IMG/VR virus record: IMGVR_UViG_3300045921_000040
Location: 1 to 63,389 of that record
Strand: one strand, 5' to 3'
Length of the DNA stretch: 63,389 nucleotides
Source of the DNA: a virus
Taxonomy: Duplodnaviria; Caudoviricetes
This document shows positions 1 through 63,389 of the stretch, one piece after another; positions within the stretch are counted from its first letter, which is position 1; every line of letters starts with the position of its first letter. The translations under genes were made by a program, and so were the position numbers. The notes under the pieces are model-generated. The model was given only the letters and a program-made list of their open reading frames with translations, searched no databases and was not told the DNA's origin.

Positions 1-127
1 CATGCCCTGTGCTTGGAACTGCAGAGCCTGATTATTCACCCTAGCCTGCTGCTCATTGGACAAGTTGGCAAGTGCCGTCTGAAGCCCAGTCTGCGTACCG
101 AGCTGCTGCACGCCAAGCGCAGCCTGC
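1..127. repeat. Terminal overlap identical to 63263..63389
   Basis: First and last 127 nt are identical; the length equals a common assembler k-mer. Confidence 0.9.
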
Positions 128-1029
128 AAGTTGGCCTGATCTGCGGTCATACGCGATGCACGGTCGCGCTCAAACTGCTGCTGTGCATTCTCAAACGCAC
201 TCTGATACCCACGTGCGCGGATATCGTTCATAAGCTGACCAAGGTTGCTCTCACGCTCCATGGCAGCAAGAAGTTGCCGACTACCGCCATATGTGCCCTG
301 ACGCGCAGCTCCTAGGTCCTGAGCAAGCTGTCCTCGCCTAGCATCATGCACAGCCTCGCGCAGCTGCGGCTCTATTGCAGCCTCGATATAAGGTGACATG
401 TACTGCTGCGCTTGGTTTGACCCGAACATTTGCGGGCTTTGCATCTGGAAGTAATTAAGGTTGGGATTATAGCTAGTCTGCGCAGCCTGCATCGTAGGCG
501 CATTTATCTGTTGTGCACTGACGTCACGAGCAGGACCCATCCGGAACGCCGTCAGATTTGGCGTGTAATCAGTTTGCGAAGCCTGCATCGTAGGCGCATT
601 TATCTGTTGTGCACTGACGTCACGAGCAGGACCCATCTGGAACGCCGTCAGATTTGGCGTGTAATCAGTTTGCGAAGCCTGCATACTGGGCGAAGCATAC
701 TGCTGGCCCATGATTTGTTGCGCATTAAACTGCCCCGGAACGTAGTTTCGCCCCATCCCGAGTGCAGCCAACCCAGCCTGTTGTGCAAGAGCGGAACCCA
801 CAGAGAACTGCATCGGGTTCTGCAGTCCCAGAACACTCTGCTGAACCTGCTCTTGAGCAGGGGTAAACCCAGCGATGCGCTGCGCCTGATAAGGGATATA
901 CTCTTGGGTAAGGTTGCCTTCGGCACGTTGCAGCAGTCGCTCAAAATACGGGCGTGCGTATTCTGGCAGGTTGGACGTTGTCGTCGTTACGTTCTGTTGC
1001 GACGGGGCGCTGCTACCTCCACCACTCAT
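1..1029 (-). CDS. Q/A-rich internal virion (ejection-type) protein, 5' part; continues across the circular junction into 63262..62426 (~620 aa)
   Basis: ATG at 1029 overlaps the upstream TGA (ATGA) and reads MSGGGSSAPSQQNVTTTTSNLPEYARPYFERLLQRAEG; it is in frame with ORF 62426..63373 through the 127-nt end overlap. Confidence 0.75.
   Translation of the reverse strand, partial: MSGGGSSAPSQQNVTTTTSNLPEYARPYFERLLQRAEGNLTQEYIPYQAQRIAGFTPAQEQVQQSVLGLQNPMQFSVGSALAQQAGLAALGMGRNYVPGQFNAQQIMGQQYASPSMQASQTDYTPNLTAFQMGPARDVSAQQINAPTMQASQTDYTPNLTAFRMGPARDVSAQQINAPTMQAAQTSYNPNLNYFQMQSPQMFGSNQAQQYMSPYIEAAIEPQLREAVHDARRGQLAQDLGAARQGTYGGSRQLLAAMERESNLGQLMNDIRARGYQSAFENAQQQFERDRASRMTADQANLQAALGVQQLGTQTGLQTALANLSNEQQARVNNQALQFQAQGM
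485..684. repeat. 96-bp tandem repeat (two copies plus a partial) inside the coding sequence
   Basis: gcctgcat at 485, 581 and 677 with near-identical intervening sequence. Confidence 0.85.
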
Positions 1030-1511
1030 TTCAGCTTCTCCCTGTACGCCTCAAGCGTCTCATGGTGGGTAAAAAAATGCCGCACTTCCATGCTGACCTC
1101 CCGCATGTAGTCGCGCCCACGCGCAAGATATATAACAAAGGAGACGAACTCCATATACCAGTCTCTAAGCACATAAGCAAAGACTTGGTCGTTCTCGCTG
1201 CCCTTCTCCAATTCATTAGCATCCAACCATGCGTTGATGCCGGTAATCAGGATCGGGATGAGCTGTGCTTTGAAGTGGTCGAAGAACGGGTTGAGCGGCA
1301 ACTCGGTCAAGAGCGAGAACAGCACGCGCACCGCATGGTCCTCCCCAATGGGCTTGTCCTTGTCGATAATGTCATCGAACAGTTCGCAAGCGTCCGCGAA
1401 GGCCAAAATAAAGTTTATGGCGTGCTGGTCGCCAATCCATTCCTGCAGCTTCTGGTTTCGCAGTTGCTGCCACTCGATGGTGTCGAACTCCAGTCCGTGC
1501 TCCCCGATCAT
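1026..1511 (-). CDS. Helical protein with DDxxD motif (isoprenoid synthase-like fold possible)
   Basis: ELFDDIIDKD motif; translationally coupled on both sides. Confidence 0.55.
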   Translation of the reverse strand: MIGEHGLEFDTIEWQQLRNQKLQEWIGDQHAINFILAFADACELFDDIIDKDKPIGEDHAVRVLFSLLTELPLNPFFDHFKAQLIPILITGINAWLDANELEKGSENDQVFAYVLRDWYMEFVSFVIYLARGRDYMREVSMEVRHFFTHHETLEAYREKLK

Positions 1512-3208
1512 ACCAGACCCTTACGTAGCTTGGTGTCCTGCCCACGTTCCGCTTTTTTGCGAGCCCTGTGCGCCTTCTCCATCATCGCATAGAGTTTCTG
1601 CGTGCCCTTGGCTGCATTGCCTCCACCAATACGGCGCACTGCTTCTGGCGAGAAGATGACTTCGTCGCGCGCAACTCGGGCCTCCTTGGCACCGTCAATG
1701 CTCGCCTTCACAGAGTCGCTAACACCATCACCGGGTCCATGCACAGGACGACCGCCCATACGCGAGAGCAGCTCGATACCAGCATTACTACTGCCGTTCC
1801 CAAGCTCCGACACAGTGCGTGCATCCACGACAAAAGAGCCGTTTCTCATGTCAACCGTGCCACCGTTAGCGTACAACTCCATACGCGGCGAGGAAATATC
1901 ACGCGATAGTGCTCTGGCAGTCCTTTTGGGGGCTTTAGAACTTTTGATAGAAGGCTGCTGCAGCGCCGTAAACGGAGCAGTTGGACTGCCAAACCCACTA
2001 AGTCCGCTAAGTGCACCAAGCCCGCCTATGGAGGTCGCAGGTGTGTTGCGCCTGAAGTCGTACATCACCTCACCAACATTGGAAGGGCGAATGCCTACTG
2101 GGGGTGCAGTGGGGGCTGACGTAGCCGTTGGTGTAGGCGTGGGATACATCGAGGCAGTAATAGGCCCGGGGTTTTGAGTCTGATACATAGCTACCAAGCT
2201 GTCAAAATCCATTTGCGAAGGTCTAACTTCCCCGCCCTCAGCGTACGGCACAGGGTCTGGATTGCTCGGAGTGAAGTAAGGAAACTCCGCTCCCCCTGAA
2301 TCACGCATTTGCTCGTAGGTCTGAAAGCGCACATCACGCCTGCCAGCTCGCATGGGGACGTAGTTGGACTTCTGCTCTTTCGGCAAACCGGGCATTTTGG
2401 GGGCAGTAGCGTCGGACACTGCACCAAGCACAGAAGCGCCGGCAGCGATGGGTAGGGCCTTGCCCAACATACCTTTCTGCCCAAGAGAGGTAGCATCTGC
2501 AAACTTGGTAAGGAAACCGGGACTCTTTGGTACCGCATTGGTAGCCGCCTTGATGGCAGTGTTGCCCACGCTATGCGCAGCGGGAGTTGCCGCAGCCACG
2601 CTCGGTGCAGCGTTCATAGCCGCAGGCATTGCAGCATTAGAAGCTCCATGTGCTAGGGCCGAAGTAGCACCAGATGCTCCCCCCTGCCCCCCTAACATCC
2701 CGAGAGCATTCTTCGAAACCGAACCTCCAAGCCCCGCAGCCTGCCCCAGCCCAGCACCGCCGAACGCTTCGAGCCCCGCCATAAGCCCTTTACTTAGGTC
2801 GCCGCTAATAGCGGCTTTACCTGCGCCTACGCCAAGACCTACAGCCCATGTGGGTAGGCCAAACGCGGCACCGGCAACCCCAAGAATAGTTGGCAACAGC
2901 CGACCCAGCCAACCAGCTTCGGGCAGCCCAGTATGCGGATTGATAGTCAAGGAGCCACCAGATGCCATAGCCAGCCCTTGGAGACTGTTCACTTCCTCCG
3001 GTGTCATGTGGACGAGCACCTTGTCCTCGCCACGCCCCATACTCTGCAACTGTTCTGCCAGCGGGTTCTGCGTAGTAGAAATCCCACCAAGAGCAGGGAG
3101 CCCGCCCGTAGTCCCCATCCGCTGCGGGCCTAGAACGGGAGGACTACCCAAGGTGGTATGGTTGCCGCCTACGGGAACATAAGGAGAGGGAGCTGCCTGC
3201 ACATTCAT
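1508..3208 (-). CDS. Putative internal virion protein, G/A-rich with hydrophobic segment
   Basis: GRGEDKVLVHMTPEEV..LTINPHTGLPEA and GPGDGVSDSV motifs; lies between the nozzle and ejection genes. Confidence 0.65.
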   Translation of the reverse strand: MNVQAAPSPYVPVGGNHTTLGSPPVLGPQRMGTTGGLPALGGISTTQNPLAEQLQSMGRGEDKVLVHMTPEEVNSLQGLAMASGGSLTINPHTGLPEAGWLGRLLPTILGVAGAAFGLPTWAVGLGVGAGKAAISGDLSKGLMAGLEAFGGAGLGQAAGLGGSVSKNALGMLGGQGGASGATSALAHGASNAAMPAAMNAAPSVAAATPAAHSVGNTAIKAATNAVPKSPGFLTKFADATSLGQKGMLGKALPIAAGASVLGAVSDATAPKMPGLPKEQKSNYVPMRAGRRDVRFQTYEQMRDSGGAEFPYFTPSNPDPVPYAEGGEVRPSQMDFDSLVAMYQTQNPGPITASMYPTPTPTATSAPTAPPVGIRPSNVGEVMYDFRRNTPATSIGGLGALSGLSGFGSPTAPFTALQQPSIKSSKAPKRTARALSRDISSPRMELYANGGTVDMRNGSFVVDARTVSELGNGSSNAGIELLSRMGGRPVHGPGDGVSDSVKASIDGAKEARVARDEVIFSPEAVRRIGGGNAAKGTQKLYAMMEKAHRARKKAERGQDTKLRKGLV

Positions 3209-3226
3209 AACCGATTTCCCAAGGCA

Positions 3227-3529
3227 TCACACAGAAGTGATGGTTTCCCACGTTGTGCCGTTATACACCGAAAGCTTGTTTAGCGTAGTATCAAAAACTA
3301 CCCACCCGGCCTCTGCAGCAAGTGCCGTCTTCTGCGCGGTCGTCATACGCTTTGTAGCTGCAATACCATTAAAAGTCTCGGCAGTATACTTCTCAGCATT
3401 GTTCGGTGTGCGGGAATCCAACTGCGAGAAGTAAGTCTCCAGCACGCGGATAACCTGACGCATGTACTGCGCATCCCATTGCACCGGCGGTGTGGGAAGT
3501 GGGGCAGCTCGGAATTTGTCTAGGGCCAT
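3227..3529 (-). CDS. Small tail-associated protein
   Basis: C-terminal GWVVFDTTLNKLSVYNGTTW repeat-type motif; follows the nozzle gene. Confidence 0.55.
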   Translation of the reverse strand: MALDKFRAAPLPTPPVQWDAQYMRQVIRVLETYFSQLDSRTPNNAEKYTAETFNGIAATKRMTTAQKTALAAEAGWVVFDTTLNKLSVYNGTTWETITSV

Positions 3530-3531
3530 TG

Positions 3532-5454
3532 TTACCGCCTCGAATCTGGACGCACGTCTATGCGGGGCGCACCCAACTGCCATTGAGTGCCAAGCTTGTC
3601 CGACATGATTTTCAGCGCCATTTGTCTTGCACGTGCTCTAACGAACACTTGGTTAGTGTAGCGTCCTACTGAAGTTTCGATAACTTGTTGTGTATCGTTA
3701 GGGTCGTTGCCAATCGAACCGCCCGGAAAATTGCGGGGGCGCACCTGAAGCGTAACCTCTGGCGATGCTCCTTCAGACCCCTCAAATTGAATATCAGGGA
3801 TAATGCGGCGAGTCAGCATGAACTGATCCCCATCCTCAAGATCGAAGTCAGAAGACTGGATGAAGCTCTCCATAGGGAGGCCATCAGCATCTACAGTGTT
3901 CTCGTGGGTGTATAGAAACCCATTCCCTGTCGTCACATCGACACCATCCACAGCTATGGTGGTGTTAGCAGCTTGAGGGTGTGTGCGTAGCGGAGAGTCC
4001 AGCCATGCAGTCCTCTCGATATAGCCATAATACCATATGCGCTCCAAGTGGTTATATACGACATAGGCATTGTTGAAGTTGCTGTCTCCAGTGGGATAGA
4101 ACCACCAGATTTCGTTCCATTCCTCGTTGGTGCCACAGACGACTTGGTCCGCCTGAGCAAGGTTCAAATTCTTGAACACGTGGTTTCTAAGCGTGCAAGG
4201 GAGTGTCTCCACGCGGCCTGTATACGCATAGAACTTATCTCTACCCATCCAGTAAGTTATGTTGGCAGCGGTAGTTACTGCCCTAGGCGACATTATGGAT
4301 ATGTTGTCCGCGTATTCTTGCAGGCCAAATACGTCCAACGTCCCAAGAAACTGTAGCGCATAGAGCGCGGCGTCAGTCCAAATCAGAATTTCCTGTCTCG
4401 TGTTAAGCGCGCGGACGATCCGGGAACCGCGAGACACCCGCAGATCACCAGCGGAGTTAGTCTGTGAAGGGGTCCAGTCACCCGGCGTGTCCTGGTCAGC
4501 CCATCGGATAAGCAGCGGATCGAAGTCATCTGGGTTAGTAGAGCCGAACGGCACAGCGCCAAAAGCAATCAGGTGGCGATCCTGTTGCGACACCATCAGC
4601 TGCATGACCTTAACGGGCACGGCGCTGGCGCTGTACCCCTCTGCAGTAGCATAGTCCTGCAGAGTTACTGCATGGGTATCAAGCGCCGTTCCGGGAGTAG
4701 CTAGCACCCCTCGTGCCCACCAATACGGCGCCCCATTCCGGATATTCATCACAAGATCGTTGTCAAAGTTATCGAACCACCAATCCCGTTGTAGCAGGTT
4801 TACACCTCCAGACGTAGAGCCCAGCCCCCACGCATCCCGCCCCCAAGTGCCGGCCCCCCACCCCAAACCGGTTACTGTTATAGCTTCGCCCGGCCCAATC
4901 TCGGGTCTGACCGTATAGCCTGCCCCTGATACCGAAGTAGTCGATGTCGCCGCAGTTGCCACAACAAAGGTAAAAGAGTTAGCTCCAGTCTTGGTTATAG
5001 TATGCGCCTTGTTAAGCTCAGCAATAGGCACGCCGCCCAAAGGAGAAGCAAACCCAGCTACAAGCATTCTGTCGCCTGTAGCTACCCAAGAAGGCAAAGC
5101 AGTTGTGGTTGTAACAGAAACAGTCGTGGAACCATTCGTTACACTAAAGGTGTTAGACCCAGCCAAAGCTGTAGTAAACGGTGTGATATTGTAGAAATAC
5201 CCACCATACTCTATAAGCACTTTTCTATTGGTGCCGAGAGCCAAAAGATTTTCAGAATACGTAGTTACCCAATTATGCATCTGCCGACATACGCCAGCAA
5301 AAGGCGTTGGCACTGTTTTGGTCCAGCCCCCTATCTTTTCAGGGTACCCAGAACGAAACCGCACCTTATCACAAGCATACCAACCACCCTCATTAGAGTA
5401 GTCAGTCTGATCTCGGTTAATGCCCGGTTTGAACTGTAGCTTGATGAAAGCCAT
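3532..5454 (-). CDS. Tail nozzle / packaged-DNA stabilization protein (beta-propeller)
   Basis: 640 aa, W/G-rich; PLLIRWADQD and NEEWNEIWWFYP motifs typical of podovirus nozzle proteins. Confidence 0.7.
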   Translation of the reverse strand: MAFIKLQFKPGINRDQTDYSNEGGWYACDKVRFRSGYPEKIGGWTKTVPTPFAGVCRQMHNWVTTYSENLLALGTNRKVLIEYGGYFYNITPFTTALAGSNTFSVTNGSTTVSVTTTTALPSWVATGDRMLVAGFASPLGGVPIAELNKAHTITKTGANSFTFVVATAATSTTSVSGAGYTVRPEIGPGEAITVTGLGWGAGTWGRDAWGLGSTSGGVNLLQRDWWFDNFDNDLVMNIRNGAPYWWARGVLATPGTALDTHAVTLQDYATAEGYSASAVPVKVMQLMVSQQDRHLIAFGAVPFGSTNPDDFDPLLIRWADQDTPGDWTPSQTNSAGDLRVSRGSRIVRALNTRQEILIWTDAALYALQFLGTLDVFGLQEYADNISIMSPRAVTTAANITYWMGRDKFYAYTGRVETLPCTLRNHVFKNLNLAQADQVVCGTNEEWNEIWWFYPTGDSNFNNAYVVYNHLERIWYYGYIERTAWLDSPLRTHPQAANTTIAVDGVDVTTGNGFLYTHENTVDADGLPMESFIQSSDFDLEDGDQFMLTRRIIPDIQFEGSEGASPEVTLQVRPRNFPGGSIGNDPNDTQQVIETSVGRYTNQVFVRARARQMALKIMSDKLGTQWQLGAPRIDVRPDSRR

Positions 5455-5468
5455 TGTGGTTACCGTAT

Positions 5469-5816
5469 TTAATTATTACTTGCCCAAGTCAAAGTCACAG
5501 TGATTGTTGCCGTTGCGGTCGACCCTACGGAATCCGTCACCGTAACTTGCCAGGTAGACACACTAGGGAAGCCCTCACATACCGTGTCTGTCCATATTGG
5601 GTTTGCTGTATTCGCATCGTTTATTGACGGTGTGTTGCCGCTAATGCGCACCCACGAGTAGGTATAACCTGGCACTCCGCCTGTTGCTGTAGCAGTCGTC
5701 TCGGCAGTTACAGTACCGCAATTAGAAAAACCGGAGTCGCTACCTGACGCATCTGGAGCAGAAACAGATAACGGAATACCACCAACCCCCATCAAAGCCA
5801 TCTGAATACCGCTCAT
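5469..5816 (-). CDS. Ig-like tail accessory protein
   Basis: GGVPGYTYSW...QVTVTDS Ig/PKD-like motif. Confidence 0.55.
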   Translation of the reverse strand: MSGIQMALMGVGGIPLSVSAPDASGSDSGFSNCGTVTAETTATATGGVPGYTYSWVRISGNTPSINDANTANPIWTDTVCEGFPSVSTWQVTVTDSVGSTATATITVTLTWASNN

Positions 5817-7318
5817 CAGGACAGCCCCGAGCCTGAAATGATCGCCTCGTTAGCACTGTTAAACCAGATCGTAGCCATCCCTCTTTGCGCTAGAGTGCGG
5901 TTGCCGGTGTTAGCTGTGCCAGCCAAACGAAGCGTCAAGCCAGAACCTTGCGTAATCGTGATAGAGCTGGCGCTATCGTTGTAGATAGAAACCGCGTCAC
6001 CAGCGGCAAAAGTGCCACTAGGAATAGTGATGCCCGCCGTAGCGGCAATGTACTTACCAACATCTCCAGTCGTTGCCGTTCCGCTAGTGGTTGAGCGCGG
6101 GATGTTGCGGAACCCGATAGTTACCCCGTCGATGGTCGCGTTGGAAGCAACCGAGGTGACTGAACCCGACAGCGTAATATTGCCAGACCCGGTAACCGTA
6201 CCAGAAAGGCTAAGGCCGTTGGCGCTCCCGGTACCACTGACTGAGGTGACTGTCCCGTTCCCTGTACCTGCGCCGATATCCGAGCGGAAATCAGCAGCGG
6301 AGCGAGCCGTAACCGTGTTATCTGCGTTGACGCGCAGAAAGCTGACAGCCGACGGGTTAGCCAGAGTGAAGATATTGGCGCCGACCGTAGTAGCACCGAG
6401 ATTAGTACGCGCAGCAGAAGCAGTCGTGGCACCAGTGCCGCCGTTAGCTACAGAGAGAGCTGTTCCCAGTGTGAGAGAACCTGAGATGTTGGCGTTGCCG
6501 GATACGGTAAGTCTTTCGCTCGGATTGGTAGTGCCAATGCCGACATTACCGGCGGTAGTGATGCGCATCCGCTCTATATCGTTCGTCAGCAAAATGAAGG
6601 GGTGGTCGGTCCCGGTGCCAGAAGCAGCTACCCCGGAAGCGCAGAGGCCGACCCGCTGCGCCACAACGCCGTCGGTAGCGCCAATCTGCACCGTGTTGGA
6701 CGCTTGCACAGATAGCCGTTCGCCGGGGCTTACGCCCCCGATACCGACGTTATTAGAGGCGTCGATATGGATAGCCTCAGTAGTGCTTTGGTCAAAAACA
6801 CCAGAAGGTTGAAGCGCACCTGTGCCGTTACCTCGGAGCAGTCGATTAGCAGTGAATGAAGTCGCGCCAGTGCCACCGTTAGCTACGGAGAGAGCTGTTC
6901 CCAGTGTGAGGCTGGGTAGATGCGTAATAACATCTACGACATTGGTGCCATCCGAGTACACCCACATGGTCTTGCCCGGAGGGACGGTTACACCCGATCC
7001 CGCAGACGTTTTGACTACGATGTTATCCGCACAGTTATTCTGGACTATGTATGGCTTCTCGATGTCCGGCACCACTAAATTGCGGGAAGCGCCGCCAGTA
7101 GAACCAACACACCGCAAACGCAGGTTGCGCGCAGTCTGAGAAGCATTTGTATTGGTTAGAGTCAGCGTAACATTGGCACCAGCAAATGTGACGTCCACAG
7201 AGCCAGCAATTGCCTCCTCAATTGCGTTCAGGTTAGTATTGGTGATTTGGCCCCATGTAGTATTGTTCTCACCAGTGGCCATCAACTCTATTTTGAGATT
7301 GCTGTAAGTGCTAGGCAT
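5816..7318 (-). CDS. Tail fibre protein
   Basis: VANGGTGAT repeats, ERMRITTAGNVGIGTTNP motif, T/S/G-rich. Confidence 0.75.
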   Translation of the reverse strand: MPSTYSNLKIELMATGENNTTWGQITNTNLNAIEEAIAGSVDVTFAGANVTLTLTNTNASQTARNLRLRCVGSTGGASRNLVVPDIEKPYIVQNNCADNIVVKTSAGSGVTVPPGKTMWVYSDGTNVVDVITHLPSLTLGTALSVANGGTGATSFTANRLLRGNGTGALQPSGVFDQSTTEAIHIDASNNVGIGGVSPGERLSVQASNTVQIGATDGVVAQRVGLCASGVAASGTGTDHPFILLTNDIERMRITTAGNVGIGTTNPSERLTVSGNANISGSLTLGTALSVANGGTGATTASAARTNLGATTVGANIFTLANPSAVSFLRVNADNTVTARSAADFRSDIGAGTGNGTVTSVSGTGSANGLSLSGTVTGSGNITLSGSVTSVASNATIDGVTIGFRNIPRSTTSGTATTGDVGKYIAATAGITIPSGTFAAGDAVSIYNDSASSITITQGSGLTLRLAGTANTGNRTLAQRGMATIWFNSANEAIISGSGLS

Positions 7319-7773
7319 CAGGCGATCCTTACAATGGCATTGGAGGAGTTATTAGTTGGGAACGTAATTGTAAGGTTTCCTCCAATGACTACCTTGTCTT
7401 CCCCAAAATCCAATACGCAAACAGCGGGGTTGGTAAGCGGACTACCGTCCGCACCATTAGCCGATGGAGTGCTATTATAGATAAGAGCACCTCGTGTGGT
7501 AACAGTCACACCAGTAAACGTGGCGTTGGCGAAGGAAGCGAACCCCTTGCCGTCAGCAGCAGTTACGCCAGAATTGGTAAGGGCGATCCCACCAGCAGTA
7601 TACCCAGAACCCGCGCACTCTCCTACTGTCGTGTAACTAGCCGTATCCGGGCCAAGGTCTGCCGAAGCCGTGTAGAGGGCAATCTTGAATGTATCCCCAC
7701 CAGAAGCGCGCATGTCATGCACGCCGAGAAGGACCTCGGCTTTGAAGGAAGTGCAGAGGGCTTGGCGGATCAT
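7318..7773 (-). CDS. Conserved structural protein (tail region)
   Basis: TSFKAEVLLGVHD..FKIALYT..GYTAGG..RGALIYN motif common in phage structural modules. Confidence 0.6.
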   Translation of the reverse strand: MIRQALCTSFKAEVLLGVHDMRASGGDTFKIALYTASADLGPDTASYTTVGECAGSGYTAGGIALTNSGVTAADGKGFASFANATFTGVTVTTRGALIYNSTPSANGADGSPLTNPAVCVLDFGEDKVVIGGNLTITFPTNNSSNAIVRIA

Positions 7774-7774
7774 A

Positions 7775-8455
7775 TCACCTCACAGGCAGGCGAAGCCGAC
7801 CTGAACGGTAGGCGTCTTGGCGGTTCTTGCCCTCAGCCAGCTCCTTGAGTTGTGCGAGAGCTTCTTGGTAGCGTCCGTTGTAAAGCTCGATCATGTCAGG
7901 CTCGCCCTTCATGAACGTATAGGCTTCAAGCAGTGTGCCATAGAGCAGCACAGTGTCGAAACTGTCCCCAAGCCATGTGTTGCCAGCAGTCACAATGGAC
8001 TCCGGATACCTGTAGTAGAAGAGCTCGTACACGTAGTTCGAGTTAGGGGTAGGCCCCAGCAGAAACTGATCTTCGTCGAAGTGTGCGTAGTGCACGGGGA
8101 GAGCTTGGTACGTTGGGTCAGGATATGCAGCCCGGATGAAATCCGCGTCCTTGTTCAGGAGGTACTCATACCTACCCGAGGAGTTCACCACAGCAAAAGA
8201 GAGCGTAGCCAGCCAACCAGAGGGAACCGTGAGGAACTTGTTGCCTGCAGTAAGGTTGCCAGTAGTCGCAGCGCGCGACGCAAGTACCTCCACAGCGTTG
8301 TAGATGCGCTGCTCAGCTTGCTTGATGAAGGTATTGATCTGTTCCGTCGAAGTGAATGTAATCGTGCCCGAACCAGACACGTCCGTGAACTGGGTGTTCG
8401 GGAAATCGTTTTCTACATACCCCTTAACGGTTTCAAAAAGGCTTTGGTAATCCAT
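7775..8455 (-). CDS. Head-tail adaptor / tail tubular protein
   Basis: FIKQAEQRIYN, LGPTPNSNY and LLYGTLLEAY motifs. Confidence 0.65.
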   Translation of the reverse strand: MDYQSLFETVKGYVENDFPNTQFTDVSGSGTITFTSTEQINTFIKQAEQRIYNAVEVLASRAATTGNLTAGNKFLTVPSGWLATLSFAVVNSSGRYEYLLNKDADFIRAAYPDPTYQALPVHYAHFDEDQFLLGPTPNSNYVYELFYYRYPESIVTAGNTWLGDSFDTVLLYGTLLEAYTFMKGEPDMIELYNGRYQEALAQLKELAEGKNRQDAYRSGRLRLPVR

Positions 8456-8458
8456 GGG

Positions 8459-8620
8459 TTACCCCATCTTGGTGCTGGCACGAGTACCCTTAGCCGCCGC
8501 GCCTGTTCCACGGACTTTCATCGTCTGGGTATTGGCGACCTTATTCGGGTATCCACAGCAGTTGGGCACCGACACGGTCTTGGGTTGGCCGTATTTGCCA
8601 ATATCCTTAGTGTGTTCCAT
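8459..8620 (-). CDS. Small basic protein (53 aa), not in ORF track
   Basis: Translated by hand: MEHTKDIGKYGQPK...KVRGTGAAAKGTRASTKMG; AGGAG upstream. Confidence 0.6.
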   Translation of the reverse strand: MEHTKDIGKYGQPKTVSVPNCCGYPNKVANTQTMKVRGTGAAAKGTRASTKMG

Positions 8621-8637
8621 TCTCTACGCTCCTAGAC

Positions 8638-9018
8638 TTACACCGTAACGGTGCCAACTTCGCCTTTTGCTTCTAGCATATTAACCAGCCCCGGCAAACC
8701 TAGTGCATTAGCAAAGCCGACGGGGTTCCACCCCCACTGAATGTCTCGGCTCCCCTGACCGGGGTTGCCCCTTACATTCAAACCTGACTGGTCGTAGCTA
8801 TTGTCTGGGCGGGGGTTGCGGAGTGCCTGAGGGTCGTAGACAGGGTACATACCCACCTTGAGCTGTGGATGATCCGGGCTCCAACATTCAGAACAGGCTA
8901 GGATGTTAGTGACCTTCCCTTTGACGACGAGCTTCTTGAGCTGTTTCAGAAGGAACCGCTGGCCGCACACGTCGCACTCGGCTATTGCCTTCTTGCCGGA
9001 AGCAAATTTGGTGCCCAT
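8638..9018 (-). CDS. Zn-finger protein (CxxC...CxxC)
   Basis: CDVCG and CSEC; GGAGG RBS. Confidence 0.65.
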   Translation of the reverse strand: MGTKFASGKKAIAECDVCGQRFLLKQLKKLVVKGKVTNILACSECWSPDHPQLKVGMYPVYDPQALRNPRPDNSYDQSGLNVRGNPGQGSRDIQWGWNPVGFANALGLPGLVNMLEAKGEVGTVTV

Positions 9019-9030
9019 AAGCTCCTCCTG

Positions 9031-9711
9031 CTATCGTGCGATACGCGGTGGGATGTACAACGACGCTTTTTCGCGGTCTTCGTCTGCGGCCTGCTGCCAT
9101 GCTTCGTCATACATGGCTTTGAGCATCTGTGTGCGCTCAAGCGCATTGGGTATCTTCAAGGACAGGTAGTACGCCAATCCAGCTACCATAGCTGGCAGAA
9201 AACGGAATGGGATATCCTGAGTGTTGACCCCATCGCCCGCATCTTGGATGCGACGAAGTCTCCAATACACTAGTGTATAGAAATTATTCTTATCTGGCAC
9301 TGGCCAGATCACCGCTTGGGGGGCGTCTACTTGGCGGTTAACCCATAGCTGTATGGGTCGTCCTCTGGTATTCTTATTGGGGATAGAAGAGTAGGTATCT
9401 ACGCTTATACGGCTGATACTGATATCAGACTGTGTCTGCCCCGTGCCAGTGCGCACAACATAATCAATTAGGTCAATAGTATCAGAGGGCAATGTGTAAG
9501 AGCTTTGCCCCTGCAATAGTGGGATTGAGCCTTGTTCAATAGTCCAAAGATTGATGCCCCGTGAGGCCCACTCTATGGTAAGGAGGTTGAGGCTACGCCG
9601 CGCGGTGCGCAGGTCATAGCCGGTACGGAGCTCAGCACCGCAGCGCTCAAAGGCTTCTTCGACTACCTCGTTGAGGTTCAAATTGAAGTTTGTAGTTCCG
9701 CTGGTAGCCAT
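9031..9711 (-). CDS. Adaptor-like structural protein
   Basis: EEAFERCG..TARRSLNLL..WASRGINLWT and WPVPD motifs. Confidence 0.65.
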   Translation of the reverse strand: MATSGTTNFNLNLNEVVEEAFERCGAELRTGYDLRTARRSLNLLTIEWASRGINLWTIEQGSIPLLQGQSSYTLPSDTIDLIDYVVRTGTGQTQSDISISRISVDTYSSIPNKNTRGRPIQLWVNRQVDAPQAVIWPVPDKNNFYTLVYWRLRRIQDAGDGVNTQDIPFRFLPAMVAGLAYYLSLKIPNALERTQMLKAMYDEAWQQAADEDREKASLYIPPRIAR

Positions 9712-9780
9712 ACCGTATACCCTAACCCCTAACCGCGCGAGGGGCCATCCCCCTTAAGGGTTTTACAAATAGTCTATATC

Positions 9781-10044
9781 TCAAAACAAAAGCATAGAAG
9801 CAACCACGCCACCAAACGCCCAGAAACAGATATCCACCCACGGGTCGAGTTTGCTGAAATGCGACTTGATCTCGCCAAGCGCGATGCGCGACCCACCAGC
9901 TTCGGTCAACTCGCGTATGAGACCGAGAGCAGCGCCAGACAGCAGACTACCCCACCAGCCCTGAAAGAACAAAGTGAAAATAGCCACAGCGGCTGTAAAA
10001 TGCAGAACTTGATCCGTCACGCGAGGATAGATTACATTTGCCAT
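9781..10044 (-). CDS. Small membrane protein
   Basis: Two to three hydrophobic segments. Confidence 0.55.
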   Translation of the reverse strand: MANVIYPRVTDQVLHFTAAVAIFTLFFQGWWGSLLSGAALGLIRELTEAGGSRIALGEIKSHFSKLDPWVDICFWAFGGVVASMLLF

Positions 10045-10175
10045 GTCAGTCTAACTCCTTAGGCCATCTACGAGGCTTAAGCTTTTTGAGTGGAGGGCCT
10101 AGTCTAGGTCCGCTCGGCTTTTTGGGCGGAAGCTGCTCCTCCTTTAGCCGAATGGTCTTACGCTTCCTACGCATA

Positions 10176-10430
10176 TCACTTCTTCCGCAACTTGGCGAGG
10201 GTCTGAGCAAATCTAGCGCGTTGCCCCAACTTACCCGGCGCTTTGGCCGCTCTTGCCAGCTTCGCTGCAGGGATCGTTTCCCCCTCCTTCACGCCAAGTT
10301 GAGCTCGAAGTGCACCGGGCTTCTTGATTGCCTTGGAGATGTCCAACTTTTTGGTCTTGCCGCCCTTTGCGTAGACCGAGACCATATTGGGATTATCCCT
10401 CCTACGGATGGTCTTTCTGCCACTGCCCAT
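10176..10430 (-). CDS. Small basic protein
   Basis: K/R-rich; AIKKPGALRAQLG..RARFAQTL. Confidence 0.6.
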   Translation of the reverse strand: MGSGRKTIRRRDNPNMVSVYAKGGKTKKLDISKAIKKPGALRAQLGVKEGETIPAAKLARAAKAPGKLGQRARFAQTLAKLRKK

Positions 10431-10440
10431 AGTTTACCCC

Positions 10441-10776
10441 CTAGAAAATACCAAGAAACTTGCGACGAGACTTCTTCACGGCCTGTCGATCACGCGCTTC
10501 ACAACGTTCAATAATGCCCACTGCTTCAGCATAGCGGGCGTTTGCCTTGTCTAGCTGCCCTGTCTGCGCGTCTGCGAATGCGATCCACTCTCCAACGGTG
10601 GAACCTTGCGGCAAGGGCGCGCCCGGAACCCCCTCGCGCCATTCAGGGGGCAGGAGCGTGCTGCAAGCAGTCGGGGTGCTTAGTATAGGCGGCGCGCCTA
10701 CACAGCCGCTCACGAGCAATAGCGTCAAGCTCAGGAGAAATTGGCGTGTCCGCACCGGGGGCTGAACGTATCGCAT
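10441..10776 (-). CDS. Outer-membrane spanin (Rz1-like lipoprotein)
   Basis: Lipobox LLVSGC, Pro-rich, overlaps the i-spanin 3' end in another frame. Confidence 0.7.
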   Translation of the reverse strand: MRYVQPPVRTRQFLLSLTLLLVSGCVGAPPILSTPTACSTLLPPEWREGVPGAPLPQGSTVGEWIAFADAQTGQLDKANARYAEAVGIIERCEARDRQAVKKSRRKFLGIF

Positions 10777-11029
10777 TGGTATTATCCCTCGTAGTGGCGT
10801 CGATAGCCTCTTCACGCTTCATCTGCTTACCTACCGTAGCTACTGCATCTGTACCGCTTGCAACTGCTGCTTCGGCCTGATTGCGCGAGAGCCGAACCTC
10901 ATCCTTGGCGCTCCCTACGAATATACCACGAATAGCGAAGAACGCCAGAACAAGCAGTAGCACAAGCCCCAACGCGAAGGTAACTTTGCCTAGCGGGGTA
11001 AGGGACCGGAGGAACTTCAAAATGCTCAT
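10643..11029 (-). CDS. Inner-membrane spanin (Rz-like)
   Basis: N-terminal TM helix then helical periplasmic part; directly after the endolysin. Confidence 0.7.
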   Translation of the reverse strand: MSILKFLRSLTPLGKVTFALGLVLLLVLAFFAIRGIFVGSAKDEVRLSRNQAEAAVASGTDAVATVGKQMKREEAIDATTRDNTNAIRSAPGADTPISPELDAIARERLCRRAAYTKHPDCLQHAPAP

Positions 11030-11412
11030 GCCGGATATTCCTTCCAAGGTAGCTGAAAGTGAGGTCCATCCTTAAATTTTCGCCAGTCCCCACCCCACTC
11101 AATAGGAATATTCAGCTCCTTCGCCGCCCGCTTCATGGCGTCAGCAATCTTGTAGTAGAGAGGCCAGTCCCAGCGAACTTGACCGCCAATCAGCGCACCC
11201 AAGTCAACCGCATGCCCGGTAAGGTGGCGAGAGCGCATAGTCCTACTGGCTCCCTGTGCCACAAGTTGCCGTTGCCGTGCCTCAGTGCGCAACCCTTCGA
11301 GGACAGTGAAATCCACTTCACTAATGCTGATAGCTCGTTGGACCACCTTGACTAGATCAGGATGGACACCTTGAAGACGCTGGCGTGACCGCGCCCCTAG
11401 AACGAAACTCAT
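11026..11412 (-). CDS. Endolysin, M15 family L-Ala-D-Glu peptidase
   Basis: EGLRT..RQ, SRHLTGHAVD, WGGDW..DGPHFQL. Confidence 0.9.
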   Translation of the reverse strand: MSFVLGARSRQRLQGVHPDLVKVVQRAISISEVDFTVLEGLRTEARQRQLVAQGASRTMRSRHLTGHAVDLGALIGGQVRWDWPLYYKIADAMKRAAKELNIPIEWGGDWRKFKDGPHFQLPWKEYPA

Positions 11413-11413
11413 G

Positions 11414-11692
11414 TTATTTCCCCTCTTCATGTGATGCACCGTCACTCAACGTCACACCATCCTTGGAACCACTGAAAACCATTCGCCTACCCATCGCCCA
11501 GCCAAGGGCGGTCATACCGACAAGCACCTGCACATGAGCAGCAAGTGCCAGCCAGAAAACGAAACCGGGCTGGTGGCGCAGCAGCCACAGACACCAAATG
11601 ATGATGAGCGTGAAAACCACCGAGCCGCCTATGATGGCGAGGAAACTCAAGGCACGCCTTCCATCATGTGTGCTTATGCTAGGAAATTTCAT
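11414..11692 (-). CDS. Putative holin
   Basis: Two TM segments, immediately upstream of the endolysin. Confidence 0.6.
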   Translation of the reverse strand: MKFPSISTHDGRRALSFLAIIGGSVVFTLIIIWCLWLLRHQPGFVFWLALAAHVQVLVGMTALGWAMGRRMVFSGSKDGVTLSDGASHEEGK

Positions 11693-11695
11693 TGT

Positions 11696-11953
11696 CTAAT
11701 CTTCCAGATCAGCGGCGCTGGCGCGGCAGTGGCCGGGGCCGAAAATGGCGTCCACTACCTTCTCGGCGATCAGCGCCCACCGCTTACCTGCAATCGCATT
11801 GCGGCCCACGCGCGATGAGAACGGCTCGTCGGGATCGGGCTCGCTGCCGCGCCCGGTCAGAACCCACCACAGGCCCGCAATCGTGGTGTTGACGATCCCC
11901 TGCGTCAGCGCCACCGCAAACAGGTAGAACCAGCGTTTGAACCGCGTCCACAT
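11696..11953 (-). CDS. Hypothetical membrane protein
   Basis: PDEPFSSRVGR...HC motif; one TM segment. Confidence 0.6.
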   Translation of the reverse strand: MWTRFKRWFYLFAVALTQGIVNTTIAGLWWVLTGRGSEPDPDEPFSSRVGRNAIAGKRWALIAEKVVDAIFGPGHCRASAADLED

Positions 11954-11955
11954 GG

Positions 11956-12333
11956 CTAAAGCCCCTCGGCGGCGCGGAACAGGTCATCGACCTGCTCATC
12001 GGTGAGGCCGAGCAGCGGCGCGAGCGCGGCGATCAACGGGCTGTCGCGCCGGATTTCGAGCGCATATTCCCACTCGATCTGCGCTGCCCGGCGCGAGAGC
12101 GGATCAGGGATCGCGGCAAGCGCGCCTTCGACATTGTCAAGCAGCCCTGCGCCCAGCAGCGCGAGCCGCGCCTGCCGTGCCGTCACCGCCTCGGGCGGCG
12201 GCGGGGGTGGGGCTTCCTGCCCGAGGCACAGGTAATCGCCCTGCCACCAGGTCTGCTCGCCGAGCGACTGCGCCAGCGCTTCGGCCTCGGCGATCTGGGC
12301 GGGGGTGGGGTTAAGCCATCTGAGAACCGCCAT
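11956..12333 (-). CDS. Tail-fibre associated (assembly/chaperone-like) protein
   Basis: VTARQARLAL..IEWEYA..LGLTDEQVDDLF. Confidence 0.65.
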   Translation of the reverse strand: MAVLRWLNPTPAQIAEAEALAQSLGEQTWWQGDYLCLGQEAPPPPPPEAVTARQARLALLGAGLLDNVEGALAAIPDPLSRRAAQIEWEYALEIRRDSPLIAALAPLLGLTDEQVDDLFRAAEGL

Positions 12334-12334
12334 G

Positions 12335-13297
12335 TCAGTAATCCGTTTCCGCGTAGACCGAGACAAAGTCGATGGCGACTGCCGCCGCCGTGGTATTGTT
12401 TGACACAATCGCGTTGAACGGGGTGAGCAGCACATCTGCCGCTGGCAACACCGCCGCCCCGCCGGTGAGTGTTCCGCTGGCGACGTGCCCAGTGTTGAGC
12501 CGCGTCACCTGCCAGTGCACCGTCTCGGCCACTTCGGGCGGAGCAAACAGCGCCAACTCATAGAGATCGACATTCTCGGTGTTGGCCGGGAAATTGGCTC
12601 CCAGCGGGATCGGCGTCTGCGCCGCCGTGCCACCGTAGAAAATCGAGAGGTTGGCATCTGCGCCTCCCTTGCCGACACCGATAGAGCCGGTCAGCGTTGG
12701 CGGCTCGACATTTCCACCGGCACCGGCATTGTTACGCGCCCCGACAAAGGCGCGCATGTCAGACACCACCGCAGAAAATCCGAACCGAATGACCGCGAAA
12801 AATCCACCCAAGCCTGCCCCATTGCCAAGGGTTAATTGCAGCAAATTGTGCCGCGCGCCAGCGGTCGAGCCTGCAGCGGTCGCAGAAACATAGCCAATCC
12901 GCCGCGTTCGGGTAAACAGGTTGGTCGTGGCGACGGTGCGAGTAGTTGCAGTGCCGGTGGACTGAAATGTCGCACCATCGGTTAAAATTGCGGTGCCATT
13001 GCCGGTAGGGTTGACGCGCAGCACCTTGTTGCGCGCGAGCAGCGGTTGCAGCGCGCTGTTCATCCCGCTTGGTCCTATGAATGCAGGCATCTGCCGCCCG
13101 GCGATCTCGCGGCGGAACAGCCGCACAGTCCCGGCAGGAGGCGCGGCGGGGTCGGTTTGTGCAAGGTCTACAGGATCAGGTCTGAATGCAGACGCCGGAG
13201 CCCGCCGCGTCTCGCCGCCTTGCACCAGCGCAACCGGCTCAGTGCCCACCAGCGGCATCGTCGCCTCAGGTAGCTGGGTTATTTTTTGGTCGGACAT
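12335..13297 (-). CDS. Second tail fibre / receptor-binding protein
   Basis: MSDQKITQLPEA N-terminus typical of phage fibres; beta-rich body. Confidence 0.65.
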   Translation of the reverse strand: MSDQKITQLPEATMPLVGTEPVALVQGGETRRAPASAFRPDPVDLAQTDPAAPPAGTVRLFRREIAGRQMPAFIGPSGMNSALQPLLARNKVLRVNPTGNGTAILTDGATFQSTGTATTRTVATTNLFTRTRRIGYVSATAAGSTAGARHNLLQLTLGNGAGLGGFFAVIRFGFSAVVSDMRAFVGARNNAGAGGNVEPPTLTGSIGVGKGGADANLSIFYGGTAAQTPIPLGANFPANTENVDLYELALFAPPEVAETVHWQVTRLNTGHVASGTLTGGAAVLPAADVLLTPFNAIVSNNTTAAAVAIDFVSVYAETDY

Positions 13298-13476
13298 TAT
13301 GCATTCTCCAGCAAGAGTTTGTCACCACTTTCAAGCAACAAAAAGTCCCCGCTTTCCAAAAGTATTGCGCCGGTCGGGCTAGTAGTCCCGCCGCTCTGAA
13401 ACCCGCTCGCGCCGCTCCAGAGGCCGGAAGCGCCCCTCCATAGCCCAGAGGCGCCGCTGTAGAGCCCAGAAGGCAT
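13297..13476 (-). CDS. 59-aa peptide with SGASGLW and LLLESGD repeats, not in ORF track
   Basis: Translated by hand: MPSGLYSGASGLWRGASGLWSGASG...LLESGDFLLLESGDKLLLENA; TAATG coupling at both ends. Confidence 0.6.
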   Translation of the reverse strand: MPSGLYSGASGLWRGASGLWSGASGFQSGGTTSPTGAILLESGDFLLLESGDKLLLENA

Positions 13477-13805
13477 TACGGATGCAGCCCAGCCTGAAGC
13501 GCCGTCAGAGTAACGCTTCCAGTGCCAGCAGTTTGCCGAACACGTACCGCAACTGGGACAAACGCATAGCTGCCTTGGCGATTTACAGTCTGCGCAACAA
13601 GATTGCTATCCGGGTGGTCGAACCACGTAGGGATCACGTCTTCTTCAAGAGGGTTATCCAGAGTCTGCTGCACCGTATAAGTGGCTGTGCCAGTAACTAC
13701 CACCTGCAGAGACACCTCCGGGCGACCGTAGTAGTCCAACACAATAGGGCGAGAGTTCTTGGCCCCGCCGCTTGCATCGGACACAGATGCCTTAAGCGGA
13801 CGCAT
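13476..13805 (-). CDS. Hypothetical structural protein (beta-sandwich)
   Basis: TYTVQQTLD..WFDH..AVRV. Confidence 0.6.
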   Translation of the reverse strand: MRPLKASVSDASGGAKNSRPIVLDYYGRPEVSLQVVVTGTATYTVQQTLDNPLEEDVIPTWFDHPDSNLVAQTVNRQGSYAFVPVAVRVRQTAGTGSVTLTALQAGLHP

Positions 13806-13806
13806 A

Positions 13807-14163
13807 TTACTTACCCTTCTTCATCCCGCAGCTGCCGCCGCGCTTGAACGTTGCACGAGCGGGACCGCCATAGTTCTGCGAACGCACCATGGCACCCATA
13901 GCGTTACGCCCTGCGAGCCCGCCCATAGCCATCTTGACCATCTTGCCCTTGGTCTTGCCCTTCTTGGCGACACCGTCGATCTTGCCGCCCTTGGCATAGT
14001 TACTCATCGGCTTCTTCTTCATGTTCATTCTCCGCAGGTCTTGAGCTTCACGAGCTTGTTCACGATTGCCGCGTTCAACCGCACCTTTCTGGAGGTCTTC
14101 TACAGTAAGAGAGCGGGGCTTCTTCGGGGCCGCAGTGGGCTTGGGTGCAGGAGGCTTAGCCAT
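13807..14163 (-). CDS. Basic K/G-rich protein
   Basis: YAKGGKIDGVAKKGKTKG. Confidence 0.6.
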   Translation of the reverse strand: MAKPPAPKPTAAPKKPRSLTVEDLQKGAVERGNREQAREAQDLRRMNMKKKPMSNYAKGGKIDGVAKKGKTKGKMVKMAMGGLAGRNAMGAMVRSQNYGGPARATFKRGGSCGMKKGK

Positions 14164-14164
14164 A

Positions 14165-15025
14165 TCACTTCTTCCTTTTCGCTCTGGTTTTTCCGCGAAC
14201 GGCAATGCCGTCGATCTTACCGCCTTTTGCTTTGTTTAGAGTGGGGTCTGAAGCTCGGCCTCGTTCTTGGATATGTCTATACAGCCGCACAAGCGGACTA
14301 GGCTTAGGGACTTTAAAAGGGGTGTCCGGTATATACCTAGGCCCACTACCTGTAAGTCGGCGAAACTCACCTACGGGGTTTTCTGCAGTGTTGCCAGGTT
14401 TTTGGGGCGGCGTGCTTGAACTCTTGGGAGGGACACGTACCTGCCGACCCATGAGCAGCATGTTGTCAACCATGGCCCCAATCGGTCCGCGCCCATCACC
14501 TGTCTTGGTCGAGGTTGAAGGAGGCTGCTTGGCGGTAGAAGGGGCTACAGATTTTTTCTCTCCCTCCAACTCAGTAGTATAGCGCCCGCCATTCCACATG
14601 AAAGTCTTGGCCCCGCTCTTGCGCGCTGCGGCAAAAGCCTTAGAGAACGACTGCCTAGTAGGTTTGTCTTCACCGACCTTGGGGGTCTTTACCTTGGGGA
14701 GGTCGATCTTGGGGGTCTCAATCGGCTTATCGCCGCCCTGAATGATGCTTACCGGCTTGGAGTACTTATCGGGCGAACGGCGCGCGGCTTTCAGGCGCGC
14801 TTCGGCGTCTCTCTCAGCGGCGCGAGTTTGGGTACGGTCCGCACCTGTGCGCTTGGCATAGTCGTCATAGGCGTCCGCAAGGCGCTGCTCACGTTTGGCA
14901 CGCGCCACCTTGTCCGGCTTTCCCCTAGCGAGGGCACGTTGGTAGTCCTTCTCGATATCGGCAAGGCGACGGTCACGCATACGCTCTGCGCGGCCACCTT
15001 CCGAAAACTTCATACGCTTACGCAT
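14165..15025 (-). CDS. Basic protein with FSKAFAAARK..FMWNGGRYTT motif
   Basis: ORF track; AKGGKIDGIA C-terminus. Confidence 0.6.
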   Translation of the reverse strand: MRKRMKFSEGGRAERMRDRRLADIEKDYQRALARGKPDKVARAKREQRLADAYDDYAKRTGADRTQTRAAERDAEARLKAARRSPDKYSKPVSIIQGGDKPIETPKIDLPKVKTPKVGEDKPTRQSFSKAFAAARKSGAKTFMWNGGRYTTELEGEKKSVAPSTAKQPPSTSTKTGDGRGPIGAMVDNMLLMGRQVRVPPKSSSTPPQKPGNTAENPVGEFRRLTGSGPRYIPDTPFKVPKPSPLVRLYRHIQERGRASDPTLNKAKGGKIDGIAVRGKTRAKRKK

Positions 15026-15026
15026 A

Positions 15027-15275
15027 TCACGTATCCTTGCGAAGTTTATCTATTTCGCCCTCAAGGTGTGAAACAGCATTTTCTATACGCGAACAAAACT
15101 TGTCCAACATATCGTTGACCTCTTTACGAGTTATGCTGTCTCGGGCGACTTCCTCACGGGTCTTGTTTAGCAAAATAGCGATTCTATCCAGTTCGTCGAA
15201 CTTGGCCTTGGCAAAGAAGCCGATAACCCCGACAATTCCTGTCAGAATGATATTCCAAACTACCATATCCTGCAT
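15027..15275 (-). CDS. TM plus coiled-coil small protein
   Basis: N-terminal TM, heptad C-terminus. Confidence 0.55.
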   Translation of the reverse strand: MQDMVVWNIILTGIVGVIGFFAKAKFDELDRIAILLNKTREEVARDSITRKEVNDMLDKFCSRIENAVSHLEGEIDKLRKDT

Positions 15276-15276
15276 G

Positions 15277-15786
15277 TCAGCAGTCCCACTTTCTGAGTGA
15301 CAGAGCCTTACGAGTGGGGCGACCCTTCTCGTCTTTCATGTCCTCGTCTGTCATGTCCTGAACATACTCGGGTTCTTCTGGACGCCCGCCCCAATACACT
15401 TCACATTCACCGCAAGCACATTCCCCCCTAATATACATAGCGGCTAGCTCCAACAGCTCAGGGTCGTCTCGGAACTGCCCTAAACCCATATTACACCTCT
15501 GACATAGCGCGCCCCGAACACGCCCCGTGCGGTGATCGTGGTCTACTACAACTTTGCCCGCCTCCCCACAAATAACGCACACTCCCGTGGCCCTAGCCTC
15601 AAATACACGGTGCTGCTGATCCGGCCTAACCCCTACAGGGACTCTATACTCCTTACGGTACTCGTTGCGGCACGCACGACACCAGCTGTCAAACCCAGAA
15701 CGTTTCTGATTGTGCAGCGGAAAATATTCCCGATTAAGCGGTTTGGTCTCTTTACAGCGAGAACAACGGGCTTCTAGCAGTCCCAT
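15277..15786 (-). CDS. Endonuclease VII-family (putative homing) endonuclease
   Basis: CVICG..VDHDHRTGRVRGALCQRCNMGLG; N-terminal CxxC Zn ribbon. Confidence 0.85.
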   Translation of the reverse strand: MGLLEARCSRCKETKPLNREYFPLHNQKRSGFDSWCRACRNEYRKEYRVPVGVRPDQQHRVFEARATGVCVICGEAGKVVVDHDHRTGRVRGALCQRCNMGLGQFRDDPELLELAAMYIRGECACGECEVYWGGRPEEPEYVQDMTDEDMKDEKGRPTRKALSLRKWDC

Positions 15787-16037
15787 ACGCGCCTCGCTTT
15801 GTTAAGGCGGCTGTTGGGGTCTTTGGCCGCTTTAGGGAACATTTTAGCTTGTCCCGCCGAACGGGCACAGAAACTCTTGCGGCGCGCAGCAGCTTTAGGC
15901 GACTTCTTGGCCTGTTTGGCGCTAACCGGAGGTTTCAGGTTCATGCCTTGAGCCTTGGCAGATGCGCGGCCCTTGGCGTTTAGTCCGCCTGCAGGGTTTT
16001 TCCCAGCCTTACGGGTCCAAGCGGGGGTCTTGGCCAT
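15774..16037 (-). CDS. Conserved small basic phage protein
   Basis: GKNPAGGLNAKGR..RRKSFCAR..WDC. Confidence 0.7.
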   Translation of the reverse strand: MAKTPAWTRKAGKNPAGGLNAKGRASAKAQGMNLKPPVSAKQAKKSPKAAARRKSFCARSAGQAKMFPKAAKDPNSRLNKARRVWDC

Positions 16038-16198
16038 TACCGCATCTTTCCTCTGGTATGGCCCTTCTTGGCGATACCATCAGCACGTCGAGCAGGCCCG
16101 CCTTTGGAAAGCTTGGTCAGAGGCTTACCCTTGTGCATATTGCGCTCATGCTTGTGGACGGCGGCTTTGATGGAACCGACCTTGTCATCATTAGCCAT
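16037..16198 (-). CDS. Small basic protein (53 aa), not in ORF track
   Basis: Translated by hand: MANDDKVGSIKAAVHKHERNMHKGKPLTKLSKGG..DGIAKKGHTRGKMR; GGAGG RBS. Confidence 0.65.
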   Translation of the reverse strand: MANDDKVGSIKAAVHKHERNMHKGKPLTKLSKGGPARRADGIAKKGHTRGKMR

Positions 16199-16210
16199 AA
16201 CCAGCCCTCC

Positions 16211-16444
16211 TTATGCAGCGGTGGTCACTGACGTCCAAGTGCTAGCGCCATCCGTATTAATATACGCACGAGTCGAGGTCGAGCTACCATCAGTGCGGAG
16301 GTAAAGCGAACCCTTGGCCGCAGTGAAAGAGGGGGCACCAGCGCCAGAATATACACCGGGGGAGGTGGCGGTCACATCGTTATTAGCGCCGACGATGAAA
16401 CCATTCTTCGTCCTTACCGGACCGGAAAATGTGGAATTAGCCAT
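16211..16444 (-). CDS. Small capsid-associated/fibre-like protein
   Basis: MANSTFSGPV; GAGAP..KGSLYLRTDG motif. Confidence 0.6.
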   Translation of the reverse strand: MANSTFSGPVRTKNGFIVGANNDVTATSPGVYSGAGAPSFTAAKGSLYLRTDGSSTSTRAYINTDGASTWTSVTTAA

Positions 16445-16551
16445 AGCTTTCTCCGTGTAGTAGCACTCGCTGCACAATCCCTACTATGTCTGCCGGACCA
16501 GTCTGTGCAGCTAAAATATTCCGGTTGCTCGCATATACCATTGTAGCAGGC

Positions 16552-16580
16552 AAAAAGAAAGGGGGCAGAAGCCCCCTTTC
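16552..16580 (-). terminator. Rho-independent terminator after the major capsid gene
   Basis: gaaagggggc-agaa-gccccctttc hairpin with a T-run on the minus strand. Confidence 0.8.
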
Positions 16581-16592
16581 ATATGGTCGGTC

Positions 16593-17504
16593 TTAAGTCC
16601 CGCCGGGCGAGCCGTAAATGCCGAGAGGATCGCTCCACGAAAAGCTGTAACGTTCCCGAGCCTTATAGCGAACATTGCCCGTCTCGAAGTCACCATCCAT
16701 CGAGGTGCTCATCGGAGTGCGGACGAAGTGCTTCAGGCCATTCGGCACGTCAGTAGTCAAGTACCACGCATCAGTGTCGGTCAGGAAGTGGTTAACCGCG
16801 TAACCTTCCGGAATCGAACCATTGGTCTTGATGGCGTTGATGTCATTGTCGGCAGTGCCAACACGCAGCTCGGTTTCGAGCAGGCGGGTAGCCGTGAACA
16901 TCAGGCTCGGCGGCACGATGAGCTTACGCGGCTTTGCCGCAATAAGCAGGCCGCGCTCGTCAGTCCAACCAGCAATCTGGATGACTGCAGCCTCAAGCGA
17001 AGTTTCGTTGAGGTCAGCCGCAGTAGCTGGCCTGTTCGAGTTGGTGCCACCACTGACCAGAGGGTGCGCGGTCGAGAACAGCGAAACGCCATCACCGCCG
17101 GGATAGGACGAGTTGAACCCATTGTTCAGGATCGAAGCGGCCTTGGTCTGCTTGGTATAGGCCATGGCGCGAGCCAGAGCCTTGGTATACCGCGAAGACA
17201 GCGAGTCATACAGGTTGTCTTCGATAGCTTCTTCCGTAATCGAGAAACCAAGGGCAATCGTCTCATGGACGTAGCGCGAAGTGTAGACTTCTTGCGCGTT
17301 GTCATAAGTGATGGCCGACCCTTCATTCTTGACCGGGGCTGCGCCGAAGCCGGACAGCTTGGTTTCTTCTTCGAAGGAACGTTCGGAAGTTTCTACTTCG
17401 AAAATCTCCTTATGCTCCTCGCCATACCGCTTGTATTCCAGACCGAACAGAGCGTTCAGTCCCGGCAGGAGCTCCTTGAGGAGTTGTGCGCGTGAAATTG
17501 CCAT
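16593..17504 (-). CDS. Major capsid protein
   Basis: MAISRAQLLKELLPGLNALFG..KLIVPP..YKARERYSFSWSDP; downstream of scaffold; followed by a terminator. Confidence 0.85.
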   Translation of the reverse strand: MAISRAQLLKELLPGLNALFGLEYKRYGEEHKEIFEVETSERSFEEETKLSGFGAAPVKNEGSAITYDNAQEVYTSRYVHETIALGFSITEEAIEDNLYDSLSSRYTKALARAMAYTKQTKAASILNNGFNSSYPGGDGVSLFSTAHPLVSGGTNSNRPATAADLNETSLEAAVIQIAGWTDERGLLIAAKPRKLIVPPSLMFTATRLLETELRVGTADNDINAIKTNGSIPEGYAVNHFLTDTDAWYLTTDVPNGLKHFVRTPMSTSMDGDFETGNVRYKARERYSFSWSDPLGIYGSPGGT

Positions 17505-17516
17505 TGTTCAGTCTCC

Positions 17517-18110
17517 TTAGACGCCGGTAGCACGCTCGTAGAGGTGCATCCCGAAGTTCCACTTGACGATAACCTCGGTGAAGTTACCGGAAGCATTGAC
17601 GGTTTCCGGCACCACGTCGATGATGCGGAGCGGAAGAGTGTTGGTAGTCGCCGTAGTCTGACTGGCAGCGACACGCGAATTGCCAGTAGCAGTGTTACCT
17701 GCGTTCTGAACCAGCGAGGTGTTTTCACCGACAGCTGCACGAGTGACCGAACCAATGGTAGTGCCGGACGAAACGACCGCTACCTTGAACAGCGTATCCG
17801 GATCGTCAACCACATAGGCAACGATGTCGGAAGCAACCGTGTTGGCCGGGTAGTACTGGCGGAAGGTCTTGCCGTACACCGAGTCAGTGAACGAGCACCC
17901 AAGGAACACACCAATCGGCGTAGCCGAGTTAGTGCCAGTTTCCTTGACGAGAGTGCCAGTGGTGGTGAGGGTGACCACATCACCGAAAAAGAGCGACGTG
18001 TTATATCCCGACGCAATCGGGATTTGGCGGGTAGAACCGGCAAAGACCTGACCACCGATCAGGTTAACCGGGAGAAGCCCGTACGGGGCCTCAACTGCGG
18101 GGTATGCCAT
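17517..18110 (-). CDS. Capsid decoration/cement-like protein
   Basis: PYGLLPV..GVFLGC..VVDDPD; adjacent to the MCP. Confidence 0.6.
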   Translation of the reverse strand: MAYPAVEAPYGLLPVNLIGGQVFAGSTRQIPIASGYNTSLFFGDVVTLTTTGTLVKETGTNSATPIGVFLGCSFTDSVYGKTFRQYYPANTVASDIVAYVVDDPDTLFKVAVVSSGTTIGSVTRAAVGENTSLVQNAGNTATGNSRVAASQTTATTNTLPLRIIDVVPETVNASGNFTEVIVKWNFGMHLYERATGV

Positions 18111-18125
18111 GATAAAGCTCCTAGC

Positions 18126-18608
18126 TTATCTGCCTGAACCGAACGTCACCCTCGAACTCCGCTCACTGAAGAGCGGCATCTTCGGGTGGCTTTCGCGCAT
18201 GAAATTGTGGTCCACGGACATAATCTGGTCCTGATTTTTCCGCGTAAAGTATTCGTTACGCTGATCCATCAGCTCTTTCGGGGCCTTGCAAAGCAGCAAG
18301 CCACCGACCTCGATATTGTCCTTGAAGCGGCTGTCAGGATCGACCATCATCTGGAACTTGGGTTGTTCCTCGATGCGAACCGGCTCCCAACCTTCTCTCA
18401 GCTTGGCCGAGATATTGCTGGGGTCGTTCTGGCCGCGAGTAGTAACACGCACCCAACGGTAGACGTATCCGCGTTGCTTATCCGGCTCCGGGAGAAGCGA
18501 GGCGGGCTGCCAAGACTTCACACGTTCCGACTGCTCACGAGTCTTACGTGGGGCACGAGTACTGCCCAGTTCCTCTTCGATGTCGTCCAAAATGCTATTC
18601 TGTGTCAT
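18126..18608 (-). CDS. Conserved head-module protein
   Basis: YRWVR..KLREGWEPV..VGGLLLCK. Confidence 0.65.
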   Translation of the reverse strand: MTQNSILDDIEEELGSTRAPRKTREQSERVKSWQPASLLPEPDKQRGYVYRWVRVTTRGQNDPSNISAKLREGWEPVRIEEQPKFQMMVDPDSRFKDNIEVGGLLLCKAPKELMDQRNEYFTRKNQDQIMSVDHNFMRESHPKMPLFSERSSRVTFGSGR

Positions 18609-18609
18609 G

Positions 18610-19548
18610 TCAGTTCTCGATCTTCATAAGTTCACGAGCATATTGCTCAGGTGTCAGACCCAGCTTCTTGGCAATTGCCAGCTGCGACTGCTTGAGTACG
18701 ATCTTTTTGGAGGACCGACTGCGAGAAGCGGGGGCTACAACCGTGGCAGCTTTGGACTCACGGGAAGCGGGCTTAGTTTCTGCCACTTCTTCTTCCCCGA
18801 AATATTCGGGGAAACGACGGCGCATCGTCTTGTCGATGGTCGCCCAATATTCGTCGGTACCCGCAAACTGCGGGCCACGTTCCTGAATGAGCTTCTGATG
18901 AAGCCCAAGCGCAGAGGCCGTCATCTCCGCGTCCGTCCCGTACCACGTATTGCGCTCTTGCCACGCAACGGTCTTTGGGTCGAGTTGCGGAGCCTTAACC
19001 GGCTCTTGGTAAGTTTCTACCTCACGCTCTTCAGCTTGTAAAGTAGGCTTATAAGAGTTGAGCTGGTTAAGCTTGTAAGTTGCTTGAGCGAGCTTTTCTT
19101 GGGCTTCTACGATTTTATCCGTATCGCCAAGTTCGTATGCTTCACGGTAAGCCCGTTTGGCAGCCTCAACCTCGTAACTGGCAGACTGCTTGTAGCTATC
19201 AAGCAGGCTCATCTCACCTGAGCTAAGTGTGGCCTTAAGTCTCCGGTTCTCCTCCAGCAGTCGCTGCGCAGTAGCCAGAGCCTCAGCTTTCTCACGGGCT
19301 TCGCGTTCTTTCTCGCGGCGCTCGTCATGCCAGAGCTTCTTAGCCTGCTTGAGACGGATTTTAACCTTCTCAGAGTAGTCTTCGAGCTCGTCCTTCTCGA
19401 ACTCTTCGACAATCTCCTTGGGCATGGGTTCGCGCCCACGGTCCTCTTCAGGCGTATCGTCAATGATCTCGATCTCAGGTTTGCCTTCGGTTTCTTCTTC
19501 CTTCTCGACTTCATATTCGAAGTCGTCTTCCGGTTTCGTAGCCATCAC
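18610..19548 (-). CDS. Scaffolding protein
   Basis: Acidic coiled coil; C-terminal IAKKLGLTPEQYAR. Confidence 0.7.
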   Translation of the reverse strand: MMATKPEDDFEYEVEKEEETEGKPEIEIIDDTPEEDRGREPMPKEIVEEFEKDELEDYSEKVKIRLKQAKKLWHDERREKEREAREKAEALATAQRLLEENRRLKATLSSGEMSLLDSYKQSASYEVEAAKRAYREAYELGDTDKIVEAQEKLAQATYKLNQLNSYKPTLQAEEREVETYQEPVKAPQLDPKTVAWQERNTWYGTDAEMTASALGLHQKLIQERGPQFAGTDEYWATIDKTMRRRFPEYFGEEEVAETKPASRESKAATVVAPASRSRSSKKIVLKQSQLAIAKKLGLTPEQYARELMKIEN

Positions 19549-19576
19549 TCTTCTCCTTTGTACGGGTTAGCGCCCG

Positions 19577-19960
19577 TTACGCTCTGCTCACTCCACGAGG
19601 GTCCTCGATAACAGCTTCCACTGCATCGTCGTTTATCAGACGGAACTCCTTACCGTGAATCCTAACACGGCTCCCTGCCATAGGGCGGGTAAGGATGAAG
19701 TCCCCTTCTTTGCACCAAGGGCCACTGGGGAACCGCTTTGGGTCCTTATAGGCATCAGGGCCAAGCTTGATTACGAAAAGGACTGGGGTAGTCAGCTCCT
19801 CGTTCCGCATCGTGATATCAGCTTTGTAGATACCACCTGCAGTCTTTTCCTCGATTTCCGGAACTGCGCACAGGATGCGGTATCCGCTTGGGTCAGGTAG
19901 CTGCTTTGCCTTTTGCCCTTCAGTATCAGGCAGAGTCTTGTCCTCTGCTTCAGTCAGCAT
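19577..19960 (-). CDS. groES: GroES-like co-chaperonin
   Basis: PSGYRIL..EKTAGGI..GPDAY..KEGDF..EFRLINDDAVEAV. Confidence 0.8.
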   Translation of the reverse strand: MLTEAEDKTLPDTEGQKAKQLPDPSGYRILCAVPEIEEKTAGGIYKADITMRNEELTTPVLFVIKLGPDAYKDPKRFPSGPWCKEGDFILTRPMAGSRVRIHGKEFRLINDDAVEAVIEDPRGVSRA

Positions 19961-20150
19961 CTTCTTCCTCCTTCATACGTTGTGCGGTTTCGACGATAAT
20001 AGTGTTGGCCATCGTCAAGCCACGAATAATGCCGCAGACCCACTTGTAATCACCATGGTCCTTGGCACCTCCCAGCATGAGATCATTACCCATGCGGGAA
20101 ATCTCCTCATTGACCTTATCAGACAGATATTTCAGCAACTCACTGCTCAT
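19950..20150 (-). CDS. Small conserved protein after the portal
   Basis: DYKWVCGIIRGL; coupled to its neighbours. Confidence 0.65.
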   Translation of the reverse strand: MSSELLKYLSDKVNEEISRMGNDLMLGGAKDHGDYKWVCGIIRGLTMANTIIVETAQRMKEEEDAD

Positions 20151-22630
20151 TTGCCCTCCTTAGGTGGTTTGTTAGGTTGTTGGGGTTGCTGAGGGGCACC
20201 AGCCTCCTTTGCCACCTGCACGCCGATGCGCAGCCCCTCGATCTGCTCCTTGGACGACAGGTTTGCCTTGTCGGTAGCGAGCTTGGCTCCAACCTGCAGC
20301 CCGGCAATCTCCTTCTGAGAGGCGATGCGCTCGCGCTCGATGTCTGCCTTGTCGGCCTTTTCTGCGGCAGTTACAGCAAGCTGCTTCTCCTTGAGAATAA
20401 GCTCGCGCTCCTTGAGCTCAAGCTCCTTCTGCTGCATCTGCACCAGCGGGTCTTGGGCAGCCTGTTGCGCCTGCTGTTGCTGCGCCTCTGCTTGGTTCTT
20501 CTGGAAGAGCTGCGCTGCAGCGGCTGCAGCGAGACGGGAGACAGCAATCTCGGTATCCTCGTCCATCTCGGCACCGGGGGGCGGTAGCGGCACACCAGCC
20601 ATGTCCTCGATCTGCTTGCGGTAAGCGAAGGCCAAGTGCTCCTGAATGTGTGCTGCAGCGGCAGCGGCAATAGCCGAGGCGTTGGGGCTCTGCCCCACCA
20701 TCTGCATGAGCTTGGGGTCCTGCATCGCTGCCATATGCACAGCGATATGCGCCTCGTGGTCTTGGTATATAAACGCCTTGACCGGTTTGCCGTTGAGCAT
20801 GTCCATGTTCTCACTCACCGGGTCGCGTGGCTTGCGTGTAGCATCATCCGGCAGTGGCACGAGCTTCTCGGCGTTCTTGATCCCCAACACCTCCAGCATC
20901 TGCCTATGAAGATAAGGCATGTCGTAAATCTGAGGTGCACTCTGCGCCAACTGTATGACCGCCTGATACTGGACGATCTTCTGCGCCATAGTCGCAGCGT
21001 TAGGGTCGCTGACCGGGATGACCTCGACCATGTCGTAGTCACCCTTCTTGGCCTTCCGCCCGCCTTCCTCCGGCTCGTAAGGATACTCGTCAGGGGTGTA
21101 GTCGCGTATAATGCCCTTCAGCAGTTTGAATTCCTGCCGCATCGAGTAGTGTATCCGCGCCTGCACCGCAGACATCATCTTCAACGTACGCTCAAGAATG
21201 GCCAGCGTTGTGCCGACCGGAGCCTGAGCTGACATATCGGAAACTTTGAGGTCCGCAGCCCCCGCGAACTTGCGCCCTTCCTCAACGATGGTGTTCAGCA
21301 GGTTATAGAGGGTCGCGCTGGGCTCCTTGTACGGCAGCGGCATGATATTGTCGCGCATCGTGCCAGAGGCGACATCCACGTCACGCCACTCTGCGGGACC
21401 GATGGGTGTGTCATCTCCCTTGACCCTGAGGCCCTTGGTCTTGAACCCACCGGGCAGGTTGCTCAACGTGCCCGCGTCCACCAACTGGCGAATGATGCTT
21501 GTGCCCGATTTAGCGAAGGCACCGATGAGGTGGATGAGCCCGAAGGCATAGAACCCGAACCCCGGCACGTAAGCATAATGCACGAAGTGGCTGCGCTTGG
21601 CCTTCCTGTCATCCTCAGGCTGCCAGTTGCGCCGAATAGCCAAGACCTGTCTGGTGCCTTTCTCGATGGTGACTACGTAAGGGACGGCCACCTCATTTTT
21701 CGTTTCTTCCTCAGCAAAGGTATCTTCCTCGATGACAAGGTTGGCGTGCATCTCCAGCAGCTTGAACCTGTCGTCGGTCGAAGCCCTGAACCCCATACGC
21801 TCGGCAATGGCCTTCTCGACATCATCAAGCGTATCCTGAGGATCACCCAGCTCGATATTGCGGTAGAACCCGCTGGCCTGAAGTTTCTTGACCTCGTTGG
21901 GGGTCTTGCGCATGACGTGCGTCACGCGCTCGGCTGTCTCCAGATTGCTGGCGCCATAAGGCACCACAACATCTTCCGCAGGGACAAACATGCTGACTTG
22001 CCGCTGCAGGTTAGGGTCGTAATAGACCTTCTTGAATGCGTTACCCGAAAGACCAAGCCCCCACAGCATCCGCTCATGCTCGGCGCGATATTCGGTCATC
22101 ACATCCGTGAGCTGGTAGTTCATATCATCCTGCACGCGCTTGGCGGCTTCAAGCTTTACGGGTGTCTCCTTACCAATAACCTGTGTGCGCACCGGACCTT
22201 GAGCCGGAAAGGTCTCCATCATGGTCTCGGCCTGAAACTTGACAAGCGCCTCGCTCATCAGAGGATGATACACCCCACATGCGCCTTCCCAAGGCTCGCT
22301 ACGGTCCTCAACCTTCATTCCGAGCAGCTCTAGTCCGTCAACAAAGGCAGTTATCCAGTCCTTGCGGCTCCTCTCATCCTCCTCATAGTCCTCAAGCAGG
22401 TCAGAAGCGATCTGGTCCAGTTTGCTATCGTCGAGAATCTCGGCAAGGTTCTCGTTGAACTCGGCATTAGCCTCCTCTTCTTCAGGAGACTCATCGTCGC
22501 CAATCTCCAGCTCGATCTCGACCTCCACTTCAGGATCGGGCTCAGGAATGTTTACCCCCGGCACAACGCCGGATTGGAATGTGGCATCCAGACCAAGAGG
22601 GGCTTGGTTGATTGACTTGTCAACACCCAT
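20147..22630 (-). CDS. Portal protein (P22-like, C-terminal coiled coil)
   Basis: 827 aa after terL; GNAFKKVYYD, GFYAFGLIHL; Q-rich C-terminus. Confidence 0.85.
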   Translation of the reverse strand: MGVDKSINQAPLGLDATFQSGVVPGVNIPEPDPEVEVEIELEIGDDESPEEEEANAEFNENLAEILDDSKLDQIASDLLEDYEEDERSRKDWITAFVDGLELLGMKVEDRSEPWEGACGVYHPLMSEALVKFQAETMMETFPAQGPVRTQVIGKETPVKLEAAKRVQDDMNYQLTDVMTEYRAEHERMLWGLGLSGNAFKKVYYDPNLQRQVSMFVPAEDVVVPYGASNLETAERVTHVMRKTPNEVKKLQASGFYRNIELGDPQDTLDDVEKAIAERMGFRASTDDRFKLLEMHANLVIEEDTFAEEETKNEVAVPYVVTIEKGTRQVLAIRRNWQPEDDRKAKRSHFVHYAYVPGFGFYAFGLIHLIGAFAKSGTSIIRQLVDAGTLSNLPGGFKTKGLRVKGDDTPIGPAEWRDVDVASGTMRDNIMPLPYKEPSATLYNLLNTIVEEGRKFAGAADLKVSDMSAQAPVGTTLAILERTLKMMSAVQARIHYSMRQEFKLLKGIIRDYTPDEYPYEPEEGGRKAKKGDYDMVEVIPVSDPNAATMAQKIVQYQAVIQLAQSAPQIYDMPYLHRQMLEVLGIKNAEKLVPLPDDATRKPRDPVSENMDMLNGKPVKAFIYQDHEAHIAVHMAAMQDPKLMQMVGQSPNASAIAAAAAAHIQEHLAFAYRKQIEDMAGVPLPPPGAEMDEDTEIAVSRLAAAAAAQLFQKNQAEAQQQQAQQAAQDPLVQMQQKELELKERELILKEKQLAVTAAEKADKADIERERIASQKEIAGLQVGAKLATDKANLSSKEQIEGLRIGVQVAKEAGAPQQPQQPNKPPKEGK

Positions 22631-22641
22631 CGTATTTTCCT

Positions 22642-24165
22642 CTAATAATACCCTCTACCGCGACTGGACTTGAAGTAAACTGGCTCATCCGGTTCATCCA
22701 GATCGGTAGTAACATAACCGCCCTGACGAAAACGATGCAAAGCCATGCTTACGGTGTCGGTATAGTCATCATGCGATCCGGCGGGAAACTCCGCCACTTC
22801 ATCAATCACTTCTTCTGCCCAACGAGTAGCAGGAGCCCATACTCTGCCGGAAGCAAAGATATCCGCGACTGCGTTTAAGCGGCTAATCTTGTCATTTCCA
22901 CGTGTCGGAGTAAAGCCCTGCACAGGAATGCCCATCGAACGCAGCTCGTAGAGCAACGGTGAGCCACTTGCCTTCTTTTCGATAATCACCGAGTCCGGCT
23001 TCCACTCACGATACTCCTCAATGGCAACCCTTTTGAGTTCAGGAAACTCCATACGGTCGCGGAAGGCGTTGAGAAGAATAATATTGGCCTGTGTAACACC
23101 ACTTTCGTCGGGATAATAGAACACACCCCACGTCGTGCAGGCTGAATAGTCGGCTCGTTGGGTCTTTTCGAAGGCTGTATCCCACGCCATGAGCAGAAAT
23201 TCGCACTCGGGAGGGTCGTCGTGGGGCCATTCACGCCACCATTCGCGTTTTATAATGGCTGCAGACTCGGAAATCGGGTTTTGTTGGTACTGCGCCATCC
23301 ATTTCGAGTTCGGGACGTCCCGTTTTACCTTGAGAAGCTCCTCAAGCGACCAAAATTCAGGCCACAAAGGGTTCCCGGATGGCAAAATCGCGGGAAATTC
23401 GATGACTTCCCACTCATCCAAGCTGTCATTGTTGGCAGCGTCCTGCAAAATACGCCCACAAAGGTCTCGCTTCGACCACCGAGTCATGACGATGATGATC
23501 GCGCCGCCTGGCTGAAGGCGCTGGCGCGGCCCAGAAGTATACCATTCGTAAGCTTTATCGTAAATTTCGGGGTTCGATTCAGCAATAGCGGCCTCTTGCT
23601 CGCTATGGGGGTCGTCGATTATTAAAATATCAGCGCCTTTACCAGTAACAGCACCGCCTACACCGATAGCGAAGTAGTCACCGCCCTTGCTTGTATTCCA
23701 ACGCCCTGCTGCTTTACTGTCCGAAGCGAGCTCCAAATCAGGAAAAATCTGTTTGTATACTTCTGTATCGACGAGGTTACGCACTTTACGACCAAAACCC
23801 ACAGCTAGTTCAGCTGTGTGGGAGCATTGAATTACTTTTTTGCTTGGAAACTTCCCCAAAAACCACGCGGGAAGCAAGTAAGAAGCAAATTCAGACTTTG
23901 TGTGCCTCGGCGGGAGGTTAAGTATAAGTCTCTTACACTCGCCCCTAGCAACGCGCTCGAACGCATCTGCCATCCTCGCATGATGCCGACCAGCAATGAA
24001 CGAAGGCCAGACCTCCTTGACGAAGGGTAGGAACCTATCCTGTGCAGCCTTGCGCTTCTTGAGCTCGACCAGCTTGTCCAACTCCGCCAGCAGGCGCTCC
24101 TGCTCGTGCACAGGGAGCTTGTGCAATACCTTCGGGATGTCCTTGAGGGAGATGTCTTTGGACAT
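22642..24165 (-). CDS. terL: Terminase large subunit
   Basis: LPPRHTKS Walker A variant, LIIDDPH Walker B, WDTA and HDDYTD RNase H motifs. Confidence 0.92.
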   Translation of the reverse strand: MSKDISLKDIPKVLHKLPVHEQERLLAELDKLVELKKRKAAQDRFLPFVKEVWPSFIAGRHHARMADAFERVARGECKRLILNLPPRHTKSEFASYLLPAWFLGKFPSKKVIQCSHTAELAVGFGRKVRNLVDTEVYKQIFPDLELASDSKAAGRWNTSKGGDYFAIGVGGAVTGKGADILIIDDPHSEQEAAIAESNPEIYDKAYEWYTSGPRQRLQPGGAIIIVMTRWSKRDLCGRILQDAANNDSLDEWEVIEFPAILPSGNPLWPEFWSLEELLKVKRDVPNSKWMAQYQQNPISESAAIIKREWWREWPHDDPPECEFLLMAWDTAFEKTQRADYSACTTWGVFYYPDESGVTQANIILLNAFRDRMEFPELKRVAIEEYREWKPDSVIIEKKASGSPLLYELRSMGIPVQGFTPTRGNDKISRLNAVADIFASGRVWAPATRWAEEVIDEVAEFPAGSHDDYTDTVSMALHRFRQGGYVTTDLDEPDEPVYFKSSRGRGYY

Positions 24166-24166
24166 A

Positions 24167-24394
24167 TCAGTTGCGGTGCAACGCGCTCTTGGCGTACTCA
24201 AGCGCCCCAAGCAGCCGCCAGCGGTCGTCAAAATGTCCGAAGGATTCGAAACAGCTATTCTCGCGGTCGTTGAACACGATTACCGCCTCACTTATCCCCC
24301 CTTTTTCGAAGCGGTCCGCAAGGTTGCGTAGGTAATTAGCCGCGCTAGCCCACTCCTCAGCGCGGCCATCCTTGAGGTCAACCAGCTTCATCAT
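24167..24394 (-). CDS. Hypothetical protein
   Basis: Between terS and terL; LLGALEYAK. Confidence 0.5.
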   Translation of the reverse strand: MMKLVDLKDGRAEEWASAANYLRNLADRFEKGGISEAVIVFNDRENSCFESFGHFDDRWRLLGALEYAKSALHRN

Positions 24395-24992
24395 CTTCCT
24401 CCTCTTCTTCCATGTCTTCGAACTCACCATCCTCAACGAGACGCAGCTCCTCTTCGAGGTCCATATTGAGAGGCTTGATGTCTACCACGTCAGCATTAAG
24501 CAGGCGTTTGACGCGCTCCTTGATAGCCTCTTCGAGGCTCTCCGGACTGGTATGCCTGACCGTGATCTCACTGCGCTCGGTGAACAGGCCAATATCCGAG
24601 TGCTTGCCCAGCAGCTCGATGGCCTTCAGTTCGTACTTGGTATCGCCGCAATCCGCGATCTCCAGCAGCTTGTTGGTTAGCGCAGTACGCACCTGCTCAA
24701 TATCCAGTGCCATCGACTGCCCATACGCCTTCAGGAAGGCCGCTGCACCAAGTGCTGCAGGGAGAGACGACTTGAGAGGAGTAATCGTCTGCTGCTCTAT
24801 AGCCTTATCAAGCAGCTTTGCTTCTTCCGAAAGGGTTCCTTTGGTCACCTCTATTGGCGCACCAAGTTGTTCGAGCAGTTCTGCTGTATTGGCAATAGAC
24901 GCCAACCGGTCCTCAAAAGTGTCCAGCTCCTCATCCGACGTATCGTAGGGAACGGGGTGCTCGTCGGTGGGCTCAATTCTTACGGTTGGCAT
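24378..24992 (-). CDS. Putative terminase small subunit
   Basis: LKAIELLGKHSDIGLFTER motif; upstream of terL; start taken at MPTVRIEP. Confidence 0.65.
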   Translation of the reverse strand: MPTVRIEPTDEHPVPYDTSDEELDTFEDRLASIANTAELLEQLGAPIEVTKGTLSEEAKLLDKAIEQQTITPLKSSLPAALGAAAFLKAYGQSMALDIEQVRTALTNKLLEIADCGDTKYELKAIELLGKHSDIGLFTERSEITVRHTSPESLEEAIKERVKRLLNADVVDIKPLNMDLEEELRLVEDGEFEDMEEEEEDDEAG

Positions 24993-25185
24993 GTGCGCAG
25001 CATCCGGTTTGTGGGAAGCAGGATGCCTAAGTATCAGTGTGCAGAGGTGGAGTAAAGGGGGACGACGAAAAGGCTGGGTCCGTGTCGTCCCCCAAACGCT
25101 AGCAGTACGGGAGTTTTCCCACAAATAGATATACCGTGGAACAGCAGGGTGGTCAAGGAGTCCCAAGGGGCGGCTTCTATATATT

Positions 25186-25345
25186 AGGGGGTAGGGGGTC
25201 GAGCAGGTGTTTTTATGACGGGGGTGGGGGGTGTGGTTGGGGGGTGGTGGTGTAAATTGACGGGGGTGGGGGTGTGTTGGTGAGTGGTGGTGAGTGGGGT
25301 AAATTGACGGGGGTGGGGGGTGTGTTTGGGGGGTGGTGGTGTAAT
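25186..25345 (+). repeat. G-run rich repeat region, 3 x TGACGGGGGTGGGGG(G)TGTG
   Basis: Copies near 25216, 25258 and 25305. Confidence 0.8.
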
Positions 25346-25685
25346 GTGTAAAATAGTAAGTATAGAGTGAGCCGAGAGTCCCAACATATCCTAGGGGGGT
25401 ACCCTCCCGGTACGGTCGAGAAATCACTAAGTCTCCAACCCTCCCCCCCTCTATTTTTGTAACTACGTTCCAACATAATTCCAACCTACTAAACCTTTTT
25501 CGCTCCACGGAGCGAAAAGCGCGCCATTTTTCCAGTCCAGCTACTGCTGCACTACATCCCTAACTAGGTTAAGCCCTAGTCTATTAATTCCCTAGGCCGA
25601 TTTGGTCTAAGCGGGGGTTAGTGCTATAGTCAATCTGTCGTTAGGGAATAGTTCCCTTCGACTAGTGCAACTAGAGGAAAGTATC

Positions 25686-26579
25686 ATGCAACATCTTAAC
25701 TCAAACGCCTCGCTTATCACGATTGGGCTGCAAGAATATCGGCGCGGCTCTGATATCGCTGAGGGCGGTATTGTCCAGATTGCTGAAGGTATCCTGCAAT
25801 CTTGGGATACGGTGCTACGCTGGTCGTATAAGGGCGAGGGCGGCAAAGAGGTTTACGGGCTGTGCAAGCTCGGGGAGCTTTATAAGCCGATCTTGAAGCC
25901 TGACGGTGAAGTCGATGGCAAGGCCAAGTCGGCCAAGTGGCGCGCGGTCGGCGAGTTGTATAACCCTGACGGCGGCGATATGGAAGCCCGCGACAAGGTG
26001 GCGCTGCAACGCGGTTTCACCATTGCGGCGGCCTGCAAGGCTGGCGCTGAAGTCGAATTCGAAACAGTCACGGTTGAGCGCGGCGGCAAGCGGCGCAAGG
26101 TTAGGGCTGCTATCGTCCCGGCTGAAGTCGCCTTCGACTTCGTGGACAGTGAGGGGAAAACTACCCCCTTCGGTCGCGGCGCTATCAAGCGGCACAAAGA
26201 GGCTCTCAAGGCACTGCGTATGGCAGTCCCGGAAAGTGAATCTGAAGTGCTGGAAAAGCTGGCGGGGATGCCGGTTGAGTGCGTCGGCGGCAATCACCCA
26301 ACGTTTGGTAAGGTGCCGTCGGCGTCCAGTCTCGCCAACATTCTGCGGCCCTACGCGGTCGCCGCTGGGTTCATGCCTCCTGCCAAGCCGCGCAATACGG
26401 ATAGCAAGGTGGAAGATACGGGGCGCGAGGCGCTGGAGTCGCTCGATTTCCTCACGTCCAGCCTAGATGTCATGCTCACCAGCGACGAGGCGGATTTCGC
26501 GCCCAGTGCGGAATTCGACGCCAAGCTGCAAACGCTGATTGCCAAGGCGCAGGCGTATCTGGCGCGGTTCGCCGATTGA
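25686..26579 (+). CDS. Hypothetical protein, first gene of the plus-strand arm
   Basis: GAGG RBS; 297-aa ORF followed by a hairpin. Confidence 0.7.
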   Translation: MQHLNSNASLITIGLQEYRRGSDIAEGGIVQIAEGILQSWDTVLRWSYKGEGGKEVYGLCKLGELYKPILKPDGEVDGKAKSAKWRAVGELYNPDGGDMEARDKVALQRGFTIAAACKAGAEVEFETVTVERGGKRRKVRAAIVPAEVAFDFVDSEGKTTPFGRGAIKRHKEALKALRMAVPESESEVLEKLAGMPVECVGGNHPTFGKVPSASSLANILRPYAVAAGFMPPAKPRNTDSKVEDTGREALESLDFLTSSLDVMLTSDEADFAPSAEFDAKLQTLIAKAQAYLARFAD

Positions 26580-26631
26580 TTGTCAACCTAGGGCGGGGCT
26601 GCGGTCCCGCCCGCTTTTCAAGGGATATGAT

Positions 26632-26853
26632 ATGGACAAAAAATTGAATGGCTGGAAAGACGGTCTCGTAAGTGCGCAAGAAATAGTGGCGGAATTGGAA
26701 TGCAACATTGTGCAATTTTTAGACACTTTGGCGCGCGACGCGTGCCGTGACAATTGCCCGCTTGATGTGCATTTCTATGTTGAAGCGGAGCGGAAAGTCT
26801 CGCGCATCTTGCGTCAGGTCGAGCACCGCTTGCCCCGCCAGCATCGCTTTTAA
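26632..26853 (+). CDS. Hypothetical protein
   Basis: AAGGGA RBS; followed by a terminator. Confidence 0.5.
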   Translation: MDKKLNGWKDGLVSAQEIVAELECNIVQFLDTLARDACRDNCPLDVHFYVEAERKVSRILRQVEHRLPRQHRF

Positions 26854-26868
26854 GCGGCTTCCACTTTA

Positions 26869-26901
26869 CCCCGTCCGGCTTTGCGCTGGACGGGGTTTTT
26901 T
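26869..26901 (+). terminator. Rho-independent terminator
   Basis: ccccgtccggc-tttgc-gctggacgggg followed by T6. Confidence 0.8.
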
Positions 26902-27101
26902 CGTGTCTGCGTCTGGGGCAGGGCGCGGCGGCGAGGCAGGGCGCGGCGGCGAGGCAGGGCGCGGCGCAGCCGCGCCGTGTGTTGCGAAGCAACACACCTA
27001 AAACAAACTAACGCCAAGCGAAGCTTGTCTTTATTGGATGATAGTAAGCATAGAAACCACGTGATAGTATCAGTAAAGCCACGTGATAGTAAAAAGTAGC
27101 C

Positions 27102-27569
27102 TGACTGGTTGGATGAGCGCCTAGGCACCGATTGCTTGCCGCCTCGTGTGCCTAGGTTAGCCCCGGCTTCCTTAGTTACCTACTAGCCATGATAGTTGAC
27201 TGGTTGGATGAGCGCCTAGGTTACTTGTCCTCACCCGGCCAGTATTCTTCGTCATCTTCGTCTACGTTGCTCACCAACTCTTCGGGGTCGTACCAAGCAG
27301 CGAGTGTAGCCCTAAGCTTGGCTTGGTCCGCTTTGTAGTCATACTCCTCCGCAGGTGCGGGCGCTGGCTCAGGCTTAACTGAGTTAGCGAACCCTTCCAG
27401 ATACCTCATAATTGCCAGGCGAACCAAAGAGGACACACTACGGCAATCCTCCTTAGCCTTTTTGGACAGGGTTACATAATGTTTGAGTGGAATCACGGTG
27501 GTTACAGAAACAGACTGTTTGGTGGACATCTCGCTAAACCTCATGATAGTTGACTGGTTGGATGAGCGC
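27102..27569. repeat. Three direct repeats of TGACTGGTTGGATGAGCGC
   Basis: Copies at 27102, 27197 and 27551; copies 2 and 3 extend upstream with CATGATAGT. Confidence 0.85.
27221..27529 (-). CDS. Ribbon-helix-helix (CopG/Arc-like) DNA-binding protein
   Basis: VSVTTVI beta strand then LSKKAKEDCRSVSSLVRLAIMRYL. Confidence 0.6.
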   Translation of the reverse strand: MSTKQSVSVTTVIPLKHYVTLSKKAKEDCRSVSSLVRLAIMRYLEGFANSVKPEPAPAPAEEYDYKADQAKLRATLAAWYDPEELVSNVDEDDEEYWPGEDK

Positions 27570-28386
27570 TTACTCAATCCACGCAAAACATAAGTTACTA
27601 GGAACGGGGTGTCAAGCCCAAATTCGACATTGGCGCGACCAATCACAACCTCTGTGGTATGGCGTGGTAATACGCTAACCGAGTTACAATACCCTAACAA
27701 ACTTATGAGGTACGCTTATATCGATATAGCGGCGTGTTGTGTAGCCCTTACGGCTCCACAGTAGGGCTTCAAAAACTAATATTGTATGAACAAACCGTAA
27801 CTCGGAAAAGCTAACCACACAGCGCCATTTCTATACGCCTAAGAATTACAATAACCGACCGTAACACAGTATATATATATTGGCATAAGCTAATAGGCAC
27901 ACTGGTGAGCACGCAGCTATGCAGTAGAACCAAGAGGCAAAAATGATAAATCGGCCCCAAAAATGACGAATAAGTTGATACGCAAGTAGCTGAAAAAGCT
28001 ACATTTTTACGAAAATGATAAAATTATGCGGTTTTTATAATGACCCCCCACCTTACGCACGTGTTTAATCTGCATCAGATATCTTAGGCATTCCTAAGGG
28101 GGCGCACATGAGGTCCCTATATTTTCACCCCATCATAATATCATATTATCATAATATATATATAAGTTATTGAAAAATAAGCGTTTCTTTTCTGATATTC
28201 TTTCTGACGTTGTGATATTCCCCACTTTCGCCTGCATAATCAAACACTTACTTGGTTGCACAAAATCGAACAACTTTCCCCTACAAAAACAAGCAGTTAC
28301 CACACAGCCACTGCCTACCTCCGGCCCCAATTAGCCTAAGCCTTTGATTTATCTGAGTTGCACAAAATCGAACACCAGACCTCCAT

Positions 28387-28415
28387 TTGACCTAAGTCCT
28401 TGTTTTTGCTATACT
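28387..28415 (+). promoter_or_regulatory. Sigma70-type promoter
   Basis: TTGACC-N17-TATACT. Confidence 0.7.
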
Positions 28416-28495
28416 TGCAAAATGGGAGAGCAACTTTTTTGCTCACCCATGCGGGCCTCGCTCGCCAATCGCTAACCCAGTTAAGGAACAAACCG

Positions 28496-28657
28496 ATGTA
28501 TATCGTGAACATCGTCGAGCTCACTTCCAAGCAGACTGCTTCCATGCTCGCTAACCGGCGTATTCGTCCGGCCACCCACTACGACGTGCAGTCTGCCTAC
28601 AACCGGGGGCGGCTCATTTTCCGGGACATCCCCACCTTCACCCTTTTCGTGGAATGA
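28496..28657 (+). CDS. Small early protein, paralog of the next gene
   Basis: AAGGA RBS; RRIRPA..DVQSAY. Confidence 0.6.
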   Translation: MYIVNIVELTSKQTASMLANRRIRPATHYDVQSAYNRGRLIFRDIPTFTLFVE

Positions 28658-28670
28658 GGAGCAAGCCATC

Positions 28671-29009
28671 ATGCGTGTCCACAACCTGCCCACCAAGGAA
28701 ATCTCGAAGCTCTTAACCCGGAAACGCATTCAGCCTGCGGAGGAAGGGGACGTGGAGAGTGCCTATTGGCGCCGTATCCCGCTATTCCGTAACCCGGATA
28801 GCGGGGAGCTCTACATCTTCACCGACTACGGCCTCGGTTACGCGCATAGCTACCTTCACCCCAAGGTGCGCCGCTACCCTCGCAGTGATATGCTGTTCAA
28901 CGCGAGGTATATGTCTGGCTATATGGAGGGCCAGAAGCAGTGGCGCGAGGAGCACATGGGCCGCACCGAGGATATGGGCTCGTTCAAGGTCTGGAAGCGC
29001 CAGCGCTAG
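28671..29009 (+). CDS. Early hypothetical protein
   Basis: GAGGAG RBS; KRIQPA..DVESAY. Confidence 0.65.
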   Translation: MRVHNLPTKEISKLLTRKRIQPAEEGDVESAYWRRIPLFRNPDSGELYIFTDYGLGYAHSYLHPKVRRYPRSDMLFNARYMSGYMEGQKQWREEHMGRTEDMGSFKVWKRQR

Positions 29010-29032
29010 GCGCAAGCAAGAGGAGCAAGCTG

Positions 29033-29560
29033 ATGGTGGACGGTCCTGTTTTCCCACTGAGCACCGTAGCCGAAGCATTCTGGGGGACCCCTGCCATGAC
29101 CCACCACAAGTGGGTTCAGTGGGCCTGTGACTGCGTTGAGAGGGTGCTGCCTGTGTACGATGCCTGCTTGGCAAACGTGCCTCATGTGGGGGTTTTGACA
29201 GAAGCCAGAATATGGCTGTTTGGTCCCACCCAAGAGGAGGCCAAGAGAGTTAACTGGGTCCACCCTGCAAAAGCCTTGGCGGCAGTCAAGCGGTGGCTAG
29301 CCGACCCTAACCCGGATAACGCCGAAGCAGCTGAGCGCCTTATAAGGCATATATCTCACCCCGAACTTGAAGACACACAGTCCGTGTTCGTCGAAAGCGC
29401 TGTTGGGTACGCTGCCCACTCAATAACCTACCCGCGCTATGCCTATCTCGCTGCAGACGCAGCTCGTATGGCGTTGGGTGAGGACGCTGGCATAGAAGAG
29501 GAGAAGTGGCAGACTATCCACCTGCTGCAGATTTACCACGATGGAGAGAGCGATGCCTGA
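29033..29560 (+). CDS. Imm5-like helical protein
   Basis: WACDCVERVLPVY..ALAAVKRWL..AADAAR..EEKWQ. Confidence 0.5.
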   Translation: MVDGPVFPLSTVAEAFWGTPAMTHHKWVQWACDCVERVLPVYDACLANVPHVGVLTEARIWLFGPTQEEAKRVNWVHPAKALAAVKRWLADPNPDNAEAAERLIRHISHPELEDTQSVFVESAVGYAAHSITYPRYAYLAADAARMALGEDAGIEEEKWQTIHLLQIYHDGESDA

Positions 29561-29813
29561 GCTTGAACCCGAAGAGATAACCGTGGTTAGCGTGACGGAG
29601 GTAGGTAGTGACCATTGGGTAGTAGAGTTTTCTCACCCTGTATGGGTGGGCGTCGCCCCATTTCCACCACAGCGTCGCCGCTTCTGGGCACCTCGTGAAG
29701 ACAGCTCATACAAGCACATGCGTACAGATGCCCTAGGTGCGTACATGTGGGGTCTCAAGGTGATTGAGCGCAACAAGAAGATGGGGAAGGACGATGAACC
29801 ACAACGAACCTGA
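29553..29813 (+). CDS. Hypothetical protein
   Basis: Coupled ORF with GGAG RBS. Confidence 0.55.
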   Translation: MPELEPEEITVVSVTEVGSDHWVVEFSHPVWVGVAPFPPQRRRFWAPREDSSYKHMRTDALGAYMWGLKVIERNKKMGKDDEPQRT

Positions 29814-30155
29814 TTTCCCGGTTAACCACTTTCGTAGTCCAGTCTACGGGCGACGTATGGCCGAGGCTTCGGAGAAGTTTCTCGCTGCCTTGTGGCGCGA
29901 GCATCCTACTATCATGCAGTGCCTGACGGCGAACAGAAAGAGGATGTAAGTAAATGGGTGTAATGCTGGTTAGGGTATTCAACAGGCGCTGCACTACCGG
30001 AAGTGTAACGGTCTGGAACGATGAGTGGCCTATAGCCAAAGCCATGAAGGATTGGCTGGTCGATGGGGTATGGTTCGAGATACTCGGCTATTACCCTGAT
30101 GCGAACAATTGGGGGTCAATCGCGACAAGCTTTGTCGAAGCCGAGGAGAAGGCCA

Positions 30156-30452
30156 ATGACTATGTCAATAGAAGATAAAATCGAGCTGCTTAGCAAAGTC
30201 GTTTATGTTCTGGGCTGGGAAAAGTTAATAGATGAGATGCACAAAGTCCATGAATACCTTGCGACCATACTTGACGATGATGATATGCTTGAAGAGAACA
30301 ATAAATTTTACCGAGAAAAATGGCCAGAAACGCTGGTTCGGTACTACCAAGAAGGTCGCATTACACAGGACACCATTGAGAGATATTACTATCTCGCCCT
30401 GCTGGAGGGATTGCATAACAAGGTTAGCGAAGCAGAGCCTGATTTGACCTAA
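30156..30452 (+). CDS. Hypothetical protein
   Basis: GAGGAG RBS; ends inside a promoter repeat. Confidence 0.55.
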   Translation: MTMSIEDKIELLSKVVYVLGWEKLIDEMHKVHEYLATILDDDDMLEENNKFYREKWPETLVRYYQEGRITQDTIERYYYLALLEGLHNKVSEAEPDLT

Positions 30453-30472
30453 GCGGCAAATAGCCGTATACT
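30444..30472 (+). promoter_or_regulatory. Sigma70-type promoter (repeat copy 1)
   Basis: TTGACC-N17-TATACT within a ~45-bp repeat shared with 32552. Confidence 0.75.
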
Positions 30473-30501
30473 ACGTAAATAATCAGAGAAGGAGCAGACC
30501 A

Positions 30502-30717
30502 ATGAAGAAGCATGTCATTTACGACGGGCAGGTTTTTCGTATTACCAGTTACGGTAACGGCGTTAGCTACGTGTTCGAGAACGTGCCCCAAGGCAGGTTA
30601 GTCTACTTTCAAGGTGACGACGCTGCGCATTTCGCAGACGAGCTGGAGGCTCTCGCTGACTGGCGGTCGCTAACCGAGTTATGGGACGACTACGCGGAGG
30701 TCAGCCAATGCGTCTGA
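30502..30717 (+). CDS. Hypothetical protein
   Basis: AAGGAG RBS. Confidence 0.6.
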   Translation: MKKHVIYDGQVFRITSYGNGVSYVFENVPQGRLVYFQGDDAAHFADELEALADWRSLTELWDDYAEVSQCV

Positions 30718-30859
30718 GAATATCCATCTTGTTCGGGCTCATTATCCTTTCGGTAGGCGTGCTGAAGTCCCCTCTGGGAGCGCATATGCTCTTCAACGTT
30801 ACCATCTGGAAAGCGGGGTTTGGCTTCTCTCTTTCAGCGTTCGACTAGGAGCGAGACAC

Positions 30860-31075
30860 ATGACCAAGAAACAAACCAAGAAGCAGGCCGCAACTGCCCT
30901 GTTGCGGGAGTACGACCGCCTGTATGCGCGGATGCGTGTGCTTGAGCGTGAAACACAGAAAGCCGTCACCGCCTACGGTGTCGAGAGTGGCGTCTGGGGG
31001 CTGAGCATCGACAAGTTCCGCTTGCAGCTACGGATGGAGGCGGAGCGCAGGGAGAAGGAGCGAGCAGATGGCTAA
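30860..31075 (+). CDS. Hypothetical protein
   Basis: AGGAG RBS. Confidence 0.6.
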   Translation: MTKKQTKKQAATALLREYDRLYARMRVLERETQKAVTAYGVESGVWGLSIDKFRLQLRMEAERREKERADG

Positions 31076-31227
31076 CTGGGTTAAGAACCGCAACGACTAT
31101 CGCACCATGACCGGCAAAGAGCTCTACGAGGAAGCCGTGCGTGGTGCCAACGTGGACTATAAGGAGCTGGCTATCGCCTTGGCCGAGCGTGTCAGGTTCA
31201 CAGGACTTTTGTAAGAGGAGCAAACCA

Positions 31228-31602
31228 ATGGGCTACCGTAGTGACGTAGGGTTGATGTTCTACACTACCAATCAGCAGGAAGTTCCTTTTCCGGCTATCA
31301 AACTCTGGTTTGATGAGAACTTCCCGAAGAGGGAAGCAGAAGGTGAATGGGCTGCCTGGATTGATTACGGAGACGATTATGTTTACGTATTTTACTCAAG
31401 CGTGAAGTGGTATGATGACTACGACCACCCACAAAAAGTCCAGAACGATATAACTAACTTTTACCACGCCTTCAAAGGTAAAAGTGAATATGTTGCCTAT
31501 GACTTTATACGTATAGGCGAAGACGACAACGACATAGAATTTGATTACTCCGAATACTCGGAATATCGCTTGGGTTGCCGCCGAGAAATCGTAATCAATT
31601 AG
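31228..31602 (+). CDS. Hypothetical protein
   Basis: MGYRSDV..VKWY..FIRIGEDDND; GAGGAG RBS. Confidence 0.65.
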   Translation: MGYRSDVGLMFYTTNQQEVPFPAIKLWFDENFPKREAEGEWAAWIDYGDDYVYVFYSSVKWYDDYDHPQKVQNDITNFYHAFKGKSEYVAYDFIRIGEDDNDIEFDYSEYSEYRLGCRREIVIN

Positions 31603-31615
31603 AAGGAGCAAACCA

Positions 31616-32563
31616 ATGGCACTTTCATGGAACACACTTAGGGCCCTTCCGCGCCTGACATCCTATGAGGATGCAGCCAAGTATGAAGCAGAGGTCAAGC
31701 CTATCAGGGGCCGCGCGCCCGAGACCAAGCCTGTAGGAAAACGCAACCAGTGGTGGAACACCATCAAGCGCGAGGACAACGGCGATATCGTGATTAGTAC
31801 GTATTGTGGTCCCATTCTGCGTTACCGTGAGAATGGTGACTTGGTAATCTATGACCCTGCAGGATGGCGCAAAGCATCCCAAAACGAAATGATAACCGAG
31901 ATTACCGGCATACCCACGGATACCATTGATGGTAAGGCTTGGGTCGAGGTATCAAACGGTACTTTTTACCTGCGCAGCTACCAACATAAGGTTTGGGACA
32001 GGGATAAGCGGGAGTATGTCAATAATCCAGAGCCCGTGGCAGAGAACATTTTTCGTCGTGTCGAGCACCTGCAAAGCAGTGCGTATTACGAGAGCCGCAG
32101 TTGGGTCTTCATGAACCCACCCACTAACGCGGTTTACTATATTCGCCGCAAGGAGATGAACAAGGTGATGAAACGTTACGCCACGTTCATTAACTACGCC
32201 AAGGCAGTAGACGCCCTACGCAATGGAGAGCTATTTTGGCCTAAAGAAATAGCGAGTATTTTCGACGCTTCCGCTGACGACGGTGGTGCATACTATTGGG
32301 GCAATGCCGGTATGCCTAGGCGCATCTTTCACGACGACAAGTTCGACCATAACGACGCCGAGGCGCTGTGTAATCTCATGCTGTCTGATGACCCGGCGGA
32401 TAACTACAAGGCATATGCGTGGCTCAAGGCGGGCGACGATAGGTCAGTAGAGGAATCAATCAAGCGCGTTCTCATCATTCACCACCACGACGAGGTGCTG
32501 GAGCGCGTCGACATGACCGGCGTCCAAGCCAAGAACAGGTACGCATGGGTCGATTTGACTTAA
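31616..32563 (+). CDS. Hypothetical protein
   Basis: 315-aa ORF with AAGGAG RBS. Confidence 0.7.
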   Translation: MALSWNTLRALPRLTSYEDAAKYEAEVKPIRGRAPETKPVGKRNQWWNTIKREDNGDIVISTYCGPILRYRENGDLVIYDPAGWRKASQNEMITEITGIPTDTIDGKAWVEVSNGTFYLRSYQHKVWDRDKREYVNNPEPVAENIFRRVEHLQSSAYYESRSWVFMNPPTNAVYYIRRKEMNKVMKRYATFINYAKAVDALRNGELFWPKEIASIFDASADDGGAYYWGNAGMPRRIFHDDKFDHNDAEALCNLMLSDDPADNYKAYAWLKAGDDRSVEESIKRVLIIHHHDEVLERVDMTGVQAKNRYAWVDLT

Positions 32564-32583
32564 GCGGCAAATAGTCGTATACT
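32555..32583 (+). promoter_or_regulatory. Sigma70-type promoter (repeat copy 2)
   Basis: TTGACT-N17-TATACT. Confidence 0.75.
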
Positions 32584-32658
32584 ACGTAAATAATCAAAGA
32601 GCACCTCAAGGCGCCCCAAGCAACCGATAACTACGTTATCAACCAAGGAGCAAACCTC

Positions 32659-33741
32659 ATGACTGCAGTTACCTTCGGCACTACCGTTTCTCTCGAAGAA
32701 GCAGCTACCCTCATCCGCACCTGTCAGAACAATCGGTTCTTCCTGCGGGGGGAACCCGGCATCGGCAAGTCGAGCATCATGGGGGCCTTAGAGAAGCACT
32801 TCGGTAACGCCTATGCCTACGCCTACTTCGACTGTGCGCAGAAGGACCTTGGCGACATCGCCATGCCGAGCCTCAATCGGGAGAAGCGCGTAATCGAGTA
32901 TTTTCCTAACGCAGTTCTCCAGTTGCAGACTGGCAAGCCGGTCGTCATCATGCTGGATGAGTTCACCAAGGCACCGCAGCCGGTGCAGAATATGCTGCAT
33001 CCGCTGCTCGAAGCGCGCAACCCGCGCTTGGGTGACATCCCCCTGCCCGACGGCAGCATCGTGTTCCTGACTGGCAACATGGCGACCGATGGTGTGGGCG
33101 ATAACATCAAGGCCCACACTCTTAACCGGGTTACGGTCGTAACGGTGCGCAAGCCGACTGCCGAAGAGTGGCTCAAGTGGGCTGTCAGTAACGATATTGA
33201 CCCTGTCGTCATGGCGTGGGTCAACCAGTTCCCGCACGCGCTGGAATCCTATCTGGACGGTGACCAAGACGGCAGTCAAGACAACAACCCTTACATCTTC
33301 AACCCCAAGAAGATGCAGGGCGCCTTCGTATCGCCTCGCTCGCTCCAGCTGGCCAGCAACATCCTCAAGCACCGTGAGCACCTCACGTCCAACGCTCTGC
33401 TTGCAGCCATCATCGGCACCATCGGCGAGGCCGGTGCGCGTGACCTTCACGCCTTCATCCAGTATCAGGACCAGCTCCCTGCGTGGGAGACCATCACCAC
33501 CAAGCCGAAGGAAGCTCGCCTTCCGCAGTCGCCAGGAGCCTGCTCAGTGCTCGTGTTCGGTGCCATTGCGCGTGTGGACATCACGACAATCACGCCGTTT
33601 GTGGAGTATCTCACACGCATGGAGCCCGAGTGGCAGGCGGCGTTCTTTATCAACATGGCCAAGAACCCGGCTAAGCAACAAGTCGCTTTCGCCAGCCGCG
33701 CATTCGGGGAATGGATCGAGCAGAACGCGGATATGCTGTAA
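32659..33741 (+). CDS. MoxR-type AAA+ ATPase
   Basis: GEPGIGKS Walker A, IMLDEF Walker B, TGN sensor, SPRS. Confidence 0.85.
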   Translation: MTAVTFGTTVSLEEAATLIRTCQNNRFFLRGEPGIGKSSIMGALEKHFGNAYAYAYFDCAQKDLGDIAMPSLNREKRVIEYFPNAVLQLQTGKPVVIMLDEFTKAPQPVQNMLHPLLEARNPRLGDIPLPDGSIVFLTGNMATDGVGDNIKAHTLNRVTVVTVRKPTAEEWLKWAVSNDIDPVVMAWVNQFPHALESYLDGDQDGSQDNNPYIFNPKKMQGAFVSPRSLQLASNILKHREHLTSNALLAAIIGTIGEAGARDLHAFIQYQDQLPAWETITTKPKEARLPQSPGACSVLVFGAIARVDITTITPFVEYLTRMEPEWQAAFFINMAKNPAKQQVAFASRAFGEWIEQNADML

Positions 33742-33756
33742 GAAAGGAGCAAACTA

Positions 33757-34980
33757 ATGCCCAAGATTAGTCCCGAACGTAGGCTGAAGAAGATTGTTAT
33801 TGGCCTTATGCGTGACCCACTGTTCGCCGACCTGTCAGGCATCATGATGCTTGGTAGGAAAGAAGTGGTGGACGACATACCCACAGCCTGCACTGATGGG
33901 CGAGACGAGCTGTACGGCAGGAAGTTCATCGAGAAGTTGGACGACAAGAGCCTTGCCTTTGTCATAGTCCACGAAGCCTTACACAAGGCTGGCAGGCACC
34001 TGCATACGTGGGAGAAGCTTCACAAGGAAGACCCACAGCTCGCCAATCAGGCGATGGATTACTGGGTTAATCTCACCATCATCAACCGCGACCCGATTGG
34101 TGACATGGTAACCATGCCCAAGGAGGGTGGAAAGGAGATTGGCCTCTACGACCGCCGCTTTGCCAATATGAACATCAAGCAAATCTTCGACATTCTCAAG
34201 CAAGAGAGCCGTATGCGCGGCGGGATAGGACGTGGAGACGGGGGCAACGAGGAAGGACGCGCATACGGAGTCGGCGGCTTCGACGAGCACGATTGGGAAG
34301 GTGCCAAGAGCCTCTCGAAAGAAGAAGTCGATGAGCTGGCCAAGGAGGTAGACCAAGCTCTCCGACAAGGTAAGATTGCTGCCGCCAAGATGCACGGCAA
34401 GGGGGCCGGTAGCGCGCATCGAGACCTCGATGAGCTGCTCAACCCGAAGGTTGACTGGCGTCAAGAGCTGCGGGAGTTTGTGTCTGCCACTTGTGCAGGA
34501 CGCGACTTCTCCTCGTGGCGCAAGCCCAACCGGCGGTTTCTGTCGCATGACATCATCATGCCCAGCCTCGTGTCTGAGCGCGTAGACCGCATGGTGATTG
34601 GTGTGGATACGTCAGGGTCCATTGGTGGACCGGAGCTTACCCGGTTCCTTTCCGAGGTCGTGGCAATCGCCGAAACTGTTAACCCGGATAAAGTTGACCT
34701 CATCTACTGGGATGCAGAGGTGGCAGGCCATGAGGTCTATAACAGCGGCACACTTGCTACGCTCGTAAACAGCACCAAACCCAAGGGTGGTGGGGGGACT
34801 AACGTGAGCTGCCTGTCGAACTACCTCAACAAACACGCCATCAAACCCGAGTGCGTGGTGGTGTTCACCGACGGTTACCTAGGCGGTGATTGGGGTGAGT
34901 GGGACGTGCCAGTCCTATGGGCTATCCACGACAATAACAGCACTACCGCGCCTGTTGGGAAAACTATTCACGTAGACTAA
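33757..34980 (+). CDS. Metallopeptidase-like plus vWA domain protein (MoxR partner)
   Basis: TACTDG, HEALH, DTSGS MIDAS, GGGGT, VFTDGY. Confidence 0.85.
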   Translation: MPKISPERRLKKIVIGLMRDPLFADLSGIMMLGRKEVVDDIPTACTDGRDELYGRKFIEKLDDKSLAFVIVHEALHKAGRHLHTWEKLHKEDPQLANQAMDYWVNLTIINRDPIGDMVTMPKEGGKEIGLYDRRFANMNIKQIFDILKQESRMRGGIGRGDGGNEEGRAYGVGGFDEHDWEGAKSLSKEEVDELAKEVDQALRQGKIAAAKMHGKGAGSAHRDLDELLNPKVDWRQELREFVSATCAGRDFSSWRKPNRRFLSHDIIMPSLVSERVDRMVIGVDTSGSIGGPELTRFLSEVVAIAETVNPDKVDLIYWDAEVAGHEVYNSGTLATLVNSTKPKGGGGTNVSCLSNYLNKHAIKPECVVVFTDGYLGGDWGEWDVPVLWAIHDNNSTTAPVGKTIHVD

Positions 34981-35004
34981 GCAAGCCAAGAAAGGAGCAA
35001 ACCA

Positions 35005-35862
35005 ATGAGCATTTCCAATTCCGCACTTCTGGTCGAGCTGAATATCAGCGTATGGACAGGCCAGCGCGTAGACCGAGTTGTAACCGATAAGGTTACCAGC
35101 GACGCCAAGGCGTCCGCAGATGCCGGGCAGTTCAAGAAGAACCTCACCGCAGGCACAACCTTGCGCAAGGAGATTGCCGACTACGCCGCCCTGTGCCGCA
35201 CGTGGCATAACAGTCGAACCATGCCGTGGTCTGACCGTGGCCCGCGCCTGCTGCCCACTTCGATGTTCCTAGACTACAAGCATGAAGTTAACGCGCGTGA
35301 AGCTATGTTCATGTCCAAGGTCGATGCGTTCTGCGACGCTTATCCGCAGCTGCTGCGCGACGCTCCGCTCCATTTGGGAGACCTGTTCGACCCCTCGGAC
35401 TACCCGAGTGTAGACGAGGTGCGCAACAAGTTCGGCTTCAATCTGGTGTTTTCCCCTGTACCCGAGGCCGGTGACTTCCGTATCCAAGCAGGTGATGCGG
35501 AGCTTCAAGAGCTGCGTGCGCAATATGAAGTTGCCTACGAAAATAGGGTCAAGGACGCAATGCAGTCGGCATGGGACAAGGTCCACGATATGCTGACCAA
35601 GATGTCCGAGAAGCTGACCGAGCCGGAAGGGGATGGTGCCAAACCCAAGCTGTTTCACAGCACTTTCCTGACCAACGTCGAAGAGCTGTGCGAGTTGCTC
35701 ACGCACTTCAATGTCACCAAGGACCCGAAGCTCGAAGCGGCGCGCCGCTCGCTTGAGCGAATGATTGCTAACGTCGATATTGACGACGTGCGCAAGGATG
35801 TCGGCACACGCATGGACCTCAAGGCGCAGGTCGATGCCGCGTTGTCCCAGTTCGATTGGTAA
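35005..35862 (+). CDS. Conserved helical phage protein of the MoxR/vWA cluster
   Basis: LVELNISVWTG..TMPW..RLLP..DYPSVDEVRNKF. Confidence 0.65.
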   Translation: MSISNSALLVELNISVWTGQRVDRVVTDKVTSDAKASADAGQFKKNLTAGTTLRKEIADYAALCRTWHNSRTMPWSDRGPRLLPTSMFLDYKHEVNAREAMFMSKVDAFCDAYPQLLRDAPLHLGDLFDPSDYPSVDEVRNKFGFNLVFSPVPEAGDFRIQAGDAELQELRAQYEVAYENRVKDAMQSAWDKVHDMLTKMSEKLTEPEGDGAKPKLFHSTFLTNVEELCELLTHFNVTKDPKLEAARRSLERMIANVDIDDVRKDVGTRMDLKAQVDAALSQFDW

Positions 35863-35876
35863 AGAGGAGCAAACAG

Positions 35877-36758
35877 ATGCGCAAAGTTCTAATCCCTATG
35901 GACGTTCACAACGCATTCCGTGAGTGTGATGAAGACCGACAAGGAGATGCACCCAACATCAACCCCAAAGTAGACCCGTTTCTTCACCCACTGCTGACCA
36001 AGCTGAGCAAGAAGCGCCCAACATGGACCTTTGTGTTCAGCCATTCTCCTAACATCGACAGCAACGGCACAGGGTATGTGCACAGCCCATTTACTATCAT
36101 GGACGGCGACGAAGCGCTAGGGCGTGTAGGTAAAGATTGGCGGTACAGAAGAGGCAGTAAAGTCTACACCTACGAAATCTACTGCGACCGCCTGAAAGCA
36201 AAACTAAGGCGTCACAGTACCGCCATTACAAGTGACACAAATAAGGCTGTCAACCTGATTTTGGGTAATATGTATCGTGTGACGACGGGTGAATTTATCC
36301 AGAAAGTCAGCGATGATGCTTACCAAAACCTGAGAAATAAACTGTATGGTTATGAGCGCAAATACACTAATACTAGTTACAGCGTTTACCATCAGGCTAT
36401 GAGCTTTCTGGTTAGCAACTCTGACATGTTCAAGGCCCAATACCCATCACTGGCAAGCAAGGTCGATGACTTAATCGAGGCGAGTAGAAACAAAGATATA
36501 GCGTCTAAGCTGCGGGGGTTTATCGACAACGATGAAATTACACTTTTCGCCGAGCGAGACGGTAAGATTTACACATTCCGTAAAGACGCCAAGAACTACG
36601 ACAATGGACTTTATATCGACGAGCTTTCAAGTCGCTATAAGCAGGCTATCGGTATGCTCAAGCTGGTGGAGAACGATACGCTCATACCCTACGTAGGGTA
36701 TCGAGCAGACGACAACGTCTTTATTGTTTTTGGCGAAAAACCTCTTGACACTGTATAA
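35877..36758 (+). CDS. Hypothetical protein
   Basis: GAGGAG RBS; C-terminal IGMLKLVE..VGYR. Confidence 0.65.
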   Translation: MRKVLIPMDVHNAFRECDEDRQGDAPNINPKVDPFLHPLLTKLSKKRPTWTFVFSHSPNIDSNGTGYVHSPFTIMDGDEALGRVGKDWRYRRGSKVYTYEIYCDRLKAKLRRHSTAITSDTNKAVNLILGNMYRVTTGEFIQKVSDDAYQNLRNKLYGYERKYTNTSYSVYHQAMSFLVSNSDMFKAQYPSLASKVDDLIEASRNKDIASKLRGFIDNDEITLFAERDGKIYTFRKDAKNYDNGLYIDELSSRYKQAIGMLKLVENDTLIPYVGYRADDNVFIVFGEKPLDTV

Positions 36759-36772
36759 GCGGAGTGTATACT
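36745..36772 (+). promoter_or_regulatory. Sigma70-type promoter
   Basis: TTGACA-N16-TATACT; shares CTTGACACTGTATAA with 48902. Confidence 0.65.
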
Positions 36773-36797
36773 CAACCATCAACCAAGGAGCAAACTG

Positions 36798-37103
36798 GTG
36801 GCAGCTACACCTGAGAAACGCGTCAAGGGCAAGGTGGTGAGCATCCTCAAGGATGAGGGTGTATACTATTTCTTCCCTGCTACCCATGGCTACGGTCGTA
36901 GTGGCATTCCGGACATCATTGTTTGCGTTAATGGGGTATTCCTAGCCATCGAGTGCAAAGCGGGAAACAACAAACCCACAGCGCTACAAATCCGTGAGCT
37001 GGAGAACATCCGCCGCAGCGGAGGCGTAGCTATTGTCGTGAACGAGCAAAACTGGGACGCAGTGCGTAACCTAGTTAGGAGCTTGAAAGGAGCAAACCAA
37101 TGA
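36798..37103 (+). CDS. VRR-NUC / Holliday junction resolvase-like nuclease
   Basis: GIPDII..AIECKAG..PTALQ. Confidence 0.85.
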   Translation: MAATPEKRVKGKVVSILKDEGVYYFFPATHGYGRSGIPDIIVCVNGVFLAIECKAGNNKPTALQIRELENIRRSGGVAIVVNEQNWDAVRNLVRSLKGANQ

Positions 37104-37417
37104 ACGACTTCGACAAGCAACGGCGCGCCGCCAACATCGAGCGGGCTATTGAACGGACTGGCAAGCTGCAAAAGTTGATGGACTGGCTGGATGAAGTGCG
37201 CGTTTGTGATCTCGCCCATGCCCGCACCGAGCGCACTGTCGACCTGCTTGACCTTCTCATGGCTCAACATGAAGCCAGCCGCCTCATCGACGACGTGCTC
37301 GGCTGCGACCTGTCCAGTTTCCGCGAAGACCTGGAATACGAGGCCCTGCGCGAGTGCCGCTTTGATATCAAAGGATGCACCTTTGTCGATGAAAACGGCG
37401 AGTCGGTTGAGGATTGA
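37100..37417 (+). CDS. Hypothetical protein
   Basis: AAGGAG RBS, ATGA overlap. Confidence 0.6.
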   Translation: MNDFDKQRRAANIERAIERTGKLQKLMDWLDEVRVCDLAHARTERTVDLLDLLMAQHEASRLIDDVLGCDLSSFREDLEYEALRECRFDIKGCTFVDENGESVED

Positions 37418-37421
37418 AGCC

Positions 37422-37610
37422 ATGCACAAAACCCGCACCCTTGCCGCACTTCTCGCGCAGCCCACTGACACCCGTCAAGCATCGCTTGAGGCAATCGCGC
37501 TCTGGCGCGCCGCCGGACAGCTTCAAGACGCAGGCCCGCGTGGCATTGACATCGGGCTGCTCATGGTCGTGCGGGACAAGATCGACGCAATGCTGGGAGA
37601 AAAGGCATGA
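37422..37610 (+). CDS. Hypothetical protein
   Basis: GAGG RBS; coupled to a short TM ORF (37607..37708). Confidence 0.5.
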   Translation: MHKTRTLAALLAQPTDTRQASLEAIALWRAAGQLQDAGPRGIDIGLLMVVRDKIDAMLGEKA

Positions 37611-37730
37611 CTGACAGTGCACCCGCGACCGCCCTTATCGCCGCAGCCATCTCCGGCTTCATCATGGGTGTGCTGGCGTGGTGGCTGCTCGATAGCCTGT
37701 TCGGCTGAATGAATTGAGAGGAGAAAACCG

Positions 37731-38591
37731 ATGATCGAAGCAGTAACCGAAGCGATCCGCAAGATGTCCAAGGACGAGCGGGCCGCGAGCAAAACCCTCG
37801 GCAAGGACGAGGCCCGCTTTCTGGTAAATGCCTACTATCAGATGCAGGAGAACCGCATCCGCGCTGACGGGCAAGTGCGAGAGATGGCCAAGGGCGGCGA
37901 ACCGCATGAAGTGCTGGCGTGGCTGGGAGACATGAACCGGGTGCTGGAGAACCAGATCAGGGGCGCGCTCGATGCCTATTCGCTTTCCACGCCGGTCGGC
38001 CAGTGGATGCGCGCGCAGCACGGGATCGGCCCTGTGATTGCCGCCGGGTTTCTCGCCCATCTCGACATCACTAAGGCACCCGTCGCAGGTGCGTTCTGGT
38101 CGTTCGCTGGCCTCGATCCCGCTAAGTCGTGGGAGAAGGGGCAGAAGCGCCCGTGGAATGCGCAGTTGAAAACGCTGTGCTGGAAGCTGGGGGAGAGTTT
38201 CGTCAAGGTCTCGGGCAACCCCGATGCCTTCTACGGCCAGCTTTACAAGCAGCGCAAGGACTACGAGACGCGGCAGAATGACGCGGGGGCCTATGCCGAG
38301 CAGGCGAAGGCGAAACTGGACAAGTTCAAGATTGGCAAGGGGACAGACGCCTACGCCTGTTATAGCGCTGGAAAACTGCCGCCCGCCCACATCCATGCGC
38401 GCGCAAAGCGCTACGCGGTCAAGATTTTCCTCTCGCACCTGCATGAGGTGATGTATCGAGACCACTACGGCTGCCCGCCGCCCAAACCGTTTGCGGTGGA
38501 GCATCTCGGCCACGCGCACATCATCTCGGTTCCGCCGGGCAAGCCATGGAAGCTGATTGGAACAGGCCCACAGAGCGAGCCAAAGGATTAG
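37731..38591 (+). CDS. tasA: Nop-domain / IS110 C-terminal-like RNA-binding protein, TasA-like (no RuvC or HNH)
   Basis: Coiled-coil N-terminus, HGIGPVIAAGFL, FWSFAGLDP, WNAQLKT, HARAKRYAVKIFL; directly abuts a 36-nt dual-repeat array. Confidence 0.8.
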   Translation: MIEAVTEAIRKMSKDERAASKTLGKDEARFLVNAYYQMQENRIRADGQVREMAKGGEPHEVLAWLGDMNRVLENQIRGALDAYSLSTPVGQWMRAQHGIGPVIAAGFLAHLDITKAPVAGAFWSFAGLDPAKSWEKGQKRPWNAQLKTLCWKLGESFVKVSGNPDAFYGQLYKQRKDYETRQNDAGAYAEQAKAKLDKFKIGKGTDAYACYSAGKLPPAHIHARAKRYAVKIFLSHLHEVMYRDHYGCPPPKPFAVEHLGHAHIISVPPGKPWKLIGTGPQSEPKD

Positions 38592-38940
38592 AAAGTAACA
38601 AGCCATGTGAGCGAGCCATGAGGCCGGAAAGAAACAGAATATCTGAGCGAGCCAAGAGGATTGACTGAAACAAGGCAAGTGAGCGAGCCATGATTTCGGA
38701 ATGAAACACGCGGTTTGAGCGAGCTATGTAGGCTGAAAGTAACAGACGATCAGAGCGAGCCATTCACACCGACCGAAACACGAAAGGAGAGCGAGCCAAA
38801 GAAAGCGACCGAAACAAGACAAGCGAGCGAGCCATACCGCATGACGGAAACTTGATGGACGAGCGAGCCAATTCTTGAGACTGAAACATACCATTCGAGC
38901 GAGCCATAATTTTGGAAAGCAACAATGCTTACGAGCGCCA
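38573..38940 (+). ncRNA. TIGR-like array: 10 x 36-nt units [GAGCGAGCCA-N8-GANNGNAACA-N8]
   Basis: Unit starts at 38573, 38609, 38645, 38681, 38717, 38753, 38789, 38825, 38861, 38897; truncated terminal repeat at 38933; degenerate unit at 38537. Confidence 0.88.
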
Positions 38941-38956
38941 TTTACAGGAGACACAG

Positions 38957-39085
38957 ATGACCAATCCCTATCTCGAAATCCTCGGTGGCGCGCTGGTGCT
39001 GCTCGGCGGGTTCATGCTGCTCGGCCTGCTTTCGCTTGTCCCCGACGGGGGCGTGTGGGCTGAAATGATGGAGGTGCTGTCATGA
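38957..39085 (+). CDS. Small TM peptide (42 aa), not in ORF track
   Basis: AGGAG RBS; MTNPYLEILGGALVLLGGFMLLGLLSLV. Confidence 0.55.
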   Translation: MTNPYLEILGGALVLLGGFMLLGLLSLVPDGGVWAEMMEVLS

Positions 39086-39627
39086 CACGAGAAGAATTGC
39101 TTCGCGCGCTATATGAGCCGTGGGGATACGACGAGCCTTATGATTTAATTGAAAGCGCTCGTGAACAAATCGAGGCTGATGGCAAACGCATCGCGGAGCT
39201 TGAGCAATGGAAGACGGCAATCGACGAAGCCTTGGTCTGCAATCACCTTGGCACTGCCGACGATTTTCCGAACGCGAAGGCCGCATTGCAGCGGCTGATC
39301 GGTTGGGAGATTTCGATGGCTCTCGATCCTGAGATTTCCGTAGACGCGCGGTCGTTGCAGGCGGAAGCTACTGCCAAGCTTGAAGCCGAAAATGCCCGGC
39401 TTCGTGAGGCGCTAGTTAAAGAGCGGGAGGAAAACCTCTGGCGCGCCTATGGCACAGGCTACCAAAGCTACGGACGCTGGACGCATATGCGCATGGCAGA
39501 GGGAGAGTGGCTTGCTCGTGAGTGCGGCTTTGATCCCACTTTGCCCGATTATGATGCGGGCGAAATCAAGGCAGCGATCCCAAAGGCGGCTCGCAAGGTT
39601 CTTGAAATCAATGAAGAACAACAATGA
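39082..39627 (+). CDS. Hypothetical coiled-coil accessory protein
   Basis: GGAGG RBS; RIAELE and KLEAENARLREAL. Confidence 0.6.
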   Translation: MTREELLRALYEPWGYDEPYDLIESAREQIEADGKRIAELEQWKTAIDEALVCNHLGTADDFPNAKAALQRLIGWEISMALDPEISVDARSLQAEATAKLEAENARLREALVKEREENLWRAYGTGYQSYGRWTHMRMAEGEWLARECGFDPTLPDYDAGEIKAAIPKAARKVLEINEEQQ

Positions 39628-39784
39628 GCAATAATCACCACCGCCTGCGCAAATACCAGCGCAAGAAGGATCGGGCGCGTTGGAAGCCCGAGAAGTGGAA
39701 CCGGCTGGCGGCGCTTTACTGGCGCTACTGGCACAAGGTCTATAGCCCGCATCAAGGGCTGTGGGCGCAGGAAGGAGACTGACA

Positions 39785-40165
39785 ATGCTTATTATCATTC
39801 GCGGAATTCCGGGTTCCGGAAAATCGACACTTGGAGGGGCTCTTGTTCGAGCCGGTGTGGTGCACCTCAGCATTTCCGCCGACGATTGGATGGTGGACAA
39901 TAACGGGAATTATCGTTTCGACGCCTCCAGACTTCCCGAATGTCACAGAGCCTGTTTCGAAACAGCGCGCAAAGCTCTGGCAAATGGTCAATCGGTTGCG
40001 GTGTGCAACACGTTCACGCGTCGTTGGGAAGTTGAACCCTACATCGACCTTGCCAAAGAGCACGGAGTAGATGTGCAAGAAATCATCGTCAAAGGTCCGT
40101 GGCAAAGCATCCACAATCTCACCAAGCGCACTATCGAAAATATGCGCGCCAGATTTGAGATTTGA
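39785..40165 (+). CDS. P-loop kinase (polynucleotide kinase-like)
   Basis: IIRGIPGSGKST, SADDW, VCNTF. Confidence 0.85.
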   Translation: MLIIIRGIPGSGKSTLGGALVRAGVVHLSISADDWMVDNNGNYRFDASRLPECHRACFETARKALANGQSVAVCNTFTRRWEVEPYIDLAKEHGVDVQEIIVKGPWQSIHNLTKRTIENMRARFEI

Positions 40166-40176
40166 GGAGACTGACT

Positions 40177-40488
40177 ATGCAACCAATCGAACTGCCCGAC
40201 GACGGCCTGCGCGTGAATGATGGAGGTGATGCCGTGAGTGAATACGTGACGCAAGCAGATCGTGATGCGGCACAGGCACTGTGCGCGAGCGGATGGACAT
40301 ACGCGATAGAGGCCTTTGCCGCCCACCGCCGCTCCAGTGTTTCTGCTGTCGAAGCTGAAAGTGGAGTCATCCTGAAAAAGCTGCGCTCCGATGTGTTCGA
40401 GATACTGCGTCGGCACGACGTCAGCGACGAATGTTTCGCCGAGGTTGCCGCAGTTACCCACGCAGCCATTGTGGGCAAAGAGCAATAA
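40177..40488 (+). CDS. Hypothetical protein (alternative GTG start at 40234)
   Basis: GAGGAG RBS; VTQADRDAA motif. Confidence 0.5.
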   Translation: MQPIELPDDGLRVNDGGDAVSEYVTQADRDAAQALCASGWTYAIEAFAAHRRSSVSAVEAESGVILKKLRSDVFEILRRHDVSDECFAEVAAVTHAAIVGKEQ

Positions 40489-40501
40489 TGGAGCTGCTGC
40501 C

Positions 40502-40792
40502 ATGACGTCGCGCTGGGATTACATCAAACCGGGCGGCCCTAGCCAGGCAGATTTGGACTATGCGCAGTCGCTGATCGACGCGACTGGCGTCGATTTTTCA
40601 AGCGACAGCGAGCCGCATATCGTCGCGACGATAGCAAGGATTGTCGAGGCCGACATCCGCACCCTGCTTGAGCGATATGCCACCGAGGTCGAGCAGTATC
40701 ATGCCGTCGGGCCGGGCTATGTGCGCTTCGCTGCCGATTTGATCGAGCAAGGTGAGCACCGCCAGCCTGCTGGGCCGCAGGAAGGAGACTGA
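40502..40792 (+). CDS. Hypothetical protein
   Basis: GGAG RBS. Confidence 0.5.
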   Translation: MTSRWDYIKPGGPSQADLDYAQSLIDATGVDFSSDSEPHIVATIARIVEADIRTLLERYATEVEQYHAVGPGYVRFAADLIEQGEHRQPAGPQEGD

Positions 40793-40794
40793 CA

Positions 40795-40962
40795 ATGCAA
40801 CCGATTGAACTTTCCGATGACGGCCTGCGCGTGACGCGCACCGGCAACGTGCATGGCTACCTCATGGTGTGCCTGCACAATCCCGCCCTCATTGCCGAGG
40901 CTATCGCCGCCAAGGCTGTCCGCCGCATGATCCGGCAAGCTAACGAGCGGGTGTTTTCATGA
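40795..40962 (+). CDS. Hypothetical 55-aa protein, not in ORF track
   Basis: AAGGAG RBS; MQPIELSDDGLRV. Confidence 0.5.
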   Translation: MQPIELSDDGLRVTRTGNVHGYLMVCLHNPALIAEAIAAKAVRRMIRQANERVFS

Positions 40963-40973
40963 AAGGAGAAACT

Positions 40974-41213
40974 ATGACTGATATTCCAGAAATCGCCGCC
41001 AAGTTGACCAAGGCACAGCGTCAAGCGCTTCCTTTGTTTGAGGAAAACGTTCGGTATGGCCCGTGTTTTCCTCCAAACACCTCTTGGGTCAAAACGCATC
41101 TGTATAAGTTGGGCCTGTTAGAGCGGAACCCATATGGTGCAGTTTTCGAGTTCCGGCTCACGCCACTTGGCGTTGTCGTCCGCGACCACATCAAAGGGGA
41201 AACCACGTCATGA
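40974..41213 (+). CDS. Small winged-helix-like protein
   Basis: KLTKAQRQAL..LYKLGLLE..RLTPLG. Confidence 0.55.
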   Translation: MTDIPEIAAKLTKAQRQALPLFEENVRYGPCFPPNTSWVKTHLYKLGLLERNPYGAVFEFRLTPLGVVVRDHIKGETTS

Positions 41214-41476
41214 CTGACACCCCCATACAGATAGACAAGGGGATACCCATCCCGCCTAGACGGCGGTTAACCCCTGTAGGTGCCGAGCAGCTTGCAGCGC
41301 TGGAGGTGGGAGATAGCTTTGCTATACCTATCCCACCTGAATATGCAACTAAACCTACGGTTTGGGCGGGTATAAACAGGCTGCGAAATTCAGTTTACCA
41401 CTACCAAAAGCGTTTCGGACGAAAGTTCACCGTCCGGTGCTTGGAGAGCGAAGTTCGAGTTTGGAGGATTAGCTGA
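41210..41476 (+). CDS. Small putative DNA-binding protein
   Basis: IDKGIPIP..LEVGDSF..FTVR..VRVWRI. Confidence 0.6.
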   Translation: MTDTPIQIDKGIPIPPRRRLTPVGAEQLAALEVGDSFAIPIPPEYATKPTVWAGINRLRNSVYHYQKRFGRKFTVRCLESEVRVWRIS

Positions 41477-41685
41477 TGAACAGGATTGCTATTGCCGTAA
41501 CCCTTATCGGGCTTGGTCTGACCCTTCTCGTACAGACTGTGCCAACCGCTGCACAGCAGCGTGAGTATTACCTCGTAGCGCAGTGGGTTGGCGACTACGG
41601 TCAGCGGTTTTGCAGGTATAGTAACGGCACTGTGCTGAATGTCGGTGTGAATGTGTGCCCGCTCAGCATCAAGGCTTGGATGTGA
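41476..41685 (+). CDS. Small secreted Cys-containing protein
   Basis: Signal-peptide-like N-terminus; FCRYSNG..CPLSI. Confidence 0.55.
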   Translation: MNRIAIAVTLIGLGLTLLVQTVPTAAQQREYYLVAQWVGDYGQRFCRYSNGTVLNVGVNVCPLSIKAWM

Positions 41686-42977
41686 TGACAAACCTTATCG
41701 TTTGCGATGCAGAGACCTTTTACGACCGCACGTTCAGTTTATCCAAGCTTACTACGGAAGAATATATCCGCCACGAGCTTTTTGAGACCATCGGTTGGGC
41801 AGTGAAGGTCAATGACGAGCCTGCACAGTGGTTCTCAGGGCCGAAGCGTGAAGTCAAGCAGTGGCTAGACCAGTTCCCGTGGGGTGACAGCATCGCTGTG
41901 GCGCACAATGCCGCATTCGATATGGCTATCCTTAACTGGCACTTCGATATCCGTCCCAAGAGGATTGCAGATACCCTCTCCATGCTGCGAGCCATTGACG
42001 GGCCGGATGCAGGTAACAGCCTAGCTAAAGCTGCAGAACGCTATGGGGTGGGAAAGAAGGGCGACGAGGTCGTCAATGCGCTTGGCAAGAGGCGGCTGGA
42101 TTTCACCCCACAAGAGCTTGCTCGGTATGGTGAGTATTGCATCAACGACGTCGAGCTTACCTACAAGCTCTTTGAACATATAGCTCCGCTACTGCCCGCC
42201 AGCGAGCTTCGCCTAATTGACCTTACCATACGTATGTTTACGGAGCCCACTTTGGAGCTGGATAGGGACGTATTGGAAGAGCACCTGACCGAGGTTAGGG
42301 AGAAGAAGCAGAAGCTCATGGATGCGATCACCGCAGATAAGAGCGTGCTCATGTCCAACCCGAAGCTGGCCGAGCTCCTTATGAGCCTCAAGGTGGCGCC
42401 GCCGACAAAGGTTAGCCCAAGAACCGGGAAGACCACATGGGCTTTTGGTAAGACTGATGAGGCGTTTAAAGAGTTGTTGGACCACCCTGACCCTCGGGTG
42501 CAGACTATTGTCGCTGCTCGCATTGGAGTGAAATCGACTCTTCAAGAAACCCGCACGGAACGGTTTATTTCCATCGCCAATCGTGGGACGCTCCCTGTTC
42601 CTTTGCGCTACTATGCTGCACACACAGGGCGCTTTGGGGGTTGCTTAGTTGACGATACCCAGGTTACGGTGTATGACCCATTCTGGGGCGTTTGCAACAA
42701 ACGCATTGTTGATGTGCTGCTAGACGACCTTGTGTGGGACGGAGAAGAGTTCGTTTCGCACGATGGTGTAGTTTTTAGCGGGTTTGCAGAAGTCATTGAG
42801 TGGGATGGCGTAAAAGGGACCGAAGACCATGTCGTATTCACGGACGCCGGAGAGATGTCGCTACGAGAGGCAATGCAGGGAAATCACCGCATCAAAACTG
42901 GTGGCGACATTTCCGAAGACGCTGTGGACGCCGCTAGAAAGTTGCTACGTAACTACAAAAACCAAGATAAAGTGTAA
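41685..42977 (+). CDS. polA: DNA polymerase A, N-terminal part (3'-5' exonuclease) fused to split-intein N half
   Basis: DAET, AHNAAFD, YCINDV exonuclease motifs; extein ends HTGRFGG, then CLVDDTQV intein block A. Confidence 0.88.
   Translation: MTNLIVCDAETFYDRTFSLSKLTTEEYIRHELFETIGWAVKVNDEPAQWFSGPKREVKQWLDQFPWGDSIAVAHNAAFDMAILNWHFDIRPKRIADTLSMLRAIDGPDAGNSLAKAAERYGVGKKGDEVVNALGKRRLDFTPQELARYGEYCINDVELTYKLFEHIAPLLPASELRLIDLTIRMFTEPTLELDRDVLEEHLTEVREKKQKLMDAITADKSVLMSNPKLAELLMSLKVAPPTKVSPRTGKTTWAFGKTDEAFKELLDHPDPRVQTIVAARIGVKSTLQETRTERFISIANRGTLPVPLRYYAAHTGRFGGCLVDDTQVTVYDPFWGVCNKRIVDVLLDDLVWDGEEFVSHDGVVFSGFAEVIEWDGVKGTEDHVVFTDAGEMSLREAMQGNHRIKTGGDISEDAVDAARKLLRNYKNQDKV
42642..42977 (+). mobile_element. 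Split intein, N-terminal half
   Basis: Starts with Cys; TEDH block B; ends at a stop codon. Confidence 0.82.
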
Positions 42978-43599
42978 ATGTCAATGCGGCGCAGAGAAAG
43001 AGATTAGGGTAAAAGATATACTTAGCGGAAGAAGTAAGTCGTGCCGGTCTTGTGCGTTTCGCCTAAGAGCCGCAAAAATGCCTAAGGCCGAAAGGGTAGC
43101 TAGAGCTAAAAAAGCTTCTACCGCCGCCGCTGCAGCGCTTGCTGCTAGGATGGTCAATCACCCATATAGGTTGAAGTATGGCGATGCGTACGATTATTTG
43201 CTGGAATTAGCTTCCAGCGCAAAGAGCAGATGCTGTAACCCTAACCATAACGCATATGTTAATTATGGGGCACGGGGTGTAACTTTTGGGTTCCCATCTG
43301 TAAGCGCTTTCGCCGAATGGGTATTGGATAATATAGGCCCAAAGTCGGATGCTTCGTACTCTATAGATCGTATAGACAACAACAGAGGCTACGAGCCCGG
43401 TAATCTACGGTGGGCAACTCGTCTTGAGCAAGCGCGCAACAGAAGGGCTTACAAAAGAACCAAAAATGGAGAACGTATACGTTATCTAAAAGACCTACGG
43501 CCAGACTTAACATACGAAACAATCCGCATATGGATTGCTAAGGGCATGGACGACGAAGAAATACTTGGGAGAAAAAAGTATGCTCGTTCCAGTATATGA
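42829..43599 (+). CDS. Free-standing HNH homing endonuclease between the split-intein halves (start uncertain)
   Basis: CKCQCG, SCRSC, YGARGV, SIDRIDNNRGYEPGNLRWAT..QARN. Confidence 0.85.
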   Translation: MSYSRTPERCRYERQCREITASKLVATFPKTLWTPLESCYVTTKTKIKCKCQCGAEKEIRVKDILSGRSKSCRSCAFRLRAAKMPKAERVARAKKASTAAAAALAARMVNHPYRLKYGDAYDYLLELASSAKSRCCNPNHNAYVNYGARGVTFGFPSVSAFAEWVLDNIGPKSDASYSIDRIDNNRGYEPGNLRWATRLEQARNRRAYKRTKNGERIRYLKDLRPDLTYETIRIWIAKGMDDEEILGRKKYARSSI

Positions 43600-43657
43600 C
43601 ATTAGGAATTGTGGGCCTAGACGTAGGTTTGTGGCCAATGGAAAGTTAGTACACAAT
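43580..43657 (+). mobile_element. Split intein, C-terminal half (26 aa)
   Basis: VYDI..FVANGKLVHN followed by Ser. Confidence 0.82.
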
Positions 43658-45352
43658 TCAGAGTCCATTAACCTTCAAAACCTTCCTCGCAAAAGTCCGT
43701 TAAGGAAAGCCATCAAGGCCCCGGAAGGCTACGTAATTATTGACTGTGACTCCTCGCAGATTGAAGCGCGCACCCTTGCGTGGCTGGCTGAACAGAATGA
43801 CCTTGTTGAAGCCTTTGGTCGTGGAGATGACGTTTACAAGATTATGGCTTCGGCCATATACGACGTGCCAGTCGAGGAAGTAACCGCTGAACAACGGTTT
43901 GTAGGAAAAACAACAATTCTTGGTTGTCTTGCCGAGGGAACTTTGGTATTAACCGATAGAGGTTGGGTAGCAATTGAACACGTTACCCTCGATGACCGTC
44001 TTTGGGATGGGGAAGAGTGGGTATGCCATCAAGGATTAGTGAAGAAAGGCATCAAAGAAACATTGAATCTTTGCGGGCTTTGGTTGACGCCAGATCACAA
44101 AATATTGTGCGGGACGCAGTGGTTGGAGGCGCAATCAGTGGTGCAAGACAGCGCTACCCTCTCCCTAGCATTGGACACCGGAGCGGTAACTTGGTTGTCA
44201 CCGGATATGTTAAAGGGCCACGTGGAGGTGTGGCCTCGCTTATCGTGCAGTGCGATTGCGGACGCCCTGAGTACACCGTTGACCGCCACAACTTTAAGGA
44301 CTTCAAAAGCACACGTTGCCCCCTCTGCGGCAGGCGGGAAGGCCACCGCAAGCGGTATTGGAATTACATCTCTGCACTCCCCGACGAGCAGCACAGGGTG
44401 CGACTCCTTAACCGGCTTTCCGCCGCAATCAATCGGTGTCACGTCCCCAGTAGCAGGGCGTACGCCGACTACGGGGGTAGAGGTATTACTGTACACAAAC
44501 AGTGGTGAGAAGACCGGGCGGCTTTCCTCAGGTACGTCCAGACGGTGCCCGGATGGGATGACCCAAACCTCGAAATGGACCGCGAGGACAACGACCGAGG
44601 ATACGAACCCGGCAACATCAGGTTTGTCACACGCGCCGTCAACCATGCAAATAAGAGAAAAGTTAAAATCCTTCAGACGGAACTTGATGACCTACGACAT
44701 CGCCTACGCAGGGCCGAGGAACAGATACACAGTTGCGACAAATGCCGGGCCAATTATCGTACATAATTGCGGTTATGGCATGGGGGCGGAAAGGTTCCAG
44801 ACACAACTGAAAGCCTTTGGTGTAAACCTTTCATTAGAAGAATGCCGCCACATTATTCGTACATACCGGCAAACCTATCCACAAATTGTCAAGCTATGGT
44901 CTAACGCTGACCGCGCATTAGATGCTCTGCGCTCACAACGCACTTGTGAGCTTGGGCGTGAAGGGGTGCTACAATTAGACCTGTTCGGTATAAAGCTACC
45001 CAACGGTATGTACCTACGCTATAACAACTTGCGTGTTGACAATGACGGCGAACTTGTTTATGATACAAAGCAAGGGAAGAGCGTTGTACCTACGAAAATA
45101 TACGGGGGGAAATCTGTTGAGAATATTACCCAAGCCTTAGCCCGCATAATCATAGCCGAGCAAATGCTGATGATATCGCGCAGGCTGCGCGTGGTTCTGA
45201 CTGTGCACGACAGCGTTGTAGCTTTGGCTCCTGAGGAGCAAGCTGGAGAGGCTAGGGCATTTGTAGAGCAGTGTATGCGAACACGCCCAAAGTGGGCACC
45301 AGGGTTGCCGTTGGGTTGCGAAAGTAAGGTGGGAGTGTGCTATGGAGGATAA
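43580..45352 (+). CDS. polA: DNA polymerase A, C-terminal part with split-intein C half and a second intein
   Basis: GGGAG RBS; MLVPVYDI..KLVHN then SESINLQNLP; motif A DSSQIEAR; motif B KTTILG/CGYG; motif C VHDS. Confidence 0.88.
   Translation: MLVPVYDIRNCGPRRRFVANGKLVHNSESINLQNLPRKSPLRKAIKAPEGYVIIDCDSSQIEARTLAWLAEQNDLVEAFGRGDDVYKIMASAIYDVPVEEVTAEQRFVGKTTILGCLAEGTLVLTDRGWVAIEHVTLDDRLWDGEEWVCHQGLVKKGIKETLNLCGLWLTPDHKILCGTQWLEAQSVVQDSATLSLALDTGAVTWLSPDMLKGHVEVWPRLSCSAIADALSTPLTATTLRTSKAHVAPSAAGGKATASGIGITSLHSPTSSTGCDSLTGFPPQSIGVTSPVAGRTPTTGVEVLLYTNSGEKTGRLSSGTSRRCPDGMTQTSKWTARTTTEDTNPATSGLSHAPSTMQIREKLKSFRRNLMTYDIAYAGPRNRYTVATNAGPIIVHNCGYGMGAERFQTQLKAFGVNLSLEECRHIIRTYRQTYPQIVKLWSNADRALDALRSQRTCELGREGVLQLDLFGIKLPNGMYLRYNNLRVDNDGELVYDTKQGKSVVPTKIYGGKSVENITQALARIIIAEQMLMISRRLRVVLTVHDSVVALAPEEQAGEARAFVEQCMRTRPKWAPGLPLGCESKVGVCYGG
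43925..44767 (+). mobile_element. Contiguous intein (281 aa) in polymerase motif B
   Basis: CLAEGTLV..TPDH...TYDI..IIVHN followed by Cys. Confidence 0.85.
44023..44766 (+). pseudogene. Out-of-frame HNH endonuclease nested in intein 2, interrupted by TGA at 44506
   Basis: ORFs 44002..44508 and 44545..44766 share one frame: QCDCG, RCPLC, YGGRGITVHKQW*EDRAAF..MDREDNDRGYEPGNIRFVT. Confidence 0.75.
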
Positions 45353-45746
45353 TGAACTACACCCGTTGGTGACATTGCTTCTCAAACGGATGGATAGCCA
45401 TCCAGAGGAATTCCAAGTCTCTCGCCCCCGTTGGGATTACGCTATTAATGCAATCAAACAAAACGGTAGCGAAGCCGATATAGACGCACTCGACACAAAA
45501 TTACGCCTTGTACGTCTTAACGCCGCGCATGAGTGGGCGCTTGACGAGCTTCTCAATGGTGAGGAGCGCCGTAAGGAGCAAGCCAAAGAACGAGAACAAA
45601 AAGTGATCCGTCAGGCGGCTTCGCTTATACAAAACATCGAGCCGCGAATAGTTGCTAGCGAGACTGGGACCGCCCTTTTGGGGGACATCGCGCTTGCCTC
45701 ACCTCAAGCGGCTGCAAACATTTTAGGTAAGTTGTGGAAGGAGTAA
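45342..45746 (+). CDS. Hypothetical protein
   Basis: LLLKRMDSHPEEF; coupled ORF. Confidence 0.6.
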   Translation: MEDNELHPLVTLLLKRMDSHPEEFQVSRPRWDYAINAIKQNGSEADIDALDTKLRLVRLNAAHEWALDELLNGEERRKEQAKEREQKVIRQAASLIQNIEPRIVASETGTALLGDIALASPQAAANILGKLWKE

Positions 45747-46210
45747 TGAAAATGCCTAAGACCAAGAATACCACCCGTGACGCTATTCTGAAGTATCTGA
45801 GCAAGAACCCCGATGCTACCAACAAGCAGGTTGCCGAGAAACTGGGGTGCACTGTCAGCTATGTGTCGATGCTCCGCAAGCAGATGGGGGGAGCCACGCA
45901 GGGAGAAAAGAAGGTTCAGGAAGCTCCAAAGCTCGACGTGGACGCTCTTCTCGATGAGCGCGGTTTGCGCTATGGTGCGTTCAGCACCCATGCCGAGCTT
46001 ACGCAACGCCTGAAGCAGCTAACTAACAAATTTCTGCACAATAATGGCAAGGAGCTCGACTTTGACCAGCAGGAGGCTCTGGACATGATTTTCCATAAGG
46101 TCGGACGCATCGTTAACGGTGACCCTGATTACGTAGACAGCTGGGCAGATATCGCGGGTTATGCTACTCTCGTCGCAGACCGTCTGAAAGGGGTACGCCA
46201 CAGCGCCTAG
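45746..46210 (+). CDS. HTH plus conserved phage domain protein
   Basis: TNKQVAEKLGCTVSYVS HTH; LDERGLRYG..KVGRI..DSWADIAGYA. Confidence 0.7.
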   Translation: MKMPKTKNTTRDAILKYLSKNPDATNKQVAEKLGCTVSYVSMLRKQMGGATQGEKKVQEAPKLDVDALLDERGLRYGAFSTHAELTQRLKQLTNKFLHNNGKELDFDQQEALDMIFHKVGRIVNGDPDYVDSWADIAGYATLVADRLKGVRHSA

Positions 46211-46240
46211 TGGTCCCCCTGTAAAAGAAGGAGAGGTAGT

Positions 46241-46423
46241 ATGGTTGACGCATTTGTCCTCGTTGCAGCCCTCATCGCCGGAGCTGGGCTTGGCCTTATG
46301 CTAGGCCGATGGTATGGCTTCCTCGACGCGAAAAAGGACTTCGACGCCAAGGCCGAGAAGCTCAAGAAGGACACGTGTAAACCGCCGCGTGACGCACGTG
46401 GGAGGTTCGTGAAGAGAAGCTGA
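46241..46423 (+). CDS. Small TM protein ending RDARGRF
   Basis: ORF track; GGAG RBS. Confidence 0.55.
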   Translation: MVDAFVLVAALIAGAGLGLMLGRWYGFLDAKKDFDAKAEKLKKDTCKPPRDARGRFVKRS

Positions 46424-46425
46424 GA

Positions 46426-47088
46426 ATGACTCCGTGGAGCTACTCCTCGATAAAGACCTTCGAGCAATGCCCGAAGAAGTACTACCACCTTAGGGTAGCC
46501 AAGGATGTTGAGGATGAGCCGGGTGAGGCGGCGGAATATGGCACCGCCGTCCACCTCGCCGCCGAGGAGTTCATCCGTGATGGGAAACCCATCCCTGAGA
46601 AGTTCGCATTCATCCGCCCTGTAGTGGAGCAGCTGTCAGCACTGCCGGGGGAGAAGTATCCTGAGCTCAAACTGGGTATGCGTGAGGACGGCACACCCTG
46701 TGGTTTCTCCGACGAAGCTGTGTGGTGGAGGGGTATCGCTGACTTGCTGGTTATCGACGGTCAGCGCGCATGGTGCGTGGACTACAAGACGGGCAAAAGC
46801 GCTCGTTACGCTGATACCAAGCAGCTAGACCTGCTGGCTTCGGCTGTGTTCGCACATTACCCACAAGTGGATAAAGTCAAGTCCGCCTTGGTTTTCGTGG
46901 TTAGCGGCGAGCTTGTGACGAAGACCCACAGAGCTTCCGAGCGCAGCACCTATATGTCCGTGTTCGACGAGCAGTTGGACCAGTTGGAAGCAGCCATGGA
47001 CAGCGGCATATTCAATCCGAAGGCTAGTGGTTTGTGTTCATACTGCCCTGTGGTAGACTGCGCACATTGGAAACCTAGGAGGCGATAA
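46426..47088 (+). CDS. PD-(D/E)XK (Cas4/RecB-like) exonuclease
   Basis: SYS..CP, GTAVH, GIADL..VDYKTGK, QL, C-terminal CSYCP..C. Confidence 0.85.
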   Translation: MTPWSYSSIKTFEQCPKKYYHLRVAKDVEDEPGEAAEYGTAVHLAAEEFIRDGKPIPEKFAFIRPVVEQLSALPGEKYPELKLGMREDGTPCGFSDEAVWWRGIADLLVIDGQRAWCVDYKTGKSARYADTKQLDLLASAVFAHYPQVDKVKSALVFVVSGELVTKTHRASERSTYMSVFDEQLDQLEAAMDSGIFNPKASGLCSYCPVVDCAHWKPRRR

Positions 47089-47336
47089 TGGCCAGAGACT
47101 ATCGGTCGGAGTACGCTAACTACCAAGGCAAGCCTGAGCAGAAGAAGAAGCGCGCCATGCGCAATGCGGCCCGTGCCAAGCTGATGCGTGAAGGCAAGGT
47201 TAAGAAGGGTGACGGAATGGACGTTGACCACGTGAAGCCACTCAGCAAGGGCGGCACTAACACTGATGGGTTGAGGGTAAAGCCCAAGTCCAAGAACCGG
47301 TCGTTCAAGCGCACAAGCAGTGGTGCTATGAAGTAA
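47088..47336 (+). CDS. Small HNH endonuclease
   Basis: DVDHVKPLSKGG..LRV..NRS. Confidence 0.75.
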   Translation: MARDYRSEYANYQGKPEQKKKRAMRNAARAKLMREGKVKKGDGMDVDHVKPLSKGGTNTDGLRVKPKSKNRSFKRTSSGAMK

Positions 47337-47354
47337 GAGACCCGAGGGGCAAAC

Positions 47355-48899
47355 GTGCAGATCATTGACAACAAGGCGCTCCTACTGGAGCTGGAAGACC
47401 CGTCGCACGTAACGCATGCCGTGAAGAAGAGCATGATAGTAGATGGCGGTAACGGTGTATTGGTGCATTGGGGACACAAGGAAGCCGAAGCGCTCGCTAA
47501 CTTCAGACTAGATGTGCCTTCCCCCATCCTGCGTGACTATAAGTGGACCGGGAAGTTTACTCCTTTCGAGCACCAGAAGAAGACCGCCTCATTTCTGTCT
47601 ATTCGTAGGCGCGCCTTTTGTTTTAACGAGCAAGGGCTTGGGAAAACGGCCAGTGTCATATGGGCAGCCGACTACCTGATGAAGTTAGGGCTGGTTAAGC
47701 GTGTACTTGTGCTGTGCCCGCTTTCCATCATGAATGCCGCTTGGCAGAAAGACCTATTCACCTTTGCCATGCATCGCTCATGCGGAGTAGCTTATGGCAC
47801 TCTTGCACAGCGGAAGAAGGTTATTGCCACCGGCGCTGAGTTCATTATCCTGAACTACGACGGCCTTAACGTAGTCAAGAATGAAATCGTCGCTGGCGGT
47901 TTTGACTTGATTGTCGTCGATGAGGCCAATGCCTACAAGAACGCGCAGACCAAACGCTGGAAAGTGCTCAACCAGATAATCAAAGTTACAGACCCGCGTT
48001 TGTGGATGCTGACTGGCACTCCTGCAGCGCAGTCTCCCGTAGATGCTTACGGTCTGGCGAAGCTTGTCAACCCCGAAGGTTGCCCACGATTTTTCACCGA
48101 GTTCAAGACTGCGGTTATGACCAAGGTTACGACATTCAAGTGGGTACCTAAGTCAAGCGCCTCTGCGTATGTGCACAAAATATTGCAGCCTGCAATTCGG
48201 TTCGAGAAGAAGGATTGTCTCGACCTGCCTGAGGTTACCTACACCGAGCGTGAAGCGCCGCTTACCCCGCAACAGATGAAATATTACAAGCTGCTCAAGG
48301 ACGAGATGCTTATGGAAGTAGCAGGGGAGGAAGTCAGCGCAGTCAATGCCGCCGCCAAGATAAACAAGCTCCTGCAGATTAGCGGAGGTGCAGTCTATAC
48401 GGACACCGGAGAGGTGCTGCAGTTCGACATCAGCAACAGGCTTAATGTCGTATTGGAGGCAATAGAAGAGACTAGCAATAAGGTGCTGGTGTTTGTCCCC
48501 TTCACCCATACCATCGAGCTTCTGCAGGCGAGGCTGGAGAAGGAAGGTATCAGTTGCGGCATCATCAATGGAGCAGTGCCAGCCAACAAGCGCGGCGACA
48601 TTGTGCATAGGTTCCAAACAGCTAAAGACCCTCACGTGCTGTTGATACAGCCTCAGGCTGCCAGCCATGGGCTTACTCTGACAGCTGCGGATACGATTAT
48701 CTGGTATGCGCCGGTAACCTCGGTGGAGACCTACCTACAGGCGAATGCGCGTATCGACCGTCCGGGGCAGAAGAACGCCATGACCATCGTGCATATCAAA
48801 GGTAGTCCAGTGGAGGCGAAGCTGTATAAGATGCTACAGGACAATATCGGCAACCACAACAAGTTGATTGACCTCTATCGAGAGGTGCTCGACGAATAG
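47355..48899 (+). CDS. SNF2-family helicase
   Basis: EQGLGKT, VVDEA, LTGTP, QANARIDRPGQ. Confidence 0.9.
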   Translation: MQIIDNKALLLELEDPSHVTHAVKKSMIVDGGNGVLVHWGHKEAEALANFRLDVPSPILRDYKWTGKFTPFEHQKKTASFLSIRRRAFCFNEQGLGKTASVIWAADYLMKLGLVKRVLVLCPLSIMNAAWQKDLFTFAMHRSCGVAYGTLAQRKKVIATGAEFIILNYDGLNVVKNEIVAGGFDLIVVDEANAYKNAQTKRWKVLNQIIKVTDPRLWMLTGTPAAQSPVDAYGLAKLVNPEGCPRFFTEFKTAVMTKVTTFKWVPKSSASAYVHKILQPAIRFEKKDCLDLPEVTYTEREAPLTPQQMKYYKLLKDEMLMEVAGEEVSAVNAAAKINKLLQISGGAVYTDTGEVLQFDISNRLNVVLEAIEETSNKVLVFVPFTHTIELLQARLEKEGISCGIINGAVPANKRGDIVHRFQTAKDPHVLLIQPQAASHGLTLTAADTIIWYAPVTSVETYLQANARIDRPGQKNAMTIVHIKGSPVEAKLYKMLQDNIGNHNKLIDLYREVLDE

Positions 48900-48902
48900 C
48901 AC

Positions 48903-48931
48903 TTGACACTGTATAAAAATGGGGGTATAAC
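48903..48931 (+). promoter_or_regulatory. Sigma70-type promoter
   Basis: TTGACA-N17-TATAAC. Confidence 0.7.
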
Positions 48932-48956
48932 CCCATCATCACATGAGGAGCAAACT

Positions 48957-49364
48957 ATGGACCTGACGAATGTACCTGCTGACAAGCTAGTCCGTGTCTA
49001 CCGCAAAATCCGTGCGGCCATGGACGAGAAAGAGGCTGCGCATAAAGAGGAGATGGCTGCGCTCAAGGAGCATCTTGACCTCATCAGCGCCAGAATCCTC
49101 GAAATCTGCAATGAGCAAAATGTGGACAGCTTGCGGACGCCGAATGGCACCGTCATCCGCCGTACCGTCACGCGCTATTGGACGAGTGATTGGCAGGCGA
49201 TGTATGACTTCATTCTAGAGAACCAAGCGCCGCATCTGCTTGAACAGCGCATCCACAGCAGCAACATGAAACAGTATATCGAGGAAAACCCCGACAAGCT
49301 GCCGATTGGGCTTAACGCCGATACCAAGTACGCAATCACTGTTCGCAAACCCACCAACAAGTGA
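48957..49364 (+). CDS. Conserved replication-module protein
   Basis: Coiled coil then SLRTPNGTV..DWQAMYDFI. Confidence 0.65.
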   Translation: MDLTNVPADKLVRVYRKIRAAMDEKEAAHKEEMAALKEHLDLISARILEICNEQNVDSLRTPNGTVIRRTVTRYWTSDWQAMYDFILENQAPHLLEQRIHSSNMKQYIEENPDKLPIGLNADTKYAITVRKPTNK

Positions 49365-49374
49365 GGACCTACCA

Positions 49375-50349
49375 ATGAGCAACATCGCTATTTTCAAGCA
49401 ACCAGGTGCGGTATCCAATATCCGTCGCCCGCTTTCCGAGCTTACCAAGTCGGTAGCTTCTGGCGCTACCATCAACCGTATCCAGACCAACACCACCGGC
49501 ACGTTTAGGCGACTGGTGAATGGGGAGCGGATTGGTAAGGCTATCAGGGGCGAGTTCAACGCCATCATCGTCGCCATGCTGCCGAAGGTCAGCCGCGTCT
49601 TCTACGCAGATAAGTATGACCCCGATGCCAGCACCCCCCATCTGCCGGATTGTTGGTCGAACGATGGGACTACGCCGGAGACCAATGTCCCCAACCGTCA
49701 GGCAGCTAACTGCGCTACTTGTAAGAACAACATCGACGGCTCCGGTAAGAATGGTAGGGGCAAAGCCTGCCGCTTCCAGCGTCGCGTAGCACTTCTGCTT
49801 GAGGGTGATGTGTCTGGCGATGTCTACCAGTTCAATATCCCCGCCAAATCGCTGTTCGGCAAGGGTAGTGGCAACACTCACCCGTTCGAGAGCTATGTGA
49901 GGTTCTTGGCGGCTAATGGTGAGTCGATTGATTACGTCGTTACCAACATTGCCTATAACCTTGACGCTGACACCATGGAACTTCAGTTCACCCCGGTCCG
50001 TCCGATTACCGATGAAGAATATGAGCTCGTCATGGCTGTGCAGGCTAACCCTGCTACGCAGCGCCTTACTCAGTTGACCGTATCGGAGGCTGATGGCGCT
50101 GTTGCGAGCAAACCGAGCTCTGTGGTCATCGAGCAGGAAGAGCCGAAAGAAGCTCCTGCACCCAAGAAGGCCAAGTCCGCCCCCAAAAAGCCCGCGTGGT
50201 TAGATGACGAGGAGGAAGACGAGGAGGTTGACGAGCCCGTTGTCGTCAAGAAAGCGCCCGCCAAGCAAGCAGCGGTGCGCACTCCGAAGAGCGATTTGGC
50301 TGCGACCCTCGCCGCTTGGGCCGATGAGGACGAGGATGGGGACGACTAA
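49375..50349 (+). CDS. Putative single-stranded DNA-binding protein
   Basis: CWSNDG..CATC..GKACRFQRR core with acidic C-terminal tail. Confidence 0.6.
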   Translation: MSNIAIFKQPGAVSNIRRPLSELTKSVASGATINRIQTNTTGTFRRLVNGERIGKAIRGEFNAIIVAMLPKVSRVFYADKYDPDASTPHLPDCWSNDGTTPETNVPNRQAANCATCKNNIDGSGKNGRGKACRFQRRVALLLEGDVSGDVYQFNIPAKSLFGKGSGNTHPFESYVRFLAANGESIDYVVTNIAYNLDADTMELQFTPVRPITDEEYELVMAVQANPATQRLTQLTVSEADGAVASKPSSVVIEQEEPKEAPAPKKAKSAPKKPAWLDDEEEDEEVDEPVVVKKAPAKQAAVRTPKSDLAATLAAWADEDEDGDD

Positions 50350-50591
50350 TGAGCCGTGGATATAGCCTGCGCATTCGTGACTTGAACGCGAAAGCAGATA
50401 AGCGCAAGCTAGGCGTCCGCCTTGGCCGAATGTGCATCAAGAAGGGTGTGCCGGTCTTGGTTATCGCTAAGCGTATGGGCGTGACACGAGCTACGGTATA
50501 TAACTGGTTCTGCGGGGCTTCGTCCCCGCAGGCTAGCCTCACTTCTCGTATCGAAGCCTATATCGCCGAGCTGGAAAGCACGGCTGACTGA
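50349..50591 (+). CDS. HTH DNA-binding protein
   Basis: IAKRMGVTRATVYNWF. Confidence 0.75.
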   Translation: MSRGYSLRIRDLNAKADKRKLGVRLGRMCIKKGVPVLVIAKRMGVTRATVYNWFCGASSPQASLTSRIEAYIAELESTAD

Positions 50592-50656
50592 CCTAGCCAG
50601 CTAGATAGAGACGTAGAGGGGTGCTGCTGGCACCCCCATTGGGTGGTGTCTACGGC

Positions 50657-53482
50657 ATGGATGATTTTGACCTTTTGACAACAGTGCAGCCAGAGCAAGG
50701 CTGGTACGCTGTTGTCGGCATACAAGGAGACCAGCGGCGACAGGAGATTGTAGAGACACGGGAAGAGTTCGACCACTTCGTAGAGCTCTTCAAACGCCGC
50801 AAGTGGAACGTGTTCTATGGGGTCGCCAAGCTCAGCGGGGAACTAGACACAGACGGGAAGCGGCACCGGAGGAAGCAAGATGTCGTCGCGCTCAAGGCTT
50901 TCTGGGTCGATATCGACTGTGGGGCTGGCAAAAGCTATCCTACACAAAACGATGGCGCTGCTGCACTGCACGAGTTCTGTAGTAACGTAGGGCTGGCTAG
51001 GCCCTTCATTATTAATTCCGGCAGTGGACTTCACGCATACTGGCCGCTCAAAGAGGCGGTAACCCGCGAAGAGTGGGAGCCGGTAGCCAAGCGGCTTAAA
51101 GAGGTCTGTGCGTTTCAGGGACTGCACGTAGATAACAGCTGCTTTGAAGTGGCTCGTATCCTGCGAGTACCCGGCACCTTCAATTACAAGGGCAATGAAC
51201 CGCTTCCGGTAAGCGTTGCTGCCATAGGCAAGGTCACCACACTGGAGGCCATGCGCGAAGCCCTTGGGGTAAAAGAGTGCTCTACCTTCCCGTTCAAGCG
51301 CTCGGGGCGCCCGCTTAGCGCGTTAGCGCAGCAGATACAGAACAGCATAGAGAACGAGTTCTCACGCATACTAGAGAAAGGAGAAAGAGGCTGTAGACAG
51401 CTTATGGCAGCCTACGAAGAGAGGGAGCACCTCTCCGAACCGCGTTGGTTCGATGCCTTGTCCATTGCCAAGTTCTGCAAGGACAGGGATACGGCTATAC
51501 ACAAGTTATCCGCAGGCCATCCTGACTATGACCCTAATACCACCGAGCAAAAAATCCAGCATATACTGGGGCCTCATAGCTGCGAGCAGTTCGAGAACAA
51601 CAACCCCGGCGGATGTGCTGGATGTCCGCATGCGGGTAAAATCAAGTCTCCTATTGTCCTAGGTAGCGTTGTTGTTGAAGCTCCGAAGAACGACGCCATC
51701 ACCGAGGTAGACGAGTTTGGCAGGGAAATCCGCTACAATGTCCCCGAGTACCCTTTTCCCTATTTCCGCCATGAGAGCGGGGGCGTGTGGCGCAAGTCGG
51801 AAGTAGAAGAGGAAAAACCTACACTAATTTATCCCTACGACCTCTATGTGGTTAAGCGTATGCGTGACCCGAACGAGGGCGGCGCAATACTTATTCGCTC
51901 ACATACACCCAAGGACGGCGTTGAGGAGTTCACGATAACCAACGCTAAACTTGCTGACCCCATAGAGGTGCGCAAAGAACTTGCGCGTAGGGATATTCTA
52001 CTGAACAAGAAGAATTTCGACTTGCTTGTAGACTACATTATCCGCTCCGCTCAGGAGCTCAGACATATCAGGAGGGCAGAAAAGATGCGCACCCAGTTTG
52101 GATGGGCAGACGGGGACAGCAAGTTCATCGTAGGTGACCGCGAGATTGGTGTAGAAGGCACATTCCACAGCCCACCGTCATCGGTTACACGCGCACTGAC
52201 CGACTATATGCACCCTGCAGGCACACTGGAGAAGTGGAAAGAGGTGTTCGCCCTCTATGGGCGCAAGGGGTTGGAGAGCGCAGCGTTTGCGGCTGGTACC
52301 GCCTTCGGCGCCCCTTTGCTCAAGTTCTCCGGCCAGCGGGGCGCAATCATTAACCTAGTTAGCTCCCACTCCGGCACGGGTAAGACTACCGCCCTGTATA
52401 TGTGCAACAGCGTGTGGGGGCATCCCGAGCGGCTATGCGCTAAGAAGGACGACACCTTCAACTCGAAGGTGTTTAAGATTGGCGTATTCAATAACCTACC
52501 TATCACATTCGACGAGATGTCGAACACCGAGCCAAGGCAGCTCAGCGAGCTGGTGTATCTCATGACGCAAGGCACCGGGAAGGACCGTATGAAGGCGAGC
52601 AGCAACGAGCTGCGCCTGAACCTCACGACGTGGCAAACAATCGCACTATGCTCGTCCAACCACTCCTTCTACGAGAAACTGGAGTCCATCAAGGAGACCC
52701 CGCAAGGCGAGATGATGCGCATCATCGAGTATCCTTTCCCCTATAGTGACGCAATCGACACAGAACTCGGCAAGGAGATGTTCGACCATCAGCTGATGGA
52801 AAACTACGGGCATGCAGGGGACATCTACGCCCGCTTCCTTATAGAGCACTACGAAGAGGTGAAGGACGCATACCTAACTGTGCAGGCTATGGTGGACAGG
52901 GACCTCAAACTCACGCAGCGGGAGCGCTTCTGGTCTGCTGTCATCGCGGCAAACATCACGGGCCTGCGCATCGCCAAGCGGTTGGAGCTTATCAATTGGA
53001 ACATAGCCCGCATCTACGATTGGGCCTGCAAGATGATTGACGAGCTCCGCAACACCACAGTGCCGCCAATCGACGTAGACGAGAACATCATCGGGCATTT
53101 CCTGCTCAGCCGGATAGACCACATTCTTGTCGTCAATGACTCCGTAGACAAGCGCACCAAGCTGCAGACAGTCCCGCTCATGGAGCCAAAGCAGGAAGTG
53201 ATGGTGAGGTATGAGCCTGACACAGAGAAGGTCTTCATCGCCATCCCCGCCTTCCGGCAATACTGCAGCCAGCGCAATATCGGCTACAACGAGACCACCA
53301 AGAAGCTTAAAGCCAAAGGCATCCTCGTTGGTACTGGCAACAAGGCCATGACCAAGGGGATGAAGATTAACATCCCGCCAGTACGCGCCATGGAGCTGGA
53401 TGCTACTCATAGCGACTTGTCCACGCTCATAGACATAGCGCAGAACGCAGAGAGCAAAAGCGATGAAGGTAGCGGGAGTTAG
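50657..53482 (+). CDS. Primase-helicase (AEP-like primase plus P-loop helicase)
   Basis: WVDID, SGSGLHAYW, RILRVPGT, C..C.H Zn motif, SGTGKTT, FDE. Confidence 0.85.
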   Translation: MDDFDLLTTVQPEQGWYAVVGIQGDQRRQEIVETREEFDHFVELFKRRKWNVFYGVAKLSGELDTDGKRHRRKQDVVALKAFWVDIDCGAGKSYPTQNDGAAALHEFCSNVGLARPFIINSGSGLHAYWPLKEAVTREEWEPVAKRLKEVCAFQGLHVDNSCFEVARILRVPGTFNYKGNEPLPVSVAAIGKVTTLEAMREALGVKECSTFPFKRSGRPLSALAQQIQNSIENEFSRILEKGERGCRQLMAAYEEREHLSEPRWFDALSIAKFCKDRDTAIHKLSAGHPDYDPNTTEQKIQHILGPHSCEQFENNNPGGCAGCPHAGKIKSPIVLGSVVVEAPKNDAITEVDEFGREIRYNVPEYPFPYFRHESGGVWRKSEVEEEKPTLIYPYDLYVVKRMRDPNEGGAILIRSHTPKDGVEEFTITNAKLADPIEVRKELARRDILLNKKNFDLLVDYIIRSAQELRHIRRAEKMRTQFGWADGDSKFIVGDREIGVEGTFHSPPSSVTRALTDYMHPAGTLEKWKEVFALYGRKGLESAAFAAGTAFGAPLLKFSGQRGAIINLVSSHSGTGKTTALYMCNSVWGHPERLCAKKDDTFNSKVFKIGVFNNLPITFDEMSNTEPRQLSELVYLMTQGTGKDRMKASSNELRLNLTTWQTIALCSSNHSFYEKLESIKETPQGEMMRIIEYPFPYSDAIDTELGKEMFDHQLMENYGHAGDIYARFLIEHYEEVKDAYLTVQAMVDRDLKLTQRERFWSAVIAANITGLRIAKRLELINWNIARIYDWACKMIDELRNTTVPPIDVDENIIGHFLLSRIDHILVVNDSVDKRTKLQTVPLMEPKQEVMVRYEPDTEKVFIAIPAFRQYCSQRNIGYNETTKKLKAKGILVGTGNKAMTKGMKINIPPVRAMELDATHSDLSTLIDIAQNAESKSDEGSGS

Positions 53483-53666
53483 CTACGACATTAATTGGAA
53501 AGCCTTTACCAAGGGTAAGTCTATAACCTTCGTCTGTCTCGATCCAGACAAGGCGTGGCAGGAAGACATTCGCCCAGTCATGCGCAGGCTTAAGCTAGAT
53601 GTAGTCCACAAAGGGGTAGTAGACGAAAAAACTGGAATTAGGGGTTTACGCGTCTGGAGATTGTGA
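53463..53666 (+). CDS. Small hypothetical protein
   Basis: GLRVWRL C-terminus resembling 41210..41476. Confidence 0.55.
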   Translation: MKVAGVSYDINWKAFTKGKSITFVCLDPDKAWQEDIRPVMRRLKLDVVHKGVVDEKTGIRGLRVWRL

Positions 53667-53710
53667 CTATAAGGGTGCCGAGAGTTTGCTCCTCTCGGTT
53701 GCACTACCCT

Positions 53711-53742
53711 ACCCCCGCTGGCCCACCCCAGCGGGGGTTTTT
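53711..53742 (+). terminator. Rho-independent terminator at the convergence of the two arms
   Basis: cccccgctgg-cccacc-ccagcggggg followed by T5. Confidence 0.8.
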
Positions 53743-56700
53743 CTATTTCGGCCTGAACATTTCCTGCGAGCGCAGGATACGTTCTGCATCCTTCTTGTTA
53801 ATCTCCCTACCTTCCAAAGTGCGAGAGCTACGCTCGTCGCGGCTGGTGAGCGACCTAAGAATGCTTTCCTCTGTGATGAGGAACCTCTCGTTCGGGTAAG
53901 TCCGGTTAAACGGTATGACAACCTCCTTGATATACTCGCGGAAGTCCTCCACAGTGCGGAACTCCCCATCGCGTCGCTTCTGAGCGATCTCGTCGAGAAT
54001 CTCTTTCTTCTCTTGCTCAATACGCTTTTCGTTCTTGAGTGCTGTAATGTAGTAGTCTTGCCACTTCGCAAGGCGAAGAGAACGTGCACCGACAATAGAG
54101 CGGAACGTATCCGATTCCGTAATATGCTCTTTGGGGATGATGGTATCCCCCTTGCGGTTGAGCACGCCTTCGGTCGAGTTGTAGTATGCATTTACCCATG
54201 AGCGGAAGAACGCCGGGGAAATCTTCTTGAGCGCTTCGCGCGTGTTGCCATCCATGAAGTCGTCGATACCGCGCATAATCTGAGACGCGGTGCTGAACCC
54301 GGCGACGTTAGCGATGAGAGCGGCAATCGTCGTACTTTCAAGGTTATCACCCGCAATAGGTTCACGATACCACATCTTGACCAGGTCCATGGTCGTGGTG
54401 CTGGAGATTTCGGTATCAGTGAGAACTCCAAGAGGACCATCAATCAGTATATTGGCCAGAGTGCTCTGACCGCGCTCGTCAACACCAAGGTAGTTCGACA
54501 ACCAACGCCGGAAGGCGATGTCCGCGTCATAGACAGTGGCTGCATCCTCCTGCATCATCTTGAGGACGTCGTCGTCATCATCCGGGTCTGGACCAAACGC
54601 ATAAGCCAGCGCTTCGACCATGATAGTGTAGAGCGGAAGTCCGGCAATGCCGCCCAAGAGCCCAGCCATCATAAGGACACCGGAGAGCTCCTTGAGTGCA
54701 CCTGCTACCTCAGCAGTGTCCTGCTTGGACAGTTTACCTCTACCAGTAGCTTGCCGTGCCACACCCCGCAGCGGAGCCGCGATAATATCGCGGAACGCAC
54801 CAACCATGAATTTGGTCTGCAGAATGGGGTGCATCTTGAACAGGAAGAAGCCACGAGACAGCTCACCCTTCGTGAGGCTGGGGCGCTCCCAGTTAGCAAA
54901 GTTGCCAATGGTATCGTCCACAATCTCCATAGCCTTGAACAGCGCCTGCCGTCGCCCACGCTCAACGAAGTCCTTATCGCTTTCCCCCTCATCCGGCTTG
55001 TTATTCTTGCGGAACTTGTTGAGCTCCAACTCAAATGCCATGTAGAAAGTAGCCTGACGCGAGATGTTTTCTGTCCCCGTGAACATGAAGGTCATGGCCT
55101 TGAGCGTGTTCGCTGTGATGTCATTGGCTTTAGCCAACACACCAGATTGAGGCATGAGCGTATTCGCCCGCTCATTCTGAGCAATAGTCTCAGCTGTAGT
55201 AACGAGGACACCACGCTCCATTGCGGCCTTCTTTGCCCACTGCAGGTCTGCGCTATTCTTGACAAAGCGCGATGCGTTAACGCTCGGCATTATCGCGTCG
55301 ATGTAATCACCAAAACTCGCGTTGGTGCGCTCGATCTGCACCCTCCCGAGGCTATCCCACATCTGCATATACTTCAGCCACATGCGGGTGCCTTCAGTGT
55401 AGCCATACTCGCGCCAGAACCTCGGCACGACCCGCATAGGGATGTTCGCGAAGTTGGTCAGCGCAGTCTTGGCTGATGTCAGGAAATACAGAAAGGACAC
55501 GCGGTTAAGCACGTTGATAGATGCGGCCAAAGAGCCCGGAGGGGGAGGATTGATCTCCTGCTCCGCACGCTCCTCAAGTTCACGTGCAAAGTCGTAAAGC
55601 ATAACGGCTTCTGCATCAGGCCGCTCAGGGTCGTTGATGACATCCTTCATGGCCGAGACAGCCGTGCGAATCCTACCGGCAAAAGCCAGTTTGGTCAGTT
55701 CGTTGGCGTTGGTGACGACTTGCTTGTTGAAGTCATCCACCACGTTAAGGGAGAAGCCAGCGATCTCCTTCGCGTGCAGGAACCGACGGCGTGTAGAGCG
55801 CTCAGGAGTGGTCATGAGATATGTCTGGAATATGCCGTCGAGCAATTCGTCGATATTTGCTGAACCACGTTCCTTAGCTTGATCCCTGGCTTTGTTCACG
55901 AGGTCAAACACCCGCTTCATGAGTGCGTCCTCGCTCTTGATAACTTCCTGCAGGTCGGCGATGTCGTTACCACTACGGAACACAGTACGGTCGTTAGGAT
56001 CGACGCCCAACTGCTTAGCTAGCATGCGCTTGGCCTTGGCCAGATCGCGCGCGCTTTCGAACGTATAGAAAGCTTCTTCGCGCCGCTGCTTGGCGTCCTC
56101 GGAGACACGCAACCAGTACTTCCCCGTACGCATCATGGGGAAGTAGTCCTTGGGGAACAGGTCAGGGTCCAAATCCCAGAACAGGTCGCCGCTTTTCTTG
56201 CGCTCTTCGGCATCATTTGCCTCACGCATGAGCTCTGCCCGCAATTCGCGGATACGCTTTTTCTGTTCGCTGTCTAGATTCGGCTCAGTTTCGAGACGCT
56301 CGTCAAGAAGTGCGAGACGCGCTTCGAATACGTCCTTATGGTAGTCACGCTCGGCCTTGTACAGCTCCAGACCGCCATTCTGCTTGGCTAGTCTCTCCTT
56401 GGCAGCGTATGTATCTCTTACCGCCTGCACCCTACCGGCAAGTTGCCTGACCTTGAGTTCGGTTCTGGCCTTGTTGATAGCTGTGCCCCTAAGGGCCGCA
56501 AGTTTGCCTTGCACGGGGGCAGACAGGTCAACCTTATCCTTGAATACACTCGTAGTGTCAGATGGCTTGCGCACTTCTGCCTTGATCTCGTCGATAAGCT
56601 TACGCGCCATAGCCTTGTCGTTTGAGTTATTGATTAGAGCATCTTCAATCGCTTTAATATCCTCGCCACCTTTAAGTGCTTCCTCGACTGTCTCAAACGC

Positions 56701-59700
56701 AAACGGGTCTACGCGGTTAATGCGGGCGGAAAAACGAAGCTCAGCCAGAGCCTCACTGCCGTACTTGCGCACGAAATCCTGCATAGCCCGCTTGATAGGG
56801 TTAGCAGCCTCGATGAGGTTGTTGCGGGTCGCACCCATTCTTCGCACGTAGTCAGCCACTTCTACAGCAGCTGAGTGGACGGCTGGGGACTTACGCTTAA
56901 GCCAGTTGAGAATGCCGGATGTTGGCATACCCTTGAGCGCCTTCACTCGCACTGGGCTAGCCGTATCCTCTGCAAAGACGAGCGCGTCACGGAGCTTGCT
57001 GTTTGCTTCCGTAGCCTCATTGATGCCGTCCTCGATGCCATAGACGCTTACGGTATCCCTGACCCTGCGGGCACCGGCACTTGCGCCCTGAATGGCGTCT
57101 TTGACTTCTTTCGGTTGGTCGGCTTTTCGCTTTTTCTGGGCGGCGGCATAGTTGAGTTTGTAATTCGGATCGCCGCTCAGCACGCGAGCTGCCTCAATGT
57201 CCCCCGTGTAAAGCAACTGGTTGCCGATGCGAAGAACTTCAGCGAGCGCGGAGTCGCTCTTGACAGACAGCCCAAGGATATTGCGCACCACCTCAATGAA
57301 GCGCTGGAAGATGGTCTGCTTACCCTTGTACGGTACCGTGTTGAGGTACTCCATCACATCCGGGTTAGAGAGGGTCCAAGCCAGCAGCTCCTGCTCGTTT
57401 TCGAAAGCATTGTTAGAGTCGTAGATAGACTGAATTTCCAAAGCCGTAAGGGCTTCGCCCGACTGCTTACGCTGGTCTATATGGTTAGTAATCGAGGCCA
57501 ACACATCTCGTAGATCGTTGCTAAGGCGCGCAGTGCGTGTGCCTTTCAGACTAGCGTTTTGCCCAAGCTCCAGATATGGGATGGTTGCTACATGCACAAA
57601 CTCGTGCAGTAGCGTCTCGTAACTCATGCCGGTATTCGTACCAGCACTAGCGGGGTTGACATACACCGTGATGCTGAAGCCTTCAGCAACGGCTACAGCA
57701 TTGGCAGCATCTGCGAACGCTTCTTTAGCAAGTTGTGGAAGACTCCCGACATCGTCCGCAATCTGGAAGTCTATATCCACTCCAAATCGCTGTAGCCGCT
57801 TTATCGCATTTCGCACCCCTCGTGCGATGGTTGCAAAGGCTTGGTTGGGAGCGGTGTCCACCAACCAGTCAACTACTTCGCTAGTCAGCTTACCACGAAG
57901 ATCAGCTTCAATCTGCTGTGGCGTACGCTGGTCACTCTTTGCGCCCTTGCCTTGGTGCAGCCGCTGAACTCTGAGTTGCTCACGGTCGATCTTGGCATCG
58001 CGCGCTTCACGGGTATCACCGGCTTTTTCCGCTTCCTTCTGGCGAATGCGGGCACCAAGTTTCTCGTCTTGGCGCATCTCCACCATCGACTTGAGTGCAG
58101 CGCGAGCGGGGTTTAGCAGGCTGTTCTTGACGGCGGCGACAAGTCGATTGTTGGCTTCTTCGGCAGCGGCAGTAGCGGCGGCGCGCTCTTCTGCAGAGGC
58201 ATTGTTGGCCACGCTTGCAGCTTCGATTGCAGCTTTCTCCAGTTTAGCGATGGCGTCGTTCGGCACCATCCGATCTCCTTTCGGAGATAGGCGGTAGGCA
58301 TTAGGACGCTCAAGCCTTCTAAGCAGCTCTGCGCGCTGAAGATTGTCGATGAGCCCCGCTTTACGAGCTGCGTCTACCTCAGCAGTGAAATCCTGTATCA
58401 TCCGCGTAGCCACAGTGGGGTATGGCTGCTCGTTGGACTCTCGCTCTTCTAGTTGCTCAAGGGCGGGAGGAGTCGGCGGTATATAGGGGGTAAGCTCATC
58501 CATACGACCGTAGACCTGATCGGAAAAATCCTGCAGTGTCTTGGCCTTGAGAACTTCTTCCGGCTTCTTACCCAACTGGGTTTCAGCTACGAGCTTATAC
58601 GGGTTAGCATCTTCCGGATCGTAGACGACCTTATAGGCAGCGTTCTCAGGGGCCTGAGCACGCAGCGCGTATTCGATGTCGCCGAGAGTTTCTTCGCGTT
58701 CAGCTTCTTCGCGCTGGCGCTGTTCCTTGGCGCGCTCTTGCGATGCACCCAATCCAGCAAAAACCTGTTCCTGCCTAGCTATGCGCTCCTCATACGGGCT
58801 AAGCTGCTGCGCAGCCAACTCTTCGCGCTTCAGCTCTTCTCCCGGCGCTTCCTGCAGAGGCAGAGCGCCGAACATGTCCATGGTTTGAGTGTCTTTAGGT
58901 CGCCGACCCCGCTGGGGGAAAGCACGACCTGACAAAGAGCCCGGAGGGGGGCCATAAGCAATTTCTTCAAGAAGCTCTACATCCCCACCAGCGGCTTCAT
59001 AGTCGCTGAGAGCAACGGGGTTGTTTAGGATGGTATATGCCGCACCGGGGGTTAATTTTGCGGGGTTTTCGGCAGAATAATAAGCCTGTTCAGTAGGGTT
59101 GGTGACCTTGTAATTTGGCTTTGGTCCCGATTCTGGGGCGGCTTCCTGTCGCTTCGTTGCCCGCGCTTTATTGGTAGCCGCTTCGTTTAGTGACGCGGCC
59201 TCATTGGCGAAGAACTGTTGAGCTGCAGGAGCAAGCGCCCCCTGCATGAGCGCGTCCATACTCGGCGTGCCCTGCATGTCTATGAACTTGCTAGCAAGAG
59301 ACTTGACCAATGGAGCGGGTGGTGTCACCCCTGCGCCCACCAGCTTATCATACATAGATAGGCTACTTCCAAAGCTGGCCTCATCGAGCGGCTGCACCCC
59401 GACTTCCGCAAGCTGTTCCGCAACTTTTGCCTGCGGCGAGACAGTTTCAACGGGCGGAATAATAACAGACGGGGCTTCAGCCTCGTACGCACGCCACAGA
59501 GCCTCCCTTTCCTCAGGGTCCACAGGGGGAGGTGTAGGTTCAGGACTAGGCTGCAGTTCTGGTTCTGGTCCCGGTTGTTCGCCAACCGCGCCCCCCTGCT
59601 CCATCTGGGCAGCCTGCTGTTCGATAGCGGCCTTCCTGGCTCGCATAATCTCTGCGATAGTGCGCGAGGTCTCTTCATCGAACCCACGTTGCTGGAACCG

Positions 59701-60855
59701 CTGTGCAGCGGCATCCATGGTTTCGTCATCCGCATCGGGCGGCATAGCCGAAAACTCTGCAGCCGTATAATCAAGCAGCTTGCGCTCAATATTAGCCGAA
59801 CGGGCACCGCCGTAACCGCCGAGAACAAGCGAAGCGATACCCTCGAACGCAGCCTGACCAGCCACCCCCTTCCACGTATCGACATCGAACCCTTCACGCC
59901 GCAGTGCAAGGTTGGTAGCATAACGCTCCTGTCCGGCTTGAACCGCCTCGGGAACAGCTTCTTCAAGGGCCCCTGTGGCTGCGCCACGAATAGCACCGGG
60001 TGCCTTCTTCCCGGCAGCGCGCATCGCTGCGCGTTCTGCTATGCGATCAGCTGCTTTCCTACCTATGGTACCAGCAATCTGACGCGAAAAACCCGTAGCC
60101 CCTGCGGCTGCACCAATAAGCGCTGCGATGGCGATCTGGTCGGTGTTCTCGCCGCCATATTCCTGCGCTCGTTGCGCAGTCTCTTCAGCTTTGGCCTTGG
60201 ATGTGCGCTCGTCAAGACCTGCTTCCAGTGCTGTTTTGTAGGTAGCTTCGTAGACAGCATCGTAGATTTCACCCTTTACCCCACCGGCGGCGGAAACAGC
60301 ACCTAAACCGGCCATAGAAGCAATAGGGATAAGACTGGCACCGCCAGTTGCGGGAGCAAGAGCACTACCCGCTACCCCAGCAGCGATGAAGGGGACTGCA
60401 GAGCCAGCGACGTTAGCCGTTGTATCCAACGGAGAACGAAGAAACGAGCGCCCGGCAGCTTTGATTTCTTCCCACGTCCCCTTTCCTTCAGCTCGTTGTT
60501 GGTCAATGGCGTTGATAAGCGAGTCCCTACGTGCTTCAGAGGAGCGTAGGTCCTGAGCGCCCTCAGCGACATTCTTGAGGAAATTGGACGCAGGGTTACC
60601 TGCACCGAAGGCATCAGTAACAGTCTTGGTTGTGCTAGCCAACCCACTGACAGCCTCCAACGGAATGTCGGCAAGCCAAGCGGCTGCATCGCCGATAATC
60701 GGGACCTTCTCAAGCGCGTTTTCTTCTTGCGGCGGGACACCAGCTTCGGGGAACTTACTTAGGATGTCGGCTACGACTTGCGCCTTAGTCAGCCCCTCAG
60801 GCCCATTCACCCGATAGACGACGCCGTTCTTGCCGGTAATCTGGTAGATCGGCAT
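53743..60855 (-). CDS. Giant internal virion / polyvalent-type protein (2370 aa) with zincin-like motif
   Basis: LLHEFVH with downstream ELLAW; YFPMMRTGKYW; last late gene. Confidence 0.7.
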   Translation of the reverse strand: MPIYQITGKNGVVYRVNGPEGLTKAQVVADILSKFPEAGVPPQEENALEKVPIIGDAAAWLADIPLEAVSGLASTTKTVTDAFGAGNPASNFLKNVAEGAQDLRSSEARRDSLINAIDQQRAEGKGTWEEIKAAGRSFLRSPLDTTANVAGSAVPFIAAGVAGSALAPATGGASLIPIASMAGLGAVSAAGGVKGEIYDAVYEATYKTALEAGLDERTSKAKAEETAQRAQEYGGENTDQIAIAALIGAAAGATGFSRQIAGTIGRKAADRIAERAAMRAAGKKAPGAIRGAATGALEEAVPEAVQAGQERYATNLALRREGFDVDTWKGVAGQAAFEGIASLVLGGYGGARSANIERKLLDYTAAEFSAMPPDADDETMDAAAQRFQQRGFDEETSRTIAEIMRARKAAIEQQAAQMEQGGAVGEQPGPEPELQPSPEPTPPPVDPEEREALWRAYEAEAPSVIIPPVETVSPQAKVAEQLAEVGVQPLDEASFGSSLSMYDKLVGAGVTPPAPLVKSLASKFIDMQGTPSMDALMQGALAPAAQQFFANEAASLNEAATNKARATKRQEAAPESGPKPNYKVTNPTEQAYYSAENPAKLTPGAAYTILNNPVALSDYEAAGGDVELLEEIAYGPPPGSLSGRAFPQRGRRPKDTQTMDMFGALPLQEAPGEELKREELAAQQLSPYEERIARQEQVFAGLGASQERAKEQRQREEAEREETLGDIEYALRAQAPENAAYKVVYDPEDANPYKLVAETQLGKKPEEVLKAKTLQDFSDQVYGRMDELTPYIPPTPPALEQLEERESNEQPYPTVATRMIQDFTAEVDAARKAGLIDNLQRAELLRRLERPNAYRLSPKGDRMVPNDAIAKLEKAAIEAASVANNASAEERAAATAAAEEANNRLVAAVKNSLLNPARAALKSMVEMRQDEKLGARIRQKEAEKAGDTREARDAKIDREQLRVQRLHQGKGAKSDQRTPQQIEADLRGKLTSEVVDWLVDTAPNQAFATIARGVRNAIKRLQRFGVDIDFQIADDVGSLPQLAKEAFADAANAVAVAEGFSITVYVNPASAGTNTGMSYETLLHEFVHVATIPYLELGQNASLKGTRTARLSNDLRDVLASITNHIDQRKQSGEALTALEIQSIYDSNNAFENEQELLAWTLSNPDVMEYLNTVPYKGKQTIFQRFIEVVRNILGLSVKSDSALAEVLRIGNQLLYTGDIEAARVLSGDPNYKLNYAAAQKKRKADQPKEVKDAIQGASAGARRVRDTVSVYGIEDGINEATEANSKLRDALVFAEDTASPVRVKALKGMPTSGILNWLKRKSPAVHSAAVEVADYVRRMGATRNNLIEAANPIKRAMQDFVRKYGSEALAELRFSARINRVDPFAFETVEEALKGGEDIKAIEDALINNSNDKAMARKLIDEIKAEVRKPSDTTSVFKDKVDLSAPVQGKLAALRGTAINKARTELKVRQLAGRVQAVRDTYAAKERLAKQNGGLELYKAERDYHKDVFEARLALLDERLETEPNLDSEQKKRIRELRAELMREANDAEERKKSGDLFWDLDPDLFPKDYFPMMRTGKYWLRVSEDAKQRREEAFYTFESARDLAKAKRMLAKQLGVDPNDRTVFRSGNDIADLQEVIKSEDALMKRVFDLVNKARDQAKERGSANIDELLDGIFQTYLMTTPERSTRRRFLHAKEIAGFSLNVVDDFNKQVVTNANELTKLAFAGRIRTAVSAMKDVINDPERPDAEAVMLYDFARELEERAEQEINPPPPGSLAASINVLNRVSFLYFLTSAKTALTNFANIPMRVVPRFWREYGYTEGTRMWLKYMQMWDSLGRVQIERTNASFGDYIDAIMPSVNASRFVKNSADLQWAKKAAMERGVLVTTAETIAQNERANTLMPQSGVLAKANDITANTLKAMTFMFTGTENISRQATFYMAFELELNKFRKNNKPDEGESDKDFVERGRRQALFKAMEIVDDTIGNFANWERPSLTKGELSRGFFLFKMHPILQTKFMVGAFRDIIAAPLRGVARQATGRGKLSKQDTAEVAGALKELSGVLMMAGLLGGIAGLPLYTIMVEALAYAFGPDPDDDDDVLKMMQEDAATVYDADIAFRRWLSNYLGVDERGQSTLANILIDGPLGVLTDTEISSTTTMDLVKMWYREPIAGDNLESTTIAALIANVAGFSTASQIMRGIDDFMDGNTREALKKISPAFFRSWVNAYYNSTEGVLNRKGDTIIPKEHITESDTFRSIVGARSLRLAKWQDYYITALKNEKRIEQEKKEILDEIAQKRRDGEFRTVEDFREYIKEVVIPFNRTYPNERFLITEESILRSLTSRDERSSRTLEGREINKKDAERILRSQEMFRPK

Positions 60856-60867
60856 TTGCCTGTCCTA

Positions 60868-62415
60868 TCACATAGAGCCGTAATCAGTGTTTACCACAGT
60901 GGGTTGGACTGCGCCACCGGCAGGATTAGGGAGCCCGAAGGGGTTATTTCCAGCACCCGCCGTGGCAATGCGTGCTCCAGCTGCAGTCTGTGCATTCGCT
61001 ACGCTTGTGAGGTTGTTCTGCATACTGATCGCCTTCTTCGCCTCGATTTCCATGATGGCGAGCTGCCGCTGCTGTTCCCTATCCAACTTAGATATAATGT
61101 ACTGCAGCTCCATCTTACGTTCTTCAGAGACGGGCATGACCTCAGCTTTAGCGAGTTCAAACGCAAGCAGCTCCATCTGCTGCTTCTCCTCGTTCGACTT
61201 GTCCTCAAGCGCCATAAGTGCGTTCAGATCGGCACGCAGCTCCTTACGAGCCTGTTCATCGCCTTCACGCAGCATCGGCAGCGTGTTAAGGGCAGCCGCG
61301 CTAGCAGCCTGCAACAGACTGCCCGGAGATTGGGCAAGCTGGAACCCAAACTGCGCCAGCGCTTCCCAACGGCGTTTCTCCCGTTCAGCTTTGCGCGCTT
61401 CAGGGTCGATTGCTGCTTCAAGCTCAGCAGCCACAGCCTTGCGGCGCTTCGTGTCGGGCGTTACATTGTCGGCCACCATACCACGCGTCCTGCTCATCAT
61501 CTCAAGGATGCTAGGAGTGGACCCGCTGAGTACGTTGTTCATGCTGGTCGGCTTCTCTGTGGCAGTCCTCCCGCCAGTATCCTTGCTCCCACTATAGCGG
61601 CGCGCGAGCTGGGCTTGGTACTTCCTAGTGGCATCACCCCAGAGTCTCTTGTTGGGTCCGGCGAAGTGGTACGCTGCCGCACGCTCGATATCCCCCCCGC
61701 TGAACGCAAGTATGTCTTCAAGCTGCGCATCCATGAGCTTCTCTTGGTAAGCAATACCTTCTTTGGAGCGCCCCTTATCCCCAAACATAAGATCGGGGCG
61801 GTATTCCATACCTAGCCGCTTAGCCAACGCCTTGGCAGTGGCGGGCATAAACTGATACGCCCCCATAGCTCCGCTGCCCTGCCTGTTCAGCACGCCGTAA
61901 TCGCCAGAGCTTTCCTGCTCTCGGAAGGCCGCGCGCAAGCGCTCGCGGTCGATTTCTCCGCCCCCGCCAAAAGCAACAATGCCACCACCTGCATAACTGC
62001 CGTTATCAGGTTCACCAAACATCGCATCAGGCACTGGGAGCGCAGCCAACCCACCATCAGCCATAGCCATAGGGGGAGTAGGAGGGGCACCAACCTCGGG
62101 CATGGGGGCGTTACCCATAGGGGGCGCCATGGGCGGCAAGCCTGCGGGAGAGGAGCTACCGACTCCACCGGCAGGGAGGGGAGGTACCGGAGGAGGGGGA
62201 GGCAAGCCGCCCATGACCTGTTGTGCAACCGTCGGAGGGTTACGCCCTTCCTGCGCCTGTGCAGAGCGCATACGGTCGATAAACATACCAGCAAGGACAC
62301 CGGCAGTGGGGTCAACAATACCCATCTGCATCGCTTCCGCGATCTTCTGCTTGTCCCCGTTGTAAGCCTTGGCAATTTCTTCGGGAGGCTGAATGGTGCT
62401 AAACGGCTTAGTCAT
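60868..62415 (-). CDS. Internal virion protein with lytic transglycosylase-like domain
   Basis: QESSG..AMGAYQFMPATA..AAAYHFAGP. Confidence 0.75.
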   Translation of the reverse strand: MTKPFSTIQPPEEIAKAYNGDKQKIAEAMQMGIVDPTAGVLAGMFIDRMRSAQAQEGRNPPTVAQQVMGGLPPPPPVPPLPAGGVGSSSPAGLPPMAPPMGNAPMPEVGAPPTPPMAMADGGLAALPVPDAMFGEPDNGSYAGGGIVAFGGGGEIDRERLRAAFREQESSGDYGVLNRQGSGAMGAYQFMPATAKALAKRLGMEYRPDLMFGDKGRSKEGIAYQEKLMDAQLEDILAFSGGDIERAAAYHFAGPNKRLWGDATRKYQAQLARRYSGSKDTGGRTATEKPTSMNNVLSGSTPSILEMMSRTRGMVADNVTPDTKRRKAVAAELEAAIDPEARKAEREKRRWEALAQFGFQLAQSPGSLLQAASAAALNTLPMLREGDEQARKELRADLNALMALEDKSNEEKQQMELLAFELAKAEVMPVSEERKMELQYIISKLDREQQRQLAIMEIEAKKAISMQNNLTSVANAQTAAGARIATAGAGNNPFGLPNPAGGAVQPTVVNTDYGSM

Positions 62416-62425
62416 CTACCACTCC

Positions 62426-63389
62426 TTACCCACCCATAGTCCGATAGAGCCCCAACGCCCCAAGGCCGGTACCAAGTATCTGAGAAGCCATAGACGGGGG
62501 AGGTGCGTACGTAGTCTGCGTAGAGTTAAGTTGCATCGGAAGGCCCCGCAGCAAGTTGCTGTATTGGCCCAGCACTTCCATCGGATAGTCCCGCTGGCGT
62601 AGGAAGTCTGCGTATGCCTGATCGAAATACTGCTGCTGTAGAGCCCGCTGCTCAGCCGCCGCTGCGCCCTGCGCCTGAAGACGTTGAAGGTTAGCGATTT
62701 GCTGGAACTGACCGAGGTTACCTAATGTCTGACCCATCTGACCAGCGAGTTCCAGACCAGCCAGCCCCTGCTGCGCACCAAACTGGCGCGATTGTTCACC
62801 GAGACGCTGCGCTTCCAAGCCGAACTGTTGATTGGCGAGGGCCGCACGAAGTGCTTGGTCTGCGTTAAGACCTTGCGTCTGCAGTTGTGCAGCAAGATTC
62901 TGCGCTCTAGCCTGCTGCTCAGCATCAAGATTAGCCAACGCCGCTTGGAGACCGGTTTGGGTGCCCAGTTGCTGCACACCAAGCGCAGCCTGCTGGTCTG
63001 CCTGAGCCCGTGCTACGTCCACACCTTGGTTGGCCAGCGCAGCGCGCAGAGCTTGTTCTTGATTCATGCCCTGTGCTTGGAACTGCAGAGCCTGATTATT
63101 CACCCTAGCCTGCTGCTCATTGGACAAGTTGGCAAGTGCCGTCTGAAGCCCAGTCTGCGTACCGAGCTGCTGCACGCCAAGCGCAGCCTGCTGGTCTGCC
63201 TGAGCCCGTGCTACGTCCACACCTTGGTTGGCCAGCGCAGCGCGCAGAGCTTGTTCTTGATTCATGCCCTGTGCTTGGAACTGCAGAGCCTGATTATTCA
63301 CCCTAGCCTGCTGCTCATTGGACAAGTTGGCAAGTGCCGTCTGAAGCCCAGTCTGCGTACCGAGCTGCTGCACGCCAAGCGCAGCCTGC
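62426..63389 (-). CDS. Q/A-rich internal virion protein, 3' part (joins 1..1029)
   Basis: 66-aa tandem repeats; C-terminal QILGTGLGALGL. Confidence 0.75.
   Translation of the reverse strand, partial: QAALGVQQLGTQTGLQTALANLSNEQQARVNNQALQFQAQGMNQEQALRAALANQGVDVARAQADQQAALGVQQLGTQTGLQTALANLSNEQQARVNNQALQFQAQGMNQEQALRAALANQGVDVARAQADQQAALGVQQLGTQTGLQAALANLDAEQQARAQNLAAQLQTQGLNADQALRAALANQQFGLEAQRLGEQSRQFGAQQGLAGLELAGQMGQTLGNLGQFQQIANLQRLQAQGAAAAEQRALQQQYFDQAYADFLRQRDYPMEVLGQYSNLLRGLPMQLNSTQTTYAPPPSMASQILGTGLGALGLYRTMGG
62950..63389. repeat. 198-bp tandem repeat
   Basis: catgccctgtgc at 63065 and 63263; partial further copy toward 62950. Confidence 0.85.

What the first reader, a model, noticed from the sequence alone, without database searches (positions are those of the whole stretch)
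37731..38940. Phage-encoded RNA-guided system: nuclease-less Nop/IS110-like protein plus 36-nt dual-spacer (TIGR-type) array
Seen: ten exact 36-nt units, each GAGCGAGC(C/T)A + 8 variable nt + GANNGNAAC(A/T) + 8 variable nt. Spacer pairs are AAGGATTA/AGCCATGT, TGAGGCCG/GAATATCT, AGAGGATT/AGGCAAGT, TGATTTCG/CGCGGTTT, TGTAGGCT/GACGATCA, TTCACACC/CGAAAGGA, AAGAAAGC/AGACAAGC, TACCGCAT/TGATGGAC, ATTCTTGA/TACCATTC and TAATTTTG/ATGCTTAC; all 20 are different. Nearly every spacer is bracketed by (C/A)CA and GA, a pseudo-symmetric box C/D-like layout. The adjacent 286-aa protein has a coiled coil and GIGP..AGL.P motifs of the Nop/IS110 RNA-binding region, with no N-terminal DEDD RuvC and no HNH. Established: this layout matches TIGR-Tas, where 36-nt guides with two short spacers direct PAM-independent DNA binding, and TasA is the nuclease-less class. 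Inference: a programmable DNA-binding or repressor system against host genes or competing elements. Its function and targets are unknown, and the 8-nt variable segments may mark a variant.
Basis: partly seen in the sequence, partly recalled or inferred. Interest (0 to 1): 0.95.

Follow-up and report, generated by a model that had tools for sequence, protein, structure and literature searches.

The report
Phage TIGR array with nuclease-less TasA
A 63-kb phage genome carries a small RNA-binding protein followed by ten 36-base guide units, an ordinary member of the TIGR-Tas family of RNA-guided DNA binders first described in 2025; what it targets is still unknown.

Summary
Ten 36-nt units lie in exact register at 38573-38932. 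Each is a 10-nt edge repeat, an 8-nt spacer A, a 10-nt loop repeat and an 8-nt spacer B. They follow, and overlap by 19 nt, a 286-aa gene at 37731-38591.

The protein passes NCBI's curated TIGR-Tas model (216 bits against a cut-off of 100). It matches solved TasR and TasH chains by sequence. Its AlphaFold model has TasH/TasR as its ten best PDB matches. It is all-helical and has no nuclease domain, so it is a TasA.

The edge repeat and the 8+8 spacer layout are those of the characterised Salicola phage CGphi29 array. The 8-nt spacers are therefore not a new variant.

The most likely mechanism is by homology. A TasA dimer cuts the transcript into 36-nt guides that bind 16-bp DNA sites and block transcription. 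No guide matches the phage itself or five related viral records.

Three local features depart from the published descriptions I read:
- Phe replaces the processing Tyr.
- No terminator follows the array.
- The cassette is shared with an unrelated phage.

This is a new member of a known kind, of modest interest.

The parts
37718..37723 (+). Shine-Dalgarno-like GAGGAG, 7 nt before the tasA start codon
   Evidence: read
37731..38591 (+). tasA: 286-aa nuclease-less TIGR-associated protein. It has a coiled-coil hairpin at about residues 25-84 and a Nop-type RNA-binding domain at about 88-270. The tail at 277-286 is disordered and is encoded by the first array unit.
   Evidence: ORF. NF052498.1: 216.3 bits, cut-off 100. 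PDB TasR 9mty 1.2e-18 and TasH 5.6e-13 with the family profile. AF2 pLDDT 87.6. Foldseek: the top 10 matches are TasH/TasR.
38573..38932 (+). TIGR dual-repeat array: ten 36-nt units (edge 10, spacer A 8, loop 10, spacer B 8). The first 19 nt overlap the end of tasA.
   Evidence: the same edge repeat is found in relatives and in Salicola phage CGphi29
38933..38940 (+). shortened terminal edge repeat GAGCGCCA; conserved in the relatives L001 and L002
38946..39085 (+). AGGAGA ribosome-binding site (38946-38951) and a 42-aa hydrophobic ORF (ATG at 38957). It starts 17 nt after the array, with no terminator between. This places the array inside an operon. The ORF is probably not a functional part of the system.
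   Evidence: the same junction is found in L001 and L002
36745..36772 (+). candidate operon promoter (TTGACA-16-TATACT, 11 of 12 positions), about 960 nt upstream of tasA. This is a consensus match only.

Best explanation
This is a dual-repeat TIGR-TasA system carried by a tailed phage. The steps below are marked as shown or inferred.
1. tasA and the array are transcribed together on the + strand as part of a longer operon. This is inferred: all neighbouring genes are on +, and no terminator-like site lies between tasA and the genes downstream.
2. TasA forms a symmetric dimer through its N-terminal coiled coil. This is modelled, not shown.
3. The dimer recognises the (C/A)CA and GA motifs that flank each spacer. 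It cuts, or helps to cut, the transcript inside the edge repeats into ten 36-nt tigRNAs. This is inferred from SpTasH, which uses almost the same edge repeat and a Tyr/His pair. Here the His is kept (H261) and the Tyr is Phe (F254).
4. In each tigRNA, spacer A pairs with one DNA strand and spacer B with the other strand of the adjoining 8 bp. Together they specify a 16-bp site with no PAM. This is inferred from TasR and TasH.
5. Having no nuclease, the complex binds and bends the DNA and blocks transcription or replication. This is inferred from a different TasA, MbTasA, shown to repress genes in E. coli.
6. The targets are neither the phage's own genome nor the five related viral records tested. 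Host genes or unrelated mobile elements are therefore the likely targets. This is inference by exclusion.
For: Protein.
- NF052498.1 'TIGR-Tas system RNA-guided endonuclease': E 4.7e-64, 216.3 bits against a cut-off of 100, residues 28-241 on profile positions 1-214 of 215.
- phmmer against PDB: TaTasR 9mty 7.5e-13, SpTasH 2.4e-11.
- Family profile A1 against PDB: 1.2e-18 and 5.6e-13, then IS621 at 2.7e-4 and ISCro4 at 2.8e-3.
- AF2 model: pLDDT 87.6, pTM 0.84, 13 helices and no strands.
- Foldseek against PDB: 11 matches with E <= 0.001; the ten listed at ranks 1-10 are all TasH or TasR chains (E 5.5e-8 to 1.5e-6, TM 0.53-0.74).

Array.
- Ten in-register units.
- The Salicola phage CGphi29 array next to SpTasH has edge (A/G)AGCGAGCCA, 8-nt spacers and a 36-nt period.
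- In 26 of 38 related loci a 7-mer recurs at least 3 times at 33-41-nt spacing beside the homologue. In 15 of those 26 the 7-mer lies in the GAGCGAGCCA core.
- Spacers differ completely between loci: the best of 11,612 unit pairs matches at 11 of 16 positions.

Dimer.
- Homodimer model score 0.58, best of 3 controls 0.16. That mark was reached by 20 of 30 proteins solved as pairs of one chain and by 1 of 23 solved as single chains. The runs agree in at least 85% of contacts, and the partner's pLDDT is at least 78. The interface is residues 9-79.
- Tas dimers have been solved, so this pass may reflect likeness to them.

Processing.
- SpTasH Y289 and H296 are the catalytic residues (PMC13421893, section 15).
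- BLASTP aligns them with F254 and H261.
- H261 is invariant in 120 of 120 homologues.

Function.
- TasA binds 36-nt RNAs (Faure et al., section 5).
- MbTasA represses a reporter and cysG and shifts target DNA (Xu et al. preprint, section 12).

Phage context.
- Terminase, portal, polymerase and primase hits.
Against: - No RNA data exist for this locus, so neither transcription nor 36-nt products are shown.
- The catalytic Tyr of SpTasH is Phe here, as in 16 of 120 homologues (104 have Tyr). Self-processing may therefore be weak or done differently.
- The loop repeat ends in ACA while the edge repeat ends in CCA. Faure et al. say these motifs almost always covary.
- No terminator-like site follows the array, unlike the typical arrays described.
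- No target was found. In the phage genome there are 0 hits at <= 2 mismatches, in both orders and with gaps of 0-2. At exactly 2 mismatches, 100 shuffles gave means of 0.76 and 0.89 for the two orders.
- Against 257,016 b of phage sequence (this genome, five related viral records and one further related contig), 27 guides gave 0 hits at <= 1 mismatch. At 2 mismatches there were 25 hits, against 20.2 in shuffles.
- Repression has been shown only for another TasA that was not compared with this one.
Confidence: 0.85

Rival explanations
1. The cassette is a real TIGR-TasA locus, but its main role here is local. Cutting the edge repeats severs the operon transcript between tasA and the downstream genes. 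On this reading the array acts as an RNA-processing or regulatory element, and the guides have no fixed DNA targets.
For: No terminator follows the array, and the next ORF's ribosome-binding site starts 6 nt after the last shortened repeat. This junction is conserved in L001 and L002. No target was found in the scans I ran.
Against: The spacers are completely different between close relatives while the repeats are kept. That is expected of guides, not of mere cleavage sites. A single cleavage site would do the job, yet there are ten units. Targets could only be sought in 257 kb of phage DNA.
Confidence: 0.06
2. TasA guides a separate nuclease supplied in trans, such as the Hjc/VRR-NUC-like protein encoded 630 nt upstream. 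The system would then cut rather than merely bind.
For: An Hjc-like ORF at 36798-37103 (PF01870, 1.5e-5, 25.3 bits, cut-off 21.1) lies on the same strand.
Against: That protein is found beside tasA in only 1 of 38 related loci, L002, which is the closely related phage. Faure et al. report no clear association of TasA with other proteins. Such resolvases are common phage replication genes.
Confidence: 0.05
3. The locus is a decayed IS110-family transposase fragment next to an unrelated satellite or iteron repeat (protein-binding DNA repeats). It would not be an RNA-guided system at all.
For: Pfam Transposase_20 gives a weak hit (19.1 bits, cut-off 21.3). PHROGs names the family 'transposase'. 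NCBI names one homologue 'transposase'.
Against: The IS110 model scores 19.7 bits against a cut-off of 140, while the TIGR-Tas model scores 216.3. No DEDD domain is present. The ORF is intact, and 5,657 homologues of similar length were found at E <= 0.001. The repeat is the one used by the experimentally processed Salicola phage array.
Confidence: 0.02

Closest known systems
TIGR-TasH of Salicola phage CGphi29 (SpTasH; PDB 9W03, 9W04, 21KL and others)
   Same: Both are phage-borne. Both have a 36-nt unit with 8-nt spacers A and B. The edge repeats are nearly the same, (A/G)AGCGAGCCA against GAGCGAGCCA. The Nop-type domain is 26% identical over 212 columns and gives the best fold matches. The catalytic His and Glu292 are kept as H261 and E257.
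   Different: SpTasH has an N-terminal HNH nuclease and cuts DNA; this protein has none. The loop repeat is AAGACAACCA against GANNGNAAC(A/T). The Salicola array ends in a hairpin followed by a T run; this one runs straight into the next gene. Tyr289 is Phe254 here.
TasA proteins studied experimentally: FpTasA (Flavonifractor plautii), MbTasA (Minisyncoccota) and PlTasA (Peromyscus gut)
   Same: They belong to the same class, Nop domain plus coiled coil with no nuclease. FpTasA binds 36-nt RNAs from a dual-repeat array. MbTasA is an RNA-guided repressor. This is what the present protein most likely works like.
   Different: PlTasA uses stem-loop tigRNAs (abstract), not dual repeats.
TaTasR (Thermoproteota archaeon; PDB 9MTY)
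   Same: It is the best sequence match in the PDB (1.2e-18 with the family profile). It also has a coiled-coil dimer and a Nop domain, and CCA precedes each spacer.
   Different: It has an N-terminal RuvC nuclease of about 120 residues, 9-nt spacers, and repeats that start with UG rather than GA.
IS110/IS621 bridge-RNA recombinases
   Same: They are distant homologues of the RNA-binding domain (2.7e-4; Foldseek ranks 12-17).
   Different: They have a DEDD catalytic domain and a single bridge RNA, and they carry out recombination. This protein fails the IS110 model (19.7 bits against a cut-off of 140).
Nuclease-free CRISPR effectors (type IV, type V-M, dCas9 as a tool)
   Same: They work alike: an RNA-guided DNA binder that interferes without cutting. 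Both papers draw this comparison.
   Different: The proteins are unrelated. CRISPR uses one long spacer pairing with one strand and needs a PAM. CRISPR repeats are 25-36 nt.

Membership tests
TIGR-Tas system (dual-repeat type) | Tas protein with the Nop-type RNA-binding domain | tested here: met
   NF052498.1: 216.3 bits against a cut-off of 100. TasR and TasH matched by sequence and by fold.
TIGR-Tas system (dual-repeat type) | [quoted passage not shown] | tested here: met
   Ten units of 10+8+10+8 nt directly after the gene. The definition is from Faure et al., section 4.
TIGR-Tas system (dual-repeat type) | Box C before and box D after each spacer, alike in the edge and loop repeats | tested here: met
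   GA follows 20 of 20 spacers. CCA (9), CTA (1), ACA (9) or ACT (1) precedes them. The edge and loop repeats share only the final CA, so the match between them is partial.
TIGR-Tas system (dual-repeat type) | Array ends in a shortened edge repeat followed by a rho-independent terminator (typical, not obligatory) | tested here: inconclusive
   The shortened edge repeat is present at 38933-38940. No terminator-like site lies on the + strand between 37977 and 40500.
TIGR-Tas system (dual-repeat type) | Coiled-coil homodimer | tested here: met
   This is a model only: score 0.58 against a best control of 0.16, with a symmetric interface at residues 9-79. It may reflect likeness to solved Tas dimers.
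TIGR-Tas system (dual-repeat type) | Tyr/His pair on the C-terminal loop that matures the tigRNA (typical of dual-repeat Tas, absent from stem-loop Tas; not family-defining) | tested here: inconclusive
   H261 is present and invariant in 120 of 120 homologues. The Tyr position is F254: Tyr in 104 and Phe in 16 of 120 homologues. The residues are from PMC13421893, section 15, and Xu et al., section 10.
TIGR-Tas system (dual-repeat type) | Array transcribed and processed to 36-nt RNAs bound by the protein | not testable with these tools
   No RNA run holding the locus was listed.
TIGR-Tas system (dual-repeat type) | Tandem-spacer, PAM-free binding of DNA | not testable with these tools
   This needs EMSA or a reporter assay.
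TasA subclass | No HNH or RuvC domain fused to the Nop domain | tested here: met
   The ORF cannot extend upstream. The profile match to TaTasR starts at about its residue 124, aligned with our residue 39. The model is all-helical. Pfam finds no nuclease domain.
IS110-family transposase | DEDD RuvC-like catalytic domain plus the full Transposase_20 domain | tested here: not met
   NF033542 scores 19.7 bits against a cut-off of 140. PF02371 scores 19.1 against 21.3, on 36 residues only, and there is no DEDD hit.
CRISPR array | Repeats of about 25-36 nt separated by single spacers of similar size | tested here: not met
   The array has two alternating 10-nt repeats and 8-nt spacers.
Box C/D snoRNP (Nop5/Nop56/58) | Nop5-type protein with a fibrillarin-binding N-terminal domain; guide RNA with K-turn box C/D motifs | tested here: not met
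   No Nop5 or Prp31 chain appears in the listed Foldseek rows and there is no Pfam Nop hit. Rfam gives only chance-level snoRNA hits outside the array.

The most novel reading that the evidence does not exclude
This phage lineage may carry a TIGR-TasA variant whose array sits inside an early or replication operon rather than at its end. Its protein has lost the catalytic Tyr of the guide-maturation pair. Maturation would then depend on His alone or on a host RNase, and every cut would also sever the messenger for the downstream genes. Guide production and operon expression would be coupled. The ten guides would silence host or rival-element genes in a hot-spring mat community. The cassette itself appears to move between unrelated phages.
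Probability: 0.2. Interest if true: 0.55.

Novelty: new member of a known kind. Interest (0 to 1): 0.3.

Why it matters
TIGR-Tas was described only in 2025, and the natural targets and biological role of the nuclease-less TasA are still open (Faure et al., Discussion; Xu et al., Discussion).

This locus is a clean natural example in a whole 63-kb phage genome.
- It has ten intact guides.
- It has close relatives with entirely different guides.
- Its edge repeat is shared with the best-studied TasH system.

That makes it a convenient subject for three experiments:
- testing whether a Tyr-to-Phe TasA still matures its own guides;
- testing whether an operon-internal array affects downstream genes;
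- once the host is known, finding what a phage TasA binds.

In itself it adds no new kind of system.

Tried and rejected
Self-regulation. All ten spacer pairs were scanned against the phage genome in both possible orders (A then reverse-complement of B; reverse-complement of A then B), with gaps of 0-2. There were 0 hits at <= 2 mismatches and 23 at 3 mismatches. I rejected self-regulation through well-matched sites.

Targeting of close relatives. 27 guides were scanned against 257,016 b: 10 from the window, 4 from G001, 3 from G002, 4 from G003 and 6 from L001. There were 0 hits at <= 1 mismatch. My pattern did not parse G004's array. G005 was dropped because its array equals G003's.

Shared guides between loci. 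None were found. The permissive pattern used there also picks up some units outside true arrays.

Rfam. Only three chance-level hits (E 1.5-5.9), none in the array.

tRNA genes as a host clue. None found.

Host.
- Terminase relatives infect Pelagibacter, Synechococcus, Planktothrix and Roseobacter at 36-56% identity. This gives no usable host.
- The GenBank phage collection holds the TasA-like protein in only 3 records: Salicola phage CGphi29 (filed twice) and Microcystis phage Mvi-JY20.
- The first genome-contig scan found nothing. The second, with the alignment, gave 32 loci from many phyla, which does not point to one host.
- The metagenome scan gave one locus, the same contig as L004.

Expression. 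No RNA holder was listed, so nothing can be said either way.

Laid contigs. These are DNA only. Parts of the array without cover in runs X3, X5 and X9 are not evidence of anything.

Not done.
- I did not search host or large collections for the 16-bp targets. At this length chance matches swamp any signal, a point Xu et al. also make.
- The supplementary tables of the papers were closed. I therefore could not check whether this very locus is among the 20,096 published tas loci or in TIGRSafari.
Full report
WHAT IS THERE

The window is a complete virus record of 63,389 b. PHROGs finds a terminase, portal, structural and tail-fibre proteins, a DNA polymerase and a primase/helicase.

On the + strand, within a long run of + strand genes that includes replication genes, lies a 286-aa ORF at 37731-38591. 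A GAGGAG ribosome-binding site precedes it.

From 38573 to 38932 there are ten units of exactly 36 nt. Each unit consists of:
- GAGCGAGCCA (one unit has T at position 9);
- 8 variable nt;
- GANNGNAAC(A/T);
- 8 variable nt.

A shortened repeat, GAGCGCCA, follows the tenth unit. All 20 variable octamers differ. Tandem Repeats Finder sees the 36- and 72-nt periods.

With at most one mismatch, the edge 10-mer occurs ten times in the array. Elsewhere in the genome it occurs only as eight scattered one-mismatch copies. I add one detail: the first edge repeat and spacer A encode the last six codons and the stop of the ORF.

THE PROTEIN

Sequence evidence:
- Pfam gives only a sub-threshold hit to the IS110-family C-terminal domain (19.1 bits, cut-off 21.3).
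- PHROGs places it in phrog_4285, named 'transposase' (2.9e-49).
- NCBI's curated model NF052498.1, 'TIGR-Tas system RNA-guided endonuclease', is passed clearly. The score is 216.3 bits against a cut-off of 100, E 4.7e-64, with residues 28-241 covering the whole profile. The IS110 transposase model scores 19.7 against 140.
- Among solved structures, the best sequence matches are TaTasR (9MTY, 7.5e-13) and SpTasH (2.4e-11).
- With a profile of 35 family members the values become 1.2e-18 and 5.6e-13, followed at a distance by the IS621 and ISCro4 bridge-RNA recombinases.

Structural evidence:
- An AlphaFold2 model built on that alignment is confident (pLDDT 87.6, pTM 0.84) and entirely helical.
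- Its ten best PDB matches by Foldseek are all TasH or TasR chains (E 5.5e-8 to 1.5e-6). The IS110-family recombinases come next.
- No archaeal Nop5 or Prp31 chain is in the listed rows. The 'Nop fold' is therefore reached through the Tas structures, not directly.

Absence of a nuclease domain:
- The profile match to TaTasR starts at about its residue 124, opposite our residue 39.
- The ORF cannot be extended upstream.
- No nuclease family is hit.

The protein is therefore a TasA, the class without a nuclease.

A homodimer model passes the tool's mark. The score is 0.58 and the best of three controls is 0.16. That mark was reached by 20 of 30 proteins solved as pairs of one chain and by 1 of 23 solved as single chains. 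The runs agree in at least 85% of contacts, and the partner's pLDDT is at least 78. The symmetric interface lies on residues 9-79, the coiled-coil hairpin. Because Tas dimers have been solved, this may show likeness only.

THE ARRAY COMPARED WITH KNOWN ONES

Faure et al. (Science 2025, PMC12045711; I read sections 4-8, 10 and 24 and the figure legends) define TIGR arrays as two alternating 8-12-nt repeats, edge and loop. These are separated by short spacers A and B, and the array is processed to 36-nt tigRNAs. Box C lies before and box D after each spacer. They give 16 variable nt for the Salicola phage CGphi29 system.

I fetched that phage and read its array. It has edge (A/G)AGCGAGCCA, 8-nt spacers, loop AAGACAACCA and a 36-nt period, and it ends in a hairpin with a T run. 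The window's edge repeat and 8+8 layout are thus those of an array that has been studied experimentally. The 8-nt spacers are not a variant.

The differences in the window's array are:
- the loop sequence, which ends in ACA rather than CCA;
- the lack of any terminator-like site after the array;
- the next gene, a 42-aa hydrophobic ORF (ATG 38957, ribosome-binding site 38946-38951), which begins 17 nt after the last repeat. The same junction is seen in the relatives L001 and L002.

RELATIVES

- The family is large: 5,657 proteins of similar length at E <= 0.001, with the best at 91% identity.
- Six viral contigs and 32 loci in bacterial and archaeal genomes of many phyla encode relatives.
- In 26 of these 38 loci a 7-mer recurs at least three times at 33-41-nt spacing next to the gene. 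In 15 of the 26 the 7-mer is part of the GAGCGAGCCA core. The 12 loci without such a chain include short or cut contigs.
- Repeats are conserved while spacers are not. Across 157 parsed units, no pair from different loci shares more than 11 of 16 variable positions.
- G001 is a close relative of the whole phage: 25.5 kb aligns at 85%.
- G002 is a 98%-complete 44.7-kb virus. It shares only 37749-38672 (the gene and the start of the array) plus 56 nt. The cassette therefore moves between unrelated phages.
- Contigs from DNA runs labelled hot-spring and microbial-mat metagenomes hold the locus.
- The laid contigs also hold variants whose tasA differs at roughly one position in eight to ten. Their array units carry other spacers.
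- One low-depth contig (3.5x, 52 nt on the shorter side) joins 37733 to 38967. It thus lacks the gene and the array.

HOW IT MOST LIKELY WORKS

By homology, not by any measurement on this locus:
1. The operon transcript carries tasA and the array.
2. A TasA dimer binds the box motifs and matures ten 36-nt tigRNAs.
3. Spacers A and B pair with opposite strands of adjoining 8-bp segments, which defines a 16-bp site without a PAM.
4. The nuclease-free complex blocks transcription or replication.

The experimental basis is as follows:
- TasA, TasR and TasH all bind 36-nt RNAs.
- Tandem-spacer targeting by TasR and TasH.
- Autonomous, metal-independent maturation by SpTasH through Y289 and H296 (NAR 2026, PMC13421893, section 15; Xu et al. 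preprint, section 10).
- Sequence-dependent, reversible repression and target-DNA shift by MbTasA (Xu et al. preprint, section 12).

Of Guan et al. 2026 I saw only the outline and abstract.

A LOCAL DEPARTURE

BLASTP aligns SpTasH residues with the window's residues as follows:

| SpTasH | Window |
|---|---|
| Y289 | F254 |
| E292 | E257 |
| K293 | H258 |
| H296 | H261 |

Among the 120 best homologues, position 254 is Tyr in 104 and Phe in 16. H261 and H263 are invariant. The Phe lineage keeps its arrays (L001-L003). Either Tyr is dispensable here or maturation is done differently. This is testable by mutation.

TARGETS

I scanned both possible target orders with gaps of 0-2 bp.
- The phage genome has no site with <= 2 mismatches for any of the ten guides.
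- 27 guides from five arrays have no site with <= 1 mismatch in 257 kb of this and related phage genomes. The 2-mismatch hits (25) are at the level of the shuffles (20.2).
- Regulation of the phage's own genes through well-matched sites is therefore unlikely, and so is targeting of these relatives.
- The host is unknown: there are no tRNA genes, and the terminase relatives infect several phyla.
- Searching large collections for 16-mers is uninformative. The authors of the family say the same.

RIVALS

- A purely local RNA-processing role is possible but does not explain ten hypervariable guide pairs.
- A nuclease supplied in trans has little support. The Hjc-like gene in the operon accompanies tasA in only 1 of 38 loci.
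- A dead IS110 fragment next to iterons is contradicted.

VERDICT

The system belongs to a published family for which NCBI has a curated model, so it is a new member of a known kind.

The points worth keeping are:
- the Tyr-to-Phe change;
- the operon-internal array without a terminator;
- the evidence that the cassette moves and is sometimes absent;
- the clean whole-phage context for a future search for targets.

I could not check whether this locus is already listed in the papers' supplementary tables, which were closed.

Noticed in passing
window 38490-38513 (codons for residues 254-261): The residue aligned with the catalytic Tyr289 of SpTasH is Phe254. Among the 120 best homologues it is Tyr in 104 and Phe in 16. 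His261 and His263 are invariant. Glu at 257 occurs in 10 of the 120 homologues, 9 of them with Phe at 254.
   Followed up: partly
window 37733-38967: One contig of run X9 (depth 3.5, 52 nt on the shorter side, 7 other letters between) joins the tasA start codon region to the start of the small downstream ORF. That variant lacks tasA and the whole array. The evidence is weak, but it fits a gain or loss of the cassette.
   Followed up: no
window 37749-38672 against G002 (L042-L044): A 98%-complete 44.7-kb viral record shares only tasA and the first array units with this phage (75% DNA identity; the protein is 82% identical), plus 56 nt elsewhere. The cassette is shared between otherwise unrelated phages.
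   Followed up: partly
window 38583, 38619... (first base of each spacer A): The first base of spacer A is A or T in 10 of 10 units, while the first base of spacer B is mixed. In relatives it is less strict: 5 of 6 in L001. This is unexplained. It may mean that the box C contact extends one base into the spacer.
   Followed up: no
window 38717-38726: The only change in an edge repeat (C to T at position 9, unit 5) would keep a G-U pair with the G at position 1. This holds if the box C/D pair described for TasR also forms here.
   Followed up: no
window 41655-45352: The DNA polymerase is spread over two ORFs, 41655-42977 and 43535-45352. There are extra segments matching phrog_26005 and an endonuclease family (phrog_93) between the polymerase parts. 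This looks like an intein or homing-endonuclease insertion, or a split polymerase.
   Followed up: no
window 53743-60855 (- strand): A 2,370-aa ORF whose residues 1182-2363 match a DarB-like antirestriction family (phrog_10089, 6.1e-25).
   Followed up: no
window 36745-37103: A near-consensus promoter-like site (TTGACA-16-TATACT) lies just before an Hjc/VRR-NUC-like 101-aa ORF on the same strand as tasA. The nuclease accompanies tasA only in the closely related phage L002, 1 of 38 loci.
   Followed up: yes
window 40162-40230 and 40795-40860: Two small + strand ORFs begin with almost the same peptide, MQPIEL(P/S)DDGLRV. This points to a local duplication of a gene start.
   Followed up: no
window 37731-38591; P0091: The database names mislead. 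PHROGs calls the family 'transposase' and NCBI calls a Halomonas homologue 'transposase'. The NCBIfam name says 'endonuclease', although this member has no nuclease domain.
   Followed up: yes
G003 (L045-L047), - strand 34235-35407: This relative has array units on both sides of its tas gene (two groups about 1.1 kb apart). That matches the flexible array positions described by Xu et al..
   Followed up: no

Follow-up and report, generated by a model that had tools for sequence, protein, structure and literature searches.

Does a phage DNA polymerase intein carry its homing endonuclease in a reading frame other than the one in which it is spliced, and is the arrangement still intact? The question is raised by a locus in a 63,389-nucleotide stretch of viral DNA (Duplodnaviria; Caudoviricetes; IMG/VR record IMGVR_UViG_3300045921_000040), hereafter the window. 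The initial annotation had described a polA frame open across an intein with a featureless middle and a clear HNH endonuclease encoded by the same bases in another frame, and had proposed a fully overprinted state intermediate between contiguous and split inteins. Our preferred reading, to which we give a probability of roughly 85%, is that of a contiguous splicing intein overprinted by an HNH-like homing-endonuclease gene in the +2 frame, the nuclease having been broken by a TGA codon in this phage, so that the element would now be splicing-only.

Anatomy of the second polA intein

The polA frame proved to be open for 281 codons, as annotated, running from a TGT cysteine codon at 43925 to an AAT asparagine codon at 44765-44767, with a TGC cysteine codon next at 44768 (Table 1). 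The insertion point lies between GKTTILG and CGYGMG, in a conserved stretch of phage family-A DNA polymerase which we take to be motif B. In an alignment of 50 inteins including that of the window, C1, T55 (in the TPDH motif, corresponding to block B TxxH), H58, H280, and N281 are invariant. An AlphaFold2 (AF2) model reached pLDDT values of at least 89 for residues 1 to 90 and at least 90 for residues 250 to 281, falling to 33 to 38 in between, and a Foldseek search with this model returned mini-inteins in its top rows (probability 1.0, E values of 1.5e-3 to 0.1, with 7cfv at 1.5e-3). On the basis of sequence and model, 43925-44767 is thus a class-1 intein (Cys1 ... His-Asn/Cys+1, HINT fold), splicing itself being predicted. 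The featureless, S/T/G-rich character ascribed to its middle was also borne out, residues 98 to 246 consisting to 64% of S, T, G, A, P, or R and being predicted to be disordered.

The same sample also contained a polymerase allele without the intein. In this allele, represented by a 301-nt contig of run X3, 43905 and 44771 are joined, with exactly the intein absent, and alanine stands at the position of the +1 cysteine of the intein-bearing allele. The only hit of a megablast search with 41600-45400 against phages was a 79-base match, found in three records.

Table 1. Features of the second polA reading frame and of the overlapping nuclease frame (window positions)
Feature	Position	Strand	Details
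Second polA ORF	43535..45352	+	Site-1 split-intein C-half, then extein 2, intein 2, extein 3; Pfam DNA_pol_A, E 7e-29
Intein 2, contiguous, 281 aa	43925..44767	+	Cys1 to His280-Asn281, then Cys (44768-44770)
N-terminal splicing domain (predicted), aa 1-97	43925..44215	+	pLDDT 89-97 for aa 1-90
polA-frame linker, aa 98-246	44216..44662	+	Stop-free yet without protein conservation; pLDDT <50
C-terminal splicing domain (predicted), aa 247-281	44663..44767	+	pLDDT 90-96 from aa 250
HNH-like homing-endonuclease gene, +2 frame	44017..44766	+	Start GTG 44017 (family start position) or ATG 44023
Zinc-ribbon-like CxC...CxxC, nuclease frame	44251..44328	+	C79, C81, C101, C104
Premature TGA, nuclease frame	44506..44508	+	Arg codon (AGA, CGG or CGT) in relatives
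Putative beta-beta-alpha metal motif, nuclease frame, 3' of TGA	44578..44652	+	D188-R189 ... N200 ... N212

An HNH-like nuclease gene and its premature stop

The motifs on which the label "clear HNH" had been based are indeed present in the +2 frame, and PHROG families labelled "HNH endonuclease" match it over a range of E 1e-28 to 1e-18 (phrog_374, 1.2e-28, in a match that spans the TGA; phrog_2081, 4e-20; phrog_3377, 4.5e-20). However, no HNH family was found for this frame in Pfam, even at E 10, or in NCBIfam, and since no Pfam HNH model matches, the label is valid for the PHROG profiles only. The neighbours of the protein in language-model space carry the name "homing endonuclease family protein." Its AF2 model has a mean pLDDT of 84 (93 to 97 in the core), indicating that the same DNA that is predicted to be disordered in the polA frame is predicted to be well folded in the nuclease frame.

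Within the nuclease alignment, C79, C101, and C104 are invariant and C81 is at least 90% conserved, while D188, R189, N200, and N212 are invariant in the putative metal motif, which is modelled as two strands (186-189 and 201-204) and a helix (206-211). Canonical HNH_3 domains have Asp-His where the invariant Asp-Arg stands in this family, so that even intact relatives may not be catalytically competent. The one match from a profile search against PDB sequences was weak and zinc-ribbon-like, to Cox5B (E 0.07), and a Foldseek search of the model against the PDB returned nothing at E 1e-3 or better and no solved relative. VIA-align placed PacI (3m7k_A) at rank 2 with a Z score of 4.8 and an rmsd of 3.6 over 84 residues, and CAD at a Z score of 2.6, both below the level at which the tool is reliable.

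Both ends of the nuclease gene coincide with splicing motifs. The start codon, located at intein nucleotide +92, is ATG in 40 of 55 loci and GTG in 12, the remaining 3 having it one codon later, and all 60 unique sequences have ATG or GTG at a constant position, preceded by a G-rich run. This start codon is conserved because the Glu-Trp of the intein, itself conserved and encoded as GAA TGG or GAG TGG, creates it automatically, and its conservation alone is thus no proof of its use as a start. At the other end, the TAA stop of the gene (44764-44766 in the window) overlies the terminal His-Asn codons, as it does in 19/55 loci.

Although the initial annotation had called the arrangement fully overprinted, this fails for the present genome because of an in-frame TGA at 44506 that had been missed. 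It breaks the nuclease frame into 44002/44017-44505 and 44509-44766, separating the helical core from the putative metal-binding motif, and is silent in the polA frame (Gly codon GGT in the window, GGA in L005). Given the change of an arginine codon to TGA, the nuclease of the window is, as far as sequence can tell, most likely inactive. The window retains each of the 21 residues that are invariant in the nuclease alignment, which indicates that the break is recent. TGA is an ordinary stop in this genome, terminating 17 of 45 long ORFs, among them a paralogous nuclease gene (42829-43599), and no tRNA genes, and hence no suppressor tRNA, were found in it; an alternative genetic code for TGA was rejected on these grounds. 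The codon is present in the contigs of runs X1 and X3, which come from one sample and both cover the site. In run X5, representing a variant strain, a contig break (44505-44522) falls over the TGA site, so that a polymorphism there is possible, and run X9 covers parts of the stretch only. Among 18 runs, no RNA run containing the stretch was found.

Selection on the two frames and competing readings

Conservation was assessed in 73 full-length relatives, namely, 68 IMG/VR loci, four GenBank phages, and the window (60 unique sequences). The polA frame contained no stop codon in 73/73, while the third frame contained 8 to 46. The +2 frame was stop-free over the matched span in 67 of the 73. Among the others, L080 had its sole stop two codons past the start and four had stops in the last codons of the match, leaving the window as the only member with a stop in the core. 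When the codons of 10 of the 60 unique sequences were resampled synonymously (5,000 draws each), 2.7 to 8.8 stops were expected and the share of draws without a stop was 0 to 0.047. In addition, 15 stops interrupt the equivalent frame of the free-standing nuclease paralogue (42829-43596) found in the window. Together, the resampling and the paralogue exclude chance as the reason for the openness of the polA frame.

A comparison of codon-level conservation in both frames, proposed along with the initial annotation, revealed that selection acts on the polA frame at both intein ends and on the nuclease frame in between. Mean entropies at polA codon positions 1/2/3 were 0.86/0.70/1.54 for nucleotides 1-90, 0.85/1.55/1.05 for nucleotides 226-765, and 0.79/0.51/1.50 for nucleotides 766-843, and the same phase switch was seen when the alignment was built in the other frame. 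Substitutions in nine disjoint close pairs followed the same partition (10/4/41, 54/312/99, and 8/6/38, respectively). The third polA codon position is the most variable up to about residues 60 to 75 and the second in the linker, the polA-frame signal being back from residue 256. From these sequence comparisons we conclude that both frames are selected at the family level, with purifying selection in the nuclease frame across the overlap.

Nuclease loss has occurred among relatives. Five of them (L022, L039, L042, L033, and L083) are mini-inteins with an in-frame deletion of the nuclease part, the L022 intein having 137 residues and being 76% identical in the shared parts. Mini-inteins in close relatives indicate that such elements commonly lose the nuclease, and the copy in the window is probably decaying in this direction, to judge from its sequence.

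According to our preferred reading, the whole 281-codon insert would be translated together with the polymerase, and its N-terminal part (about 97 residues) and C-terminal part (about 35 residues) would form one HINT splicing domain joined by a disordered tether of about 150 residues, the intein presumably excising itself in cis. The tether DNA and parts of both splicing domains would at the same time encode a separate HNH-like homing endonuclease of about 249 residues, starting at the ATG or GTG formed by the Glu-Trp codons of the intein WDGxEW motif, downstream of a G-rich, Shine-Dalgarno-like run, and presumably made by internal initiation on the polymerase mRNA. This nuclease would cut the intein-less polymerase alleles of co-infecting relatives, and repair would copy intein and nuclease together. 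Selection would keep the polymerase frame stop-free over the nuclease gene while leaving its amino acids free to vary. In this phage, one base substitution that is silent for the polymerase would have turned an arginine codon into TGA, and the element would remain as a splicing-only intein heading toward a mini-intein.

One alternative to this reading is that the nuclease of the window still functions and the element is an active homing unit, because the TGA is read through, because the TGA is a minority variant, or because two pieces, 44017-44505 and a product restarting at GTG 44545, cooperate. There is a single disabling change in a gene that retains every family-invariant residue and is 80% identical to the intact genes of L005 and L006, an ORF starting with that GTG (44545-44766) does exist downstream of the TGA, and the contig break in run X5 could conceal a variant. 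We nevertheless regard a functional nuclease as unlikely, given that TGA terminates other genes of this genome, that no suppressor tRNA was found, that the codon appears in both runs covering the site and detaches the metal motif from the helical core, and that loss of the nuclease is common in close relatives. The nuclease could also be produced by programmed ribosomal frameshifting, as a fusion of N-extein, N-intein, and nuclease or, with two shifts, as an in-frame domain. Nothing direct speaks for this very improbable route, although the two frames overlap by about 130 nt in the N-terminal splicing domain, where a shift would give such a fusion; against it stand the fixed ATG or GTG with its G-rich run and the fact that members of the same nuclease family have starts of their own when free-standing or located between split-intein halves.

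Another possibility is that this locus is in reality fractured and carries a split intein whose C-half begins at Met 44687, the polymerase frame being open by chance. Site 1 of the same gene has exactly this layout with a related nuclease, and Met 44687 lies one residue before TYDI, much as the methionine of the site-1 C-half precedes VYDI. However, the absence of stops in all 73 relatives, against the number expected from resampling, makes this explanation extremely improbable, as does the behaviour of the methionine itself: the ATG exists, as had been noted, but methionine is found there in only 10 of 50 aligned inteins, the others having P, Q, R, N, or E, so that among these 50 there was no sign of a separate C-intein start near 44687. 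Fractured relatives, by comparison, have 6 to 27 stops in the N-half frame and a C-half in another frame. Close to no weight can be given to the idea that sequencing or assembly indels displaced a normal in-frame HNH domain: no point in its favour was found, the same frame offset recurs in 73 independent records, including the four cultured-phage GenBank genomes, and the contigs of four runs contain no indel.

Relation to split inteins and to other out-of-frame endonucleases

Site 1 of the same polA gene (42642-43645) is occupied by a truly split ("fractured") intein, whose N-half frame contains 17 stops and whose C-half is read in a different frame. When 67 nuclease sequences were placed in a tree, the +2-overprinted members grouped in a single clade (SH-aLRT 99), as did the fractured members in a clade of their own (90); 4 layout changes were needed, the minimum being 3. 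As each layout occupies its own deep clade, the proposal that the element is a transitional intermediate linking contiguous with split inteins is not supported. Moreover, identities inside the overprinted clade go down to about 40%, indicating a long-lived state.

Split inteins with a free-standing endonuclease gene between their halves were described as fractured genes by Dassa et al. (NAR 2009; PMC2677866), where the endonucleases are GIY-YIG and Vsr-like and HNH enzymes are only suggested as ones that "could fracture genes." In such genes, found mainly in phages, the endonuclease gene lies between the N and C parts of the intein and overlaps them. Site 1 matches this description, whereas the host frame at site 2 is unbroken.

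The novelty of the arrangement had been overestimated, since two preprints report homing endonucleases encoded out of frame in inteins. Gosselin, Arsenault, and Gogarten (bioRxiv 10.1101/2025.01.02.630785) described "non-canonical" inteins of actinobacteriophages with an endonuclease VII-like gene in frame 3, as well as antisense LAGLIDADG or Vsr-like genes, and proposed that they arose when a free-standing endonuclease gene invaded an intein. These inteins share with ours a contiguous, splicing-competent-looking intein and an endonuclease outside the extein/splicing frame. In contrast to them, the nuclease here is HNH-like (PHROG 374), whereas their HNH cases are in frame; the intein resides in a family-A DNA polymerase gene of phages outside the actinophage set, and the nuclease ORF enters both splicing domains, starting in WDGxEW and stopping on His-Asn. 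Phillips, DeSimone, and Gogarten (bioRxiv 10.64898/2026.09.14.751524) reported that the dnaX intein of cyanobacteria encodes a LAGLIDADG endonuclease in a +2 ORF, an observation credited there to Gorbalenya 1998. The two systems have in common the +2 endonuclease, selection over the overlap that acts strongly on the endonuclease frame but is relaxed in that of the extein, and full, mini, and intein-free alleles side by side, but theirs is a LAGLIDADG enzyme in a bacterial chromosomal gene and ours an HNH-like enzyme in a phage polymerase. ShiLan likewise has an HNH-type gene in another frame of an insertion that is open in the host-gene frame; no splicing domains are detectable there, unlike the canonical intein blocks and HINT fold found here.

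The layout is kept by selection in many phages, and the out-of-frame arrangement is known for other nuclease families from work of 2025-26. We lean slightly toward regarding the present elements as one large, old, and still mobile dual-coding lineage in which the nuclease takes its start from a splicing motif and its stop from the His-Asn codons, which would make it hard for either partner to change on its own. One gene family includes overprinted, mini, fractured, and intein-free forms, and this polA gene contains two of the four. If such a lineage is real, it would offer a tractable natural series for the entry of endonucleases into inteins and the origin of split inteins, and, as it includes cultured phages, homing by an out-of-frame endonuclease and the origin of split inteins by endonuclease-gene invasion could be tested directly. 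The linker suggests that an intein can tolerate a mere stop-free spacer of about 150 residues, which is relevant to intein engineering, and the premature stop in the window would represent a snapshot of the step from full element to mini-intein.

The element is present in at least 192 cultured-phage records, including much-used Salmonella and E. coli phages, and in dozens of metagenomic phages. In the literature searched, we found no description of a hidden nuclease gene in a Jerseyvirus or family-A polymerase intein. Salmonella phage vB_SenS-Ent1 (HE775250.1, SEP1_gp37) and other Jerseyvirus records carry a homologous element at the same site with the same +2 ORF, the Ent1 element being 31% identical to that of the window when compared in the polA frame and 43% identical in the nuclease frame, which is intact in Ent1 and broken by TGA in the window. 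In the Ent1 record, the annotation of the intein reads "encoding splicing domains" and mentions no endonuclease, indicating that a whole nuclease gene has been overlooked; with the polymerase inteins of this lineage annotated as endonuclease-less, it has been missed in at least 192 phage genomes.

Two inteins in one polymerase gene and an intein-free allele

The window is a complete virus record of 63,389 bases with terminal repeats and a G+C content of ~54%, and its family-A DNA polymerase gene (polA) is split into pieces according to the ORF map (see the table). All 281 codons of intein 2 proved stop-free in the polymerase frame, as the initial annotation had stated, and the +1 frame over the same bases holds 20 stops. 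The S/T/G-rich middle described there was also recovered, the linker being 64% S/T/G/A/P/R (median of 45 relatives, 54%). We looked for an indel breaking the polymerase frame in contigs of two sequencing runs from one sample, X1 and X3, and found none over the intein: a 21-kb contig from X1, which may itself be the source of this DNA, and a 1,084-base contig from X3 are identical to the window.

Features of the polymerase region and of related loci (L numbers denote relatives' loci in IMG/VR or GenBank; other positions are those of the window)
Feature	Position	Remarks
ORF, polymerase exonuclease part	41655-42977	Pfam DNA_pol_A_exo1; 3' end is the N-half of an intein beginning at Cys 42642
Site 1	42642-43645	True fractured gene; three parts in three frames
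ORF, nuclease-like, free-standing	42829-43599	Second frame
ORF, C-half of site-1 intein (...VHN|SESINLQNLP), then polymerase domain	43535-45352	Third frame; Pfam DNA_pol_A, E 7e-29
Intein 2	43925-44767	843 bases, within ORF 43535-45352; TGT (Cys) to CAT AAT (His-Asn), then TGC (Cys)
Nuclease gene	GTG 44017 or ATG 44023 to TAA 44764-44766	+2 frame; PHROG families annotated HNH endonuclease
Premature TGA, nuclease frame	44506-44508	
Mini-intein relatives, nuclease part deleted in frame		L022 137 aa; L039 144 aa; L042 158 aa; L033 182 aa; L083 180 aa
+1-frame loci	L068 3878-4657; L073 2501-3421; L074 746-1681; L078 2501-3436; L082 3422-4357	

A shorter contig of run X3, 301 bases long at a depth of about 4, comes from a related phage. 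Of its 68 upstream bases 7 depart from the window, and of its 130 downstream bases 2 do. Its 43905 and 44771 ends are joined directly, with 22 other letters standing where the window has the final 19 bases of the extein, the intein and the +1 codon. Translated in frame, the contig represents a polymerase allele without intein, with Ala in place of the +1 Cys of the intein-bearing allele and Ser-Val in place of the window's Thr-Thr just upstream of the insertion point. This allele fixes the intein boundaries, and empty target alleles co-exist with the intein in the same sample.

Conservation and frame-dependent selection

With the polA-frame product as query, tblastn matched 192 phage records (145 Salmonella, 11 Escherichia, plus Vibrio, Pseudomonas, Caulobacter and others), 164 of which cover at least 80% of the query; the +2-frame product matched the same places shifted by 77 bases, that is, with the same frame offset. 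Both frames are open in Salmonella phage vB_SenS-Ent1, Vibrio phage 97.13, Pseudomonas phage MR14 and EBPR siphovirus 2, and the Ent1 record annotates the intein only as 'encoding splicing domains'. Scanning IMG/VR gave 80 loci, in which intein and nuclease parts were located with custom-built profiles and stops were then counted. Counting the window itself and 4 loci from GenBank along with 68 from IMG/VR, there are 73 full-length elements (60 unique), all with the nuclease in the +2 frame and no stop in the polA frame over 277-299 codons; their +1 frames have 8-46 stops. The matched nuclease span is stop-free in 67/73; the sole nuclease-frame stop of L080 lies 2 codons past the start, those of L028, L029, L031 and L079 fall among the final codons of the match, and a stop within the nuclease core is seen in the window alone.

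Could an open polymerase frame arise by chance over such a gene? We kept the nuclease protein fixed and redrew synonymous codons from the gene's own usage, a conservative choice, with 5000 draws for each of 10 sequences tested of the 60. The expected number of polA-frame stops was 2.7-8.8, and stop-free draws made up 0 to 4.7% for each sequence. The equivalent frame of the window's free-standing paralogue (42829-43596) contains 15 stops. The dual-frame layout is conserved, and chance in a single genome is excluded as its account.

Variation by codon phase was measured on the alignment of the 60 unique sequences. The most variable position was the third of polymerase codons over aa 1-60 and 256-281, and over aa 76-255 the second of polymerase codons, corresponding to the third of nuclease codons; the signal was mixed over aa 61-75. 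Aligning in the polymerase frame left the pattern unchanged. Nine close pairs, disjoint and free of gaps, gave it too, with substitutions at polymerase codon positions 1/2/3 numbering 10/4/41 (nt 1-90), 10/16/24 (nt 91-225), 54/312/99 (middle) and 8/6/38 (C part). This codon-level comparison across homologs, proposed in the initial annotation, thus found each frame constrained, in different regions. We conclude from the phase pattern and the close pairs that selection acts on the protein of the polymerase frame in the two splicing parts alone; in the middle of the intein this frame is just kept open.

The predicted folds were computed with AlphaFold2 from 50 aligned inteins and, for the nuclease model, from 42 aligned sequences. 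The intein model reached pLDDT 89-97 (aa 1-90) and 90-96 (aa 250-281), with 33-38 over aa 100-245, and the best Foldseek rows were all mini-inteins or HINT domains (DnaX mini-intein 7cfv, E 1.5e-3, RecA, DnaB, gp41-1 and NpuDnaE; probability about 1.0). The same DNA in the +2 frame gave a mean pLDDT of 84, with 93-97 over residues 120-210.

Among 55 unique IMG/VR loci, intein nucleotide +92 begins an ATG in 40 and a GTG in 12, the start (ATG or GTG) lying one codon later in 3; in the window, GTG 44017 is followed by ATG 44023. A G-rich run, TGGGAYGGNGARGA, which holds Shine-Dalgarno-like words, precedes the start codon. The start codon itself is made by the Glu-Trp codons of the WDGxEW motif, and since this motif belongs to the intein, conservation of the start alone is no proof of its use. 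As in the window, the nuclease gene ends with a TAA spanning the terminal CAT AAT in 19/55 loci; in 24/55 its end lies 25 bases short of the last intein base.

Identity and decay of the nuclease

The other frame had been described as encoding a clear HNH endonuclease, a claim to be given up if no HNH profile matched. The quoted motifs are present and PHROG families match (phrog_374, E 1.2e-28; phrog_2081, 4.1e-20; phrog_3377, 4.5e-20; phrog_8790, 2.6e-18), but no Pfam or NCBIfam model matched the +2-frame product. Foldseek found nothing with the nuclease model, and the likeness of this model to the HNH restriction enzyme PacI was weak (Z 4.8, rmsd 3.6 over 84 residues, rank 2 of 48,161 chains). 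The name "HNH" therefore rests on the PHROG names and the PacI likeness. HNH_3 domains have Asp-His where Asp-Arg is invariant in the nuclease family (alignment of 42 sequences), and for this reason we call the nuclease HNH-like.

In the window the nuclease frame is interrupted by an in-frame TGA that the initial annotation had missed; the X1 and X3 contigs carry this TGA as well. Relatives have an Arg codon there (AGA, CGG or CGT). The polymerase frame reads GGT in the window and GGA in L005, both Gly, so the change is silent in that frame. TGA is a normal stop in the window, ending 17 of 45 long ORFs, and no tRNA gene was found in the window. Every invariant residue of the nuclease family is kept in the window; the break is therefore recent, and we read the TGA as a likely first step of decay. 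Close relatives with in-frame nuclease deletions would then show later steps; one of these, L022, is 76% identical to the window over shared parts.

In run X5, from a variant strain, contigs of depth 2-4 end at 44504 and restart at 44523, exactly at the premature TGA, leaving 44505-44522 uncovered; this could reflect a polymorphic site or chance at such depth. Opposite the nuclease region, an antisense ORF of 183 codons (44095-44646, minus strand) probably follows from the composition of DNA that is under a double constraint.

Other layouts and known systems

At site 1, the N-half frame has 17 stops, the nuclease lies in +1 and the C-half in +2. The N-half (42642-42977, stop at 42975) overlaps the HNH-like gene by about 150 bases, and the C-half ORF, with its start at TTG 43535 or the ATG of MLVPVYDI, overlaps this gene in turn. 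The fractured layout recurs in L006, L014, L087, L088, L089, L091, L093 and L094. A third layout, and the second that is overprinted, is a contiguous intein with a related nuclease in the +1 frame. In the tabulated loci it measures 260-312 aa and occupies a third polymerase site, YGG(K/L)L|CEN..Q, at which the window has no intein; further examples of the layout are L095, L110, L114, L122, L123 and L125. L081 (3422-3826, 135 aa) is the L082 intein with the nuclease part precisely deleted. Both L081 and L082 also hold an N-terminal intein part at 2501-2689 (profile positions 1-63), near which the profile detected no C-terminal part within range; this may be another split or divergent intein.

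A further search gave 83 nuclease matches; apart from the loci named above, most of these lacked an intein half that the profiles could detect. We built a quick, unrooted maximum-likelihood tree, with many weak forks, from 67 nuclease sequences: 23 of the 60 unique +2 forms, 10 +1 forms, 9 fractured forms and 25 loci hand-picked from the 83 matches as "free" by the profiles used, the remaining +2 forms and matches being excluded. The +2 sequences group in one clade (SH-aLRT 99), as do the fractured ones (90; 8/9 rows at 97), and the +1 form falls at two places, one nested among free-standing genes (95). Four layout changes are enough, the minimum being three. These clades and few changes indicate that the layouts are old, stable lineages, and the data agree with inteins having repeatedly captured nuclease genes that were free-standing. 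For the proposal that the overprinted form at site 2 is in transition to a split intein the tree gave no sign, the +2 and fractured forms each being a clade of their own.

Inteins with an out-of-frame endonuclease, as a general kind, are already in print. Gosselin et al. (bioRxiv 10.1101/2025.01.02.630785) describe actinophage inteins in which an endonuclease VII-like gene lies in frame 3 or a LAGLIDADG or Vsr-like gene runs antisense; HNH occurs there in frame only, whereas the HNH-like gene here is out of frame. Phillips et al. (bioRxiv 10.64898/2026.09.14.751524) report a +2-ORF LAGLIDADG gene in a cyanobacterial dnaX intein, with frame-dependent selection like that found here, and Arsenault et al. 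(PMC11855218) an out-of-frame HNH lacking splicing domains. In Dassa et al. 2009 (PMC2677866), fractured genes carry only GIY-YIG and Vsr-like genes, HNH being suggested as capable; site 1, in contrast, has an HNH-like gene in a fractured locus. In the literature searched we found no account of the present HNH-like gene in the family-A polymerase intein. The dual-coding polymerase intein is real and conserved. Particular to the window are the premature nuclease-frame stop, the occurrence of both a fractured and an overprinted form within one gene, and the intein-free allele in the same sample. The Ent1 record (L001 4852-5897, HE775250.1) further annotates, next to the polymerase gene, a helicase intein whose LAGLIDADG endonuclease is in frame, and such phages thus hold canonical and overprinted inteins side by side.
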